A DNA stretch of 63,265 nucleotides, filler included, from 6 parts of 6 records of this genome joined end to end with filler, not necessarily neighbours in it, one strand, 5' to 3'. Positions 1 through 63,265 are shown, counted from the whole stretch's first letter. Numbers and translations are program-made. Notes: generated by a model not told the origin, from the letters alone.

Positions 1-164
1 TTCTGATTTCCTAGCTGTTTCTATATCACAGCAATCTCAAATCTGCATGGATTGTCATAATATTTGCGTAATCGGCCATATACATGTACCATGGTTCTTT
101 CGTAAAATCAGGACGCTTGAATCCGGAGAAATTGTTTTTTTTGCCCTAAATTAAGGAGACTTGA

Positions 165-944
165 ATGATTGAAAAACAAATTAACGGGATCACTTTTTTA
201 ACCGGTACCTGGCCGCTTGCTTCCGACAGACCGACCCTTGTTTTTATTCATGGGGCCGGTGACTCCTCACTCTTCTGGAAGCATCAGATCCAAGGGTTGT
301 CGGATATGATCAATGTCATTGGAATCGACCTGCCGGGGCATGGCAGAAGTCCCTCCCCCGGCATGGCGAGCATCCCCGATTATGCCGGAAGCGTTGCCGG
401 GTTTATACAGGATGCGCAAATACCGTCTCCCATACCCTGTGGCATCAGCATGGGCGGCGCCATAACCCTTCAACTCCTCCTTGATGGAAAAGCGGGCTGC
501 AGGGCCGGGATCGTGATCAATTCCGGAGCGAAATTGAAAGTCATGCCGATGATTTTCGATCTGATTGAGAATGATTTTCCCGGATATGTCAATTCCATCG
601 GCGCATTTGCCGTCTCACAAAAAACGGATAAAAAGCGAATGGCATTTGTGATCGACGGGTTGTCAAAAACACCGCCGGAAGTGATCGGCAATGATTTTAA
701 AGCATGTAATGCTTTTGATGTTATCGAACGGCTGGAGGACATTTCCGTTCCGGTTCTGGTGATGACTGCCGACGAAGACCACCTGACCCCGTCAAAATAT
801 GGTGAATTCCTGGCCGGTAAAATCAAGGGCGCCGCCCATGTGCTCATCCGTGATGCCGGCCATCTGTCGCCGGTGGAGAAACCCGATGCGGTCAACGGGG
901 CCATTCATGATTTCATAAGGGATTTCGCCCAGGACGAACGGTAA
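165..944 (+). CDS. Alpha/beta-fold hydrolase
   Basis: FIHGAG oxyanion motif, GISMGG nucleophile elbow, D(EDH) acid and GHLSP catalytic His; GGAG RBS upstream. Confidence 0.9.
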   Translation: MIEKQINGITFLTGTWPLASDRPTLVFIHGAGDSSLFWKHQIQGLSDMINVIGIDLPGHGRSPSPGMASIPDYAGSVAGFIQDAQIPSPIPCGISMGGAITLQLLLDGKAGCRAGIVINSGAKLKVMPMIFDLIENDFPGYVNSIGAFAVSQKTDKKRMAFVIDGLSKTPPEVIGNDFKACNAFDVIERLEDISVPVLVMTADEDHLTPSKYGEFLAGKIKGAAHVLIRDAGHLSPVEKPDAVNGAIHDFIRDFAQDER

Positions 945-1030
945 CGGTTGTTTCGTTTTCTTTTTATGCGAAAGCTGCTATATTGCCAGGGATTTCTTTT
1001 GATCCTTATGATATAGACGGGAAGCGTTGG

Positions 1031-1225
1031 ATGATGAAAAAAACAGCTTTGCTTTTGATCCTTTTTGTGGCGGGCCTGAATCTTACAGGGTGTGTTTTAA
1101 CCAAGATCGTCACCGTACCCATGCGGGTGACAGGCGCGGTCATCTCCGTTGTGCCGGTGGTCGGCAACCAGGTGGACGGAGCCATTGATACGGCCGCGGA
1201 TGCCGCGGATAAACTGCCCATTTAA
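1031..1225 (+). CDS. Small lipoprotein (DUF6726-like)
   Basis: MMKK-hydrophobic-LTGC lipobox, then TKIVTVPMRV.GAVIS.VPVVG; ATG at 1031/1034 preferred over the track's TTG at 983. Confidence 0.7.
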   Translation: MMKKTALLLILFVAGLNLTGCVLTKIVTVPMRVTGAVISVVPVVGNQVDGAIDTAADAADKLPI

Positions 1226-1354
1226 GGGATAATTGCCTCCCCTGGCATTCGGAAGAAGCTGTTCTAACCGGCGCTTGTGTCATGTTTCTCTGAAGTATTT
1301 AGATGCGTTTTATTCATTATTGAAATTCGTTTTGAATATGGAAAAGAACTTGAT

Positions 1355-4300
1355 ATGGCTCACAGCTTTGAGATTTTAGCATCTAAGATTACCGTTCCCC
1401 GGTTATCCGGTGCCATGGTGCGCACGCGGCTGAATCCTTTCCTGAAAGGGATGCCGGACCACAGGCTCACCCTGGTCACGGCCGGGGCCGGGTATGGCAA
1501 GAGTACCTTTGTGGCCCAGGCGTGCGCCATGGCGGACCGGACCGTCTGGTATCGAATGGAGCAGAACGACAATGATTTTACCACCTTTGTAAATTACATC
1601 ATTGCCGGATTTAGAAAACACGATTGCGAATTCGGGGAAAAGACCCTTGAGGTTCTTTTTCGGACGCCCCCTTCGGAAGAGCGGCAGCGCAGGGCCCTGT
1701 CATGCCTTGTCAATGAAATGGCCGCGGCACAACCGGGACGTACGCTTCTGGTGCTCGATGATTTTCATCATGGGGATTCATGCATTGATATTAAAAACGC
1801 CCTGGTGTTTCTGATAAACCATGGGCCGCCCCGGCTTCACATTGTGCTGGCAAGCCGCACTTTACCCGATCTGCCCCTTTCCACCTATCGTGCGCGGGGG
1901 GAGGTTCTCCATGTAAAGCAGGCGGACCTCTCGTTTACCACTCCTGAAATCGCCACCCTGTTCTTTCAGCTGTTCGGTTTTGAAATCCCAAAGGAAAAAC
2001 TGGATACCCTGCAGGAAAAGACCGGGGGCTGGATTTCTGGGGTGATGCTCTTTTATCACTCCTCCATCAACCGCAGCGCAGATGAGATAGACGCCTCATT
2101 AAATGATCTTTCAAGAAATCAAATGATCTTCTACGAGTTCATGAGCGAGAATGTCTATCTGCTGCAATCGGATGAAATCCAGGCGTTCCTCCTGGAAACG
2201 TCCCTTCTTTCCCGTCTCGATGTGGCGTTCTGCAATCTCTATCTTGGAATAGAAAATTCGGCGGGCATCCTCGAGTCCCTCGACACAAGGCATCTTTTCA
2301 CCGCCTCCTTGACGGATGACCGGTCCTGCTATGCCTTTCATGATCTGTTCAGGGATTTCCTCAAAAGCAGGCTCAGGCAGGAACATGGCGGTGACGGCCT
2401 GAAGGAACGCCATAACCGGATCGCGTCCTGTTATAAGCAGACGGAACAATATGAAGATGCGCTTGTTCATTATCTGGAGGGTGAAAATTATGATGACGCC
2501 ATAACCGTTCTGGGCGCGGTTGGCAGGGAAATGTGCATGGAGGCAAAATTCAGCAGGCTGAGTTCCTTGTTGAACCGGTTCCCGGAAACCTGCCGGGAAC
2601 GGGAGCCCCTGCTGCTCTCCCTGCAATCCAATATCTGCGCATCATCGGGTAAATTCAACAAGGCGGTCCGGCTGGGGAAAAAAGCGTACACCTTTTTCCA
2701 AAAGACGGAAATGACCGAAAGCGCCTTTTTCGCCCTGAGTGACCTTGCCCGGTCCTATTATCTGCGGGGCAATTTCCTGAGTGCTGAACGCGCCCTCTAT
2801 GAATTGCTGGATCAGCCGGCCCTCCCGGAGCAGTTGCGGATTGAAACCCTCGGCCACCTGATCTTCATATCCGCCTACCTCGGGAAGATCGATATTGCGG
2901 ATACCCATTATTCAGAAGCAAAAAAGCTGTTGGATGCCTGGATCGAAACAAGGCGGAACAAAGAGCTGGAAGCCTGGATCGATCTCAACAAGGGCTTTCG
3001 CCATTACTTTTGCGGTGAAAACCGGAAAGCCGTGGCGATTGCGGAACAGGCGAAGATGAACCTGGATTCCTTTTCTTCGACCCAGCTCCTTGCGTTCTAT
3101 TACCATCTCATATCCCTGGCATGCTATTTTACGGGAGAGACCGGGCTTGGCATGGAACGGGTCAGCCAGGGACTGCAACTGGTCAGTGATAACGGGTTTC
3201 AGGATACCCAGAAGGCATGGCTGCTTCTCAGCTCGGCGTTGCACAACCTCAGTCAGAAAAAGATGGAAGATGCCATGCGGGACACTGAAAACGCATATGG
3301 CATCTTTCAGCGGGGGGGCGGTAAATGGGGAGAAGCCTCGACTTTGATCGTTTTCATCGTCATCTACCTGGTTGATGAAAAGTACGACAAAGCATTCGAG
3401 GCGGTTCAGCTTGGAACGGCATTGGTCAGGAACCACAATTTTCCCATTGAAGAGGGGAAATTTATCTATTATACCGCATTCCCCCTGATTGAAATGGGGG
3501 CGTTTGAAAAGGCGGAGGCCTTGCTTCACCGCGCTGAGAAACTGCTTTCCCACTCTGTCTTTGAATCCTGCCTCATAAAATATTTCCATGCATATCTTCA
3601 CCTGAAAAAAGGGGACCTTGAGAAGTCCGGGGCCATGGCACGGGCAGCACTGGAACTGTCACGGTTCAATGGCTATGAAGACTGGTTTCTCTCAAAGGTG
3701 AAATGGGTGCCCGAGGTGCTTGGGGCGGCACAACTCCCGGACAAGCTTGAACGGCCTGTGCATTCGGGAAAAGTGGCGGACAATTCCCTGATCCTGAACC
3801 CCGTTGGCAGGGCGGTGGCCGTGACCCGTCGGAGGGAGCAGGACCCGGCCCTGTGCCCTCACACCCCGGCGCCGCTGAAGGTATACTGCCTTGGTCGGTT
3901 GAGAATTTTTGTCGGTGAAAATGAAATCCCTAAAAAACAGTGGAAAAGCAAAAAGGCACTGGAGATCTTCAAGTACCTGATCCTGGCGCGAAGCAGGGGG
4001 TATACCCCCAAAGAGGTGCTCATGGAATTCCTTTGGCCGGAGGAGAGTCCCGAAAAGACAGGGAAACGGCTGCATGTGGCCCTGCCTGCCTTCAGAAAGA
4101 CCCTTGAACCCCATCTGAAAAGGGGCTCCTCCTACCTGCAGAGGGAAAAGAACGCATATCGAATTGATATCACCCGGAACGGTTTCGTGGATATTGATCA
4201 GTTTCTGTCGGAGATCAAGCGTGCCGGGGCATGCAGGGATATGGACACAAAACTGGGGCATCTGCACGCGGCCCTCTCCCTGTATAAAGGGCCGCTGTTT

Positions 4301-4627
4301 GAAGAAGACCCCTATGCGGAATGGTGTTTTGATGAAAGGGAAAGACTGGAAAGAGCCTACCTGGCGACCATTGGAGAGCTCATTGCCATCTATGAAACCC
4401 AGGCGGCATTTGAAAAGTGTATTCTTTATTCGGAAAAATATCTTGAATCCGATCCCTTTTCAGAGGAAGTGTATCGAAACCTGATGTACTTTTACTCAAA
4501 AACGGGAAACACTCCCATGATTATAAAAACCTATGACCGATGCAGGCACAATATCGTTTCCAACCTGGACTGTCCTTTGAGTAAAAATACCGTCGAGCTG
4601 TATCACCGGATGGTCAGCTGTTCATAA
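1355..4627 (+). CDS. MalT-like STAND ATPase/TPR transcriptional regulator with C-terminal SARP (wHTH + BTAD) module
   Basis: SKITVPR start, Walker A AGAGYGKS, LVLDDFH Walker B, LASR, TGGW and YAFHDLF MalT motifs; helical repeats; C-terminal VYCLGRL..WKSKKA..LWPE..LYKGPL..DPFSEE BTAD; ATG 1355 preferred over GTG 1277. Confidence 0.88.
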   Translation: MAHSFEILASKITVPRLSGAMVRTRLNPFLKGMPDHRLTLVTAGAGYGKSTFVAQACAMADRTVWYRMEQNDNDFTTFVNYIIAGFRKHDCEFGEKTLEVLFRTPPSEERQRRALSCLVNEMAAAQPGRTLLVLDDFHHGDSCIDIKNALVFLINHGPPRLHIVLASRTLPDLPLSTYRARGEVLHVKQADLSFTTPEIATLFFQLFGFEIPKEKLDTLQEKTGGWISGVMLFYHSSINRSADEIDASLNDLSRNQMIFYEFMSENVYLLQSDEIQAFLLETSLLSRLDVAFCNLYLGIENSAGILESLDTRHLFTASLTDDRSCYAFHDLFRDFLKSRLRQEHGGDGLKERHNRIASCYKQTEQYEDALVHYLEGENYDDAITVLGAVGREMCMEAKFSRLSSLLNRFPETCREREPLLLSLQSNICASSGKFNKAVRLGKKAYTFFQKTEMTESAFFALSDLARSYYLRGNFLSAERALYELLDQPALPEQLRIETLGHLIFISAYLGKIDIADTHYSEAKKLLDAWIETRRNKELEAWIDLNKGFRHYFCGENRKAVAIAEQAKMNLDSFSSTQLLAFYYHLISLACYFTGETGLGMERVSQGLQLVSDNGFQDTQKAWLLLSSALHNLSQKKMEDAMRDTENAYGIFQRGGGKWGEASTLIVFIVIYLVDEKYDKAFEAVQLGTALVRNHNFPIEEGKFIYYTAFPLIEMGAFEKAEALLHRAEKLLSHSVFESCLIKYFHAYLHLKKGDLEKSGAMARAALELSRFNGYEDWFLSKVKWVPEVLGAAQLPDKLERPVHSGKVADNSLILNPVGRAVAVTRRREQDPALCPHTPAPLKVYCLGRLRIFVGENEIPKKQWKSKKALEIFKYLILARSRGYTPKEVLMEFLWPEESPEKTGKRLHVALPAFRKTLEPHLKRGSSYLQREKNAYRIDITRNGFVDIDQFLSEIKRAGACRDMDTKLGHLHAALSLYKGPLFEEDPYAEWCFDERERLERAYLATIGELIAIYETQAAFEKCILYSEKYLESDPFSEEVYRNLMYFYSKTGNTPMIIKTYDRCRHNIVSNLDCPLSKNTVELYHRMVSCS

Positions 4628-4853
4628 TCCCCGCCGTTTAAAAAAAAATTCCCCTTTTAGTTTTAAATTAGTTCTTCGCATATATATGTTTCGTTAAACC
4701 ATACGCGTTCTATGTGCAAAACAGAACATCGCAGGATGACCATGGGTCACGGATTCGCCACCACGTTTGAAAATCAACGCTTGAGACCGACGGCAACAAA
4801 GGTTGCAGGCGTTTAACCGATTAACCCTTATAACCTGATTAAGAGGCGGTGCC

Positions 4854-7334
4854 ATGTCGAAAATGAGATACAGCATTGAAAAAGCATTTGAAAATCTTGC
4901 AAGGGGGATTTACAGAAACAGGCTGAAAACACTTTTTGTCATGTTCATGGTCTTTGGGGCACTGGCATCCATGGTGTCTGATTTATCCATTGATACCTCA
5001 ACCGAAGAGATGCTCCATGCGGATGATCCCGCCCGGATCAAATACGATGAATTCAAACGTCAGTTCGGCCACTCACCCCTGGTTCTGATCATGGTCACAC
5101 CGCCGGAGATTTTCGAATCCGCTTTTCTTGAGAAATTAAAACGCTTCCACCAGGAACTCGAGGAGGAGGTCCCGTACATCGATGAAGTGACAAGCCTCTT
5201 GAACATCAGAAGTACAAGGGGGGAAGGGAACACGATTCATGTGGACGGCCTGCTTGAAGGGTGGCCGGAAAAAAACTATGATCTTGGCGTCGTAAAAACC
5301 ATTGCCGGGAACATCCCCCTCTATACAAATCATATTTTGTCAAAAGACCGTAAAAGCACTGCCATCATCCTTAAAACCGACGCTTCCGCGGACGATCCCG
5401 GCCATGATCGTGAACGTGAAGACCATATGATGGATGATTCCATGGGCGGTGATGAGGTCATGTTTTCGGAAACGGCCCCGGCATCGGTTCCCGAAGCGCT
5501 CTCCCCGGATGAAAACGCCCTGGTGTTTGATGCGGTAAACAGGTTGATCAAAAGATACGAAGACGACGATTTTCAAATATCCTTTACGGGCGGGCCGGTG
5601 GTGTTCGACGTGTTCAACCGTACCACGGACAAGGATATGAGAAAGTTTTCCGGCCTCACCACCCTTGTGATCGTTATTTTTCTGGTGATTCTTTTCCGGC
5701 GGATCACCGGTGTTGTTTTGCCCCTGATCGTTGTCAACATGTCCATGTTTTCAACCCTCGGGCTGATGGTCTTGACGGGTACGCCCATCTCAATGATGAC
5801 AACGGTGATCCCCTCATTCCTGATTGCGGTCGGCATTGCCGATTCCGTGCATGTCCTGGCCATATTTTACAGAAAGTACCAGGAGGGGGAGAGCAAAGAG
5901 AATGCCATCGCTTATGCCCTGGGGCACTCGGGCCTGGCCATTGCCATGACCAGCCTGACCACCTCGGCCGGACTTCTCTCCTTTTCCTTTGCGGAAATAT
6001 CCACCATCGCAGATATGGGAATTTATGCTGCCGCGGGTGTTTTCCTTGCATTGCTGTACTCCATCATCCTTTTGCCCGCACTGGTTGCCGTTGTGCCGGT
6101 GGTAAGGAAAAAGGCAAATCCGAAAAAAGTAAAAGTTTCGTTCATGGACAGGATTCTCCTCGGTTTTGCGCACTTTTCAACCAGCCATCCCATAAAAATA
6201 GTCATTTGCTCACTGATCTGTTTTGCCGTTTCCATGGTGTATATTTCCCGGCTTGAATTTTCAAGTGATATACTGGGATATTTCCCGCCGGACCATGAAG
6301 TCAGAAAAGATTTGAGTCAAGTGGAGGAAAAATTCGAAGGGACCATCACCGTGGAGATCGTTGTCGATACCAAAAAAGAAGACGGGCTCCAGGACCCTGA
6401 AATCCTCAAAAGCCTTGAAAAGGTCACCAATGCGATACTGGAGATCAAAAACGGTGATGTCCATGTGGGGAAAGTCTTTTCCATTGTGGATATCGTAAAA
6501 GAAACAAACCAGGCCCTCCACGGTAATGATCCCGCTTACTATTCCATCCCCCGGGAGAGGGCCCAGGTTGCCCAGGAACTCCTGTTGTTTCAGAACAGCA
6601 AGCCTGAAGACCTTGAAAAAATCACAGACAGCAGGCTGAGCAAAGCCAGGGTCACCATCAATACCAAATGGGTGGATTCCGTCATCTACGAATCGTTTGT
6701 CGACCATCTAAAGATGGTATTTGAAAAGGAGTTCCAGGGCCGGGCCCAGGTGACCGTAACGGGTCTTTCAGCACTTCTTGCCCGGACCATTCCGGCAGCA
6801 TTGCACAGCATGACGAAAAGCTATTATATCGCTTTTTGCATCATCACCCTTCTGATGCTGCTTCTGGTGGGAGATATCAAGCTTGGCCTGCTCAGCATGG
6901 CGCCCAATCTTTTGCCGATCATCATGGTCATGGGCCTCATCAGCTCCCTTGGCATCAATCTGGACATCAACACCCTGTTTATCGGGAGCATCGCCATCGG
7001 ACTTGTGGTGGATGACACGATTCACTTCATGTACAACTACAAGAAATACTACGATCGTACCGGAGCCCCGGTGCTTTCTGTGGAAAAGACCCTGCTTGGC
7101 ACCGGAAGGGCGCTCTTCATCACCTCTGTGGTGCTGGCCGCCAATTTCTTTGTAATCACAACGGCAACACTGAACCACAGCATACGGTTCGGGTTGTTTA
7201 CGGGTATTGTCGTCATACTGGCCCTGCTTGCGGACTTTGTTCTTGCCCCCGCCCTGATGGTTCTTGCAACCGCCAAAGGAGAGGCAAAGAGCATGGCGCA
7301 ATTACAGGGAACCGCCATCAAAACAATTGAATAA
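4854..7334 (+). CDS. MMPL/RND-family transporter
   Basis: Two repeats of TM + large periplasmic domain + 5 TM; TM4 IAVGIADSVH and TM10 IGLVVDDTIHF acidic motifs. Confidence 0.9.
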   Translation: MSKMRYSIEKAFENLARGIYRNRLKTLFVMFMVFGALASMVSDLSIDTSTEEMLHADDPARIKYDEFKRQFGHSPLVLIMVTPPEIFESAFLEKLKRFHQELEEEVPYIDEVTSLLNIRSTRGEGNTIHVDGLLEGWPEKNYDLGVVKTIAGNIPLYTNHILSKDRKSTAIILKTDASADDPGHDREREDHMMDDSMGGDEVMFSETAPASVPEALSPDENALVFDAVNRLIKRYEDDDFQISFTGGPVVFDVFNRTTDKDMRKFSGLTTLVIVIFLVILFRRITGVVLPLIVVNMSMFSTLGLMVLTGTPISMMTTVIPSFLIAVGIADSVHVLAIFYRKYQEGESKENAIAYALGHSGLAIAMTSLTTSAGLLSFSFAEISTIADMGIYAAAGVFLALLYSIILLPALVAVVPVVRKKANPKKVKVSFMDRILLGFAHFSTSHPIKIVICSLICFAVSMVYISRLEFSSDILGYFPPDHEVRKDLSQVEEKFEGTITVEIVVDTKKEDGLQDPEILKSLEKVTNAILEIKNGDVHVGKVFSIVDIVKETNQALHGNDPAYYSIPRERAQVAQELLLFQNSKPEDLEKITDSRLSKARVTINTKWVDSVIYESFVDHLKMVFEKEFQGRAQVTVTGLSALLARTIPAALHSMTKSYYIAFCIITLLMLLLVGDIKLGLLSMAPNLLPIIMVMGLISSLGINLDINTLFIGSIAIGLVVDDTIHFMYNYKKYYDRTGAPVLSVEKTLLGTGRALFITSVVLAANFFVITTATLNHSIRFGLFTGIVVILALLADFVLAPALMVLATAKGEAKSMAQLQGTAIKTIE

Positions 7335-7343
7335 AGGAGGAAC

Positions 7344-8270
7344 ATGAACATGACAATGGAAAGATCAATGAAATTTTTTATTCGCGCAGGCGTTCATCTG
7401 ATAACGGTATTTTGCCTTACGCTGATAACTGTCCTGCCCGGTGGGGCATCTGAAGTACCCCGGAACCTGTTGGAGCCGGAGGGCTTTTCCAGCACGCTCC
7501 TGGAGAAATATCGCACGGTCCGGGACTACACGGCGGTCATGCTCAAGCAGGAGCGGGTTGGTGGAGAAATGGGCGAGCTTGAAACCATTGAGTTCAAATT
7601 CAGAAAACCCGGTGACATTTACATGAAATGGGTGGGGGAAGCCAAGAACGGGCAGGAATTGATCTATCGGCCTGGCAGGAACGGAAACAAAATAATCGCC
7701 CACAGGGGCGGATTCTGGAGTTTCCTGACCGGCAAGATGGACCCCATGAGTAATATGGCCATGAAAGACCAGCATCACCCCGTTATGACGGCGGGTGTCG
7801 GCCCGACAACCCAAATGGTGCTCAAGGACCTGAGAAAGGGAGTAAAAAACAATGATATCTCTCCCCGGTACATGGGTGTGGTGGATCTCGGGGGAGAAAA
7901 GGCCTATCGATTTGAAACGCTTTTTCCCCATCCTGTCAAAGAAGCGTCTTTTACTCACATTGCAAAGGAAGATGAGACCCTGTGGGACCTGGCCGACCGG
8001 TATGATATTGCCATGTACTCCATTTTCATGCTGAACAAGGAGATCGACCCCTCGGATGAACTGGATGAGGGAACAGAGGTGCTCATCCCTGAATACTATT
8101 GCGCCAAATCAAACGTTTACATCTCAACAAAAAACATGATGGTCATTAAGATCGAGAGCTATGATCAGCATGGCGAACTCTATGAAATGTACCACTATAA
8201 GGATATCAAGCTGAATGTCGGTCTCTCGGATCTGGATTTTGATACGAGTAATCCGTCATACGAATTCTAA
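7344..8270 (+). CDS. DUF1571-like (LolA-fold) periplasmic protein with inserted LysM domain
   Basis: Signal peptide; DYTAVMLKQERVGG..KFRKP..YMKW..GQELIY; LysM HIAKEDETLWDLADRY..N....DELDEGTEVLIP; C-terminal N.GLSD.DF. Confidence 0.75.
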   Translation: MNMTMERSMKFFIRAGVHLITVFCLTLITVLPGGASEVPRNLLEPEGFSSTLLEKYRTVRDYTAVMLKQERVGGEMGELETIEFKFRKPGDIYMKWVGEAKNGQELIYRPGRNGNKIIAHRGGFWSFLTGKMDPMSNMAMKDQHHPVMTAGVGPTTQMVLKDLRKGVKNNDISPRYMGVVDLGGEKAYRFETLFPHPVKEASFTHIAKEDETLWDLADRYDIAMYSIFMLNKEIDPSDELDEGTEVLIPEYYCAKSNVYISTKNMMVIKIESYDQHGELYEMYHYKDIKLNVGLSDLDFDTSNPSYEF

Positions 8271-8366
8271 TGGCTGAACCGTTTTTCCTCCTCCTCTCCA
8301 GCCTGCCGGGGCAACTGGGGGCAACCATGACACCCTGGCCTGGCTGGGGAGGAACAAACGCAGCTA
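8271..8366 (+). other. Long intercistronic stem-loop
   Basis: Nested complementary blocks GGCTG/CAGCT, CGTTT/AAACG, TTCCTCC/GGAGGAA, CCAGCC/GGCTGG, GCCGGGG/CCCTGGC. Confidence 0.6.
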
Positions 8367-8408
8367 TAAATAAGCACTCTTGCTTGAAACCATGGATGGG
8401 GAGTCATC

Positions 8409-9218
8409 ATGATAAAAAAACTGTTTCACCTGAAAGCGGTCCTGTCGGTTTTCCTATTACTCATGCCGGGAACCGTCAGTGCCGATCAACCTGAAGCAAG
8501 ACGGATCATGGAAAAGGTCGAGGCCGTGGATGACGGTGATAATCGCACCGCTGATATGCTCATGATCCTCACCGATAGAAACGGAGCAAAACGAAAGAAG
8601 TATTTCAAGACTTTTTCCAAAGAGTATGGCGAGGATTCCAAACAGCTCATGATCATTGACCGTCCCGCAAATGTCAGAAATTCCGGATTCCTGACATATG
8701 ATTACGACACCCCCGACAAGGATGACGACCAGTGGCTCTATCTGCCGTCCCTCGGGCGGCCCAAAAGAATTGCCTCGGGCGACAAGGACGGGAGTTTCAT
8801 GGGCTCCGACCTTAACTATTCCGACATGACCTCGAGGGAGCTTGAGGATTATGACTACCAAATCCTGAAAGAGATGACCCTCAAGAATGAAAAGGTCTGG
8901 CTGATCGAGTCCCTTCCCCGGTCGGAGGAAGTGATTGACAGGACCGGTTACAGAAAATCGATCCTGGCCGTACGCCAGGACATTTACATGGTCTCGCGGA
9001 TCAAGGCATGGCCGGCCAAAGGCAGTTATGTGAAAATTACTGACTTCAACAAACTCGGAAAAATCGATGGAATTCTTGTGTACAAGGATATCCGGGTGAT
9101 CAAGAAGGCCGGCAAAAGCATCACCCACAAAACCCAACTGCTGCTGAGCGACATTCAGTTTAACCAGAACCTGTCTGATGACCTGTTTACACTCAGGAGA
9201 CTGGAAAAAGGGCTGTAG
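8409..9218 (+). CDS. Outer-membrane lipoprotein-sorting (LolA-like) protein
   Basis: Signal peptide; P..VR..GFL.YD...DDDQWLYLP.L...KRI...K.GSFMGSD..Y.D signature; ends FNQNLSDDLFT.R.L. Confidence 0.85.
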   Translation: MIKKLFHLKAVLSVFLLLMPGTVSADQPEARRIMEKVEAVDDGDNRTADMLMILTDRNGAKRKKYFKTFSKEYGEDSKQLMIIDRPANVRNSGFLTYDYDTPDKDDDQWLYLPSLGRPKRIASGDKDGSFMGSDLNYSDMTSRELEDYDYQILKEMTLKNEKVWLIESLPRSEEVIDRTGYRKSILAVRQDIYMVSRIKAWPAKGSYVKITDFNKLGKIDGILVYKDIRVIKKAGKSITHKTQLLLSDIQFNQNLSDDLFTLRRLEKGL

Positions 9219-9220
9219 GG

Positions 9221-10696
9221 ATGAACTTGAAATCGATACTTATTACTGCATTGATACTGGCCGCGCCCGTTCTCCTGGTTTCGGACGGGCTTGCATTGAC
9301 TGTCACCCCAGGGATACCCGCTGAATATCAGCTGGCAGACGCAGGGTTTGAAGATGATTTCCCCGGCGGCGAATTTGAAGATGACTCCTTTGAGAATGAT
9401 GACCCGGGAACCCCGGGAACCGGGCCTGAAATAACCCCGGAACTGTTGTTTCTTGATCCGAGCGGGTATTTGAAGTTTTCTTCGACCTATAACACGGCCC
9501 ACCATCACCCCGAACCGGGGGATACGGACTGGCGGGGCCTCTCCTCCCTCAAGTCGGAGCTTTTCCTTGCCCTGGACAGCCGGCTGCCCCATGGGTGGAA
9601 AATAAAGGTGTCCGGCTCTGGATTTTTCGATGCCGCATATTCTGTCAACGGCAGGAATGACTATACGGATGAGGTACTGGATCACTACGAACATGAGCTG
9701 GAATTGAAAGACGCCTATCTCCAGGGCAGTCTAACTGAAAAACTGGATCTGAAAGCGGGAAGGCAAATTGTTGTATGGGGAAACTCGGACACGCTTCGCC
9801 TGACAGACATCCTCAACCCGGAAAACCTGATGGAACCGGGGAAAACGGATCTGGAGGATCGCCGGCTGCCGGTATGGATGACAAAACTTGACTATTACGA
9901 GGGGCAATGGAGTTTCACGGCGATTGCCGTGCATGAACACAGGTGGAACAAATTGCCGGAATACGGCAGTGACTTTTACTCATTCGACGCGCGTCTCCCC
10001 CATGAGGAGACGCCTGCGGACAACCTGGAAAATACAGAATATGCCCTGTCTTTAAAAGGCGTTTTTACCGGGTGGGATTTTGCCCTTTATTATGCCGACT
10101 ATTATGAGGACACGCCTTACCTGAAATTCTTACCTGGCGCATCAGATCCGTTTGTCCTGCGCCACGCCCACCAGCAGATGATCGGGGTCGATGTCAACCT
10201 GGCCAGGGGAGACTTCATGTTCAAGGCGGAAGCCGCGTTCTTCAAGGGCGTTCGATTTTCAGATTATGTTGACACGGGCACGTATCCCCCCGGGATTCAC
10301 AGGGTGCCGAATTCCTACTCCACAACCGCGATCCTGGCAGGAATTGAGTATACCGGTTTTACCGATACCATGATAACCATTGAAACCATGAATACCCACA
10401 TTCACGGTCATGACCGTTCCGCAGAAAACGCCGATGTCGATGAAGATTATCTGGTTGCCTCCATCCGCATTCAGCGGGATTTCCTCAATGAACAGCTGAC
10501 CCTTGAGCTCCTGTCCCTTTTCTACGGGGAAAAATCCCAGGACGGCGGCATACATCGGTTTTCAGGCGTGTATGATGTCACCGATGACCTCACCGTCAGA
10601 ACCGGTTACATGCTGTATGACTCAGGCGACCTGCCGGCGTTTCAATCCATCGGCGATAATGACAGACTCTTCATTGATATCAAGTACAGTTTCTGA
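9221..10696 (+). CDS. Outer-membrane beta-barrel protein (DUF1302-like)
   Basis: Signal peptide, acidic N-terminal stretch, ELKDAYL..DLKAGRQIVVWG.SD...TDILNP motif, C-terminal IDIKYSF BAM signal. Confidence 0.8.
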   Translation: MNLKSILITALILAAPVLLVSDGLALTVTPGIPAEYQLADAGFEDDFPGGEFEDDSFENDDPGTPGTGPEITPELLFLDPSGYLKFSSTYNTAHHHPEPGDTDWRGLSSLKSELFLALDSRLPHGWKIKVSGSGFFDAAYSVNGRNDYTDEVLDHYEHELELKDAYLQGSLTEKLDLKAGRQIVVWGNSDTLRLTDILNPENLMEPGKTDLEDRRLPVWMTKLDYYEGQWSFTAIAVHEHRWNKLPEYGSDFYSFDARLPHEETPADNLENTEYALSLKGVFTGWDFALYYADYYEDTPYLKFLPGASDPFVLRHAHQQMIGVDVNLARGDFMFKAEAAFFKGVRFSDYVDTGTYPPGIHRVPNSYSTTAILAGIEYTGFTDTMITIETMNTHIHGHDRSAENADVDEDYLVASIRIQRDFLNEQLTLELLSLFYGEKSQDGGIHRFSGVYDVTDDLTVRTGYMLYDSGDLPAFQSIGDNDRLFIDIKYSF

Positions 10697-10725
10697 CCCG
10701 GTAGAACCGCATCTACAACCGGGAT

Positions 10726-11472
10726 TTATTCGTTAGTGCCGTCATTGATGGATTCTCCCTTGGATTTGCGGTGATCCTTGATCATTTTTTTTGTTTCATT
10801 GATCCTTTTGGTGATTTTGATGCCCCTTGGGCATGCCTCGGTGCATTTGAAATGGTTCTGGCATGGCCAGACCCCGTCCGGCCTGTCCAGCTCCGGGAGC
10901 CGCTCTTCAAATCCCTTGTCACGGGAATCCGCGATAAACCGGTAGGCCTGTGACACGGCGGCGGGCCCCAGGAATTCCTTGTTTTCCTCCGGGACGGGAC
11001 AGGCGGAATAGCAGGATGCGCATAAAATGCAATTGGTGGTATCATCAAATTTCATTCGCTCTTCCGGGGACTGGAGGCGCTCTTTTTCCGGCACGGGATC
11101 ATCGTTGATCAAAAAGGGTTTAATGGATCGGTATTTATCGAAAAATTCTGCCTGGTCCACGATCAGGTCCCTTTGCACCGGCAGATAGCGCAGGGGCCGA
11201 ATTTCTATTACAGCGCCTTCCCCGTCCGCCACATCCTGAACCAGGGTTTTGCAGGCCAGCCGGTCCTTGCCGTTGATCCGCATGGCATCCGAACCGCACA
11301 CCCCATGGGCGCAGCTTTTTCGAAATCCCAGGGTGCCGTCCTGGAATTGCTTGATGGTGATCAACGCATCCAGCAGCCTGTCCGTGGGGGCCGCCTCAAC
11401 CGTGTACTCCTGAAACCGTGATTTTTTATCGGTTTCAGGATTGAATCGTTCTATTTTCAGAATGATTTTCAT
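10726..11472 (-). CDS. sdhB: Succinate dehydrogenase/fumarate reductase iron-sulfur subunit
   Basis: SCAHGVCGSD..C, CILCASCYSACP and CQNHFKCTEACP cluster motifs. Confidence 0.92.
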   Translation of the reverse strand: MKIILKIERFNPETDKKSRFQEYTVEAAPTDRLLDALITIKQFQDGTLGFRKSCAHGVCGSDAMRINGKDRLACKTLVQDVADGEGAVIEIRPLRYLPVQRDLIVDQAEFFDKYRSIKPFLINDDPVPEKERLQSPEERMKFDDTTNCILCASCYSACPVPEENKEFLGPAAVSQAYRFIADSRDKGFEERLPELDRPDGVWPCQNHFKCTEACPRGIKITKRINETKKMIKDHRKSKGESINDGTNE

Positions 11473-11489
11473 TTGCCGCTCCTTAAATT

Positions 11490-12252
11490 CTAGTACGCCC
11501 TGGGTTTGGGTTCCCAGATGGAGGTATCAACCGGCTTATATGCCAGGTTCACCCGATCGCCTTCAAGGGTCGCCAGGGTATGCTTGAGCCAGTTGTCGTC
11601 ATCCCGGTCCGGAAAGTCCTGCCTGGAATGGGCCCCTCTGCTCTCTTTCCTGTGCAGGGCGGATACCCCGGTGATCAGGGCCAGGTCCAGCAGGTTTTTC
11701 AGCTCGATGAGCTCCAGCAGGTCGGTATTGAAGGGTTTGCTGACATCCTGCACCCGAATCTCCCCATACCGGTCCCGCAGGTCCTGTATGGTCTTCACGG
11801 CCCGGGCCATATCGGTTTCGTTGCGGTAGATGCCCACCTTTTCCATCATCACCGTCTGCATCTCCTCTGTTATGTGACCGCCGTGGGGACCTTTTTTTCC
11901 GTCGGTGAGCCGGTCGATCCATTTTTGGGCGTCTGCCGCGGCATCGGACGGGATGCCGGGATAATCAATGTTTTTGACATAGGTTTCAATGTGGATGCCG
12001 GCACGCCTGCCGAACACCACCAGATCCAGCAGGCTGTTGGTGCCCAGGCGGTTGGCGCCGTGCACCGATACACAGGCGCATTCCCCGGCGGCATAGAGTC
12101 CGTGGATGAAGGTGCCTTTTTCATCCACCACCACCCTGCCGTCCAGATCGGTGGGAATCCCGCCCATGGCATAGTGGGCCGTGGGGAGCACGGGAATAGG
12201 GTCATGGTTCGGGTCCACACCCAGATAGGTTTTGCAGAAATCCGTGATATCC
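11490..12252 (-). CDS. sdhA: Succinate dehydrogenase flavoprotein subunit (5' truncated by contig end)
   Basis: PTAHYAMGG, GECACVSVHGANRLGTNSL, ESRGAH motifs; runs into the N spacer. Confidence 0.92.
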
Positions 12253-12352
12253 NNNNNNNNNNNNNNNNNNNNNNNNNNNNNNNNNNNNNNNNNNNNTTAA
12301 TTAATTAANNNNNNNNNNNNNNNNNNNNNNNNNNNNNNNNNNNNNNNNNNNN
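12253..12352. other. Artificial contig spacer
   Basis: N44-TTAATTAATTAA-N44 (stops in all six frames). Confidence 0.99.
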
Positions 12353-12740
12353 AACCGTGATCGTTTCTCATGAAACGGAAATCCATGGCGCAGCAGAGCA
12401 CGGCGCCGGCGGCAAAGGCATGTCCGTTTACAGCGGCGACGGTCAGCAGAGGGTAAAGAAGCAGGCGCCTGAACAAAGACTGTAATTTGTAAAAGAAGAG
12501 CTTTTGCCGACCCAAATCTCCGGACTCCTTGAGGTTGGAAAACCAGCCCAGATCAATCCCGTCGCAGAAAACCTTTTCGTGTGCCGATCCTACAATCAGA
12601 GTGCAGGCTTCGGTTTCGTTTTCTATTTGATCCAAAACCTGTTGAAACTCGTCCAGGAACGGGATGTTGAGGCTGTTTTTGCCGTCCTGCATGGAGACGA
12701 CAGCGGTCGAATCTATGACTGAGTATGATATTTTGTTCAT
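12353..12740 (-). CDS. Enoyl-CoA hydratase/isomerase family protein (3' truncated)
   Basis: FCDGIDL, VAAVNGHAFAAG, DFRFM crotonase motifs; likely start MNKISY at 12740. Confidence 0.85.
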
Positions 12741-12747
12741 TTGATTT

Positions 12748-12773
12748 AAAAAAGGCGGGGACGAGCCCCGCCT
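12748..12773 (-). terminator. Intrinsic terminator after the ABC substrate-binding gene
   Basis: Minus strand AGGCGGGG-ctcgt-CCCCGCCT followed by T-tract. Confidence 0.75.
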
Positions 12774-12780
12774 GTATAAA

Positions 12781-13971
12781 TTATTCCTTGGGTTTGCGCC
12801 AATCTGTAATGGTGACCAGACGTTTGTTGGGTACGTCGGCCTTGAAGAATTTAACCATTTCCGCGGGTGCATGGCTTTTGTCGCTGTAATTGACCGGCGG
12901 AAAAATGCCTCCGGTTTCGTAGTTGCTCAGTGTTTCCATGGCAGTTTTGAGTGTGTCGGGATTAAGGTCCTTACCCGCGCGTTTTATGGCCTCAACAAAC
13001 AGCCAGGCAACGCCCACGCCATTGACGTACAGGGACTTGAGGCCGATTTTGCGTTCGTATTTTTTCGCGATGTCACGAACAAGTTTGACGCCTTCAGTAT
13101 CGTCAGACCAACCGCCCACAAAATTGACGCCGATGTAGTTTTTGGCCGCTTCGCCGCAAGCCTGGACGAGCATGTCGTCGGTAGCCCAGTTAAAGCCGAA
13201 AATCGTGGGTGAGTAGTTATATTTTTCCGCGGTTTTGAGAAAACTGATGACCGGCGGCAGAACATCGCAGGTGATGACAATGTTGGCCCCTGCTTTCTGG
13301 AGAGCCAAAACCTGCGAACTTGCGTCCACGGCGCCTGTGGGCAGAACAAGCTCGGCCACAACAGGTATTCCGTATTTTTTGGCGCGGGCCTTGGTTGCTT
13401 CCAGGCCGACTTTTCCATATTCCTTTTTTGCGTATACGACGCCAATTTTGGGGTCCTTTACGTCGAGGTCGTCTTTGATGTAGTCGACAATACACTGGTA
13501 CTGGGCTTCGTACGTGGCGCCCATGGCGAAGATGTAGGGATTATAGGGATCGAAGAACTCAATAGCCAGGGCGTTCGGGATATTGGTAATTTTATACCGC
13601 GCGATGTTAGCCTTGTTGGCGATGGTCTGGTTTGTTCCGCCCGTGGTCATAATAGTGAGAACTTTGTCGCGGGTCATCAGCTTCTTGACCGCAGCCACCG
13701 ACTTCGGGGCCTGGAACTGGTCGTCTTCCCAGATAAACTCGATTTTCCGACCGTTGATTCCACCCTGATCGTTGATGTACTTCATGTAATCTTCCATGCC
13801 CTGTCCGTTGGGCTTGCCCAGGGCGGCCACCGGACCGGTCTTGACCAGAACAATGCCGATTTTGATCGAATCGTCGGTCACTCCCCGGCTTTCGGCCATA
13901 GCCATGCCGGAAACAGCCAGCACTAAGACCATAAGAATTGTCGTCATCATCGCCTGTTTACGAAAAAACAT
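12781..13971 (-). CDS. Liv-type ABC transporter substrate-binding protein
   Basis: Signal peptide; GVTDDSIKIG..TGP..G..INDQGGINGRKI...EDD. Confidence 0.9.
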   Translation of the reverse strand: MFFRKQAMMTTILMVLVLAVSGMAMAESRGVTDDSIKIGIVLVKTGPVAALGKPNGQGMEDYMKYINDQGGINGRKIEFIWEDDQFQAPKSVAAVKKLMTRDKVLTIMTTGGTNQTIANKANIARYKITNIPNALAIEFFDPYNPYIFAMGATYEAQYQCIVDYIKDDLDVKDPKIGVVYAKKEYGKVGLEATKARAKKYGIPVVAELVLPTGAVDASSQVLALQKAGANIVITCDVLPPVISFLKTAEKYNYSPTIFGFNWATDDMLVQACGEAAKNYIGVNFVGGWSDDTEGVKLVRDIAKKYERKIGLKSLYVNGVGVAWLFVEAIKRAGKDLNPDTLKTAMETLSNYETGGIFPPVNYSDKSHAPAEMVKFFKADVPNKRLVTITDWRKPKE

Positions 13972-14121
13972 GTTCTAACCTCCTTTAATTGTTAGGTTTT
14001 CAATGAGTTAGAAAATTCCCGCGAATAGCTGTGCCACACTACAGTGCAGCTTACATATTGAATTAACAAAGTTTTTTAAACATTAACCATCGCCGGACCA
14101 AGCAGTGCTCATTTAAGCCCG

Positions 14122-15174
14122 TTAGTATGTGAAAGGCCAACTTTTGAAACCTGTTTTGATCCGTCCCCAAATGGCGTTTAAGCCGCCGGGTTCGAAGATT
14201 AGAAACAGCATAATAAGAAGCCCGAAGGCTGCAATGTTCCATTCCTGGTCGTACTTTCCGGCCAGGGCCGGAATGAGCGACTCAAGGGCCTGAGCGAACA
14301 TTTTTATAAATTCCGGAATGACCACGATAAAAATGGCCCCGAATATGGTTCCGAGAATGCTGCCGAGGCCGCCGACAATAATCATGGCCAGGTATTCGAT
14401 GGATAAAAGCAGAGTGAAGTGTTCCGGATGAATATAGGCCATGACGTATGCGTAAAGCCCGCCGGCCAGTCCGGCGTAAAAGGATCCGATGGCGAAGGCC
14501 ATGACCTTGTACCTGGTCAGATCTACGCCGATGACTTCGGCGGCGACATCGCGATCGCGGATGGCCACAAAGGCCCGCCCCACGCGGGTGCGTACGATAT
14601 TGCTAGCCGCGGCTGTCATTATGGCCGTGACGATTATGAGAAAGTAGAACATCTTTTCATCAGTGTCCAACTCGTATCCGCCAATGGACAACATGGGGAC
14701 GTAAAGCCCCCTCACCCCGCCGGTAAGGCCTTCCCAGGTAATGACCGCGAATTCTATGACCATGCCGAAAGCCATGGTGGCCATGGCCAGGTACAAGCCT
14801 TTGAGCCTTAGACAGGGAAACCCGATTATGATTCCGGCCAGGGCGGAGGTCAAGCCTCCGGCGGGAAGCGTTATCCAGAACGGCAGGTTGAATTTGGAGG
14901 CCAACAGGGCTGTTGTGTACGCCCCGACGGCCAGAAAGGCCGAGTGCCCAAGGGACAGCTGGCCGCAGTAACCGGTGAGAATGTTAAGGCCCAGGGCGGC
15001 GACGATTGCCAGGCAGGACAGGTTGACCAGGTAGACCAGGTAGGTCCCGCCCCAGTATGGCATGAGCCCCAGAATGATAATGAACACAACCATCCAGAGC
15101 CTGAGCCAAATGGTCCGGAAGAACCGGATGTCTTCATAATAACTTTCGGAAAATGTTTTGCTTCTGATTGCCAT
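14122..15174 (-). CDS. Liv-type ABC permease (LivM-like)
   Basis: GLNILTGYCGQLSLGH, LKGLYLAMAT, GRAFVAIRD, IVGGLGS. Confidence 0.9.
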   Translation of the reverse strand: MAIRSKTFSESYYEDIRFFRTIWLRLWMVVFIIILGLMPYWGGTYLVYLVNLSCLAIVAALGLNILTGYCGQLSLGHSAFLAVGAYTTALLASKFNLPFWITLPAGGLTSALAGIIIGFPCLRLKGLYLAMATMAFGMVIEFAVITWEGLTGGVRGLYVPMLSIGGYELDTDEKMFYFLIIVTAIMTAAASNIVRTRVGRAFVAIRDRDVAAEVIGVDLTRYKVMAFAIGSFYAGLAGGLYAYVMAYIHPEHFTLLLSIEYLAMIIVGGLGSILGTIFGAIFIVVIPEFIKMFAQALESLIPALAGKYDQEWNIAAFGLLIMLFLIFEPGGLNAIWGRIKTGFKSWPFTY

Positions 15175-16056
15175 CTATACCCTTTCCACTTCTTCCTGGC
15201 CGAATAAACCGTAAGGTCTTATCATTAAAACAAGAAAAAGGACGACGAACGGCGTGACGTCCTTGACCCCGCCTCCGATGTATTGTTCGAGGTACCCGCC
15301 GGCCATGTTTTCGATAATGCCTATGGCCAGTCCGCCGATGATGGCCCCGGGGACGCTCTGCAGCCCGCCGAGAATGACGGCGGGAAAGGCGCTGATGGCG
15401 GTGAAAGTCAGGCCGATGTTAAGAACCATGACATTGGCCAGAAACATGCCGCCTACCGCGGCGATGGAAAAGGAGAGCGCCCAGGTGAGGCCGAAGATGC
15501 GCTTGATATTCACGCCCATGAGAGTGGCCGTGTCCTGGTCGTTGGCCGTGGCCCTCATGCCCAGTCCGACGCGGCCGTATTTGAAAAAGAGCAGAAAAGC
15601 GACCATGAGGCCGAAGGATATGACCATTGTCCACAGGTGGGTGTGAGACAGAACCAGGCCGCCCAGGTTAATTGGTTCCTGTGGAAAGGGATTTGGGAAT
15701 ACATGGTTGTCGTGGCCGAAAAGGATGCCGGCCATGCTGCGTAAAAAGATGCTCAACCCAATGGTGACCATGACCACTGAAAAGTGCGATTCGCCGAGCA
15801 TGGGGCGCAGGACAAGCCTTTCGGTGACAATTCCCATGAGCGCGGCTATACCCAGAGTGGCCAGGACGGCGGCGTAAAACGGGAGGCCGGCTCTGGCTAC
15901 CATGTAGTAGGCCGCAAAGGCCGAGATCATGATGATTTCGCCCTGGGCGAAGTTTATCACGCCCGTGGCCTTGAATATGAGCACGAAACCAAGAGCGATG
16001 AGCGCATAGATGCTGCCCACGGCTATACCGCTAACCAGAAGCTCCAGGAAATACAT
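15175..16056 (-). CDS. Liv-type ABC permease (LivH-like)
   Basis: GSIYALIALGFVLIFKATGVINFAQG, MRATA, RPYGLFG; start MYFLELL. Confidence 0.9.
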   Translation of the reverse strand: MYFLELLVSGIAVGSIYALIALGFVLIFKATGVINFAQGEIIMISAFAAYYMVARAGLPFYAAVLATLGIAALMGIVTERLVLRPMLGESHFSVVMVTIGLSIFLRSMAGILFGHDNHVFPNPFPQEPINLGGLVLSHTHLWTMVISFGLMVAFLLFFKYGRVGLGMRATANDQDTATLMGVNIKRIFGLTWALSFSIAAVGGMFLANVMVLNIGLTFTAISAFPAVILGGLQSVPGAIIGGLAIGIIENMAGGYLEQYIGGGVKDVTPFVVLFLVLMIRPYGLFGQEEVERV

Positions 16057-16109
16057 CGCGGGGCTGTGCAATTTATCCTCCTGACGATAGGCCGATCAGG
16101 CGACCTATT

Positions 16110-17912
16110 TCAATACAAACTGTCGATCAGGTCTTTGAATTTTTTCTCAATGACGCTTCGGCGAACTTTCATGGTGGCCGTCACTTCATCGTCATCCTGG
16201 TCCAGTTCCTTGGTCATGACGGCGAAGTTTCTGATTCTTTCCACCCTGGCCAGTTTTTCATTGGCCTTTTCGACTTCCGACCGGATCAGTTCGTTAACTT
16301 CCGGATTTTCGGCCAGGCTTTTATAGGTCGTGTAGGCCACGCCCTGGTCCTGGGCCCAGTCGGACACGTTTTCAAGTTCGAGTTGGATCAGGGCGACCAG
16401 GTATTTGCGGCCGTCTCCGACGATTATGGCTTCGTTGATATACGGGCTGAATTTTAGAGTGTTTTCGATCTCTGACGGGGCCACGTTCTTGCCGTACGCG
16501 TTAATTATCAGGTCCTTTTTCCGATCCACGATCATTAGTTGACCGTCCTCGGTAAACATGCCCACGTCCCCGGTCCTGAGCCAGCCGTCTTCCGTCAATG
16601 CCTCCCGTGTGAGTTCCGGTTGGCGATAGTATCCCTTGAAGACAGATTCGGCGCACACCAACATTTCACCGTCTTCAGCCAGTTCGATTTTAACACCGGG
16701 CAAAGGCTTGCCGACGCCGCCGATTCTTATGCCGTCCAGATCCGGTATACAGCAGATGCCTGAGGATTCGGTCATACCGAAGCATTCCCGGATGTGCACG
16801 CCGATGCTGTGATAAAATCGCATCAATTCCGAAGACAGGGGCGCGGCGCCGCTGACATAGATGCGGCAATTGAGCAATCCGAGCTTGTTTTGGAGCGACC
16901 TAAACAGGATCAGGTAGCCAATGGCATTGAGCAGTTGAAGCCAGGGGGACGGGGAACGTCCTTCCAGGCGGCAGTCGGCCATGCGCCGGCCGATCGGCAT
17001 AAAAGCGTTATAGAACCATCGTTTAATAAAAAGGGCGTCCTTGATTCTAATCTGTATATTGGAATGCATTTTTTCCCAGATGCGGGGAACGGTGAGAAAG
17101 GCTGTCGGCGATATTTCCCTCATATCATCCTGCAGGGTCTGCACGCTTTCAGCGAAATTGACCGTACAGCCCGCGTACATGGGAAAAATTAATGAAAAGC
17201 TGCGCTCGGCGATATGACAGAGCGGCAGGGCGGAAACAAATTCATCCTTATCGTTGAAAGGCAAGACCGTGGAAAGGCCTTCAATCATGGATATCATGTT
17301 GAGGTGGGAGATCATGGCCCCCTTGGGCACGCCGGTTGTTCCTGAAGTATAGACCATTATGGCCGTGTCCCCGGGAGCGACGGCTTCTATCATGTCGTCG
17401 AACAAAACGGGCTGCTTTTCGTGAAGTCCCCTGCCTATTTTTTCAACGTCGGCGAAACTGATGATTTTGGGGTCGGTATATTTCCTGAGGCCCTTCATGT
17501 CGATGACAACGATTTTTTTCAGCAGGGGGAGTTCGTCCTGAACTTCCAGGATCTTGTCCACCTGTTCCTGGTCCTTGCAGACCACGAAGCTGGATTCTGA
17601 ATTGTCCAGGATGTATTTGACCTGCTCGGCCACGTTGGTTGGATATATACCGACCGATATGGCCCTGGAGGCCTGGGCGGCCAGGTCCGCGTACAGCCAT
17701 TCCGGGCAGTTGTCTCCTAATATGGAGATTTTGTCGTCGCGATCCTTGAGCCCCAGTTCTTTCAGGCCCAGGGCGAAATCGCGCACGTGCGCCCAGTAGT
17801 CGTTCCAGGATATACGCTGCCAGATGCCCAGGTCTTTTTCACGAAGGGCGACCCGGTTTCCGTAACGGAGCACATTGCGTTTGAATAGCCGAGGTATTGT
17901 ATTTTCTGTCAT
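16110..17912 (-). CDS. Long-chain acyl-CoA synthetase (AMP-forming)
   Basis: YTSGTTGVPKG, LPLCHIAE, FGMTE, GWLRTGD, DRKKD adenylation motifs; ATG 17912 overlaps the upstream stop. Confidence 0.9.
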   Translation of the reverse strand: MTENTIPRLFKRNVLRYGNRVALREKDLGIWQRISWNDYWAHVRDFALGLKELGLKDRDDKISILGDNCPEWLYADLAAQASRAISVGIYPTNVAEQVKYILDNSESSFVVCKDQEQVDKILEVQDELPLLKKIVVIDMKGLRKYTDPKIISFADVEKIGRGLHEKQPVLFDDMIEAVAPGDTAIMVYTSGTTGVPKGAMISHLNMISMIEGLSTVLPFNDKDEFVSALPLCHIAERSFSLIFPMYAGCTVNFAESVQTLQDDMREISPTAFLTVPRIWEKMHSNIQIRIKDALFIKRWFYNAFMPIGRRMADCRLEGRSPSPWLQLLNAIGYLILFRSLQNKLGLLNCRIYVSGAAPLSSELMRFYHSIGVHIRECFGMTESSGICCIPDLDGIRIGGVGKPLPGVKIELAEDGEMLVCAESVFKGYYRQPELTREALTEDGWLRTGDVGMFTEDGQLMIVDRKKDLIINAYGKNVAPSEIENTLKFSPYINEAIIVGDGRKYLVALIQLELENVSDWAQDQGVAYTTYKSLAENPEVNELIRSEVEKANEKLARVERIRNFAVMTKELDQDDDEVTATMKVRRSVIEKKFKDLIDSLY

Positions 17913-18700
17913 GCCGGGTCCTCGCTCCAAAGAGGGTCGTCCTCGTCGCCCAGGTAAGCCTCGATAACCCGGGGATTGTTCTGCACTTCAGCCGGCGTGC
18001 CGTCGGCGATCATTTGCCCGAAATCCAGGACAGTGACCCGGTCGGCAATATCCATGACCACGCCCATGTCATGTTCCACCATCAGCACGGTCACGCCCAG
18101 TTCCTCCTTGATATCGAGAACAAACCTGGCAATATCTTCCGTCTCTTCCGCGTTCATACCGGCCACGGGTTCGTCGAGGAGGATTATTTTAGGATTGACG
18201 GCCAGGGCCCGCCCCAATTCGACCCTCTTCTGAACGCCGTATGGGAGGGATCCGACCGGTTGTTTTCTTACCTTTTCTATTTCAAGGAAGTCGATGATCT
18301 CCTCAACCCTGAGGCGGTTGTCAATTTCTTCCCTCAGGGCGCGGCCGAAAAACAGGGCGCCGGTGAAGATTCCCGTTTTCATGTGAGCGTGACGTCCGAG
18401 AAGCAGGTTGTCGATCACTGTCATGTGCATGAAAAGCTCTATGTTCTGGAAGGTGCGGGCAACCCCCAGACCGGCTATCTGGTGGGGTTTATACTTGTTA
18501 AGAGTTTTCTCTTCGAAGACGACTTTGCCTTTCATGGGCGGATAGATGCCGCTGATAACGTTGAAAATGGATGTTTTCCCGGCGCCGTTGGGGCCGATGA
18601 CCGCATGAATATGACCTCTTTCGACTTGAAAGTTCACATCCTTCAGGGCCAGAATGCCGCCGAAACCGAGGCTGACGTTTTGAATTTCCAAAAGAGCCAT
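17909..18700 (-). CDS. Liv-type ABC ATPase (LivG-like)
   Basis: GPNGAGKT, ARTFQ, LPYG, LLDEP.AG, VEHD, EAYLG. Confidence 0.92.
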   Translation of the reverse strand: MALLEIQNVSLGFGGILALKDVNFQVERGHIHAVIGPNGAGKTSIFNVISGIYPPMKGKVVFEEKTLNKYKPHQIAGLGVARTFQNIELFMHMTVIDNLLLGRHAHMKTGIFTGALFFGRALREEIDNRLRVEEIIDFLEIEKVRKQPVGSLPYGVQKRVELGRALAVNPKIILLDEPVAGMNAEETEDIARFVLDIKEELGVTVLMVEHDMGVVMDIADRVTVLDFGQMIADGTPAEVQNNPRVIEAYLGDEDDPLWSEDPA

Positions 18701-18710
18701 GCCACCCCCC

Positions 18711-19505
18711 TCAGGACAACCAGCGTTTGCGTCGTTTGTAGTGCTTCACTTCGGAGTAGCTTTTCCGTTCCTCTGTTTCGGTAACACCGAGATAAAACTC
18801 CTTTACATCCTCGTTTTCAATCAGTTCGTCACACGGGCCGTCCAAAACGATTTTTCCGTTTTCCATAATGTATCCATAGAATGAGAATTTCAGGGCCAAC
18901 TTGGCGTTCTGTTCGACGAGAAGCAGAGTGGTCCCCTGCTCCCTGTTAATGCGGCGCAGAATGGAAAAGATGTTGCGTATTAAAAGCGGCGCCAGGCCAA
19001 GGGAGGGTTCGTCGAGCATCATCAGTTTTGGGCGGGACATCAAGGCCCGGCCCACTGCAAGCATCTGTTGTTCGCCGCCGGAAAGGTACACGGATCGCTG
19101 CTGTCGGCGCTCGGCCAGCACGGGGAAATAATTAAAGACCATATCCACGTCTTTTTTCACCGAGTCTCTATCCGACCGGGTATAGCCGCCGATGACCAGG
19201 TTTTCGATGACGTTCAGTTCGTCGAAAACCCGCCTGCCCTCGGGCACCATGGAGATGCCGCAACGGACAATGGCGTCGGGATCGAGAGTGTGCAGGGGAT
19301 TCTTTTCAAAGTAGATGGCGCCGCCTTCGAGTTCGCCGTTCTGCAGGGTCAATACTCCGGAAATGGCTTTCAGGGTGGTGGTCTTGCCGGCGCCGTTCGC
19401 TCCCAAAAGGGCGACTATGCCGTTTTCGGGAACGTTCAGGGAAATGCCTTTGAGAACCAGGATCACATCATTGTAGACCACTTCGATATTGTTAACTTCA
19501 AGCAT
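18711..19505 (-). CDS. Liv-type ABC ATPase (LivF-like)
   Basis: GANGAGKT, LSGGEQQM, LDEPSLGLAP, VEQN; C-terminal VKHYKRRKRWLS. Confidence 0.92.
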   Translation of the reverse strand: MLEVNNIEVVYNDVILVLKGISLNVPENGIVALLGANGAGKTTTLKAISGVLTLQNGELEGGAIYFEKNPLHTLDPDAIVRCGISMVPEGRRVFDELNVIENLVIGGYTRSDRDSVKKDVDMVFNYFPVLAERRQQRSVYLSGGEQQMLAVGRALMSRPKLMMLDEPSLGLAPLLIRNIFSILRRINREQGTTLLLVEQNAKLALKFSFYGYIMENGKIVLDGPCDELIENEDVKEFYLGVTETEERKSYSEVKHYKRRKRWLS

Positions 19506-19687
19506 GAACCTTCACCTACCCGGCAGGGCCGCATGTATCAGGTCAGGCGGCTTTATGGTACAAAGCGCGGAGAGGAAACAGAGGTTGGTCTTGCGAACCG
19601 CCCCGGCCAGTGTTACGCGTATTGTCATTTTCAACTCCGTTGAGGTCTGGGACAATAAATCCCTGAAAACAGCTTCAGGTTGTCGGT

Positions 19688-20317
19688 TCAGTTCTGGTCT
19701 TTAAGCGGCGCCACGCCCTGGACCAACACGCGGCGAAACGTGCGCACAAAAAGCGGTCCTTCCAACAGATCCCGGCTTCTGTGCCACTGTAACAACACAC
19801 CGTCATGAATGGCGATGATGGTGTAGGCCAGGGAATGCGAGTCCAACCCGGCATCGAATACGCCCTGGGCTTTTCCGTTTTCGGCAAGGCGCATTAGGAA
19901 CCTGGCGTATTTGAAATATATTCGTCGCAGTTCGGAGGCGAATTCATTTGCCTCGCCGCTGAATTCGGCTGAGAGAGTGGTCAGCAGGACGCAAAGCGCC
20001 CTGTTATTTTCCGCAAATTCGGAAGAAAAAGATACAAAGCGGTGGAGCTTGTCCATGGCGTTTCCAGGGGCGGATTCGACCGCTTTTATAAGTTCGTCCA
20101 AAAAATCCGTTTCAAAGAGCTTGATAAGTGCGAAAAGGAGGTCGGCCTTGCCCTTGAAGTGCGAATACAAGGCGCCCTTGGTTAGGCCGACGGCTTCGGC
20201 AATGGCGGAGATGGAAGTCCCATGATACCCCTGGGTCACGAATAGCCAAGCCGCGGCATCCATAATCCTGGAAATAGTTTGCTCGCTTCGAAGCTTTTTG
20301 GCGCTGAGTTCTTTCAC
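19688..20317 (-). CDS. TetR/AcrR family regulator
   Basis: GYHGTSISAIAEAVGLTKGALYSHFKGK HTH; GTG start with GAGAG RBS. Confidence 0.9.
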   Translation of the reverse strand: MKELSAKKLRSEQTISRIMDAAAWLFVTQGYHGTSISAIAEAVGLTKGALYSHFKGKADLLFALIKLFETDFLDELIKAVESAPGNAMDKLHRFVSFSSEFAENNRALCVLLTTLSAEFSGEANEFASELRRIYFKYARFLMRLAENGKAQGVFDAGLDSHSLAYTIIAIHDGVLLQWHRSRDLLEGPLFVRTFRRVLVQGVAPLKDQN

Positions 20318-20354
20318 ACCAATACCGCTCTCGTTTGGAGTTAATATTCAATTG

Positions 20355-20370
20355 TCCTGATCGTTCAGTA
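20355..20370. promoter_or_regulatory. Putative TetR operator
   Basis: Imperfect palindrome tcCTGAtCGtTCAGta upstream of tetR, near a minus-strand TTGACA at 20393-20398. Confidence 0.45.
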
Positions 20371-20718
20371 TGTAACCGGTTTGATAGATTATTGTCAAAG
20401 GTTTTTTTGAATAAAATTATAATATGGTTTGATTTTATATATATTTTAGGTAGTTACTAATGAGGTGCAGGCGGTGGCTTTTATTTACAAGAAACCTCGA
20501 TATCGATACTAAACGATTAGTCACCTTATAAAACTATTGTGTTGCATAGCGCTAAGCCAATCGACACAGCAAGGTCGACAGGCGGCCATGGCGCCCTTCT
20601 TCGATTTTTAAGTTTGAGGTTGGCATCAATCGTATTTCACAAAATTCACGGATTAGTTCCCCAGATGTGGACTCGTAACTCATCCAACTGCATTATTCGG
20701 GATTGAGTGGTGGTTTCA

Positions 20719-20742
20719 GAAACCGCGCGTGCGCGCGGTTTC
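20719..20742. other. Inverted repeat downstream of the thiolase
   Basis: GAAACCGCGCG-tg-CGCGCGGTTTC, 14 nt after the stop; no clear U-tract. Confidence 0.5.
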
Positions 20743-20756
20743 CAGATGAGTTTTGG

Positions 20757-22010
20757 TTAACGGTCCTTTTGAAGAATGATGACCGAGCAGGCGGCTTCTT
20801 CCAGGCCGATAACGCCGCCGCCGTTTTCCTGGAGCGCGAATTCGGCGCCTTTTACCTGCCGCGGGCCTGCTTCGCCCCTGAGTTGCGTCGACAGTTCATA
20901 GATCATGGACAAACCGGTGGCGCCCACTGGATGTCCTTTTGAAACCAGGCCGCCGGAGGTGTTGATGGGAACTTTGCCGTCCGGACCGGTGGCGCCGGAT
21001 TCGACAAAAGGCCCTCCCTGCCCGATAGGGCAGAAGCCCAGCATTTCGGACTGGTACACCTCGCAAAAGGACGTGGCGTCGTGCACTTCGGCCACGTTGA
21101 TATCTTGCGGGCCGAGCCCGGACATGGCGTAAGCCTTATCCGCTGCAACCTTGCTCAGGCTAGGTTCGTCCAGATCCCGATACTTGCCGCCGGTCATGAC
21201 GCTGGCCCGGATTTTTACCGCCCGGTCTTGAACGGACTGGGGCATATCCTTAAGAAGATCCTTTGAACAGAGCAGGGCCGCGGCCGCGCCGTCGCCAATG
21301 GGAGCGCACATTGAGCGCGTAAGGGGATCGCTGACTATGCGGTCTTCAAGGACTTTTTCCAAAGGCACTTCAAACTGGTACTGGGCCTTGGGATTGAGGG
21401 ATCCATAATGATGGTTTTTGGAGGCGCCCACGGCAATCTGGCGCTGTGTAGTTCCGTATTTCCACATATGGTAGCCGGCCTGCATGGCATAGGTATCCAT
21501 GAACATGGACCGGTTTTCGCCGATTTCAAACGGCTTGCCGCAGGCTTCCGAAGCCTTTTTGTACGCCGCAACCGTATCATCGACAGCGAACTGGTCGATG
21601 CCCATCTCGAACAGTTTGAACTGACGTTCGGGGCTTTCAGGCAGATACATCTTTTCCACGCCCAGGGCCAGGGTCATGTTGGACTGCCCGCTAAGGATGT
21701 CTTTCCAGGCGGAATGAAAGGCCATTGAGGCAGTGGCGCATCCTCCTTCCACGTTTATAACGGGAATCCTTTCGGGAAAGAGCCCTTCCCTTACCAGGGG
21801 AATCAGGCAGACCTGGCCCCTGATGGCCCCTTGTCCGAATTCACCCATGGCGCAGTTGCCGAAGTACGCGAATTCAATCTGGTCGCCGTTATCCAGCCCG
21901 GCGTCCGCCAGTACGCCGAGGTATGCTTCCCTGGTCAGGTCCTTGAAGGAGAGTTCCGGCCATTTTTTGAACTGGGTTGAGTAGGAACCAATGATGTATA
22001 CGTCTGTCAT
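20757..22010 (-). CDS. Thiolase, SCP2/lipid-transfer-protein type
   Basis: NVEGGCATAS catalytic Cys, EVHDATS, NTSGGL.SKGHPVGATG. Confidence 0.88.
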   Translation of the reverse strand: MTDVYIIGSYSTQFKKWPELSFKDLTREAYLGVLADAGLDNGDQIEFAYFGNCAMGEFGQGAIRGQVCLIPLVREGLFPERIPVINVEGGCATASMAFHSAWKDILSGQSNMTLALGVEKMYLPESPERQFKLFEMGIDQFAVDDTVAAYKKASEACGKPFEIGENRSMFMDTYAMQAGYHMWKYGTTQRQIAVGASKNHHYGSLNPKAQYQFEVPLEKVLEDRIVSDPLTRSMCAPIGDGAAAALLCSKDLLKDMPQSVQDRAVKIRASVMTGGKYRDLDEPSLSKVAADKAYAMSGLGPQDINVAEVHDATSFCEVYQSEMLGFCPIGQGGPFVESGATGPDGKVPINTSGGLVSKGHPVGATGLSMIYELSTQLRGEAGPRQVKGAEFALQENGGGVIGLEEAACSVIILQKDR

Positions 22011-22111
22011 GCTATAGGGCCTCCTTGCAAATTATGGTCCGCTCAGAAAAAGACTTCCACGTGATAATTATCGAAATCCAGATCCCTTGCGCGCACCTAT
22101 TGTTGTTTAAA

Positions 22112-22180
22112 TTGGGTTTGCGTAGCGCAACACAAGAATTATCAAGGCGTCGGGTTACGCTAACGCTAACCAACCTAACA
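22112..22180. repeat. Degenerate REP-like inverted pair
   Basis: TTGGGTTTGCGTAGCGCAACACAA facing GTCGGGTTACGCTAACGCTAACCAACCTAAC; each is a short internal palindrome. Confidence 0.5.
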
Positions 22181-22223
22181 AGAGATTAAATGATTTTCTA
22201 TAAATTATTTACGGGACATGATT

Positions 22224-23003
22224 CTATAAGGCAACGGTGAGTCCGCCGTCTACGGGAATGGCGGCGCCGTTGACATATGATGCTTCGTCAGAAGCCAGAA
22301 ATGCGGCCACGGTCGCCACTTCAAAAGGCGAAGCGAATCGCCGCATGGGGACCTGGCGCAGATTGATCTGTTTGATTTTATCATTTTCCCAGGCCGGCCT
22401 GGCCAGGGGGGTATCGATGTAGCCCAGGATCAAGGTATTGGCCCGGATGTTGTACCGGCCGTACCTCCCGGCTATGTGGGTGGTCAGGGCGTTGACCGCT
22501 CCCTTGGATGCGGTGTAGGCCGCATCCGGGAAAGACCTGATGGAGGCCACCGTTGAGATGTTGATGATCGACCCGCCGCCGTTTTCAATCATTTTGGGGA
22601 TGGCGGCCCGGCAGGAGTTAAAGGTCCCGGTTGAGTTGACTTCAAACACACGGCGCCATTCTTCAAGTGAGGCGTCCACAATCTGCTGGAGGCATGCCAC
22701 GCCCTGGTTGTTGTGCAGAATTCCGATTCCGCCCCAGAGTTCCACACATCGGGCCACGGCTGCTTCACACTGCTCGGGATCGGTGACGTCGGCCTGAACG
22801 TAATCGGCCGTCCCGCCTTCAGCTTTGACAGCCTCGGCTGTATTCAGGGCCGCGGCCTCGCTCCGGTCCGCGCAAAGGACTTTTGCCCCCTCGCGGGCGA
22901 ACTGCATTGCCGCCGCCTTACCGTTGCCTATCCCCTCGCCTTCAGTGCCCGCTCCCATAATCAAGGCCGTACGGCCTTCCAGACGTTTGCTCATATTAAT
23001 CAT
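22224..23003 (-). CDS. Short-chain dehydrogenase/reductase
   Basis: GAGTEGEGIG, LHNNQG, NIST, YTASK, PVDGG. Confidence 0.9.
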   Translation of the reverse strand: MINMSKRLEGRTALIMGAGTEGEGIGNGKAAAMQFAREGAKVLCADRSEAAALNTAEAVKAEGGTADYVQADVTDPEQCEAAVARCVELWGGIGILHNNQGVACLQQIVDASLEEWRRVFEVNSTGTFNSCRAAIPKMIENGGGSIINISTVASIRSFPDAAYTASKGAVNALTTHIAGRYGRYNIRANTLILGYIDTPLARPAWENDKIKQINLRQVPMRRFASPFEVATVAAFLASDEASYVNGAAIPVDGGLTVAL

Positions 23004-23809
23004 CCCAGCCAGCGTTTGCGGCGTTTGTAATGCTTGACGTCGCGAAAGCTTTTGACTTCGCCGGTCAGGTTCATTCCCAGGTAGAATTCCTTGATGTCTT
23101 CGTTTTCGCGAAGCTCCTCACCGGTCCCATAAAGCACAATGCGACCGTTTTCAAGGACGTACCCATAGTCTGCGATGGACAGGGCGCCCCGGGCGTTCTG
23201 TTCCACAAGCAGAAAGGTCACGTTTTCTTCATTACGCATTTTCTCAACAAGCTGAAAAATTTCAGTTACTACAAGAGGCGCCAGGCCAAGGGACGGTTCG
23301 TCGAGCAGGATGAGCCTGGGCTTGGCCATGAGCCCACGGCCGATGACCATCATCTGCTGCTGCCCGCCGGACAAGTATCCGGATACCCGACGACGGAAAT
23401 CCTTTAGAATGGGGAAATATCCGTAAACGCGATCCAGAGCTTTCTGCAGTTCGGCACGGCTTTTATGGGGCTTGCCCGAAACGATAAGGTTCTGTTCCAC
23501 GGTCATATGTTCCAGGGTCCGCCGCCCCTCCATAACCTGCACCAGCCCCATGCGCACGATATTCTGAGGTTGCTCCTGGTGAATGGGCCGGCCCTGAAAA
23601 TGAATCGAACCTGCCGTCACTTCGCCGTCCTCGGAATGGAGCAGGCCGGAAACAGCCTTGAGGGTCGTGGTCTTACCGGCGCCGTTGGCCCCGAGCAGGG
23701 CCACGATCTGCCCCTCGGCGACGGACAGATTGATCCCCTTGAGGACCAGGATCACGTCGCTGTAAATCACTTCCACGTTATTGAGTTCCAACAGCATGCC
23801 AATCTCCAT
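23000..23809 (-). CDS. Second LivF-like ABC ATPase
   Basis: GANGAGKT, LSGGQQQM, LDEPSLGLAP; C-terminal VKHYKRRKRWLG. Confidence 0.92.
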   Translation of the reverse strand: MEIGMLLELNNVEVIYSDVILVLKGINLSVAEGQIVALLGANGAGKTTTLKAVSGLLHSEDGEVTAGSIHFQGRPIHQEQPQNIVRMGLVQVMEGRRTLEHMTVEQNLIVSGKPHKSRAELQKALDRVYGYFPILKDFRRRVSGYLSGGQQQMMVIGRGLMAKPRLILLDEPSLGLAPLVVTEIFQLVEKMRNEENVTFLLVEQNARGALSIADYGYVLENGRIVLYGTGEELRENEDIKEFYLGMNLTGEVKSFRDVKHYKRRKRWLG

Positions 23810-23851
23810 CCTGTTTGGCCGCGATTTCCGTCAGCCCCTCGAATTGAATTG

Positions 23852-23896
23852 TGTCCCGATCCGCGAACCGGCTCTTGGCGGCAGCGGATCGGAACA
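23852..23896 (-). other. Hairpin downstream of the SBP gene (possible mRNA stabiliser)
   Basis: TGTcCCGATCCGC ... GCGGATCGGaACA inverted repeat. Confidence 0.45.
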
Positions 23897-23903
23897 TTTT
23901 TGT

Positions 23904-24444
23904 TTATTCTTTCTTCTTACTCCAGGGTTTCAGATCCATGGGAATCTGGAGCCATTCGTCCGTAGCCACGGTGTATTTACCGTCCTTGACAGTCTCAACC
24001 ATGACTTTGACGCCCTCTCCCATTGGAAATGGAGCGTTTTTGGTGAAAGTCAGAGTGGGCATTGTGCCCATGAGTTGCTCCGAAGTGATCGGTTTTTCAA
24101 ACATGGCTTCGTACACAGCCATGCCGTCAACCTTGTCCTTGCCGGCTTTTTTGATCCCGTTTTCAATGGCTCTCACGGCCAGGAGGCTCTGGTTCAAAGC
24201 CATCATGGAGTAGGGATTCCAGAGTTTTTTGGGCAGCTTGTATTTATCGCACAACAGTTCGAAAAACTTGTACCCGTCTCCGCTTTCGCTGGTTACCGCG
24301 ACGTGACCGGCGACCACGAGGTGCCCTTCAAAGGGTTCGTAGGTCTTCATGGCCCTGCCAAAAGGCCAGATGGTGTGATGGGGCGAGGCGATTGTCGGGA
24401 TGTTCACGTCATACAACTGGCAGGCCTTGACATAGGCCGTGGTC
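23904..24444 (-). CDS. Probable ABC substrate-binding protein, C-terminal part
   Basis: Open frame to the contig end; AVRAIENGIKKAG..V.G..V..AM helix typical of Liv SBPs; upstream of a LivF gene. Confidence 0.6.
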
Positions 24445-24544
24445 NNNNNNNNNNNNNNNNNNNNNNNNNNNNNNNNNNNNNNNNNNNNTTAATTAATTAA
24501 NNNNNNNNNNNNNNNNNNNNNNNNNNNNNNNNNNNNNNNNNNNN
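24445..24544. other. Artificial contig spacer
   Basis: N44-TTAATTAATTAA-N44. Confidence 0.99.
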
Positions 24545-24707
24545 TTGGTGATTTGTTTATTTGTCCATTTGTTTTTAAAATACTTTCTACAAAGTGATAT
24601 TTTGTACAAATCAACGAATAATCAAAATTTTCAAAACTACTAATATGCTGATATTCAAAATGTAATATGTGTTTTTAAATCGAGCTCACGTTAAATTTAG
24701 AAGAGCT

Positions 24708-25352
24708 TTATAGTTTTCTTAACACCATTAATCCATCACGAAAAGGAAAAATTACATTTTGCACACGATCATCTTGCTGAACCATTTCATTAAATTTTAA
24801 TACACCTTGTGTATATTCATCCAGATGGTCAGATTTTTCAATTACTTTACCACTCCATAAAACATTGTCAGCTATTATATAACCGCCGTTTTTTACAAAT
24901 GGTAAAACCAATTCATAATAATCAGGATATTGACGCTTATCTCCATCAATAAAGACGAGGTCAAACTTTTCAGTATTCTCCTTCAATAATTCTCTGGCGT
25001 CTTTGATTTGATAGTTGATCTGATTTGCTCTTGAACTTCTATCTAAATAACTTCTTGTAAATGATTCAATTTCATCATTGACATCGCAAGTATATAACAT
25101 TCCCTTTTCAGAAAGTCCTTCAGAAAGACAAATTGTAGAATAACCGGTATAAGTACCTATTTCGAAGATCCGATCAGGACAAATCATTTGGCTGATCATT
25201 GATAATACTCGACCCTGAATATGGCCGGATAGCATTCTGGGACGCAAAATTTTCAAATGAGTTTGCCTGTCAAGTTCTTGAAGTAATTCACTCTCCGGCT
25301 CACTATGAGCTTTGATATAATCATCTAACTGTTCGAAATCGTTATTGAACAT
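24708..25352 (-). CDS. Class I O-methyltransferase (Methyltransf_3 / TrmR-like)
   Basis: MLSGHIQG, EIGTYTGYS, FIDGDK, IADNVLWSG, RDGL. Confidence 0.88.
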   Translation of the reverse strand: MFNNDFEQLDDYIKAHSEPESELLQELDRQTHLKILRPRMLSGHIQGRVLSMISQMICPDRIFEIGTYTGYSTICLSEGLSEKGMLYTCDVNDEIESFTRSYLDRSSRANQINYQIKDARELLKENTEKFDLVFIDGDKRQYPDYYELVLPFVKNGGYIIADNVLWSGKVIEKSDHLDEYTQGVLKFNEMVQQDDRVQNVIFPFRDGLMVLRKL

Positions 25353-26587
25353 TACCTATAAATTAAAGTACTAAATGAATCCGGTCTAAATATTTCATTA
25401 CTTACTTCCATAACCTGTTCAGCTGAAATTTTTTCTATGCGTGCAATGGTCTCTTTTATGGTATCGGAAGTATTGAAAAACAACATATTTTTTCCCATGG
25501 CTAGCATCAAGTTACTGTAATTCTCTGACGCGATGGCAATTTGCCCCATAAGTTGATTGCGCCCTCGTGATAATTGAAGGGTGCCGGCCTTTTGCTCTCG
25601 CAGTTTTTTTAACTCCTTTTGAATACTATTCAATGATTTTTCAACTTTTGACTTATCAGTACCAAAGTAAATCCCTAATACTCCTGCATCAGAATAAGCC
25701 GTATAAAATGATTCTACATGATATACCAAACCTTTATTCTCCCTTAATTCCCTGTTAAGCCTAGTATTCATTGCAGGTCCTGCCAACATATTGGAAATCA
25801 ACCTTAAAATATAGCGATTGGGATGTGAATGATGATATGCTCCAATACCAGTAATGCAATGTGCTTGATTAGTGCGTTTTTTCATTGTCTTTTCAAAAAC
25901 CTCAGTAGAACTAACCTCTAATCGCTTTTCTTCACGAATTGATTTTGGATGTGTCTCAAAATATTGCTCTCCCCATCTCACTAATAACTCTGGCTTTATA
26001 TTTCCCACAGAAGTAATCACAATTTGATCAGTATGGTACATCCTCGATCTGAAATTGCGTATATCCTGACGTGTGATAGCTTTTACCGATTTTGGTGTTC
26101 CTAAAATATTTCGCCCAATTGGATGTTTGGCAAAAATCAATTCTTCAAAGTCATCAAAAATTAATTCAGAAGGACTATCCTTATACATTTGGATTTCTTC
26201 CAAGACCACATCTTTCTCTTTCTCTATCTCTTTCTCGGGATAAATTGCATTGAAAGTTATATCTGCTAGCAATTCTAAAGTGCGCTTATAATGTCGATTT
26301 AAAAATGATGTATAGAAACAAGTCAATTCTTTTGTTGTATATGCATCAATTTCTCCTCCCACATCTTCAATACGCCCTATAATATGAAAAGCTTTGCGGT
26401 TTTTAGTTCCTTTAAAAGCCATATGCTCAAGCAAATGGGCCATGCCATGCTCATTTTTCAATTCATCACGCGTTCCGGTATTGATAACAACACCACAATG
26501 AGCCACAGATGTACTAGATGGCAAATGTATCAGCCTCACTCCATTTGAGAACTGATGTGTAAAAAATGTCGACTTCACTAAATTCAT
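25352..26587 (-). CDS. M16 family metallopeptidase
   Basis: GMAHLLEHMAFKGT inverted zinc motif, AYTTKE, LRE.KGLVY. Confidence 0.92.
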   Translation of the reverse strand: MNLVKSTFFTHQFSNGVRLIHLPSSTSVAHCGVVINTGTRDELKNEHGMAHLLEHMAFKGTKNRKAFHIIGRIEDVGGEIDAYTTKELTCFYTSFLNRHYKRTLELLADITFNAIYPEKEIEKEKDVVLEEIQMYKDSPSELIFDDFEELIFAKHPIGRNILGTPKSVKAITRQDIRNFRSRMYHTDQIVITSVGNIKPELLVRWGEQYFETHPKSIREEKRLEVSSTEVFEKTMKKRTNQAHCITGIGAYHHSHPNRYILRLISNMLAGPAMNTRLNRELRENKGLVYHVESFYTAYSDAGVLGIYFGTDKSKVEKSLNSIQKELKKLREQKAGTLQLSRGRNQLMGQIAIASENYSNLMLAMGKNMLFFNTSDTIKETIARIEKISAEQVMEVSNEIFRPDSFSTLIYR

Positions 26588-26736
26588 GGATGCAAAATTA
26601 ATCTATTCAGTCGGTTACACAATTCAATTCAAAAAATCATCGTTAAAAAAATCACTTGAGACAAATTATTAAAAATTAATACCAAGACGCACAACCTAAT
26701 ACGGGTTAAGTTGTTATCGTTGTAGACAAATATATT

Positions 26737-27675
26737 ATGGCACAAAAAGATACCATTTCAAAATGCCTCTCATGTGGCTCTGAAAAATTAAATCATTTAA
26801 TAACCACCTCGGCTCAAATGCATGATACCGATGAAGCATTTAACTTTGTACAGTGTGGTAATTGTAGCTTAGTTATGCTTAATCCAAGGGTTAAGGAAAC
26901 TGAATTACATCAATACTATACGGATTATTATTTACCCTTTAGAGGACCCTCAGCTTGGGGAAAATATGCACATCTGGTTACGAGAAATTTAAATAAAACG
27001 GACAAAAAAAGAGTTCAAATCTCCACCAAAGCAGCCTCCCTAACTAAAAATAGCAGAATACTTGATGTTGGATGCGGCAAACCAAGCTATTTAAACCTAT
27101 TGCAAGAAAAAACAGGGGCATATTGCAAAGGAATTGATTTTACAGACGAAGGATGGAAAAACGAACCTGAAAAATATTCCAATCTAGATCTTGAAGTTGC
27201 AGAATTTCATCAATTCAATTCGGATAAACCCTTTGACCTTATAACCATGTGGCACTATCTTGAACATGATTATCATCCCGTAGAGACACTTAAACAAATG
27301 AAAAATGTTTCGCACGAAAGCACAAGAATGCTTATTGAAGTGCCAAACTTCAACTCATGGACAAGGAAAGTTCAAAAATCACATTGGGAAGGATATCATA
27401 CCCCAAGACATACTGCCATATATGAACCTAAGACAATCGCAAAGTTACTTGAAAACTCTGGATGGAAAGCTGAAAGCATTAAACCTTATGGAACCCTTGA
27501 TCCATATCCATTATATTGGATGGGACAACAAGAAAAAAAGGGAATAGATTGGAGTCAATCAATGGAGTCTAAATTTGTAGGATTTGTTGCCGGAATGATT
27601 CTAACTTCACCCATTTTTATGCTTAAGAAGTGGATCCCGACAGGTATAATGACCATTGTGGCTAAACCAGCTTAG
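26737..27675 (+). CDS. Class I SAM-dependent methyltransferase with N-terminal CxxC..CxxC
   Basis: CLSC..CGNC..NPR; LDVGCG; ITMWHYLEH; IEVPN; PRH. Confidence 0.85.
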   Translation: MAQKDTISKCLSCGSEKLNHLITTSAQMHDTDEAFNFVQCGNCSLVMLNPRVKETELHQYYTDYYLPFRGPSAWGKYAHLVTRNLNKTDKKRVQISTKAASLTKNSRILDVGCGKPSYLNLLQEKTGAYCKGIDFTDEGWKNEPEKYSNLDLEVAEFHQFNSDKPFDLITMWHYLEHDYHPVETLKQMKNVSHESTRMLIEVPNFNSWTRKVQKSHWEGYHTPRHTAIYEPKTIAKLLENSGWKAESIKPYGTLDPYPLYWMGQQEKKGIDWSQSMESKFVGFVAGMILTSPIFMLKKWIPTGIMTIVAKPA

Positions 27676-27699
27676 AAGATAAAAGTAAAAGATAAAAAA

Positions 27700-28398
27700 T
27701 TAAAAAGGTAGCAATCTCTCTCCCAGCCATGTTCCAACAGACTTATATGGCCTGAATCGTGAGAATAATTCTTCTGAATACCAGTTTAATTCACGGGTTT
27801 TCTTTACGACCTTCATATGTTCATGATTTTTATAAGCATAGTCTAGCATCGATTTCTCATCTTTCCACAAACTAAAGGTAGCCATCTGCTTAATGGGCCA
27901 CTCTCCAACGCCTTTGGCATATATTAAACCATCATATTTTTCAAGAGTTTTACTGGTTCCGGGCACATACCGCCAAAATCGAATCAAATGCTTAGTAGCA
28001 ATTGTAGCTCTGGTAATTACTACAGTATAATCACCAGGTACATCTTTCTCAGGTTTAAACGGATTTTGTTTTGACCATAAACCATGAGATTTTATTGGGT
28101 GCATGTAAACTGTAAATTGCTCAATACTTTTTTTCCGATATAATTTATGAAGGTCTCCATTGTTTAAAAAATCATCTGCTTGTTCTTCACTTTCCCACAC
28201 AGTAAGCAATGCATATGTAGAAAAATCGGCCGAAACTTTAAATCCGTTACCTGACCCTGTTCCCATTAGTTTGTAAAATTTCAAACCATCTATATTCTTT
28301 AAATACTTATGGGCAAACTGCATCATGGTAAAAGCCCAAAACTTTCTCGAAAATCCCTTATATTTCAATAAGGTCATTGTAACAATAGGTGATTGCAT
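27700..28398 (-). CDS. CrtA-like (spheroidene monooxygenase / carotenoid hydroxylase) protein
   Basis: FYKLMGTGSG.GF, HG.WS, TRA, G.GEWP..Q.TFSLW, YAY...H, EELF.RF. Confidence 0.75.
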   Translation of the reverse strand: MQSPIVTMTLLKYKGFSRKFWAFTMMQFAHKYLKNIDGLKFYKLMGTGSGNGFKVSADFSTYALLTVWESEEQADDFLNNGDLHKLYRKKSIEQFTVYMHPIKSHGLWSKQNPFKPEKDVPGDYTVVITRATIATKHLIRFWRYVPGTSKTLEKYDGLIYAKGVGEWPIKQMATFSLWKDEKSMLDYAYKNHEHMKVVKKTRELNWYSEELFSRFRPYKSVGTWLGERLLPF

Positions 28399-28654
28399 AA
28401 AAAATTATATTAAGCATTTCAATTCTTTAACAAAGGTACCATGTAAATGTTAAAATTTATCTAAAAATCTCATTTAATCTAAATTATAGCCAACAAGAAC
28501 TGTTAAAATCTATTTTTTAACAAATCATTTCAAAAAAATATATGCAGAATTCATCGATACGTTTAAAAAAATCATTATGTTTGTCACAATAAAAGAATAA
28601 AACATCCGTAATTCGTATAAATAAACTGAATATTAACACTTAAGCTTAAATGAT

Positions 28655-28978
28655 ATGAGAAAGTTACTTTTTATCCTTGCAATAGCAGGTATTTTCGCAG
28701 CATGTAGTTCAGCAAACAGCCAGGATGCTGCAGATAGTAAAGCAAAAACAGAAATGACAGAAAAGAAATCTGATTGTGGTAATGATAAGGCAGATAAAGA
28801 AGCTAAGTCAGATTGCGACACAAAAGAAGCAAAATCAGATTGTGAAACCAAAGAAGCTAAAAAATCTGATTGTGGTGGAGATAAAACTTCTAAAACAGAA
28901 GCTAAAACAGGTTGTGGAGGTAAAGATAAGAAATCAGACTGTGGTGGCACAAGTGTAGCAGGTAACGTTCCTTGCTAA
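28655..28978 (+). CDS. Small lipoprotein with Lys/Glu-rich KSDC repeats
   Basis: MRK-hydrophobic-FAAC lipobox; 5x KSDC + KTGC + terminal Cys; Bacteroidota -7 TATGTTTG at 28576-28583; terminator follows. Confidence 0.8.
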   Translation: MRKLLFILAIAGIFAACSSANSQDAADSKAKTEMTEKKSDCGNDKADKEAKSDCDTKEAKSDCETKEAKKSDCGGDKTSKTEAKTGCGGKDKKSDCGGTSVAGNVPC

Positions 28979-28995
28979 ACTATAACTTAAAAACT

Positions 28996-29033
28996 AAAAG
29001 CCGGTTCAAATTAATTGGACCGGCTTTCTTTTT
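28996..29033. terminator. Bidirectional intrinsic terminator
   Basis: AAAGCCGGTTCAA / TTGGACCGGCTTT stem with A- and T-tracts between convergent genes. Confidence 0.8.
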
Positions 29034-29045
29034 ATAATTTTCCTT

Positions 29046-31664
29046 CTATTTAATAAAAGTCAAAGCTTTATCAATGGCATTCTGAATACCATCCGGATCT
29101 TTACCTCCGGCCGATGCAAAAAATGGTTGACCACCACCGCCACCTTTCATTTCTTTGGCAGCTTCTCGTATAATATTTCCTGCATGCAAACCTTTATCTT
29201 TCACCAGGTTGTCAGAAATCATGATGCTCAAATTAGCTTTTCCTCCTACACCGGCTCCAAGCACTAAATAAAGATTCTCAACTTCGTTTTTTAACTGAAA
29301 AGCTAAATCTTTTAAGCTACCTGCGTCATCTACTTCAACTTTTGAAGCAATCACATTGATACCGTTAATCTCCTGTTTCAACTTGAGCAATTCATCTTTT
29401 AAACCCATAGCTTTTTGCCTGGACATTTGCTCCATCTCTTTTTGCAATTTAGCATTATCGGCATGAAGTTTTTCAACCGCTTTTGCCAGATTTTTTTGGT
29501 TATTGAAAAGTTCTCCAATTGCAGCTAGTTCATGCTGTTGCTGACGCACCATTTCCATAGCTTTCTTTCCTGATATGGCTTCAATGCGACGAATACCAGC
29601 AGCTATTGAGGTTTCTACAGTAATGATCAATAATCCAATTTTACCTGTAGATGATGCATGCGTACCTCCACAAAGCTCAACTGAATCTCCAAATTGAATC
29701 ACACGGACACTATCTCCGTACTTTTCACCAAACAAAGCCATAGCACCCATATTTTGCGCCTCATCCATAGCAAGATCACGATGTTCATCTAACGGAATAT
29801 CCTGTCTAATCATCTCATTCACAATATCCTCAACGGCTTCAATCTCTTCTCGTGTCATTTTTTCAAAATGCGAAAAATCAAAGCGGAAACGATCTGCTTC
29901 AACTAAAGAACCTTTTTGCTCAACATGGTCTCCCAAAACTTTGCGTAATGCATAATGCAATAAATGTGTTGCACTGTGATTGGCTTCTGTCATGCGACGT
30001 TTACTCTCACTTACTACCAAATTCATTTCCGCATCCACATTGTCTGGCATTTCTTTAGTAAAATGGACGATCAAATTATTATCTTTTTGCGTATCGAAGA
30101 TGCTAACCTTCTTTCCATCAACCTCAATATATCCTGTATCTCCTACTTGACCTCCAGACTCGGCATAAAAGGGCGTTTCCTCGAATACCAGTTGATATAA
30201 TTCTTTTCCTTTAACTTTTGCAGCTCTGTATCTTAGGAGAGATGTTTTGCATGAAGTTTTCTCATAACCCACAAAAACATCACCTTTTCCTTCTTTTAAC
30301 TCTACCCAATCCTTTGTTTCAACTTTAGAAGCGGAACGTGAGCGATCTTTCTGCTTTTTCATTTCAGCTTCAAAACCAGCCTCATCAATTGTCAGCTTGT
30401 TCTCTTTTGCAATTAAAGCAGTTAAATCTGTTGGAAAACCATAAGTATCATACAAATCAAATACAGACTTTCCATCAATCACCGTCTCGTTTGCTTTTCG
30501 CATTGCAGACATTTTTTTATCAAGCAAAGAAATACCAGTCTCCAAAGTTCGTAAGAAAGTTTGCTCCTCTTCATGTATAACTTTGGTAATAATATCTTGC
30601 TGTGCTTTTATTTCATTGAATGCATCACCCATTTCAGTCACAAGAACAGCTACCAGCTTACTTATAAAAGGTTCACTTTGATTAAGGAATGTATAAACAT
30701 ACCTTACCGCTCGGCGTAAAATACGACGAATCACATACCCTGCTTTGTTATTCGAAGGTAATTGCCCATCAGCAATAGCAAATGCAACAGCTCTTAAATG
30801 ATCAGCCACAACGCGCATTGCAATATCTATTTTTTCATCTTTCCCGTATTCCAAATTTGATAAAGCAGCTATCTTTTGAATAATAGGTTGAAATACATCT
30901 GTGTCATAATTCGAAGTTTTACCTTGCATGGCCATACAAAGACGCTCAAAGCCCATTCCTGTATCCACATGCTGTGCAGGAAGTGGTTCCAATTTACCGT
31001 TATCTCTGCGATTAAACTGCATGAATACCAGGTTCCAGATTTCAATCACTTGTGGATGATCCATATTGATCAACTCAACAGCATCTTTTTGCTTACGCTC
31101 CTCTTCACTTCTTAAATCAATATGTATTTCTGAGCACGGACCACATGGACCAGTAGCTCCCATTTCCCAGAAATTATCTTTTTTCGAACCATTTAAAATA
31201 TGTGATTCTGGTAAATGTTTATTCCAATATTTAGCAGCTTCATCATCACGCTCAAGATTATCCTCCTTATCGCCCTCAAAAACTGTAGCGTATAATCTAT
31301 CTTTCTCCAGCTTGAAAACATCAACCAGAAGTTCCCAGGCCCAATCAATAGCCTCTTTTTTGAAATAATCTCCAAAAGACCAGTTACCCAACATTTCAAA
31401 CATTGTATGATGATATGTATCGTGACCAACCTCCTCTAAATCATTATGTTTACCTGATACACGCAAACACTTTTGTGAATTAGCTACTCTTGGATACTTT
31501 ATATCTTTCTGACCCAGAAACAATTCCTTAAATTGATTCATCCCTGCATTTACAAACATCAAAGTAGGATCATTTTTTACGACCATTGGCGCAGAATCTA
31601 CGATTTCATGCTGTTTTGAATCGAAAAAATCTTTAAATGCCTGCCTTATTTCATTAGCCTTCAT
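29046..31664 (-). CDS. alaS: Alanine--tRNA ligase
   Basis: [53 protein letters not shown]. Confidence 0.98.
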
Positions 31665-31768
31665 AATTTTTATGCTGCTTTATTGATTTAGAATTAATTA
31701 ATTATTGTAATTTTAAGCAAATTCGTATAATTTTGCCTTTTTAAGTTGAGCACAAAGTAAATAAAAAA

Positions 31769-32725
31769 ATGCCAAAATCAAGATATAGGTTTAACCCCGA
31801 AACGCTTCATTACGAAAAAATTGAATTAACAACCAAAGAACGCATTGTTAATGCGCTTCCACGTGTTTTTGCCGTAATGATTATCACCACTTTTATTATT
31901 TTCTTACTATCAGATTTTATTGACACTCCTCAAGAAAAAAGACTGAAAGATGAAAATGATCAGTTGAAATTCCACTATGAACTTCTGAATAAAAAAATGC
32001 AACAAGCAGAAGATGCGCTTAAAGACATTCAGCGAAGGGATGAAAACATTTACCGAATTATTTTTGAATCTGAGCCATACGCTTTCGACAGAAATTTAGG
32101 TATTGGAGGTATCGATAAATACAAGAATATTGACCTTGAACTTATCGCAGAAACTTCGGAAAAACTTGACGCTTTAAGTCGAAGAATGGTAGCTCAATCT
32201 GAATCATACGATCAAATTATTGATATAGCCAAGAGTAAAAAGAAATTTTTCAAATCAGTTCCAGCTATCAGTCCAATTTCTGACAGGAACTTAAAGCATT
32301 TCGCATCAGGTTTTGGTTATCGTATCCATCCCATCTACAAAACCAGGAAAATGCATACCGGAATTGACCTTTCTGCTCCTCGTGGTGCTGCAGTTTATGC
32401 AACAGGTGATGGCAAAGTTGTAAAAGCTGGTAAATCATCCGGCGGATATGGAAATATGATTATTATTGACCATGGTTTTGGTTACAAAAGTCTTTATGCT
32501 CACCTTCACAATGTTGAAGTAACAAAAGGTCAGGAAATAAAACGTGGAGAAAAAATTGGCTCGGTTGGAAATACCGGTCGAAGTATTGCTCCTCACCTAC
32601 ACTATGAAGTACGTTTTCACGACAAACCGGTTGATCCGGTAAATTATTATTTTAATGATCTTACTCCGGAAGAGTATGAACAGATGATTAATATTTCATT
32701 GAACAGTGGTCAATCATTCGATTAA
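31769..32725 (+). CDS. M23 family peptidase
   Basis: HTGID, YAHL, PHLHYEV; N-terminal TM and coiled coil. Confidence 0.92.
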   Translation: MPKSRYRFNPETLHYEKIELTTKERIVNALPRVFAVMIITTFIIFLLSDFIDTPQEKRLKDENDQLKFHYELLNKKMQQAEDALKDIQRRDENIYRIIFESEPYAFDRNLGIGGIDKYKNIDLELIAETSEKLDALSRRMVAQSESYDQIIDIAKSKKKFFKSVPAISPISDRNLKHFASGFGYRIHPIYKTRKMHTGIDLSAPRGAAVYATGDGKVVKAGKSSGGYGNMIIIDHGFGYKSLYAHLHNVEVTKGQEIKRGEKIGSVGNTGRSIAPHLHYEVRFHDKPVDPVNYYFNDLTPEEYEQMINISLNSGQSFD

Positions 32726-32743
32726 CAGTTAAAGCAAACTCAC

Positions 32744-34045
32744 ATGTATAAGTATTTTTTATTAGCGATTACATTTAGTATCGCAATATCATCTATTGCG
32801 CAGGATAAAAAAGTCATTCGAACCAAAATAGATAATAAATCAGAACCGGAAACTGCCGAAGTATTATTAACACTAACAGAGCGTTTTCAACATGTAAGCT
32901 CATACACTAAAAGTGAACGGGATCATTTCGACAATTCAGTTTACTCGCCAAAATCAGTTCAGATATTAGAGAAAAAGAACAAATTCTATGTGAATAGTTT
33001 AGAAGGCTTTAGCACTGGAGTCTACAACCTAAAAGACATGAAGCGCACAAAGGTTATTTACCATCATTTTGATGCTCAAAGTGCGCATCTTTTTAAAGAT
33101 ACATTTGCGTTTGATTACAAATTTGTAACAAAAAAGAGTCAGCATAATATTTTCAAAGGCAAACCTGTAGAGGGTTGCTTCACTCACGAAGGCAAATACC
33201 TTTGGGTTACCTATTATCGCAGAAGCTTTGACCGCAATGCCATTGATCCTTCAGCCGTAGCTATTATTGATACTGATACCGATGAAATAGTGCGAGTTAT
33301 GCCCACAGGCGTTTTGCCTAAAATGATTGCCGCATCACCTGATAATAAATATGTTGCAGTAACGCATTGGGGAGACAACACAGTAGGTCTAATTAATATT
33401 GATTCAGAAGATCCGGCTGATTTCAAATATGTAAAGCATTTGATAGTTAACAAGCGGATTTATCCTGACTATTCACCCAATAAAAAAGTTGATCGCGATC
33501 ATGGATGTGGCTATTGCTTGAGAGGAACAGTTTTTACTCCTGATAGTAAATATTTATTAGTTGCCCGAATGGGTGGAGGTGGAATTGCCGTTTTTGACGT
33601 AGAACAGAAAAAATACCTCAAAACTATATTTGGAATGCATCGCAATCTACGCCACCTTGTAATTAATAATAACTACATCTATACAGGAACAAACGTGGCC
33701 GGATATATCGATAAAGTCAAACTAAATGAGTTTATCGAATTTGTTTTGAACGGTGAAGGAGAAACATTAAATACATGGGAAAGTGTTTATGTGGGTGTTG
33801 GCGTAAGAACTGTCGTAACTTCGCCTGATGGCAAATATATCTTTGGTGCCATAAATAATATGAGTAAAGTCGTTGTTGTCCGTACAAGTGATATGAAAAA
33901 AATTACAGAGATAGATGCTGATTCATTTCCAGTTGGAATGGATATAAATGACACGGGTGACAAACTGATTGTAACATCACAGGGAAAGGCAAAATATGGA
34001 GGAGGTAATTCAGTTATGGTCTTCGATGTTGAATATTTGAAATGA
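32744..34045 (+). CDS. Secreted YncE/YVTN-type beta-propeller protein
   Basis: Signal peptide; repeated SPD.KY/TPD.KY blades, PKMIAASPD, PVGMD. Confidence 0.75.
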   Translation: MYKYFLLAITFSIAISSIAQDKKVIRTKIDNKSEPETAEVLLTLTERFQHVSSYTKSERDHFDNSVYSPKSVQILEKKNKFYVNSLEGFSTGVYNLKDMKRTKVIYHHFDAQSAHLFKDTFAFDYKFVTKKSQHNIFKGKPVEGCFTHEGKYLWVTYYRRSFDRNAIDPSAVAIIDTDTDEIVRVMPTGVLPKMIAASPDNKYVAVTHWGDNTVGLINIDSEDPADFKYVKHLIVNKRIYPDYSPNKKVDRDHGCGYCLRGTVFTPDSKYLLVARMGGGGIAVFDVEQKKYLKTIFGMHRNLRHLVINNNYIYTGTNVAGYIDKVKLNEFIEFVLNGEGETLNTWESVYVGVGVRTVVTSPDGKYIFGAINNMSKVVVVRTSDMKKITEIDADSFPVGMDINDTGDKLIVTSQGKAKYGGGNSVMVFDVEYLK

Positions 34046-34063
34046 TTTCTTTAAATTTACCAC

Positions 34064-34402
34064 ATGCCATATAAAGAACCAAAAATAGAAAAGTTGTATT
34101 ATTCCATGGGTGAAGTATCTAAAATGTTTGATATCAATGCATCAACCATTCGTTACTGGGAGAAACATTTCAAGCATTTAAAACCCAAAAAGAATAAAAA
34201 AGGAAACAGACAGTTCACCAATAAAGACATTAGTGATCTTAAGCTGATTTACCATCTTTTAAAAGAGCGTGGCTTAACCATTAAAGGGGCCCAATCAAAA
34301 ATTAAAGAGAATAAAGACGATGTTGTAGACAATACTGCTATCGTAGATAGATTGCAAAAAATTCACCAGATGCTCAGTGAAATGAAGGATGATTTAGAAT
34401 AA
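34064..34402 (+). CDS. MerR-family HTH regulator
   Basis: KLYYSMGEVS..IRYWEK..L.P.KN.KG.R.F..LLKE.G.TI.GA. Confidence 0.88.
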   Translation: MPYKEPKIEKLYYSMGEVSKMFDINASTIRYWEKHFKHLKPKKNKKGNRQFTNKDISDLKLIYHLLKERGLTIKGAQSKIKENKDDVVDNTAIVDRLQKIHQMLSEMKDDLE

Positions 34403-34457
34403 ATGACAATAAAAAGGCCATTTTATAGTTAAATATTTAAGAAAATTTACAAAACTA

Positions 34458-34488
34458 TTTGATTCGAAGAAAATAAATCCTAGATTTG
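34458..34488 (+). promoter_or_regulatory. Bacteroidota housekeeping promoter (-33 TTTG / -7 TAnnTTTG)
   Basis: TTTG 34458-34461, 19-nt spacer, TAGATTTG 34481-34488. Confidence 0.8.
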
Positions 34489-34496
34489 ACACCATA

Positions 34497-34553
34497 ATGA
34501 AGCAAAACATGTACACATATTATTGGTCGTTTTTTACATTCTGCATAGAATAG
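34497..34553 (+). CDS. Attenuator leader peptide 1 (MKQNMYTYYWSFFTFCIE)
   Basis: Manual translation: 7 aromatic codons in 10; followed by antiterminator/terminator. Confidence 0.8.
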   Translation: MKQNMYTYYWSFFTFCIE

Positions 34554-34585
34554 GCGGGCAATATGTGCATTAATATAAAAATTAT

Positions 34586-34609
34586 AACCCCGCCCTAGCG
34601 GGGTTTTTT
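34586..34609 (+). terminator. Attenuator terminator 1
   Basis: AACCCCGC-ccta-GCGGGGTT-TTTT; GGCGGG (34553-34558) can pair with CCCGCC (34589-34594). Confidence 0.85.
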
Positions 34610-34622
34610 AGTTTAAAATAAT

Positions 34623-34709
34623 ATGACAAATACAGTTAAATATTCTTTCTTTTTCTTCTTCTGGTACTTTTATTATGGAGGCACCCGGGATAACTTTGTA
34701 TTTAACTGA
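34623..34709 (+). CDS. Attenuator leader peptide 2 (MTNTVKYSFFFFFWYFYYGGTRDNFVFN)
   Basis: Manual translation: 11 aromatic codons in 12. Confidence 0.85.
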   Translation: MTNTVKYSFFFFFWYFYYGGTRDNFVFN

Positions 34710-34730
34710 ACAGATTAAATAATTAGAAAC

Positions 34731-34765
34731 AAAGGCGTCCCGGATAAAAAGAGGCGCCTTTTTTT
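34731..34765 (+). terminator. Attenuator terminator 2
   Basis: AAAGGCGTC...GGCGCCTTT-TTTT; CCGGGA (34685-34690) can pair with TCCCGG (34738-34743). Confidence 0.8.
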
Positions 34766-34776
34766 ATTGAAACAAT

Positions 34777-35631
34777 ATGGTAAAAAAAGTTGCAATACAA
34801 GGTATTAGAGGTGCATTCCATGAGGAAGCTGCAATTCAGTTTTTCAAAGAAGAAATTGACATTGTGCCGGCATTAACTTTTGATGAACTCACAGAGATGG
34901 TTACTCAGGGAAATTCCCAACATGGTATAATGGCCATCGAAAACTCCATTAGTGGCACCATTCACACTAATCTCGAGCTTATCAGGAATTCTGATTTATC
35001 AGTTATTGGTGAAACTTATCTGCGTATTCAACAAAACTTTGCCATTCATCCTGAAGCAAAGATTGAAAACATACAAAAAGTAAAATCTCACTTTATGGCA
35101 TTGAACCAGTGTCGCAAATATTTTAGACAATTCCCTGAAATCGCTTTAGTTGAATCAAAAGATACGGCTTTAAGCATGAAAGAAATTGCAGACAACGTAC
35201 TTTTAAATATTGGCGCGATAGGCAGCATGACAGCCATTAAGCACTACGGATTACAATTGGTTGATGAAGGAATTGAAACCAATAAAAACAATTACACCCG
35301 ATTTGTAATTCTTTCAAATGAAAAAGCAAATAACGCTGAAATCAATAAAGCTTCTTTATCATTAGTGCTGCCTCATAAAGCAGGAAGTTTATCAAAAGCA
35401 CTTAGTTTAATCTCATTTTATGGTTCCGATTTAACAAAAATCGAATCAACACCAATTCTTGGTAAACCATGGAGCTACCGATTTTACATCGACTTCAAAT
35501 TCGACAATAAGGAAATGTTTGAAAATGTAACTACTAGTTTAAAACCTTTAGTGGAAGAGCTAAAGATTTTAGGAGTTTACAAAGATGGAATGCAATCGTT
35601 TAATCAAATACACATGAGCTATGCAAATTAA
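34777..35631 (+). CDS. pheA: Prephenate dehydratase
   Basis: AIQG..G.FH, ENSISG, SH..AL.QC, N.TRF, ACT domain LTKIES.P. Confidence 0.92.
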   Translation: MVKKVAIQGIRGAFHEEAAIQFFKEEIDIVPALTFDELTEMVTQGNSQHGIMAIENSISGTIHTNLELIRNSDLSVIGETYLRIQQNFAIHPEAKIENIQKVKSHFMALNQCRKYFRQFPEIALVESKDTALSMKEIADNVLLNIGAIGSMTAIKHYGLQLVDEGIETNKNNYTRFVILSNEKANNAEINKASLSLVLPHKAGSLSKALSLISFYGSDLTKIESTPILGKPWSYRFYIDFKFDNKEMFENVTTSLKPLVEELKILGVYKDGMQSFNQIHMSYAN

Positions 35632-36793
35632 AGCAGCAGATCGTTTAAGAAATGTGTCAGAGTATTACTTTTCACAAAAATTAGCCGAAGTAAGAAAACT
35701 CAATGAGCAAGGACACCAAATTATCAATTTGGGAATCGGAAACCCCGATTTACCGGTAAATGAAAAGGTTGTAAACAAACTAAATACTGTTTCCCGCGAC
35801 AATAAAAGCCATTATTATCAACCTTATAAAGGAATTGCAGCATTAAGAATTGCTTTTAGCAATTGGTATAAAAAAATGTATCAGGTTAATCTCGATTCAG
35901 AAAAAGAAATTTTACCATTAGCAGGATCCAAGGAAGGAATCATGCTTATTACAATGGCATTTGTCAACCCAGGGGATACTATTCTCATTCCAAACCCGGG
36001 ATATCCGGCTTATGAATCTGTTGCCAAGCTTTTGGGAGCCAAGGTTATCAAATACAATCTTGATGCTAAAAATAATTGGCAACCCAACTTTGATGAATTG
36101 AATGCTTTGGATCTAGCTAATTGCAAATTAATGTGGGTGAATTACCCTAATATGCCAACCGGAGCAAAAGCTACAAAAGAACTATTCAAACAATTAGTAA
36201 ATTTTGGTTTGGAAAATCAGATATTGGTTTGCAATGATAACCCATACAGCCATATTTTAAATGACAATCCACTGAGCATAATGAATGAGGAAAGAGCTAA
36301 AGAAACCTGCCTGGAACTAAATTCACTCAGTAAATCGCACAATATGCAAGGTTTCCGAGTAGGCATGGTTGGTGGCCACAAGGAGCTTTTACAGGCACTA
36401 ATTCAAGTAAAAAGTAATTATGACTCAGGCATGTATCTAGCGGTGCAGGAAGCAGCCATTGAAGCGCTTTCTTTAGAAAAAGAATGGTACGATAAAAACA
36501 ATCAAATCTACCAGGAAAGAAAAGATTTGTTAAAAGAGATTTTATCAAATCTGGGGCTCTCATTTGACGCTGAATCACAAGGCATGTTTGTTTGGTGCGA
36601 AGTTCCCAAAAGCTTCAAAGATGGATTCGAATACTCAGACCATTTATTAAATAAATATAGAGTATTTGCAGCTCCGGGAGGAATATTTGGCAGCAAAGGT
36701 CATCCGTATATCAGATTTTCCTTATGCGCCGCGAAAGAAGAAATCATTGAATTTGGCAATAGAATTAAAAAACTAAAGAAAATAGCAGTATGA
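35621..36793 (+). CDS. Class I/II PLP aminotransferase (probably aromatic/prephenate)
   Basis: LGIGNPD, NYPNMPTG, DNPY, SLSKSHN..G.R.G; operon context. Confidence 0.85.
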   Translation: MQIKAADRLRNVSEYYFSQKLAEVRKLNEQGHQIINLGIGNPDLPVNEKVVNKLNTVSRDNKSHYYQPYKGIAALRIAFSNWYKKMYQVNLDSEKEILPLAGSKEGIMLITMAFVNPGDTILIPNPGYPAYESVAKLLGAKVIKYNLDAKNNWQPNFDELNALDLANCKLMWVNYPNMPTGAKATKELFKQLVNFGLENQILVCNDNPYSHILNDNPLSIMNEERAKETCLELNSLSKSHNMQGFRVGMVGGHKELLQALIQVKSNYDSGMYLAVQEAAIEALSLEKEWYDKNNQIYQERKDLLKEILSNLGLSFDAESQGMFVWCEVPKSFKDGFEYSDHLLNKYRVFAAPGGIFGSKGHPYIRFSLCAAKEEIIEFGNRIKKLKKIAV

Positions 36794-37632
36794 TCATAAA
36801 TGTGATAGGTCTGGGCTTAATTGGAGGATCAATGGCCCTTGATTTGAGAAAAAGAGGATTCGCTGATAAAATTATTGGTTCGGATATAGATGAATTACAC
36901 AAAGAAGCAGCTTTGCGATTAGGTATAGTTGACGAAGTAGATGATACATTCAATGCCATTGTAAAAGCTGACCTTGTGATATTAGCAGTGCCAGTGGACA
37001 CTACATTAAATCTAATACCAAAAGTATTGGATGCTGCTGAAAACCAGATTGTAATTGATGTATGCTCCACTAAAGGTAATTTAGGAGAAAGAATTAAATA
37101 CCATCACAATCGAAAAAACTACGTGGGAACGCACCCGATGGCTGGTACTGAATTTAGCGGCCCCTGGGCTGCTATGACTGGACTATTTGATGGACGAGCA
37201 GTCATACTGAGTGACGTAGAAGATGCTTCACAAGATGCGGTTCAGACAGTCAAAGAGCTCTATGAATGCCTGAATATGAGACCATTATTCATGAATTCAT
37301 ATAACCACGATGTCCATGCAGCTTACGTGTCGCATATATCTCACCTCAGCTCCATGGCGCTGGCATTAACAGTGCTGGAGAAAGAGAAAAACGAAAAAAA
37401 TATTCTGGATTTAGCAAGTGGAGGATTTGATTCAACTGTTCGATTAGCTAAAAGTCCGGCAAGTATGTGGACTCCTATCTTCGCCCAAAACTCTGAAAAT
37501 GTAATCTCAGTTTTAGATACTTACATTGAAAAATTGAAAGATTTTAAAAAAGCTATTCAAGAAAAAGATAAACCAAAGATTTCATCACTCATTAATGATT
37601 CAAACAAAATTAAACGTGTTTTAAAAAGATAG
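36790..37632 (+). CDS. tyrA: Prephenate dehydrogenase
   Basis: GLGLIGGS, D..STK, HPMAGTE.SG, HD...A.VSH..H, RLAKS. Confidence 0.92.
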   Translation: MIINVIGLGLIGGSMALDLRKRGFADKIIGSDIDELHKEAALRLGIVDEVDDTFNAIVKADLVILAVPVDTTLNLIPKVLDAAENQIVIDVCSTKGNLGERIKYHHNRKNYVGTHPMAGTEFSGPWAAMTGLFDGRAVILSDVEDASQDAVQTVKELYECLNMRPLFMNSYNHDVHAAYVSHISHLSSMALALTVLEKEKNEKNILDLASGGFDSTVRLAKSPASMWTPIFAQNSENVISVLDTYIEKLKDFKKAIQEKDKPKISSLINDSNKIKRVLKR

Positions 37633-37636
37633 AAAA

Positions 37637-38755
37637 ATGGAAACAAAAATAAATATTCAACCAATCTCCCAATGGGGATTATCTAATACAGAAAAACCAA
37701 TCATTATTTCCGGCCCTTGCAGTGCGGAAACTGAGGAGCAAGTTATAAAAACTGCTGCGAGACTTGCTCAGGATGGCATACAAATTTTCCGTGCAGGTAT
37801 ATGGAAACCTCGTACACGACCTGGTTCTTTCGAAGGAATTGGTCAGGAAGGGCTACCATGGTTAAATCGCGTTCAAAAAGAATTCAATATGCTTGTGGCT
37901 ATAGAGGTAGCCAATGCTGCTCATGCTAAAATGGCATTAGAGGCAGGAATTGATATACTTTGGATAGGTGCACGCACCTCTGCCAATCCATTTGCGATAC
38001 AGGAAATAGCAGATGCTATTGAAGGTACAGACATTCCGGTATTAATAAAAAACCCGGTTAATCCCGATACTGATTTATGGTTGGGTGCGATTGAGCGCAT
38101 TTACAAGGCCGGAATCACAAAAATTGGTGCTATACACAGAGGTTTTAGTAGCTACGATCATACCATCTACAGAAATGTACCACAATGGGAAATTCCAATT
38201 GAGTTAAAAAGTAAATTACCATGTATTCCATTGATTTGCGATCCCAGCCATATAGCTGGCAAACGTGAACTGTTGCAAAGTATTTCGCAAAAAGCAATGG
38301 ACCTCGATTTCGACGGACTTATGATTGAGTCACACTGCGATCCGGATAATGCATGGAGTGATGCCAAACAACAAATTACCCCTGAAAGTTTGGACATAAT
38401 GCTAGAAACTCTTGTGATAAGAAAAATGCAACCCGAAGGAGTTTCATTGAACACTTTGGAAGATTTACGTTTTCGCATAGACAAACTAGACAACGACATG
38501 CTAGACATTATTGAAAAGCGTATGCAAATTGCCGAAGAAATTGGTGAGTACAAACGTCAATCAAAAATGACTATTTTACAGCAAACCCGATGGGAAGAAA
38601 TTCTCGAAAAGAATATTGCTAAAGGCAAAAAACGCAAGCTAAGCGCTAATTTCATCCTAAAAATGTTCAAAGCCATTCACCAGGAATCAATTAACAAGCA
38701 AACAGAGGTGATGAACAGGAAAGCAGAAGTAAAAGAATCAGTGAGAGTAAGTTGA
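37637..38755 (+). CDS. DAHP synthase (type I-beta) fused to C-terminal chorismate mutase
   Basis: GPCSAE, WKPRTRP, WIGAR, DPSH, WSDA.QQ; AroQ domain LR..ID.LD. Confidence 0.92.
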   Translation: METKINIQPISQWGLSNTEKPIIISGPCSAETEEQVIKTAARLAQDGIQIFRAGIWKPRTRPGSFEGIGQEGLPWLNRVQKEFNMLVAIEVANAAHAKMALEAGIDILWIGARTSANPFAIQEIADAIEGTDIPVLIKNPVNPDTDLWLGAIERIYKAGITKIGAIHRGFSSYDHTIYRNVPQWEIPIELKSKLPCIPLICDPSHIAGKRELLQSISQKAMDLDFDGLMIESHCDPDNAWSDAKQQITPESLDIMLETLVIRKMQPEGVSLNTLEDLRFRIDKLDNDMLDIIEKRMQIAEEIGEYKRQSKMTILQQTRWEEILEKNIAKGKKRKLSANFILKMFKAIHQESINKQTEVMNRKAEVKESVRVS

Positions 38756-38888
38756 ACCGAAATACGAAGTCGTCATTGAGAGAGCCCTAAATTTAGTAAT
38801 GCTGAATAAAGCTAAACTTCTCTGCTGGTGCAAATATCACTTGTGTCACCTTTCATAGTAAAGATTTCTCGCCACGAACGCCACGATA

Positions 38889-38988
38889 NNNNNNNNNNNN
38901 NNNNNNNNNNNNNNNNNNNNNNNNNNNNNNNNTTAATTAATTAANNNNNNNNNNNNNNNNNNNNNNNNNNNNNNNNNNNNNNNNNNNN
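38889..38988. other. Artificial contig spacer
   Basis: N44-TTAATTAATTAA-N44. Confidence 0.99.
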
Positions 38989-39012
38989 GTGGTTCAAATC
39001 CACTCAGCCCGA
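38989..39012 (+). tRNA. 3' fragment of a tRNA, probably tRNA-Pro (or its att duplicate)
   Basis: T-arm GTGG-TTCAAAT-CCACT, acceptor 3' strand CAGCCCG, discriminator A (G72/A73 is Pro identity); no CCA; anticodon lies off-contig. Confidence 0.75.
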
Positions 39013-39222
39013 CTCTTAATAACTTCCTACAAATATCTTCGAATCTGATGACGTGTCAACAAATATGTAAACAGTTTTAGAGATACGACATGGGATTCAG
39101 AACAGATTTCAGGCTATTTAAGCACACCCTCCCCTCTGGTCCATACTAACCCGGATAGACAATTCCTCGCCTTCAAGGTTTCTTATTTATAACCAGAATT
39201 AAAAATGTGACACCACTTTTAA

Positions 39223-39251
39223 TTGCCTTTCATGCCGTACATGCCTATAAT
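39223..39251 (+). promoter_or_regulatory. Sigma70 promoter in front of the integrase remnant
   Basis: TTGCCT-17 nt-TATAAT; ATG at 39259 lies at about +1 (leaderless). Confidence 0.65.
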
Positions 39252-39258
39252 TGTGCAT

Positions 39259-39575
39259 ATGCGCCAACCTTTCCTGCTTAACAAACGAGTCCTGTAACCT
39301 CAAAAAAATCTTACTATACCAAAATATGTAAAGGAGAATTCTTCGGGAAGATAGTAATAGAGAGGGAAATGGTAGACGAGAAGAAGAGAAAGCCCTGAGG
39401 ACTTACCCTCCACGCCTGGAGACACTTCTATAATTCAATGCTCCGAGGGAATGTTCCTGATAATATTTTGAGATCTCTTACTGGCCATAGAGATGAAAAA
39501 AATGACTAATGATTCTTCTTAGATCGCAGAAGAACGGATATCTTTAGTTTCTAAATTATCGAGAAAATTATATAA
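39259..39575 (+). pseudogene. Internally deleted tyrosine integrase
   Basis: N-terminal MRQPFLLNKRVL* joined to VDEKKRKP*GLTLHAWRHFYNSMLRGNVPDNILRSLTGHRDEK-(+1)-MTNDS: HxxR and GH boxes, stops, frameshift, catalytic Tyr position reads Ser. Confidence 0.8.
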
Positions 39576-39589
39576 GGAATTGAGCAATT

Positions 39590-40465
39590 ATGGATTTTGA
39601 AGAAATTAATAATGATTTAAGAATTTTTAATGAAAATATTTCATTGATACTCAATGAGTACTTCGATTGTTCGATAGATAAAATATGTAATGATATTGAT
39701 CTGTATCATTATACATCATTAGGAAGTTTAATAAATATAATTGAAGAAAATGAGCTATGGATATCTGATCGTGAATTTCTCAACGATAAGCTTGAAGTAA
39801 ACTATGCGAGTAAGGTAATTGAAAATAGTTTCTCAAACAGCTCAGAAAAAAATAAAATGGAAAGCCTAAAGAGTGTATTCTTTCCAAATAAAGAATATTT
39901 ATTATGTATGACAACAGAGAGAGATCTTATTCATTTGTGGCAATATTATGGGACAGATGATGGCTATGCAATTAAGTTTGATTCAGAAAAGCTCATCAAC
40001 CACATCAATATAAGCAATTATAAATATGTAGCTGGGAGTATTTTATATGACCCTGAAAAACAAAAATCATTCTTAAATGAAATTATTAATAAAATAATTG
40101 AGGTTAGTCAGAAGTTTTCAGAGATAGGAGGCGAATATGCAAACTACTTTGGTCCAGAACAAGCACTTGCGGCAGCTTACTCATTAATTAAATCTGAACA
40201 TCATAACTGTGAAAAAGAATTTAGATTTTCATTTTATCAACCATCATATGGAGAAATTGAAGATTTATATGAAGAAGAATACAGATCTAAAAAAGGGATA
40301 ATTGTTCCATATTTCAAGTATTCTTTTGACAAGATTCCAATAAAGGAAATAGTAATTGGGCCAAATATTGATCATAAAATCGCAGAAAAGAGTTTAAGAT
40401 TATTTTTAGATAAGAACGGTTTTGAAGATGTGGAAATAGGATTTTCAAATATTCAGATCCGATAA
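39590..40465 (+). CDS. DUF2971 domain protein
   Basis: LYHYTS..I..N.LW....LND..E, W..YG..DGYAI.FD, K......EKEFR, EIVIGP. Confidence 0.8.
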   Translation: MDFEEINNDLRIFNENISLILNEYFDCSIDKICNDIDLYHYTSLGSLINIIEENELWISDREFLNDKLEVNYASKVIENSFSNSSEKNKMESLKSVFFPNKEYLLCMTTERDLIHLWQYYGTDDGYAIKFDSEKLINHINISNYKYVAGSILYDPEKQKSFLNEIINKIIEVSQKFSEIGGEYANYFGPEQALAAAYSLIKSEHHNCEKEFRFSFYQPSYGEIEDLYEEEYRSKKGIIVPYFKYSFDKIPIKEIVIGPNIDHKIAEKSLRLFLDKNGFEDVEIGFSNIQIR

Positions 40466-40531
40466 TTCTGAATGATGTCATTCTTTAAACTGAATAACAT
40501 AATCGTTTATGTTTGATTTCAGGAGCAGATT

Positions 40532-41053
40532 ATGAATCATAGAAATGCCAAGTGTATGAATTGTCATTTTTTCTGTAAAAAAGTGACTACCGCAAGAGCA
40601 GACTATTCTGATGTTGAAATTACGACAAGTGAAGAACCATTGGAGAAATATGAAATTGATAAAATACAAAAGAAAGAGATCAACCCAGATCAGCCAATAG
40701 GATGCTATCGCTCAATATGGTTTGTACACACGAGTGTTGGTAGGTTTGAAGAGCGTGTTTATGATTATGCCTCAAGAGAAAGGAGTAATTGTTTCTACTT
40801 CCCCAAATCTGAGCATATATCATTTGAAGGTGCTGTTCTACTTGAAGAGAGAGCGGCCGAACATCAAACATTCAAAAATCAAATTAGGAGAACAAATTTT
40901 GGATTGATCATAGCGGCAGTAGGGCTCTTGGCCTCTACCTTTTTTTCGATACTAAACCACTATTTCCCAAAGGGAGATCCCATGTTTTCAGTTTTAGTAG
41001 ATAAAAGCATTCAGTTGACTGAATCTACATCAGATCTTATTCAAGAAGATTGA
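40532..41053 (+). CDS. Hypothetical Cys-containing protein with C-terminal TM helix
   Basis: AGGAG RBS; CxxCH, C....W, CFYF; hydrophobic GLIIAAVGLLASTFFSIL. Confidence 0.7.
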   Translation: MNHRNAKCMNCHFFCKKVTTARADYSDVEITTSEEPLEKYEIDKIQKKEINPDQPIGCYRSIWFVHTSVGRFEERVYDYASRERSNCFYFPKSEHISFEGAVLLEERAAEHQTFKNQIRRTNFGLIIAAVGLLASTFFSILNHYFPKGDPMFSVLVDKSIQLTESTSDLIQED

Positions 41054-41189
41054 TATTACCAGATTATCTTCTTACAATAACCGGCTTCAGAAATATCACA
41101 TGGAAGCAATATTGCTCTAGGACAATTTAACATTACCCCGGTTTAATGTAATCTGATTGCTAAAAAGAGAAAATCCAACAAGCCCTCCT

Positions 41190-41482
41190 CTGAGGCTGTT
41201 ATCAAGATGAAGAGAGGCTTTCTGAACAATTACCTTCTGGATGCCTACTCGACTACCCTACGGTCTGATATCAAGATGCTTCAATTTGAAGATTGGCGAA
41301 CTAGACACTATATATACAACCCCATCAAGAATAGAAATACCACTGCGATGAGGCAGTCCGTGACGGGCTCATCGCCGAAAATCCACTATACCCCCTTTCT
41401 AAGTTCGCTGAGAATCCAAGAGATTCTCTATCTATTGAAGAAATAGCAGAGCCCTGCTTCATCATGCAATGTGAAGATTAGG
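41190..41482 (+). pseudogene. Second tyrosine integrase fragment (core-binding domain and linker)
   Basis: KRGFLNNYLL...SDIKMLQFEDWR, then in another frame DEAVRDGLIAENPLYPL...PRDSLSIEEIAE. Confidence 0.6.
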
Positions 41483-41545
41483 GTAATAATAGGCATTCGT
41501 ATCAGCAACAAATGACTTATGAGATATAAAGCACAAAAGTTGAGT

Positions 41546-44500
41546 CTAGAAATGTTTCGATCTAAAATTTCTCTCTTGTTCTCCTCGTATTCGCCTTTTC
41601 CAATAGTCTATCTGCTTCGCTACATATAAACGGGCAGATAAATGTTCAGGTAAATTAAGTCTTTTTTTTAGATTCACCCAAAAATCCATGGCTCTTTCAT
41701 ATGCAGGTACAAATGAGCCATTACTAGAATAGCTATTAGGATCGAAAGTTATATTTTCAAAGACTTCTTTACTATCATTATGCTTCAGTAATTGCAAAAC
41801 AAAATTCGGCATTTCATCTCGGAAATATGATTTTATTGGTTCAAATATTAGATTCATAAGCTGATAGTCATTATGATTCTTATCGATAAAAGATTGAATG
41901 AAGACCTTTTGCCTAAATTTAATATCCTCTTTAGCCATACCGTCTGTAAACTCATTTATAGTGAAGAATGTATTAAGGAAGTGATACAAAGAAAAATATA
42001 TTTCCTTCGATTGAATGAATGAAACAACTTTGTTCATTATTTCAATATAATTCTCTAATGTCCATATTTGCGAAAAATCAGGGTGACGAGTAAACTCAGA
42101 TGGTTGTCTGAGCCTGTCTTCAGAGTAAAGAGATTCAAGATATCGGAATAAGAAATCTGGCGTATTGGTAATAAATTGCATGAAATATTCTCCATTATGA
42201 TCAATATCCTGACTAATGCTCATTTCAAAAAGCCAGATATCTTGGAGTAGTTCGATGTTTTCAAAAAGAATATCATAATAATTCTTCTTGATATCCGAAT
42301 GTGGATTAAATAAATAACCAAACCTTATACCATTCTCATTTCTACTGTCATATATTATCCTTATCATCTCCCCCAATAATCCAGCCTTATACACTTCATA
42401 TCTTGTTAAACTGTCAAAGTATATTTCATACCCTAAGAATTCTTTCTCAAATAATCCCTTAATTTCTTGAACATAAAAATCATCAATAATATCCCCAGGT
42501 AGAGAAGAAAGGAAGAAGTATTTCATGTGACTTTTGTCAGGATAGTCAGTTTGAGAAATCAAATCATAGAATTCTCGATGATGACCAGGATATAATCTTA
42601 AAAAAATATTGGGTATTGATTGTAATCCCTTTACCATCCTGTCATGAGTAGTGATTATCTTTGATATGGATTCAATAAATAAAGTGTAATCTTCGTTAAG
42701 ACAGTTGAAAAGATTTCTAATAGAATTATTTATCTCCCAGACGTTGTTTGAGTCATTCCTTTCAACTTCGAAGTTAAGGTAGTTTAAATAAGATTCAACT
42801 TGAGCTGTTCCCAATTTTCTAACCGCATCACTTTGTTCTGATTGATATTTTCTGTATATTTCTTCATTCGAGAGCCCTTCTCTTTTCATCTCTATTCGTT
42901 CAATCCTATCTGGTGAAAGAATTAAAAAGAGTTTAAAGTTATCAGTTTGTAAACTCCCTTGAATTTTTTCAATAAGTTTGTGAGAAATCTCATAGTCATT
43001 GAGTCTTGAAATGTACTTTGAGACAACCTTGCTTCCATATAGCGTGGAATATGTTATCTTCTCATCTATTATTGGAAGTAGATGGTTTGAATCAAACTTG
43101 ATTGCCTTCACGACTTCCTCTTTAGGTATATCGTAATGGTAATAAACCTTATCCACATATTGATCAAGGCAAGACAAGAAATCGATATCATTTAAAGTGC
43201 CCATAAAACCAAGAAGGATTAAACGTAGTTCCTTTAAGTGGTCTGTTAACATCAATCCAAAATTAGTACTGGTAACAGTCCTACCATGTGTGCGTGTATT
43301 ATGATGTTGGATTTGTAGAAAATGAGGTATAGCAAAAATCAAAGCTTCTTTAATGAGTTCATTCTCCGTAGCAGATTGTAATAATGTTTTAAATAATATT
43401 TTCTGTCGATAAATAGACTCATTAATATAAACTCTTTCGAAATCATAACCACTCACAATGTATTGCCCAAATTGATGTGCAGCAGAGTTGCATCTCAAAA
43501 CATATTGAATTGCCAACTGTATAGATAGCTGAAGGTAATCTTCCCCTAAATCCCCAACCTTTCTTATTAGTGTATACAAATCATTAGTTAAACCATGATA
43601 ATTTGTATCTAAATCAGATTGATCCGAATCAGCAGGTAATGAATCTATATACTTTTGAATAAACAGTAGTACTCTATCTGGGATAACAAAGTAAAACACA
43701 TCACTTAATTTTTTAAGATAGTCTACTTCTTCGCGTTGAAGATACTTATCATAAAGTTCTTCTATTGATGGCTTTATATATTCTATAACAGCTTCTCCGT
43801 CAAAGGAATTGACAATGGGATATATCGTTTCACGCATACGCTCAATATTTATCTGGAAATAGTCATGAAGTATGAGGTTAAAATCTAAGCTCTTCTTGGC
43901 AAAAAATATTCTATATAGGAAGTATGTTCCAAGAACCTGATCTGAGATTTTACATGTAGAATCTTCATGCAAGTCAACCAGCTCATGTTCATTCAGGTCA
44001 TAGATACTATCCCAAAAATCAGTTTCGGAAATACCTACCTTCGCATATATCCTATCTGGGGGATTTTTCTTTGAGATTGAGTAGAAATAAGCTACAATTG
44101 CCAGAACCTTCTCAGCTATCTCATTTCCTTCTGTGAAGACAGTATCCTTAACTTCAGAAAAATATCTATCATAGATACATGAAACATCCTTTAAATCCTC
44201 AAGGTTATTAGATTTTCTTACAACCTCAGCAGCCATGATTGCCAAACGAGCATTCCCTTGGGAAACTGTACAAATTCTTGAAACAAAATATGGATTTATT
44301 ATCCCAAAGCTATCACTTGAGATTATAGCTTCAATTTCAGTTGGCTCAAAAGTATCAATATCTATTCTCTCAAAACTGACAAGAGATTCATTTAATCTTT
44401 TAATTACCAAGTCCAAAGCATAATTCCTAACAGTAAGTATTAGCTTAATTCGTCGTTCCGAGCTATTTTCATTGATATAGGACAAAATAGTAGGAAGGTA

Positions 44501-45301
44501 ATCTAACCGGTTTGCATCATCAATCAATAGCAATAATTTGTCAGATTCGGTCTTGCGTACCTTAAAGTCATCAAACAGAGTCAATGACCGATTCTTAATG
44601 CAATAAACGGAATAATCTGGGCAGATATCTGAAAATTCAGGGAGACACTCAATCGCAAGCCGAGTCTTACCTACTCCTGCACCACCTGTTAATATTACAA
44701 CATCATTTTCTGTTATGAAATCAAGCAGTTTCTCTTTTTCCTGTTCACGGAAATAAAACTTATTTTCAAGTGAAATAGTTTCAGATTCGATTTGAATGAA
44801 CCTGTCAGGAGTAATAATCTGATCTGTGTCAATTTCTATACCTAATTCTTCTTTGGCAACATCCTGATAGTAGTATGCTAAATCACGGGACAACTCACCT
44901 GTGTCATAATTTTCAAAAGAACAATTTCTTTCATGACAATAATCTGATATTTCTAAATGCTGCCCAGGGGTAATCTTCTTAGTATGACAATAGATTATTT
45001 TATCAATCTTCTCCATAGGAATACCGGTGATTTTAATATCAAAGCATTTATACAAATCATCAATAATCTTTTTGCATATATTTGAATCTTGAGTAGTATG
45101 TTCAATGAAAACATATTGTCCATCTGCATCCACGTAGTATGAATCAGGAGTTCCTTTTACAGTTTTATCAGTACCATCCTGACTGCCTGTAGAAGTAATC
45201 TTCACCCCGATTCTTTTAGATAAATAAGAATCACATAAGGTTTGGAACTGCCCACCATTTAACTCCCTAATTTTTCTCTGTATCTGGTTTACTTTAGACA
45301 T
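41546..45301 (-). CDS. Restriction-endonuclease-like domain + STAND (nSTAND-type) NTPase + long helical C-terminus; candidate Avs/NLR-like defence protein
   Basis: FQ.LC..YL, GTPDSY, FIEHTTQ..K...D..KC; Walker A GGAGVGKT, Walker B LLLIDDA, LTVR, GNARLA; AGGAG RBS. Confidence 0.78.
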   Translation of the reverse strand: MSKVNQIQRKIRELNGGQFQTLCDSYLSKRIGVKITSTGSQDGTDKTVKGTPDSYYVDADGQYVFIEHTTQDSNICKKIIDDLYKCFDIKITGIPMEKIDKIIYCHTKKITPGQHLEISDYCHERNCSFENYDTGELSRDLAYYYQDVAKEELGIEIDTDQIITPDRFIQIESETISLENKFYFREQEKEKLLDFITENDVVILTGGAGVGKTRLAIECLPEFSDICPDYSVYCIKNRSLTLFDDFKVRKTESDKLLLLIDDANRLDYLPTILSYINENSSERRIKLILTVRNYALDLVIKRLNESLVSFERIDIDTFEPTEIEAIISSDSFGIINPYFVSRICTVSQGNARLAIMAAEVVRKSNNLEDLKDVSCIYDRYFSEVKDTVFTEGNEIAEKVLAIVAYFYSISKKNPPDRIYAKVGISETDFWDSIYDLNEHELVDLHEDSTCKISDQVLGTYFLYRIFFAKKSLDFNLILHDYFQINIERMRETIYPIVNSFDGEAVIEYIKPSIEELYDKYLQREEVDYLKKLSDVFYFVIPDRVLLFIQKYIDSLPADSDQSDLDTNYHGLTNDLYTLIRKVGDLGEDYLQLSIQLAIQYVLRCNSAAHQFGQYIVSGYDFERVYINESIYRQKILFKTLLQSATENELIKEALIFAIPHFLQIQHHNTRTHGRTVTSTNFGLMLTDHLKELRLILLGFMGTLNDIDFLSCLDQYVDKVYYHYDIPKEEVVKAIKFDSNHLLPIIDEKITYSTLYGSKVVSKYISRLNDYEISHKLIEKIQGSLQTDNFKLFLILSPDRIERIEMKREGLSNEEIYRKYQSEQSDAVRKLGTAQVESYLNYLNFEVERNDSNNVWEINNSIRNLFNCLNEDYTLFIESISKIITTHDRMVKGLQSIPNIFLRLYPGHHREFYDLISQTDYPDKSHMKYFFLSSLPGDIIDDFYVQEIKGLFEKEFLGYEIYFDSLTRYEVYKAGLLGEMIRIIYDSRNENGIRFGYLFNPHSDIKKNYYDILFENIELLQDIWLFEMSISQDIDHNGEYFMQFITNTPDFLFRYLESLYSEDRLRQPSEFTRHPDFSQIWTLENYIEIMNKVVSFIQSKEIYFSLYHFLNTFFTINEFTDGMAKEDIKFRQKVFIQSFIDKNHNDYQLMNLIFEPIKSYFRDEMPNFVLQLLKHNDSKEVFENITFDPNSYSSNGSFVPAYERAMDFWVNLKKRLNLPEHLSARLYVAKQIDYWKRRIRGEQERNFRSKHF

Positions 45302-45944
45302 ATCTATCTCCTTAATATAGATATATTACCTTTTTCTATTTGGAAAGTCATGCATTTAATCTTTTTAAGTCCTGGCCCATCCCATGACAAAGATGATGAC
45401 TGTGAACCTTTCGCACTTCTATGCTGGTCCTTAATACTTCACCGGATGGAAAAGAATGGAGAATATATTCTTGCCCGGACCATACTCTTCAACATCGACC
45501 TCCTACCCCACATACTCGGAGAGGTGATGCCATCCGCAAAGATAAGACATTCGTCCAACCGGGCTCAACCTAATTTCTTGAATACCTGTCCGAGAGAGTA
45601 ATAGAGGACATCACCGAAGATGACCTCGCCTGGATACGGGAGAATTATGGATCTGAGAGAGTTCAGACTGTGCTAAATCGCCATATTCAGATCAATACTG
45701 AATTAGATGGCATGCCTCGGGGAGGGAAGCGCTCGACATTGGTACATGAGCTATATATTCTCCTGGATGGCGTTAATGTGGGAAGATTTCACTATTGAAA
45801 AAATACATCTCTGGTGCTATTTTAAACTACTACATAACTCTTATAGTTATGATTTCATCAATGCCATGTTGGTGAATGTTAGTTCTCCTTAACGAAAGAT
45901 GGATCTATCTGTGGCATTAAGTTGCCTAATTTATGGAGGAAATC

Positions 45945-46919
45945 ATGGCAAAACATGAACCGAAGAAATACTCTCCTGAGTGGTATGAAACTCTCACATA
46001 TGAAGATACCCGCTATTATGGGTTATATTTCAAGGGTAATAGGTCTGAACAGAAGGTCATCTGGATCGACATGAAAAGGTTCTTTGAGTACTTTTATGGC
46101 GATGATGCTGATGAGCGGAAGAATCTCAAATCAAACAAGAATGGTCAGCTCTTCAAACCAGCTAAATCCAAAGCAATTGATTACAAAGTTAACATTATCA
46201 AGGAATCACTATCTCGAATCAAGAAAGAATGGCTGGATTCACAGAAAGTCTTCATCGACCAATTTCTTGCAGAAATAAAAGGTCGCGACTTTACAGCAGC
46301 AGACGATGATTATTTCCATATGGGTGTTGCCGATTTTGATGAAGCATCGACATACGCCCTAATTAAATTAGCCTATTCCCATCAGAATGCAGAGTTTAAA
46401 AGAAGATCACTATATTACAGCCTTTATGCTCAATACTACCATCAGTTAGCTGCACAGATCGATGCTGTAACTCTTAAGCTCCTGACAGAAAATGGTTATG
46501 AACCCAATTATTTTGATCGGGGGACTTTTCTCGCATTCAAGGGTCCGAAGGGTCAGGATAAGAAGTCATCAATAACAGGCTTGGAATCCTATAAGCACCA
46601 TGAAAAGATGTACGCCATCTGGAATTTTATAAAGCACAACAGTGGCTCTACCTACGACAAAGTTAAGGAACATTGCCCTGAGGTCCTGATTGACCATGAG
46701 TACAAGCAAGGAGAGCTAGCCTGCTATTACATCCAATTTTCGAATGAGCTTATTGAGCAGACCATCAATGGTGTAAAAGAATTCTTAATTAAATACTGTG
46801 AAATTGTGTTCGATGAAAATGCAAAAGAAGCTGAATGGAATTATGATGACTTTTTCTATGGCCAAGTTGCTGCTGAAATCAATGACTATTACAACCCACT
46901 CGGGCTTCCAGACTATTAA
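45945..46919 (+). CDS. Hypothetical helical protein, possibly HEPN-like
   Basis: GGAGGA RBS before ATG 45945; WNFIKHN resembles a degenerate Rx4H; about 324 aa open frame. Confidence 0.65.
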   Translation: MAKHEPKKYSPEWYETLTYEDTRYYGLYFKGNRSEQKVIWIDMKRFFEYFYGDDADERKNLKSNKNGQLFKPAKSKAIDYKVNIIKESLSRIKKEWLDSQKVFIDQFLAEIKGRDFTAADDDYFHMGVADFDEASTYALIKLAYSHQNAEFKRRSLYYSLYAQYYHQLAAQIDAVTLKLLTENGYEPNYFDRGTFLAFKGPKGQDKKSSITGLESYKHHEKMYAIWNFIKHNSGSTYDKVKEHCPEVLIDHEYKQGELACYYIQFSNELIEQTINGVKEFLIKYCEIVFDENAKEAEWNYDDFFYGQVAAEINDYYNPLGLPDY

Positions 46920-46929
46920 TGGAGAACTT

Positions 46930-47213
46930 GTGCCATTTTCGAAAACAACACAACACACCCAATTAGGATTTTTTATACCAATCATGCACTTCAAAGAATT
47001 GCAGAGCGGAGTATCTCTCAAGAAGTAGTCGAACTGATGCGAAAGTACGGAACTGAATCTACTGATGCCGGAGCAAGAAAGGTTATTATTGATCTTGATG
47101 CCTGTAGTATTGCAGAGGAAGATGGAGTCAATCTTTTCCCCATCTCCTCCACCACGATTGTCGTATCAATGGATAATGTTCTCAAAACAGCATACAAAAA
47201 GGACATCAAATAA
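46930..47213 (+). pseudogene. DUF4258-like (RelE/BrnT-like fold) gene lacking an in-frame start
   Basis: Manual translation YTNHALQRIAERSISQEVVELMRKYG...IVVSMDNVLKTAY; GTG 46930 with RBS is out of frame. Confidence 0.6.
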
Positions 47214-47560
47214 TACACTGGTAGGGACATCTCAATCTCCCTACCACCATTCAGTATCCGTTAGTCTGGAAAGATTTCCACTTTACTTTGATTTCCCCGT
47301 TCTGGGTACTCATCCCAGAGCTTTCCATAGTGCAGCCTTCCCGCATTCTTCATTTACTCTAAAAGCACAGAAAAAGTATATCCTCATCAATTCAAATTAG
47401 TTGAGCATAAAACGATTAGAGTGCACATCAGCAAATTTCATCTTCTTTTTTATCAGTACGAATAAAGGTAATCCTACCTATATATTAAATTATGAAAGAA
47501 GATAGCTGGAGGATTTATGTTTACTAATCGAATTATTAAAATGAAATGGGGATTAAGTAT

Positions 47561-47701
47561 ATGAAATACCAAATAGTCTCCGAACGAACAAGCAGAGAAG
47601 GTTACAAGATATCTTCCCCTGGTGATGCCTATTCTGCCTTAGCCAGATACCAGAACAAAACCAAAGAGCATTTCCTCGTGTTAACGCTCAATGGAAACCA
47701 T
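47561..47701 (+). CDS. RadC/JAB domain protein (3' truncated)
   Basis: KISSPGDAY..L......KEHFLVLTLNG. Confidence 0.75.
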
Positions 47702-47801
47702 NNNNNNNNNNNNNNNNNNNNNNNNNNNNNNNNNNNNNNNNNNNNTTAATTAATTAANNNNNNNNNNNNNNNNNNNNNNNNNNNNNNNNNNNNNNNNNNN
47801 N
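47702..47801. other. Artificial contig spacer
   Basis: N44-TTAATTAATTAA-N44. Confidence 0.99.
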
Positions 47802-48483
47802 TGATATGTTAAAAAGATTTGGAATTGACGTAGAAGTTTCAAAAAATCACTTTAAAGTAAAAGGTAATCAAACATATAAAAATAATGATTATAATGTCGA
47901 AGGAGATTTCTCTCAAGCAGCATTCTGGATTGTAGCCGGATTAATCGGAGAAAAAGTAGTTCTTAAAGGAATGAACAAAGATTCTCTTCAAGGTGATAAA
48001 GCTGTTCTTGATATAGTAGAGAGAATGGGTGGAAATCTTGAGATAAAAGAGGATGAGATCATAGTACATCCAACTAAAACAAAAGGAACTGTAATTGATG
48101 TATCTCAGTGTCCGGATATAGGTCCTATCCTATCTGTACTAGGAGCTCTTAGTGAAGGTGAAACTAGAATCATAAACGCAGCTAGACTTAGAATCAAAGA
48201 GTGTGACAGAATCACTGCAACTGTATCTGAGCTTTCTAAATTAGGAGCAGATATCAGAGAAGAAGGAGATTCAATCATCATTCAAGGTAAACCTATGCTA
48301 AAAGGTGCTTTAACTGACAGTTGGAACGATCATAGAATCGCTATGTCAATGGCTGTAGCATCAATTAGATGTGAAGGTGAAGTAACTGTAAATAACAGCA
48401 CATGTGTTAAAAAATCATATCCTGGATTCTGGAAAGATTTCGCTAAGATGGGAGGAAATGTAGATGAGCACGAACTGGGGTAA
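47802..48483 (+). CDS. aroA: EPSP synthase (5' truncated)
   Basis: VEGDFSQA, SLQGD, PD, LRIKECDR, DHRIAM, KSYPGF. Confidence 0.93.
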
Positions 48484-49549
48484 AAATATCAGAGTTTCAC
48501 TTTTTGGTGAATCACATGGTAATGGAATTGGAGCTAATCTTGATGGACTACCTGCTGGTCTTGAGATTGATTTAGAGTTCATGAGAGAGGAGTTAGACAG
48601 AAGAGCAACTGGAAAAAACCTGCTAACTACCCCTAGAAAAGAACCTGATGTAGTAGAAATCCTTAGTGGATATTTTAATTTTAAAACTACCGGTACTCCT
48701 TTATGTATGCTAATTAGAAATAAAGACCAAAGATCAAAAGATTATTCTAAAACAAAAGATTTAATGAGACCAAGTCACGCTGACTATACTGGTTATATGA
48801 AATATAAAGGAAATAATGACTATAGAGGTGGAGGACATTTCTCTGCTAGACTTACAGCTCCTCTAGTAGCAGCTGGAGCAATCGCTAAACAGATTTTAGC
48901 AGAAGATAATATTTATATTGGTTCACATATCAAAAGCATCGCTAACATAGAAGATAGAGCTTTCAACGAGAAAGATTTAACTAAAAATAATTTTTCTACT
49001 CTTAGACAAGAGCAACTTTGTGTTCTGGATAAATCGGTTAGAGAAGATATGAGAAATGCTATCTTAGATGCAAGAAATGATCTTGACTCAGTTGGTGGAA
49101 CTATCGAAACAGCAATAATCAATTTACCTGCCGGTGTTGGAGAACCATTCTTTGACTCATTAGAAAGTAATATTGCTCACATGATGTTCTCTGTTCCTGC
49201 AATGAAAGGAATTGAGTTTGGAGCTGGTTTCGATATCACTAAGATGAGAGGTTCAGAAGCAAATGATGAACTTTATATCGCTGATGATGTTATCAAAACT
49301 TACACAAATAACAATGGTGGAATTTTAGGTGGAATCACTAACGGAATGCCTGTTGTATTCAAAACAGCTTTTAAACCTACTGCTTCTATTTCACAAAAGC
49401 AAAGAACTGTAAATATTGTAACAAAAGAAAACACTGAGATGGAAATTCACGGAAGACACGATCCTTGTATCGTTCCAAGAGCAGTTGTAGTTGTAGAAGC
49501 AATGACTGCAATAGCTGTACTTGATATGTTAATCGAGAGCAGAAAGTAA
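48464..49549 (+). CDS. aroC: Chorismate synthase
   Basis: FGESHG, RPSHAD, RGGGHFSARLT, GRHDPC. Confidence 0.96.
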   Translation: MSTNWGKNIRVSLFGESHGNGIGANLDGLPAGLEIDLEFMREELDRRATGKNLLTTPRKEPDVVEILSGYFNFKTTGTPLCMLIRNKDQRSKDYSKTKDLMRPSHADYTGYMKYKGNNDYRGGGHFSARLTAPLVAAGAIAKQILAEDNIYIGSHIKSIANIEDRAFNEKDLTKNNFSTLRQEQLCVLDKSVREDMRNAILDARNDLDSVGGTIETAIINLPAGVGEPFFDSLESNIAHMMFSVPAMKGIEFGAGFDITKMRGSEANDELYIADDVIKTYTNNNGGILGGITNGMPVVFKTAFKPTASISQKQRTVNIVTKENTEMEIHGRHDPCIVPRAVVVVEAMTAIAVLDMLIESRK

Positions 49550-49591
49550 TTAATAATAAATCAAACATAAATATATGTAGGAAGTGAAACT

Positions 49592-50722
49592 ATGGGTAAA
49601 ATTATAGATCTAAGTGAACTTAGAACAAAAATAGATGATTTAGACAAGCAATTAGTTAAAATTCTTGAGGAAAGATATGCTATAGCAGAAGATGTCGCAG
49701 CATATAAAGAAGCAAACGACTTACCTATCTTCAACAGAGAAAGAGAAGAGGAAGTTATCAAGAAAAACTTAAACTATCTTTCTGATAATGAATATGAAGA
49801 TGAAATCAGAAAAACTTTCGTTAACATCATGGAATTCAGTAAAGATATTCAAATTAGAAGAATTGCTAGAAAAGATGATAAAACTCACGCTTCAGAGAAA
49901 ATTCTTGGTTTCCAAGGTGTAGAAGGTTCATTCAGTCATGAAGCTTTACAAGATTTCTTCGCTGATTATAAAGAGTTAAAAAAATACGAAGAGTTTGAAG
50001 ATGTATTTATCGCCATAAATAAAGGTGAAATTGATTATGGAATTATCCCTATGGATAATTCTTCAACCGGTGAAATTGCTGATGCCTATGACTTAGTTAG
50101 AAAATATGGAAATTATATCATTGGTGAAATTGCTCTAAAAGTTGAGCAAAATTTACTTGGATTACCTGGTACCAAACTTGAGGATATCAAAGAAGTTTAT
50201 TCTCATCCTCAGGCATTTTATCAAAGCTCAGAATTCTTAAAACAACACCCTCAATGGAAATGGATAACATATCCAAATACTGCTGCCAGCGCAAAGTATG
50301 TTAAAGTCGAGGGAGATAAAAGCAAAGCTGCAATTGCCAGTATGAATGCTAAAGCTTTTTATGATCTTGAGGTAATTGAAAAAAATATTTCTCATAATAA
50401 AAATAACTCAACAAGATTCGTAATTATTGGTAGAGATATTGAAGCTACAAATGATTCAAACAAAATTAGTATAATTACATCTACTCCGCATAAAGCTGGA
50501 GGCCTATTTGGATTAATTCAAATATTCGCGGCAAAAGGTCTTAATATGTTAAGTATTAAATCAAGACCTATGCTGGACAGACCTTGGGAATACTTCTTCT
50601 ATATTGATTTCGAAGGAAATCTTGAAACTGAAGAGACTAAGGCTGCAATTGATGAGATTAGAACTACTAGCAGTTATTTCAAAGTTCTTGGAAATTACAA
50701 AAAAGATATAAATATTTTATAG
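49592..50722 (+). CDS. pheA: Chorismate mutase/prephenate dehydratase (P-protein)
   Basis: AroQ LR.KID.LD, GFQG..GSFS, SHPQA, NSTRF, ACT I.SRP. Confidence 0.93.
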   Translation: MGKIIDLSELRTKIDDLDKQLVKILEERYAIAEDVAAYKEANDLPIFNREREEEVIKKNLNYLSDNEYEDEIRKTFVNIMEFSKDIQIRRIARKDDKTHASEKILGFQGVEGSFSHEALQDFFADYKELKKYEEFEDVFIAINKGEIDYGIIPMDNSSTGEIADAYDLVRKYGNYIIGEIALKVEQNLLGLPGTKLEDIKEVYSHPQAFYQSSEFLKQHPQWKWITYPNTAASAKYVKVEGDKSKAAIASMNAKAFYDLEVIEKNISHNKNNSTRFVIIGRDIEATNDSNKISIITSTPHKAGGLFGLIQIFAAKGLNMLSIKSRPMLDRPWEYFFYIDFEGNLETEETKAAIDEIRTTSSYFKVLGNYKKDINIL

Positions 50723-50735
50723 ATAAAATTTGTAA

Positions 50736-50756
50736 GGGCAGACATAGAATCTGCCC
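50736..50756. repeat. Short palindrome, REP-like
   Basis: GTAA-GGGCAGA-catagaa-TCTGCCC in an AT-rich intergenic gap. Confidence 0.4.
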
Positions 50757-50815
50757 CTAAATTTATATAGGAAATTTTATAATCCTATATTCTAATTAAC
50801 GAGGGGGTAATTGAA

Positions 50816-52117
50816 TTGGACAAACTAGGATTAATCGGAGCAAAATTAGGGTACAGCTTCTCCAAAGTAATACACAATATGTCATTTAAATTTAATAAAA
50901 TTGATGCAAATTTTGAGTTAATAGAAGTTCCAACTGAAAAAGTTGAAGAGGTAGTTAATCAGGTTAGAGATAAAGAGTTACATGGAATTAACGTGACTAT
51001 TCCTCATAAAATGACTGTTATTCCATTTCTTGACCAGCTTTCACCTGAAGCAGAAAAAATTGGTGCTGTAAATACTATCTGTTATAAAGATGGTAAATTA
51101 ACAGGATTTAATACTGATTATTTTGGTTTTCTAATGACGCTTGAAAATTTTGAAGTTGATGTTAAAAATAAGAAAGTTTTTGTTCTTGGTAGTGGTGGAG
51201 CAGCAAAAGCTGTTGTTGCATGTATCCAGGATTTAGAAGGGGATGTAACAATTGTCAGCAGACCTGAGGATAATGCAAAGGATAATTTCACTGATGAAAA
51301 TATCACTTTTATGTCATATCAAGAGTTAGAAGAAGTAAGTGAAAAGGATGTACTAATTAACTGTACTCCATGCGGTACTTTCCCAAATACTGAAATTATG
51401 GCTCTTAGCGAAACGTCTCTAAAAGGTTTCACATCTGTTGTAGACGTAGTTTATAATCCTGAAAAAACTTTACTTCTTAGAAAAGCCGAAGAAAACGGCG
51501 CAAAAGCAGTTAATGGACTGTATATGCTTGTTGCTCAGGCTATCAAAGCTGATGAGTTTTATTATGATATTGAAATCGAGAAAGAGATAACAAATAGAAT
51601 CTATAGAAAAATCTCAAGAGATTTATATAAAAAGAATATCGCAATTATTGGTATGCCCGGCTGCGGAAAAACAACTATCGGAGAGATGTTAGCAAAAGAA
51701 TTAGATAAAAAATTCTATGATGTTGATCATGAAATCGAGAAGAAGTCAGCAAGATTAATCTCAGATATCTTTGCAGAAGATGGTGAAGCTGAATTTAGAA
51801 GACTTGAAACTGAGATGACAAAAGAACTTGGTTCAAAATCTGAAGTTATAATTTCCACAGGTGGCGGAGTTGTTAAAAACTACGAAAACATTAAAGCTCT
51901 TAACGAAAACTCAATAATTATTTTCATAGACAGAACACTTGAAGATATTTTTGGTGATGTTGAAACTGCACACAGACCTTTACTTGCAGATGGAAAACAA
52001 AGATTAATAAATTTATATCAAGAAAGATATGAACTGTATAGAAAATACGCTGATATTATAGTTGAAAATAATAGTTCTCTTGAAAAAGTTTTAGATAAAA
52101 TTTTAACTGAAATTTAA
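50816..52117 (+). CDS. Shikimate dehydrogenase-shikimate kinase fusion (AroE-AroK)
   Basis: NVTIPHK, GAVNT, NTD, GSGGAA, then GMPGCGKTT, FRRLE, STGGG, RPLL; TTG start with GAGGGGG RBS. Confidence 0.92.
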   Translation: MDKLGLIGAKLGYSFSKVIHNMSFKFNKIDANFELIEVPTEKVEEVVNQVRDKELHGINVTIPHKMTVIPFLDQLSPEAEKIGAVNTICYKDGKLTGFNTDYFGFLMTLENFEVDVKNKKVFVLGSGGAAKAVVACIQDLEGDVTIVSRPEDNAKDNFTDENITFMSYQELEEVSEKDVLINCTPCGTFPNTEIMALSETSLKGFTSVVDVVYNPEKTLLLRKAEENGAKAVNGLYMLVAQAIKADEFYYDIEIEKEITNRIYRKISRDLYKKNIAIIGMPGCGKTTIGEMLAKELDKKFYDVDHEIEKKSARLISDIFAEDGEAEFRRLETEMTKELGSKSEVIISTGGGVVKNYENIKALNENSIIIFIDRTLEDIFGDVETAHRPLLADGKQRLINLYQERYELYRKYADIIVENNSSLEKVLDKILTEI

Positions 52118-52128
52118 ATATTTCTTTT

Positions 52129-52160
52129 AACTCTCTCATAATTATTGGGAGAGTTTTTTT
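52129..52160 (+). terminator. Intrinsic terminator of the aro operon
   Basis: AACTCTCTCA...TGGGAGAGTT-TTTTT. Confidence 0.75.
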
Positions 52161-52202
52161 ATTATTTAATTACTTTTTTCATCTTTTATCAATATTTTTT
52201 TA

Positions 52203-52231
52203 TTGCATTCTACTTCAAAGCAGGATATAAT
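52203..52231 (+). promoter_or_regulatory. Sigma70 promoter
   Basis: TTGCAT-17 nt-TATAAT upstream of the M42 gene. Confidence 0.6.
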
Positions 52232-52264
52232 TTTTATTGAAATAAATTATTTTGAGGAGGATAA

Positions 52265-53299
52265 ATGGAAATAAATAAAAAATATTTAATTGATAAATTA
52301 GTTGAATTGTTAAATATAAACAGTCCGTCAGGTGACACAAAGGAAGCTGTGAATTTTGTTAAAGCTGAGTTTGAAAAATTTGGACTTGAAACTAAAGTAA
52401 CTATTAAAGGGGCTTTAATTGCAACACTTAAAGGAAAATCTGAAAAAGAGGTTGCTGTTTCTGCTCATGTTGATACTCTAGGGGCAATGGTTAAAGAGAT
52501 TAAATCAAATGGAAGGCTTGCTCTAACTCAAATTGGTGGCTTCCCGTGGGTTACTGTTGATGGGGAATACTGTACTATCTCTGCTCTTAACGGGCAAAAA
52601 TACAGAGGAACAATTTTACATGAAAAAACAGCTGCCCATACATATGGAAATATTCCAAAGGAAGATATTCGAACAGAAAAAAATATGGAAGTAAGAATAG
52701 ATGAGGAAGTTTTTTCTAAAGAAGATACAGAAAACTTAGGAATTGAAGTAGGAGATTATGTCTATCTTGACCCAAGAACAGAAGTTACCAAGAGCGGATT
52801 TATCAAATCAAGACACCTTGATGATAAAGCTTGTGTTGCTGTTTTATTAGAAGTTGCAAGAGAACTTCATGAAAATAAGAGAACTCCTGCTAATACAACT
52901 CATTTTTTTATTTCCAACTACGAAGAAGTTGGCCATGGTGCTGCCGGTGTTTTAGATGATAAAGTAGAAGAACTAATAGCCGTTGACATGGCATGTCCCG
53001 GACCAAATCAAAAATCAACTGAGCAAGGTGTTACTATTTGTGTAAAAGATAGTTCAGGTCCATATGATTTGGATATTAAAAGAAAATTAGTTGAATTAGG
53101 AAAAGAAAATAATCTAGACTATAACTTAGATATTTATAATTATTATGGTTCAGACGCAAGTGCCGCACTCAGAGCAGGTGATCAAATCAAACACGGGCTT
53201 ATAGGACCTGGTGTTGATGCTAGTCATGCATACGAAAGAACTCACATAAAAGGGCTTGAAAATACTGCTAAATTACTCTACTCATATATATGCAAATAA
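52265..53299 (+). CDS. M42 family aminopeptidase (YhfE-like)
   Basis: SAHVDTLG, SRHLDDK, YEEVGHG, AVDM, SHAYER. Confidence 0.9.
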   Translation: MEINKKYLIDKLVELLNINSPSGDTKEAVNFVKAEFEKFGLETKVTIKGALIATLKGKSEKEVAVSAHVDTLGAMVKEIKSNGRLALTQIGGFPWVTVDGEYCTISALNGQKYRGTILHEKTAAHTYGNIPKEDIRTEKNMEVRIDEEVFSKEDTENLGIEVGDYVYLDPRTEVTKSGFIKSRHLDDKACVAVLLEVARELHENKRTPANTTHFFISNYEEVGHGAAGVLDDKVEELIAVDMACPGPNQKSTEQGVTICVKDSSGPYDLDIKRKLVELGKENNLDYNLDIYNYYGSDASAALRAGDQIKHGLIGPGVDASHAYERTHIKGLENTAKLLYSYICK

Positions 53300-53318
53300 A
53301 AGATTTTCACAAAAAAAC

Positions 53319-53350
53319 AAAAAGATACCTAGGTAACCAGGTATCTTTTA
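53319..53350. terminator. Bidirectional terminator
   Basis: AAAAGATACCT...AGGTATCTTTT. Confidence 0.75.
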
Positions 53351-53387
53351 TTTTAAATTATATTTAATTTTTCTATGGCTATTTTCT

Positions 53388-53645
53388 TCAAGCGGCTAAA
53401 AATATTCCTTCTTCATTTATCCAATATCTGTCTTTACTCAACTTATAGTAGTTTCTCCAATTTATAGCTTTGGGAAAATATGATCTTCTTATTCTGTTGA
53501 AATTATAGCCATCTTTAAAAAGTGGTATTTTAAAATGTGCTCTATGATCATACTTTACATACACAGTATCCTCTAAAATGGTATAAAATATATCTTTGTT
53601 TAAATGATAAACAACTATTGTATTCATTTTACTCATTATATTCAC
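53388..53645 (-). CDS. Small hypothetical protein
   Basis: 85-aa ORF with AGGTG RBS-like sequence, ending near a bidirectional terminator. Confidence 0.5.
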   Translation of the reverse strand: MNIMSKMNTIVVYHLNKDIFYTILEDTVYVKYDHRAHFKIPLFKDGYNFNRIRRSYFPKAINWRNYYKLSKDRYWINEEGIFLAA

Positions 53646-53925
53646 CTTTCTGTGTTAAAGTTATGTTATTTACAATAATAATCCCAATAATACACTCTCT
53701 ATAAATATATTAGTATTTTTTTTTATGAAAAACACCCTTGAATTGCTCAACTATACTTACCTAAAATTATTATCGGTGTGGATCTAAGAATTCTATAGAA
53801 ATTTTTCTACTACTATTTTACTATATTAATTTAATATTCTATAATTTTTTCTTAATTTTTTTATACAAAAGTGGTAATATATTTTTAAACATAAATTTCT
53901 TATTAAGATACTAAGGAGTACAAAA

Positions 53926-54591
53926 ATGAAATTAAAAGTTTTAGTTGCTGATGATGAACCGAAATATCAAATGATTATAAAAGATACTCTTGAAAGTCAA
54001 GGTTATGAAGTTATTACTGCAAGTGATGGAGAGCAAGCAATTGATATCTTCTATGAGCAAAGAAATTTTGATCTGTTAATTCTAGATATTATGATGCCAA
54101 AATATGATGGTAGAGAAGTTTGTAAAGAGATTAGAAAGGATTCAAGTGTACTTATACTTATGTTAACAGCACTTGGAGATGAAAAAAATGAAATAGTTGG
54201 TTTAAATATCGGTGCCGATAGTTATATGGCTAAACCATTTAGTTTACCTAAATTAATCGCAAGAGTAAATGCCCTAACAAGAAAAATTAAAGAAGAAAAA
54301 GCTAAAAAGTTGGAAGTTGCAGGTTATACTATCAATGAAAATAAAAAAATTGTTTTCAAAAATGAATCAGCTGTCGACTTAACTCCAAAGGAATATGATC
54401 TTTTCCTATACCTGATTCTTAACAGAGGAATCGTCCAAAGTAGAGAGAAGCTCTTAAATCGCGTATGGGGCTTTGATTTTGACGGAACTCACAGAACTGT
54501 AGATACGCACATAAAATCTCTCAGAGCTAAACTCAGTGATGCTAGCGAGCAAATTAAAACTATATGGGGAAAAGGATATATGTTTGAATAA
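53926..54591 (+). CDS. OmpR-family response regulator
   Basis: VADDE, LDIMMP, MLTA, KPF, LTPKE, RTVDTHIK, TIWGKGY. Confidence 0.93.
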   Translation: MKLKVLVADDEPKYQMIIKDTLESQGYEVITASDGEQAIDIFYEQRNFDLLILDIMMPKYDGREVCKEIRKDSSVLILMLTALGDEKNEIVGLNIGADSYMAKPFSLPKLIARVNALTRKIKEEKAKKLEVAGYTINENKKIVFKNESAVDLTPKEYDLFLYLILNRGIVQSREKLLNRVWGFDFDGTHRTVDTHIKSLRAKLSDASEQIKTIWGKGYMFE

Positions 54592-54628
54592 TTTTAATTA
54601 AAATATAATGATTGTCTAAATCTAAAGC

Positions 54629-54728
54629 NNNNNNNNNNNNNNNNNNNNNNNNNNNNNNNNNNNNNNNNNNNNTTAATTAATTAANNNNNNNNNNNNNNNN
54701 NNNNNNNNNNNNNNNNNNNNNNNNNNNN
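54629..54728. other. Artificial contig spacer
   Basis: N44-TTAATTAATTAA-N44. Confidence 0.99.
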
Positions 54729-54825
54729 AAATGCACCTTTATATTTTATCACCTTTATTATCATCTATAAACATATCCCAAATATTATTAGACTTTTTCA
54801 AGGGAAAGAATTAAAAGTTGCCTAA
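54729..54825 (+). CDS. plsY: Glycerol-3-phosphate acyltransferase PlsY, C-terminal fragment
   Basis: Manual translation ..IIYKHIPNIIRLFQGKELKVA*; upstream of folB. Confidence 0.8.
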
Positions 54826-55156
54826 AGCTCACACTTTTAGTATCCATATAGAGGATCTTCAATTTAAAACAATTATTGGGATCCTTCCACAAGAAAGAAT
54901 TGAGCAGCAAAATATCATTGTTGATCTCTCATTTGAGTATCTATATGATTCTTCAAACAATGATTTTATTGATTATAGTGTCGTAGTAGAGGATCTTAAA
55001 AATATCTTCCATGAGAAAAAATTTGAGCTTATAGAAGAAGCTCTTATTTATATTGAGGAGTTTTTAACTACAAAATATTCTATTAACAACTTTAAATTAA
55101 AAATTGTAAAGCCCGATATTTTAGAAGATTGTAATGTTGGGGTTTCAAACTTTTAA
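54818..55156 (+). CDS. folB: Dihydroneopterin aldolase
   Basis: IIGILPQER...Q, IDYS, FELIEE, KPDI...VGV. Confidence 0.85.
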   Translation: MPKAHTFSIHIEDLQFKTIIGILPQERIEQQNIIVDLSFEYLYDSSNNDFIDYSVVVEDLKNIFHEKKFELIEEALIYIEEFLTTKYSINNFKLKIVKPDILEDCNVGVSNF

Positions 55157-55845
55157 ATCAAATCTAAAAAATCACTTTTGTAAACCAATACCTCTTTTGT
55201 ATCTCTATTATAAATAAATCTTCTATCATTTTTTTTAATTCTCTCTAATATAATACTTTTTATTTGAGAATCACTTTTATTATGTCGTTTCATATAAAGA
55301 AAAAACTCTTTGATATCCATGAGTTGCATTTGAGAAGATTTAGTTTCTCTGTGAGTCTTTAATATCTCTTTTTCAATGTCTCTTTGATGTTTTTCCTTAT
55401 GCTCTAGCTGGTAGATATTTTTCATCTCACTAAAAGCACTTTTTAAAAGCTCAACTTCACTTTGAAATACATTGAGTGTCTGTTTATGATTTTTATCAAG
55501 TCTGTGAATCTCTGCTTTGTACTGTTTTCTCATCAATTTTAAAGTGTGCTTTAAGATCGCTATTTGCTCATCTTTTGACTTTAAAGCGATCTTTTGAAAC
55601 TCATCAAGTAGTCCACTTGTTTGCTGTTCATTTGAGGTATAAATAGTTTTAGGGTTTGGGGTAGTTCTTTGATTTTGTTTTGGCTCGGTAGTTTGTTTTT
55701 GGATAAGGTCTTGATCAAGATATACGTATGTTTTCCCATCTTGTTTGAGCGATTCTAACTGACCTTTTTTTATCCTATAATGAATCCCTTGTAAGGAGAG
55801 TCCTAAGATATCAGCTGCTTCACTACTTGAGATAAGCTTTTTCAA
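55153..55845 (-). CDS. HTH DNA-binding protein with coiled coil
   Basis: EAADILGLSLQGIHYRIKKGQL HTH; KDEQI..LK coiled coil. Confidence 0.75.
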   Translation of the reverse strand: MKKLISSSEAADILGLSLQGIHYRIKKGQLESLKQDGKTYVYLDQDLIQKQTTEPKQNQRTTPNPKTIYTSNEQQTSGLLDEFQKIALKSKDEQIAILKHTLKLMRKQYKAEIHRLDKNHKQTLNVFQSEVELLKSAFSEMKNIYQLEHKEKHQRDIEKEILKTHRETKSSQMQLMDIKEFFLYMKRHNKSDSQIKSIILERIKKNDRRFIYNRDTKEVLVYKSDFLDLI

Positions 55846-55906
55846 AATCGATTTGCCCCTTTTTTAAACACTTTACACCTAATTTAAGTTCATTATACAA
55901 AAACTT

Positions 55907-57529
55907 ATGTTAAATTTAACTATGGATATTTTGACAATTATTGTTTTCACACTTTTTTTATCGCTTGTACTAAATCTTCTATTAAAAAAGATTAATATCT
56001 CTCCAATCGTAGGATATATTTTTACTGGTATCATCATCGTATCTTTTATGGATTTTATCCATATTGATTCAAATTATGTGAACCATATAGCAGAGTATGG
56101 AATCGTTTTTTTGATGTTTACTATTGGACTTGAATTCTCAGTGACCCATCTAAAACAGATGAAAAAAGAGGTTTTTGTCTTTGGGACATTGCAAGTAGTT
56201 ATCACTACTGTATTTTTTGCTTTTATTGCCAATAAACTTTTCGCTCTTGATATTAAAACTTCAATCGTAATAGGATCTGCGCTTGCACTTTCTTCCACTG
56301 CTATTGTGTTAAAAGTATTAAATGAAAATGGAGATATTCATAGGCCTTATGGACGAAACAGTGTAGGAATATTGATCTTTCAAGATCTCGCAGTAATCCC
56401 TATTTTACTTATGATCACCATTTTAGCTGATTCTACAAGATCTCTTGGAGACATGGTATTAAATACTGTTATTTCAGCGATTATTGTGGGTATTATTCTC
56501 TTTATTGTAGGATTTTATATCATTGAAAAGTTTTTAGCATATGTAGTGGATACTCATGTGGAAGAGCTTTTTATCGCTTCAATCTTATTGATAGTACTCT
56601 CTTCTGCTTGGCTTGCTCATAGTTTTGGATTTTCCCACTCACTTGGAGCTTTTTTAGCAGGGATGATGATCGCTGAGACAAAATATAAGTATCAGATCGA
56701 AGCTGACCTTGTACCATTTAGAGACATCTTACTTGGAGTATTTTTTATCTCTGTGGGGATGCAAGTCAATTTAATGGCAATTTTTGAAAACTTTTTTACT
56801 ATTGTTGGATTATCAATTGCTATTTTAGCACTCAAAGCACTTTTAATTTTTGCTATTATTCGAATCTTTACTTTTACAAAACGTGCTATTAAAACTGCTC
56901 TTGCTTTAGCACAAGTGGGAGAATTCTCATTTGCAGTATTTGCACTAGCTAGTGCGAATAACCTAATAGATAATGAACTCAATCAAATTATGATCTCTGT
57001 TGTTATTATCTCTTTGATCTTTACCTCTTTAGCACTTCGTCATGTAAGAGCCTTTACAAATTGGTTTTATCCTGAGAGAACAGAAGTTTTAGAAGAGCCA
57101 ATGGTAAGTGCAGATATAAAAAATCATATTATTGTATGTGGATATTCACTTCTTGGTCAAAAAATCGTAAAAAGATTAAAAGATTCTGGTTTTGCTTATG
57201 CAGCCATTGAGCATGATAGACAGCATGTAAAAGAGGGGCTTGATCGTGGGGATGTGGTCTTCTTTGGAAATGCAGCTTCAAAAATTATGCTCGATTCTTT
57301 ATTTGTAAAAAATGCAACAGCAGTTATAATTGCAATCGATAATGATGAAAAGATACGACTAATTACTGAAGCTATCAAAGGAATTGATCCAACCATATCA
57401 GTTATTGTAAAAATAACCCATAAAGCACAAATTGAAGACTTTAATGATCTTCATATTGATGGCTTTGTAAATGAAAATGAAATAGTAGCTGAACAGCTAG
57501 TATACGCGGCAACCCACTGTAAAATATAA
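55907..57529 (+). CDS. Kef-type cation:proton antiporter with TrkA-N domain
   Basis: LMFTIGLE, LSSTAIV, FQDL, LGAFLAG, QVGEF; HIIVCGY..LG. Confidence 0.9.
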   Translation: MLNLTMDILTIIVFTLFLSLVLNLLLKKINISPIVGYIFTGIIIVSFMDFIHIDSNYVNHIAEYGIVFLMFTIGLEFSVTHLKQMKKEVFVFGTLQVVITTVFFAFIANKLFALDIKTSIVIGSALALSSTAIVLKVLNENGDIHRPYGRNSVGILIFQDLAVIPILLMITILADSTRSLGDMVLNTVISAIIVGIILFIVGFYIIEKFLAYVVDTHVEELFIASILLIVLSSAWLAHSFGFSHSLGAFLAGMMIAETKYKYQIEADLVPFRDILLGVFFISVGMQVNLMAIFENFFTIVGLSIAILALKALLIFAIIRIFTFTKRAIKTALALAQVGEFSFAVFALASANNLIDNELNQIMISVVIISLIFTSLALRHVRAFTNWFYPERTEVLEEPMVSADIKNHIIVCGYSLLGQKIVKRLKDSGFAYAAIEHDRQHVKEGLDRGDVVFFGNAASKIMLDSLFVKNATAVIIAIDNDEKIRLITEAIKGIDPTISVIVKITHKAQIEDFNDLHIDGFVNENEIVAEQLVYAATHCKI

Positions 57530-57542
57530 AGGAGCAAAATAA

Positions 57543-57839
57543 TTGGCTAGTTATGAATATGAGATAAAAGATGAACTTGATCTAGATGAACCAAAAAAAT
57601 ACAAAGTATTACTTTTAAATGATGATTTTTCCACTATGGATTTTGTTATTGATGTATTAATAAGCGTTTTTCGTAAATCATTAAATGAGGCTGAAGCTAT
57701 TATGTTAACAGTTCATAATAACGGAAAAGCAATCTGTGGTGTGTATACTAAGGAAATTGCTTTAACAAAAGTAGCGCAAGTAAAAACAATGGCACGAAAA
57801 GCAGGTTTTCCTCTTAAAGCCATTGCCCAAGAGGAATAA
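57543..57839 (+). CDS. clpS: ATP-dependent Clp protease adaptor
   Basis: YKVLLLNDDFSTMDFV, MLTVH..G, GFPL. Confidence 0.95.
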   Translation: MASYEYEIKDELDLDEPKKYKVLLLNDDFSTMDFVIDVLISVFRKSLNEAEAIMLTVHNNGKAICGVYTKEIALTKVAQVKTMARKAGFPLKAIAQEE

Positions 57840-57842
57840 CAA

Positions 57843-60074
57843 ATGATTAGTAAAGAATTACAACAAGTATTTACAAATGCAGTAAATTATGCACGAGCTC
57901 ACAGACATGAATATATTACAGTAGAGCACGTTTTTTTATATCTTTTAGAGGATAAATCTATTGTTTCTTTACTCAATCAATTACAAATTGACCATACTGA
58001 ACTACAAGAGAGATTAAAAGTTTATATACTTAATAATACTCCAGTGTATCCTACTGAGATAAAAAATCAAGACCCACTAGAAACTGTAACCCTCACACAT
58101 ACTATTGAGCAAATGGTTGCACATGCTGGGCTTTCAGGGAAATCTGAATCTTCAATCGAAGATATGTTTGTTTATATTTTAAAAGATGAACAAACATATT
58201 GTAGTTATCTTTTAAAACAACAAGGATTAGAAAAAGTTGATATCTTAGAAGAGATTAGCCATGGTTCATATAAAGATGAAGAAGAGGAACTAATAGATCT
58301 CAAAGAGCTGAAAAAAGCTCACCAAAACCAAGAAGAGTCTCCTTTAAGTGAAAATAGTACTGAACTAGTTAGCTTAGCAAAAGAGGGAAAAATAGATCCA
58401 GTTATTGGTCGAGAGCATGAAGTAAGCAGAGTAATAGAGATACTTGCTAGAAGAAAGAAAAACAATCCTATTTTATTAGGGGAAACAGGAGTTGGGAAAA
58501 CTGCTATTGTAGAAGGGCTTGCTTTAAAAATAGCAAATGAAGAGACTCCAGAATTTTTACATGATACAAAACTCTATTCACTCGATATGGGATCACTTCT
58601 TGCTGGGACAAAATATAGAGGTGATTTTGAGAAAAAACTCAAATCAGTTATTAAAGAGGTGATAAAAAAGAAAAATGCCATCCTATTTATTGATGAGATC
58701 CATACGGTTGTAGGAGCAGGAAGTGTTGGTGGAAGCACCATGGATGCTTCAAATATCTTAAAACCTCTTTTAAGTAGTGGTGAGCTAAAACTTATCGGTG
58801 CGACAACGTATGAAGAGTATAGAAATGATTTTGGAAAAGACAAGGCATTTAGTAGAAGATTTGCAAAAGTTGAAGTACAAGAGCCTTCAATTGAAGATTG
58901 TGCCCTTATTTTAGAAGGTTTAAAAGAGAAATATGAAACTTTTCATAATGTAAAATATACAGGGAAAAGTCTTCAACTAGCAGCTGAACTTAGTAAAAAA
59001 TTTATCAATGATCGATATCTACCAGATAGTGCAATTGATGTAATAGATGAAGTAGCTGCAACTATAAAACTTCAAAAACCAAAATCAAAATCAGCAGTCA
59101 AAATTTTAGAGAGTGATATTGAAAATACTATTGCAAATATTGCAAATATCCCTCCAAAAACTGCAACAAAATCTGATATCTCTTTACTAAAAAGCTTAGA
59201 GAAAAGCCTACAAAAAAGGCTATTTGGACAAGATGATGCAATCACAACAGTTATCAAAGCTATTAAGATCAATCGATCTGGAATGGGAGCAGATAATAAA
59301 CCTGTAGGAAGTTTTCTTTTTACAGGTTCAACTGGTGTAGGGAAAACAGAGGTTGCAAAAGAGTTAGCAAATGAGCTAGGGGTTCATTTTGAAAGATTTG
59401 ATATGTCTGAGTATGGGGAAGCACATACTGTAAGTAGACTTATTGGAGCACCTGCAGGATATGTAGGATACGAAAAAGGGGGATTACTTACTGAAGCTAT
59501 TCGAAAGCACCCACATTGTGTCCTTCTTTTAGATGAGATAGAAAAAGCGCACCCAGATCTTATGAGTCTTCTTTTACAAGTAATGGATAATGCGACCCTT
59601 ACAGATAATAATGGAGCAAAAGCAGACTTCCAAAATGTCATTTTAATTATGACATCAAACCTTGGAGCAAAAGCTACAGCTATTATGGGATTTGAAAAAG
59701 ACTCCAATCTAAATGAAGATAAGGCTGTAAAGAAATTCTTTGCACCTGAATTTAGAAATAGACTTGATGCAGTAGTAAAATTTGCATCACTTAGTGAAGA
59801 TGTTGTGATTAAAGTTGTTGGGAAATTTATCACTGATCTTGAAGAGAGTTTGATAGAGAAAAATATTAAGATAAAAATCTCTCTTAAGGCTAAAAAAGAG
59901 CTTGCTAATAAAGGCTATGATCAACTAATGGGAGCAAGACCACTACAAAGAGTGATCTCTGAATATATTAAAATACCACTGAGTGATGAGATTCTTTTTG
60001 GAAAACTAAAAAATGGTGGTGAAGTGAAAATTGATTTTAAAAATGAAGAGTTTACTTTTAGTTTTGATAAATAA
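57843..60074 (+). CDS. clpA: ATP-dependent Clp protease ATPase subunit
   Basis: Two AAA+ modules (GETGVGKT, GSTGVGKT), no long M-domain, downstream of clpS. Confidence 0.95.
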   Translation: MISKELQQVFTNAVNYARAHRHEYITVEHVFLYLLEDKSIVSLLNQLQIDHTELQERLKVYILNNTPVYPTEIKNQDPLETVTLTHTIEQMVAHAGLSGKSESSIEDMFVYILKDEQTYCSYLLKQQGLEKVDILEEISHGSYKDEEEELIDLKELKKAHQNQEESPLSENSTELVSLAKEGKIDPVIGREHEVSRVIEILARRKKNNPILLGETGVGKTAIVEGLALKIANEETPEFLHDTKLYSLDMGSLLAGTKYRGDFEKKLKSVIKEVIKKKNAILFIDEIHTVVGAGSVGGSTMDASNILKPLLSSGELKLIGATTYEEYRNDFGKDKAFSRRFAKVEVQEPSIEDCALILEGLKEKYETFHNVKYTGKSLQLAAELSKKFINDRYLPDSAIDVIDEVAATIKLQKPKSKSAVKILESDIENTIANIANIPPKTATKSDISLLKSLEKSLQKRLFGQDDAITTVIKAIKINRSGMGADNKPVGSFLFTGSTGVGKTEVAKELANELGVHFERFDMSEYGEAHTVSRLIGAPAGYVGYEKGGLLTEAIRKHPHCVLLLDEIEKAHPDLMSLLLQVMDNATLTDNNGAKADFQNVILIMTSNLGAKATAIMGFEKDSNLNEDKAVKKFFAPEFRNRLDAVVKFASLSEDVVIKVVGKFITDLEESLIEKNIKIKISLKAKKELANKGYDQLMGARPLQRVISEYIKIPLSDEILFGKLKNGGEVKIDFKNEEFTFSFDK

Positions 60075-60088
60075 AGAGGAAAATTTGA

Positions 60089-60358
60089 TTATTTAAAATC
60101 AAATTTTCCACTTGTCCAATAATCCTCAGAAAGTTTTATCTTTTTCTCTTCAGCTGCTTTTCCTGTTAAATTAATATAAGATTTTTCTCCATAAAACTCT
60201 TCACCACCACTTGATTTAATCTGATATGTCTCCGCAGCTTCATCTTTCGTAGTATACCAATATGATCCTATTGCTACAGCTAATATAAAGATGATTGCAT
60301 ACATTAAAAGATTGCTTTTTTTTGCTTTTTGTTTTTTTTGCGCTTGTGCTGTTGTCAT
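60089..60358 (-). CDS. Small single-TM hypothetical protein under riboswitch control
   Basis: GAGGTG RBS 6 nt before ATG 60358; basic N-terminus, LLMYAIIFILAVAIGSYW TM. Confidence 0.75.
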   Translation of the reverse strand: MTTAQAQKKQKAKKSNLLMYAIIFILAVAIGSYWYTTKDEAAETYQIKSSGGEEFYGEKSYINLTGKAAEEKKIKLSEDYWTSGKFDFK

Positions 60359-60423
60359 AACGGTCACCTCTTTTTTAAATTTATGAACCAGTTACTGTGA
60401 GGTTAATTTTTTGAAAAGTTATA

Positions 60424-60495
60424 CATATGCAACCCGGCTATCTCTTTAGACCCGTGGCTTTCCGTCCTTACCTCACAGTAAGTTTGGCTATCTTT
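60424..60495 (-). ncRNA. c-di-GMP-I (GEMM-I) riboswitch
   Basis: Minus strand AGCCAAACTTACT-GTGA-GGTAAGGACGGAAAGCCACGGGTCTAAAGAGATAGCCGGGTTGC: P2 GNRA loop, GAC..AAAGC junction, CTAA/GATAG receptor, G20 and C92 equivalents. Confidence 0.88.
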
Positions 60496-60530
60496 TATTT
60501 CATTTTATCCCGATAGGGTTTAAAAAAAGC

Positions 60531-61496
60531 TTAATTGTCTCCGCTAAATTTTGCTATTGCTGAGCCCCAAGTGAGACCTCCGCCAAAAGCATCGAGTAAA
60601 ATAGTTGATCCTTTTTGTAGACGACCATCTTCATAACATTCATTAATTGCCATTGGGATTGAAGCTGAAGAGGTATTTCCATACTTTTCAACAGTTAAGA
60701 CTTTTTGTTTATCTTCAAAATCCAAAGCATCACCAACAGCTTTAATAATTCTATAATTTGCCTGATGAGGGATAAAAAGATCTATATCTTCATTTTTATA
60801 GTTGTTTTTAGCCATAATTTTTTGTACATCTGACGTAAGAGTACGTACTGCAACCTTAAAGGTTTCATTCCCTTTCATTTGCATATAAGAGGCCTCTTCG
60901 CTTTGTACTCCAGGAGTCATAAGAAGATCCTTTAGTCCTCCATCACTGCTACATTGGATATCGACTATTGCTTCATCTTTATTATTAGTTGCAGATATAA
61001 TTGCAGCCCCTGCACCATCTCCAAAAAGCATACAAGTAGTTCTATCTGTATAATCAACTATATTACTAAGCTTTTCTGCACCAATGATCAGAACATTTTT
61101 TTTCATTCCAGATTCAACATAAGCTTTTGCAACGCTCAGTGCATAGATGAATCCTGTACATGCTGCACTAATATCAAAAGACATAATGTTCCCAAGGTCA
61201 AGCTTTTTAGCTATTAAACATGCCGTTGAGGGCATGCACATATAATCTGGGCTAATTGTAGCACAAACAACCAGATCTATATCCTCTTTTGCTACTTTAG
61301 CTCTTTGTATAGCAATCTGTGCAGCTTTTACCCCAAGATCACTCGTTTGCTCTTCAGTATCAGCTATTCTTCGCTCTTTAATACCTGTACGTTTAGTGAT
61401 CCATTCATCACTAGTATCCATTCTCTCACAAAACCATTGATTGGTACGAATATTTGAAGGTACATATGCACCAATAGATTTAAACGAAGCATACAT
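60531..61496 (-). CDS. fabH: Beta-ketoacyl-ACP synthase III
   Basis: [33 protein letters not shown]. Confidence 0.96.
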
Positions 61497-61505
61497 ATTT
61501 AACTA

Positions 61506-62495
61506 TTAACCTTTATATTTTGCTAGTTTTTCTTCAATATGATCATTAAGATTTGAATCAGCTGCTTTGATTGCTTGAAAAATTGCATTTTTAATCGCTT
61601 TTGCATTTGATTTTCCATGGGCAATAATAACTGGTGATTTAACCCCAATTAGAGGTGCTCCACCATATTCAGCATAATCTACTTTAAGTTTTAGATTCTT
61701 AAAAACTTTTCTCATCAATACTGCACCTGTAATTGCTACTAAAGATCGTCTTAGATCATTTTTAATGAGTGTTACGATTGTATCAGCAACACCCTCTGCA
61801 GTTTTTAATAAAATATTTCCCATAAAACCATCGCAAATTACAACATCAACCGTTCCATTAAAAATATCATTCCCCTCTACATTTCCAACAAAATGTGGTA
61901 AAGGTTCTAAGAGTTTAAATGCTGCTTTTGTTGTTTCATTTCCTTTTGACTCTTCCTCTCCGTTACTTAGTAATCCCATAAGAGGTTTATCAATCCCTAG
62001 AACATCTTCAGCATACACTTGACCCATGATACCAAACTCTTTTAGGTTATTTGCATCACAGTCAACATTTGCCCCAACATCTAGAACTAAGGTATTACCA
62101 TTGATTGTAGGCATCATTGTAGCAATAGCAGGTCTACTTACACCTTTAATTCTTCCAATTCTTAGTGTTGCTAAGCTCATAGAAGCTCCACTGTGCCCTG
62201 CACTTACATAAGCATCAGCTTCACCATTTTTTACAAGTTCAATTGCTTTATATGCACTACTTTCTTTTCTTTTAAGTGCATCAGTCGCTTGATCTGACAT
62301 CCCTATAATATCATCTGCATGATGTATAGAGATTCTCTCTTTAAATTTTGAAGGAATTAAAGGTAAAAGCTCTTCTTCTTGTCCAACAAGTATTGCTTCA
62401 AAATGTCTATCATGTTTTAAAGCAAGCTTTAACCCTTCGATAATGGGAGTGGGACCGTTGTCACCACCCATTGCATCGATTGCTATTCTTAGCAT
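61506..62495 (-). CDS. plsX: Phosphate acyltransferase
   Basis: [35 protein letters not shown]. Confidence 0.96.
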
Positions 62496-62647
62496 TAGTT
62501 TTTATATTCACCTGTTGTAGGATTTACATTGTGAGGCATTTTCCATGTTCCATCACTATCCTTTACTGGTCTTTTTAACTGAATTTTATAATGTGTTCTT
62601 CTTTGTAAACCTTTAGATTTACTCACTCTTCGCTTTGGTACTGCCAT
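62495..62647 (-). CDS. rpmF: 50S ribosomal protein L32 (absent from the ORF track)
   Basis: Manual translation [50 protein letters not shown]. Confidence 0.95.
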
Positions 62648-62658
62648 TTCTTATCCTT

Positions 62659-63036
62659 TTAATATTCTACTTCTAAATCTTCATTGTCTTTACACTTATC
62701 ACAAGTGTAAAACTCTGAACGTAATGACTCTAATTCACTTTGTAAAAGCTCTTCAAAGTCTACAAAATGATCTTCAACTTCAATAACAATAAGATCATCT
62801 TCATCTTTTTGCTTATAGATTCCATCACTTAATAAAAATTCTGTTTTTTCACTAAGAGGAATACTCATCTCTTCGCCACATCTACAACAATCTACAGTGA
62901 AGTTTCCTTCAATTGTTCCATCTACTTTGGCTATGTTAGTTGATATTTTACTAAAAACACCTGAAAACTTTACTGAATCTGAACTTATATCAAACTCACT
63001 TGTGTTTTGTGGTATTTTTCGAAACTCTATTTTCAT
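62659..63036 (-). CDS. YceD/DUF177-like protein
   Basis: CCRC and CDKC motifs; directly upstream of rpmF. Confidence 0.8.
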   Translation of the reverse strand: MKIEFRKIPQNTSEFDISSDSVKFSGVFSKISTNIAKVDGTIEGNFTVDCCRCGEEMSIPLSEKTEFLLSDGIYKQKDEDDLIVIEVEDHFVDFEELLQSELESLRSEFYTCDKCKDNEDLEVEY

Positions 63037-63048
63037 TTTTTATGAAAA

Positions 63049-63265
63049 CTAACAGATCTCTCTTTGTGAAAAGAAAAATGCAATTTCAACTGCTGCATTT
63101 TCTAAAGAGTCTGATCCATGAACTGCATTTGCATCAATTGATTCTGCGAAATCTGCTCTAATAGTTCCTGCTGCAGCTTCTTTTGGATTAGTAGCTCCCA
63201 TAAGGTCTCTATTTTTAGCCATTGCATTTTCACCCTCTAAAACTGAAACTACAACTGGTCCAGAG
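63049..63265 (-). CDS. ndk: Nucleoside diphosphate kinase (5' truncated)
   Basis: Manual translation [33 protein letters not shown]. Confidence 0.95.

Follow-up and report, generated by a model that had tools for sequence, protein, structure and literature searches.

Two putative leader-peptide attenuators in series upstream of an aromatic amino acid operon in a Salinivirgaceae-like member of the Bacteroidales

Leader-peptide attenuation is a textbook mechanism which, to our knowledge, has been studied almost wholly as single units in Proteobacteria, and work by Vitreschak et al. from 2004 is said to have predicted attenuators in the Bacteroidetes/Chlorobi. Two sensor and terminator units placed serially in one leader are familiar from tandem T-boxes and tandem riboswitches, in which read-through is multiplied and the response becomes sharper. 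The leader of the Salmonella mgtCBR operon contains two ORFs that presumably sense different signals. Tandem attenuators have been described in this leader in the available part of PMC3641672; apart from mgtCBR, our literature search on attenuators in tandem, doubled, in series or with two leaders brought up no more than the erm leaders and synthetic antisense attenuators. Within the Bacteroidota, the 5′ region of pheA-aspC3 from Flavobacterium psychrophilum (THC0290_N_0195) carries, in Table S7 of PMC9723704, the entry 'leader peptide attenuation element'. The accessible portion of that paper presents a mapped 5′ region of 170 nt with a single 27-aa F/Y/W leader and also reports that a 5′ element upstream of pheA is conserved and lacks Rfam matches. 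The same table holds a 437-nt 5′ region of ilvE, the comment on which names one leader; by our own reading, the printed sequence and dot-bracket contain three successive Ile-rich short ORFs, each with a hairpin and a T-tract. The available sections of the Bacteroides thetaiotaomicron transcriptome paper mention only short ORFs 'reminiscent of leader peptides', and the consulted part of Weinberg et al. lists a Bacteroid-trp motif.

The locus described here lies in a window, that is, the whole stretch of DNA that was analysed (63,265 nucleotides), made of six contig pieces strung together by linkers of 44 N, TTAATTAATTAA and 44 N (an all-frame stop linker), with five joins at 12253-12352, 24445-24544, 38889-38988, 47702-47801 and 54629-54728. 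The piece bearing pheA spans 24545-38888; since the window consists of joined pieces, nothing past 38888 counts as an operon neighbour, and neighbourhood across the joins is not real. The operon is composed as follows, all genes being assigned by NCBIfam:

34777..38755, plus strand: regulated operon, with NCBIfam matches for four genes
34777-35631, plus strand: prephenate dehydratase gene (pheA), a 284-aa ORF
35621-36793, plus strand: aminotransferase gene
36790-37632, plus strand: prephenate dehydrogenase gene (tyrA)
37637-38755, plus strand: gene of a DAHP synthase/chorismate mutase fusion

The NCBIfam matches agree with the gene content given for this operon in a preliminary description of the sequence, and pheA begins where that description had placed it, with its ATG at 34777, 11 nt past the second T-tract. 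The gene upstream of the leader region encodes a small MerR-type regulator (NCBIfam), and no tRNA was found beside the join 3′ of the operon. The piece after that of the operon encodes a DUF2971 protein (39590-40465) and, on the minus strand, a protein of 1251 aa that matches a STAND NTPase (41546-45301); these could be defence-island genes. Another piece carries a second aromatic cluster (47802-52117):

from 47802: EPSP synthase, of which the join leaves the C-terminal part
48464-49549: chorismate synthase
49592-50722: chorismate mutase/prephenate dehydratase fusion, the window's second prephenate dehydratase
50816-52117: shikimate dehydrogenase/kinase fusion

The leader region of the pheA operon contains a promoter motif and two units, each with a short ORF, alternative helices and a terminator:

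34458..34488, plus strand: Bacteroidota-type promoter, with TTTG at -33 (34458-61), a 19-nt spacer and TAGATTTG at -7 (34481-88)
34497..34553, plus strand: leader ORF 1, translating to MKQNMYTYYWSFFTFCIE followed by a stop
34509..34570, plus strand: protector (1:2) structure of unit 1, in which leader codons pair with 34547-34570 (minimum free energy fold, inverted repeat)
34553..34594, plus strand: antiterminator of unit 1, GGCGGG (34553-58)/CCCGCC (34589-94), an inverted repeat
34586..34609, plus strand: terminator 1, an 8-bp G+C-rich stem (34586-34593/34598-34605) with a CCUA loop and T6
34623..34709, plus strand: leader ORF 2, translating to MTNTVKYSFFFFFWYFYYGGTRDNFVFN followed by a stop
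34633..34708, plus strand: candidate protector helix of unit 2, CAGUUAAAUA (34633-42)/UAUUUAACUG (34699-708), 10 bp
34685..34743, plus strand: antiterminator of unit 2, an interrupted 21-nt inverted repeat (34685-34705/34723-34743) with the core CCGGGA/TCCCGG
34731..34765, plus strand: terminator 2, a AAAGGCGUC/GGCGCCUUU stem with a 13-nt loop and T7

These elements had been proposed earlier from the sequence and were found again at the same positions: the promoter by its motifs and their spacing, leader 1 and terminator 1 by translation, hairpin scan and folding, and leader 2, its antiterminator and terminator 2 by translation, inverted repeats and folding. The listing of inverted repeats also contains the antiterminator of unit 1 and the alternative helix CACATATT (34514)/AATATGTG (34560).

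The promoter was identified by the consensus TTTG/TAnnTTTG, which we take to be that of the Bacteroidota. Of the 13 sources examined, 12 have TAnnTTTG ahead of their first leader, with a background of 0.51 per kb on the plus strand of the window. In the mapped F. psychrophilum pheA promoter, as given in the available part of PMC9723704, transcription starts 6 nt past the G of the motif, an offset that would probably place the start in the window near 34494. In the window and in the closest related locus (L001, see below), just 8 nt lie between the -7 motif and the ATG at 34497, this distance being 18-29 nt in 10 other loci; because it is so short, the start of leader 1 is uncertain, and an alternative in-frame ATG at 34509 gives the peptide MYTYYWSFFTFCIE. 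Leader 1 may thus be near-leaderless from 34497 or may start, perhaps with greater likelihood, at 34509, and every one of its regulatory codons (Tyr at 34512, 34518 and 34521, Trp at 34524, Phe at 34530, 34533 and 34539) is downstream of both candidates. Scans for TAnnTTTG and for sigma-70-like motifs found no promoter of either type at 34560-34622 of the window, so that the separate promoter between terminator 1 and leader 2 that the preliminary description had named as counter-evidence is not recognisable there; TAnnTTTG is likewise missing between these elements in L001, L004 and L009. An octamer further downstream, TAACTTTG at 34691-34698, fits the -7 motif. Located within both leader 2 and the antiterminator arm, it is kept in L001 and has no TTTG at -33. 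It could be a weak internal promoter, and a transcript begun there would contain terminator 2 but not its antiterminator.

In unit 1, the protector structure sequesters AGGCGG (34552-57) in the predicted fold, and the antiterminator begins on the last base of the leader 1 stop codon. The antiterminator duplex (-9.0 kcal/mol, equalled in five of 300 shuffles) forms when the fold is computed with a ribosome on the Trp codon. Terminator 1 folds at -13.8 kcal/mol (z -3.6), a stability reached by one of 200 shuffles. At equilibrium and with the full terminator included, the terminator prevails at any ribosome position (P 0.78-0.95; -31.6 versus -20.7 kcal/mol); as the antiterminator has just 6 bp and the terminator is favoured at equilibrium, antitermination would have to be kinetic. 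The hairpin of terminator 1 (34586-34605) is predicted on the minus strand too, with an A/T-rich tail and no convergent gene close by.

Leader 2 starts 13 nt past the T-tract of terminator 1 and holds 11 aromatic codons in 34641-34676, and its tail GGTRDNFVFN (the 3′ third of the ORF) overlies the 5′ arm of the antiterminator. The latter sequesters the 5′ arm of terminator 2 at -20.9 kcal/mol (seven of 300 shuffles as good), and the region 34680-34772 folds with z -4.5 relative to shuffles. Terminator 2 has a 9-bp stem (34731-34739/34753-34761) including one U.G pair and an energy of -12.4 to -13.3 kcal/mol, weaker than its L001 counterpart (-12.4 versus -20.4); it escaped a simple hairpin pattern scan that allowed loops up to 8 nt, its own loop being longer. 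The alternative helix 34633-42/34699-708, also part of the preliminary description, turned out to be a valid one: it has -5.6 kcal/mol alone and belongs to the terminator-compatible conformer obtained as the minimum free energy fold with the terminator forced (-28.8 kcal/mol), is absent from the 25 inverted repeats listed and does not dominate at equilibrium. Unit 2 at full length is predicted to be bistable, the terminator-compatible conformer having -28.8 and the antiterminated one -28.1 kcal/mol. The T-tract of terminator 2 (34758-34766) is complementary over 9 nt (100%) to an A-run after the pheA start (34781-34789), a pairing that, judging by the sequence, could affect the initiation of pheA translation in read-through transcripts.

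Both units combine an aromatic-rich leader ORF, an intrinsic terminator before pheA and a mutually exclusive antiterminator, and the two complete units of leader and terminator follow each other without an intervening promoter motif (34560-34622). Such leaders are rare by chance. On both strands of the window, only five short ORFs of 8-60 aa have at least six F/W/Y in 10 codons, and leaders 1 and 2 are the richest of the five, with seven and 10 per 10 codons, respectively. Dinucleotide shuffles of 34440-34776 yielded at least one such ORF in 82 of 5000 cases and two non-overlapping ones in none of the 5000, and for the 311-nt leader in its entirety the folding energy stands at z = -2.9 relative to shuffles.

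A PheA protein scan of species-representative genomes gave 15 loci (L001-L015), the closest of which, L001, comes from a Salinivirgaceae genome bin and has 84% PheA identity, the remaining ones having 38-49%. Between the window and L001, the leader region is identical at 295 of 320 positions (92%), as compared with 78-87% for the flanking genes. Leader 1 is the same at all 57 nt, the rest of unit 1 at 65 of 70 and leader 2 at 83 of 87, two of the four changes being synonymous as read from the alignment; pheA agrees at 664 of 855 positions (78%), its third codon positions at 154 of 285 and the intergenic DNA before the promoter at 42 of 59. Since the identity of the leader region exceeds that of the flanking genes, both units appear to be more strongly constrained than the proteins.

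The preliminary description had proposed that pheA upstream regions be compared for the number of leaders and for stem covariation. The comparison was carried out, and an F/Y(/W)-rich short ORF with a hairpin and a T-tract is found ahead of pheA in 13 of the 15 loci, the exceptions being L007, with only 63 nt of upstream DNA, and L014, a spirochaete locus with no leader. A second unit is present or likely in four of the 13 (L001, L004, L009 and L011) and nine have a single unit, in this sample of 15 loci. The doubling is thus not unique to the genome of the window. As for covariation, the terminator stems are near-invariant in the alignable set and the columns uninformative, and unit 1 is found only in the window and L001, where an identical leader 1 yields no covariation signal; the energies of cognate duplexes were used instead. 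The doubled leaders other than those of the window and L001 are located as follows:

L004 (Bacteroidales bin), 3678-3737 and 3822-3893: two leaders
L009 (Vicingus bin), 3734-3781 and 3875-3922: two leaders
L011, about 3274-3380 and 3505-3677: two units, located with a covariance model from six single units

The T-tracts of the second units of L004 and L009 are interrupted. Unit 2 of L009 has a poor leader, scores 18.1 bits with the covariance model and responds weakly in the ribosome-masking model described below, in which unit B of L011 gives no clean switching. The four genes of the window's operon recur in the same order in L001, L008, L009 and L015, and the doubled loci differ in operon content, with four genes in the window, L001 and L009, three in L011 and two in L004. 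In the Bacteroidales and related loci L002-L007, L012 and L013, the DAHP synthase/chorismate mutase gene directly follows pheA, without tyrA or an aminotransferase gene between them, and the leaders nonetheless mix Tyr and Phe codons. In L011, a segment of about 130 nt is repeated (3430-3560, 3690-3820 and 3900-3990, by eye) between its two units and between the second unit and pheA, 320 nt separating the last terminator from that gene.

A recent tandem duplication as the source of the two units of the window was rejected, as they show no similarity (z -0.1; 119 of 200 shuffles as good). Unit 2 aligns weakly with the units of L010 and L003 (local alignment, z 4.4-4.7), and no alignment match to unit 1 was found among the related loci outside L001. 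With the covariance model, built from the units of L002, L003, L006, L008 and L010 and unit 1 of L004, the scores are 30.6 bits (E 0.018) for unit 1 of the window, 26.4 bits (E 0.085) for its unit 2 and 41.6 bits (E 3e-4) for unit 2 of L001. Unit 2 may represent the ancestral Bacteroidota pheA attenuator, and unit 1 would then be a lineage-specific, non-homologous addition. For L009, a local duplication is a plausible origin of the pair, as suggested by the likeness of its two terminators (z 4.7); in L004 the similarity is weak (z 2.5, 5/200), giving a weak hint of the same. The unrelated units of the window, set against the alike terminators of L009 and the repeats of L011, indicate that doubling seems to have arisen repeatedly and by several routes.

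The pairing of antiterminators with terminators was followed in 17 units, a search being made in each for the stretch with the best pairing to the terminator's 5′ arm. In 15 of them the complementary segment lies within -24 to +4 nt of the end of the leader stop, with at most 11 of 300 shuffles as good, while L003 and L006 pair with the loop and 3′ arm of the terminator instead (six and four of 300 shuffles). The 5′ arms vary by lineage (CCCCGC, GUCCCGG, AUCCCGG, GCCUUUCC, GUCCUCC) and the matching segments vary accordingly. Cognate duplexes have a mean of -12.1 kcal/mol, compared with -8.6 for non-cognate ones, a test that does not separate units sharing the GUCCCG core; for unit 1 of the window, the cognate pair is the best of 15 in both directions.

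Folding at equilibrium with the complete terminator was abandoned as non-discriminating, the terminator winning at any ribosome position for most units. In the ribosome-masking model, the transcript is folded up to the 5′ arm of the terminator and 28 nt around the ribosomal A site are masked. In unit 1, the fraction of the arm that is sequestered is 0.01 when no ribosome is present, 0.53-0.68 when it stalls anywhere between Tyr 34512 and Phe 34539 and 0.01-0.06 from Cys 34542 to the stop; in unit 2, it is 0.81-0.82 without a ribosome or with one up to Tyr 34674 and 0.05-0.27 from Gly 34677 to the stop. The units of L001 behave like those of the window. According to the model, the default of unit 1 when untranslated would be termination and that of unit 2 read-through, termination in the latter depending on a ribosome that enters the antiterminator.

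The analysis is entirely computational, and the proposals as to how the leaders are translated, how transcripts terminate and how the units respond to amino acids are drawn from sequence and folding models. A ribosome slowed at Tyr, Trp or Phe codons would leave free a segment at or before the leader stop, which could pair with the 5′ arm of the terminator and allow RNA polymerase to continue; a ribosome reaching the end of the leader would cover or unwind that segment, the terminator would form and the transcript would end. In unit 1, a protector helix would impose termination in the absence of translation, and in unit 2 the ribosome itself would dismantle the antiterminator, an untranslated leader giving read-through. 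As there is no promoter between the units, polymerase would have to pass both terminators and read-through should multiply, which would lower basal expression and steepen the response to any aromatic shortage. Each unit would act as an OR over Phe, Tyr and Trp, applied twice. The anatomy, the conservation and the masking model all point to what the preliminary description had claimed, two complete leader-peptide attenuators in series with no recognisable promoter between them, and we consider it likely that this Salinivirgaceae-like member of the Bacteroidales has two classical ribosome-dependent attenuators behind one promoter, with multiplied read-through and an OR over the three amino acids.

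The same description had divided the leaders into a Tyr/Trp-first and a Phe-first one and had offered either an AND-like or a signal-sharpening gate. The division did not hold, given that codons for Tyr, Trp and Phe occur in both leaders and all of them antiterminate in the model, and of the two gates sharpening fits better. An amino-acid-specific AND gate, with unit 1 as the sensor for Tyr and Trp, unit 2 as that for Phe and expression only when both classes are short, would suit the opening of the leader 1 run (Tyr, Tyr, Tyr, Trp), the five-Phe run of leader 2 and an operon that includes both branch enzymes and the shared DAHP synthase; it is nevertheless unlikely, since leader 1 also has three Phe codons, the aromatic run of leader 2 includes four Tyr and one Trp, every aromatic position antiterminates in the model (0.53-0.68 in unit 1, 0.81-0.82 in unit 2) and single-unit relatives combine Phe and Tyr within one leader. 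With Tyr, Trp and Phe codons at model-effective positions in both leaders, a shortage of any one amino acid should open both gates, and the pair would then more probably serve to reduce leak and sharpen the response than act as an AND gate.

The number of working units may also be questioned, as nine of the 13 relatives have a single one, terminator 2 of the window is weakened relative to that of L001 and the T-tracts are poor in the second units of L004 and L009, all of which would be expected if only one unit worked and the other were a remnant, idle or in decay, or had arisen by accident in a T-rich spacer. We regard this as improbable, however, because both units surpass the coding genes in conservation, carry at the leader stop an antiterminator that matches their terminator and show the expected dependence on ribosome position in the model. 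Least probable of all is that unit 1 is an independent small gene for a small RNA or protein, with the operon transcribed from a start upstream of leader 2: a promoter, a short ORF and a strong terminator predicted on both strands could indeed make up a self-contained transcript, but the ATG of leader 2 follows the T-tract after just 13 nt, 34560-34622 holds no promoter motif, the ORF consists of a run of the amino acids of this very pathway and its stop abuts a segment complementary to its own terminator.

Beyond two serial attenuators with multiplied read-through, it is conceivable, if rather doubtful, that multiplied attenuators are a recurrent, selected habit of Bacteroidota amino-acid operons and that the Salinivirgaceae pair forms a fail-safe, ultrasensitive gate with opposite failure modes. 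This broader reading is based on the doubling in four sampled pheA lineages and on the three-fold arrangement that we read in the printed part of the F. psychrophilum ilvE region. Translation starts in the Bacteroidota are not guided by a Shine-Dalgarno sequence, which would suit the fail-safe gate.

If read-through multiplies, the pair would represent a natural equivalent of tandem riboswitches and T-boxes that works through the ribosome and would provide a low leak and a steep response without a protein regulator. For annotation, the locus adds two unannotated small ORFs, two terminators and a promoter, in a phylum that has no matching Rfam family, and it cautions that a terminator just upstream of a biosynthetic gene need not be an operon boundary. 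No printed tandem case for the aromatic pathway was found in the literature searched, in keeping with what the preliminary description had supposed. A single pheA attenuator is already known in the Bacteroidota, and a tandem of two unrelated units with differing default states, as predicted here from sequence and modelling, would be new.

The Bacteroid-trp motif gave no match in the window leader when searched with Rfam. At a permissive threshold, Trp_leader (RF00513) gave 27.9 bits (gathering 41) and Phe_leader (RF01859) 25.2 and 19.9 bits (gathering 55), all below threshold and aligned mainly to the terminator. The locus resembles the enterobacterial pheL-pheA (RF01859) and trp (RF00513) leaders in its end-product codons and in the alternation of protector, antiterminator and terminator, and unit 1 is predicted to reproduce their full four-segment logic; the enterobacterial leaders, however, are single units for one amino acid each, and the window, below both gathering thresholds, is not a member of either family. 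With the mgtCBR leader of Salmonella, as described in the accessible part of PMC3641672, it shares one long leader with two short ORFs, translation of which is expected to choose between stem-loops, although that operon serves virulence and Mg2+ transport and not amino-acid synthesis. Tandem T-boxes and riboswitches sense by an RNA that binds tRNA or a metabolite, whereas the sensor proposed here is the translating ribosome. The F. psychrophilum ilvE region, going by its printed part, would also be a case of serial leader-peptide attenuators in the same phylum, but it belongs to the branched-chain pathway and its units 2 and 3 are near-identical copies. F. psychrophilum pheA-aspC3, to the extent presented in the available portion of PMC9723704, has in common with the window the phylum, the first gene, one promoter of the TAnnTTTG type and a leader followed by a terminator, and its leader tail (GRD plus about six residues) resembles that of leader 2 by eye; it has a single unit in 170 nt, whereas the window has two in about 280 nt, of which unit 1 is without a counterpart there.
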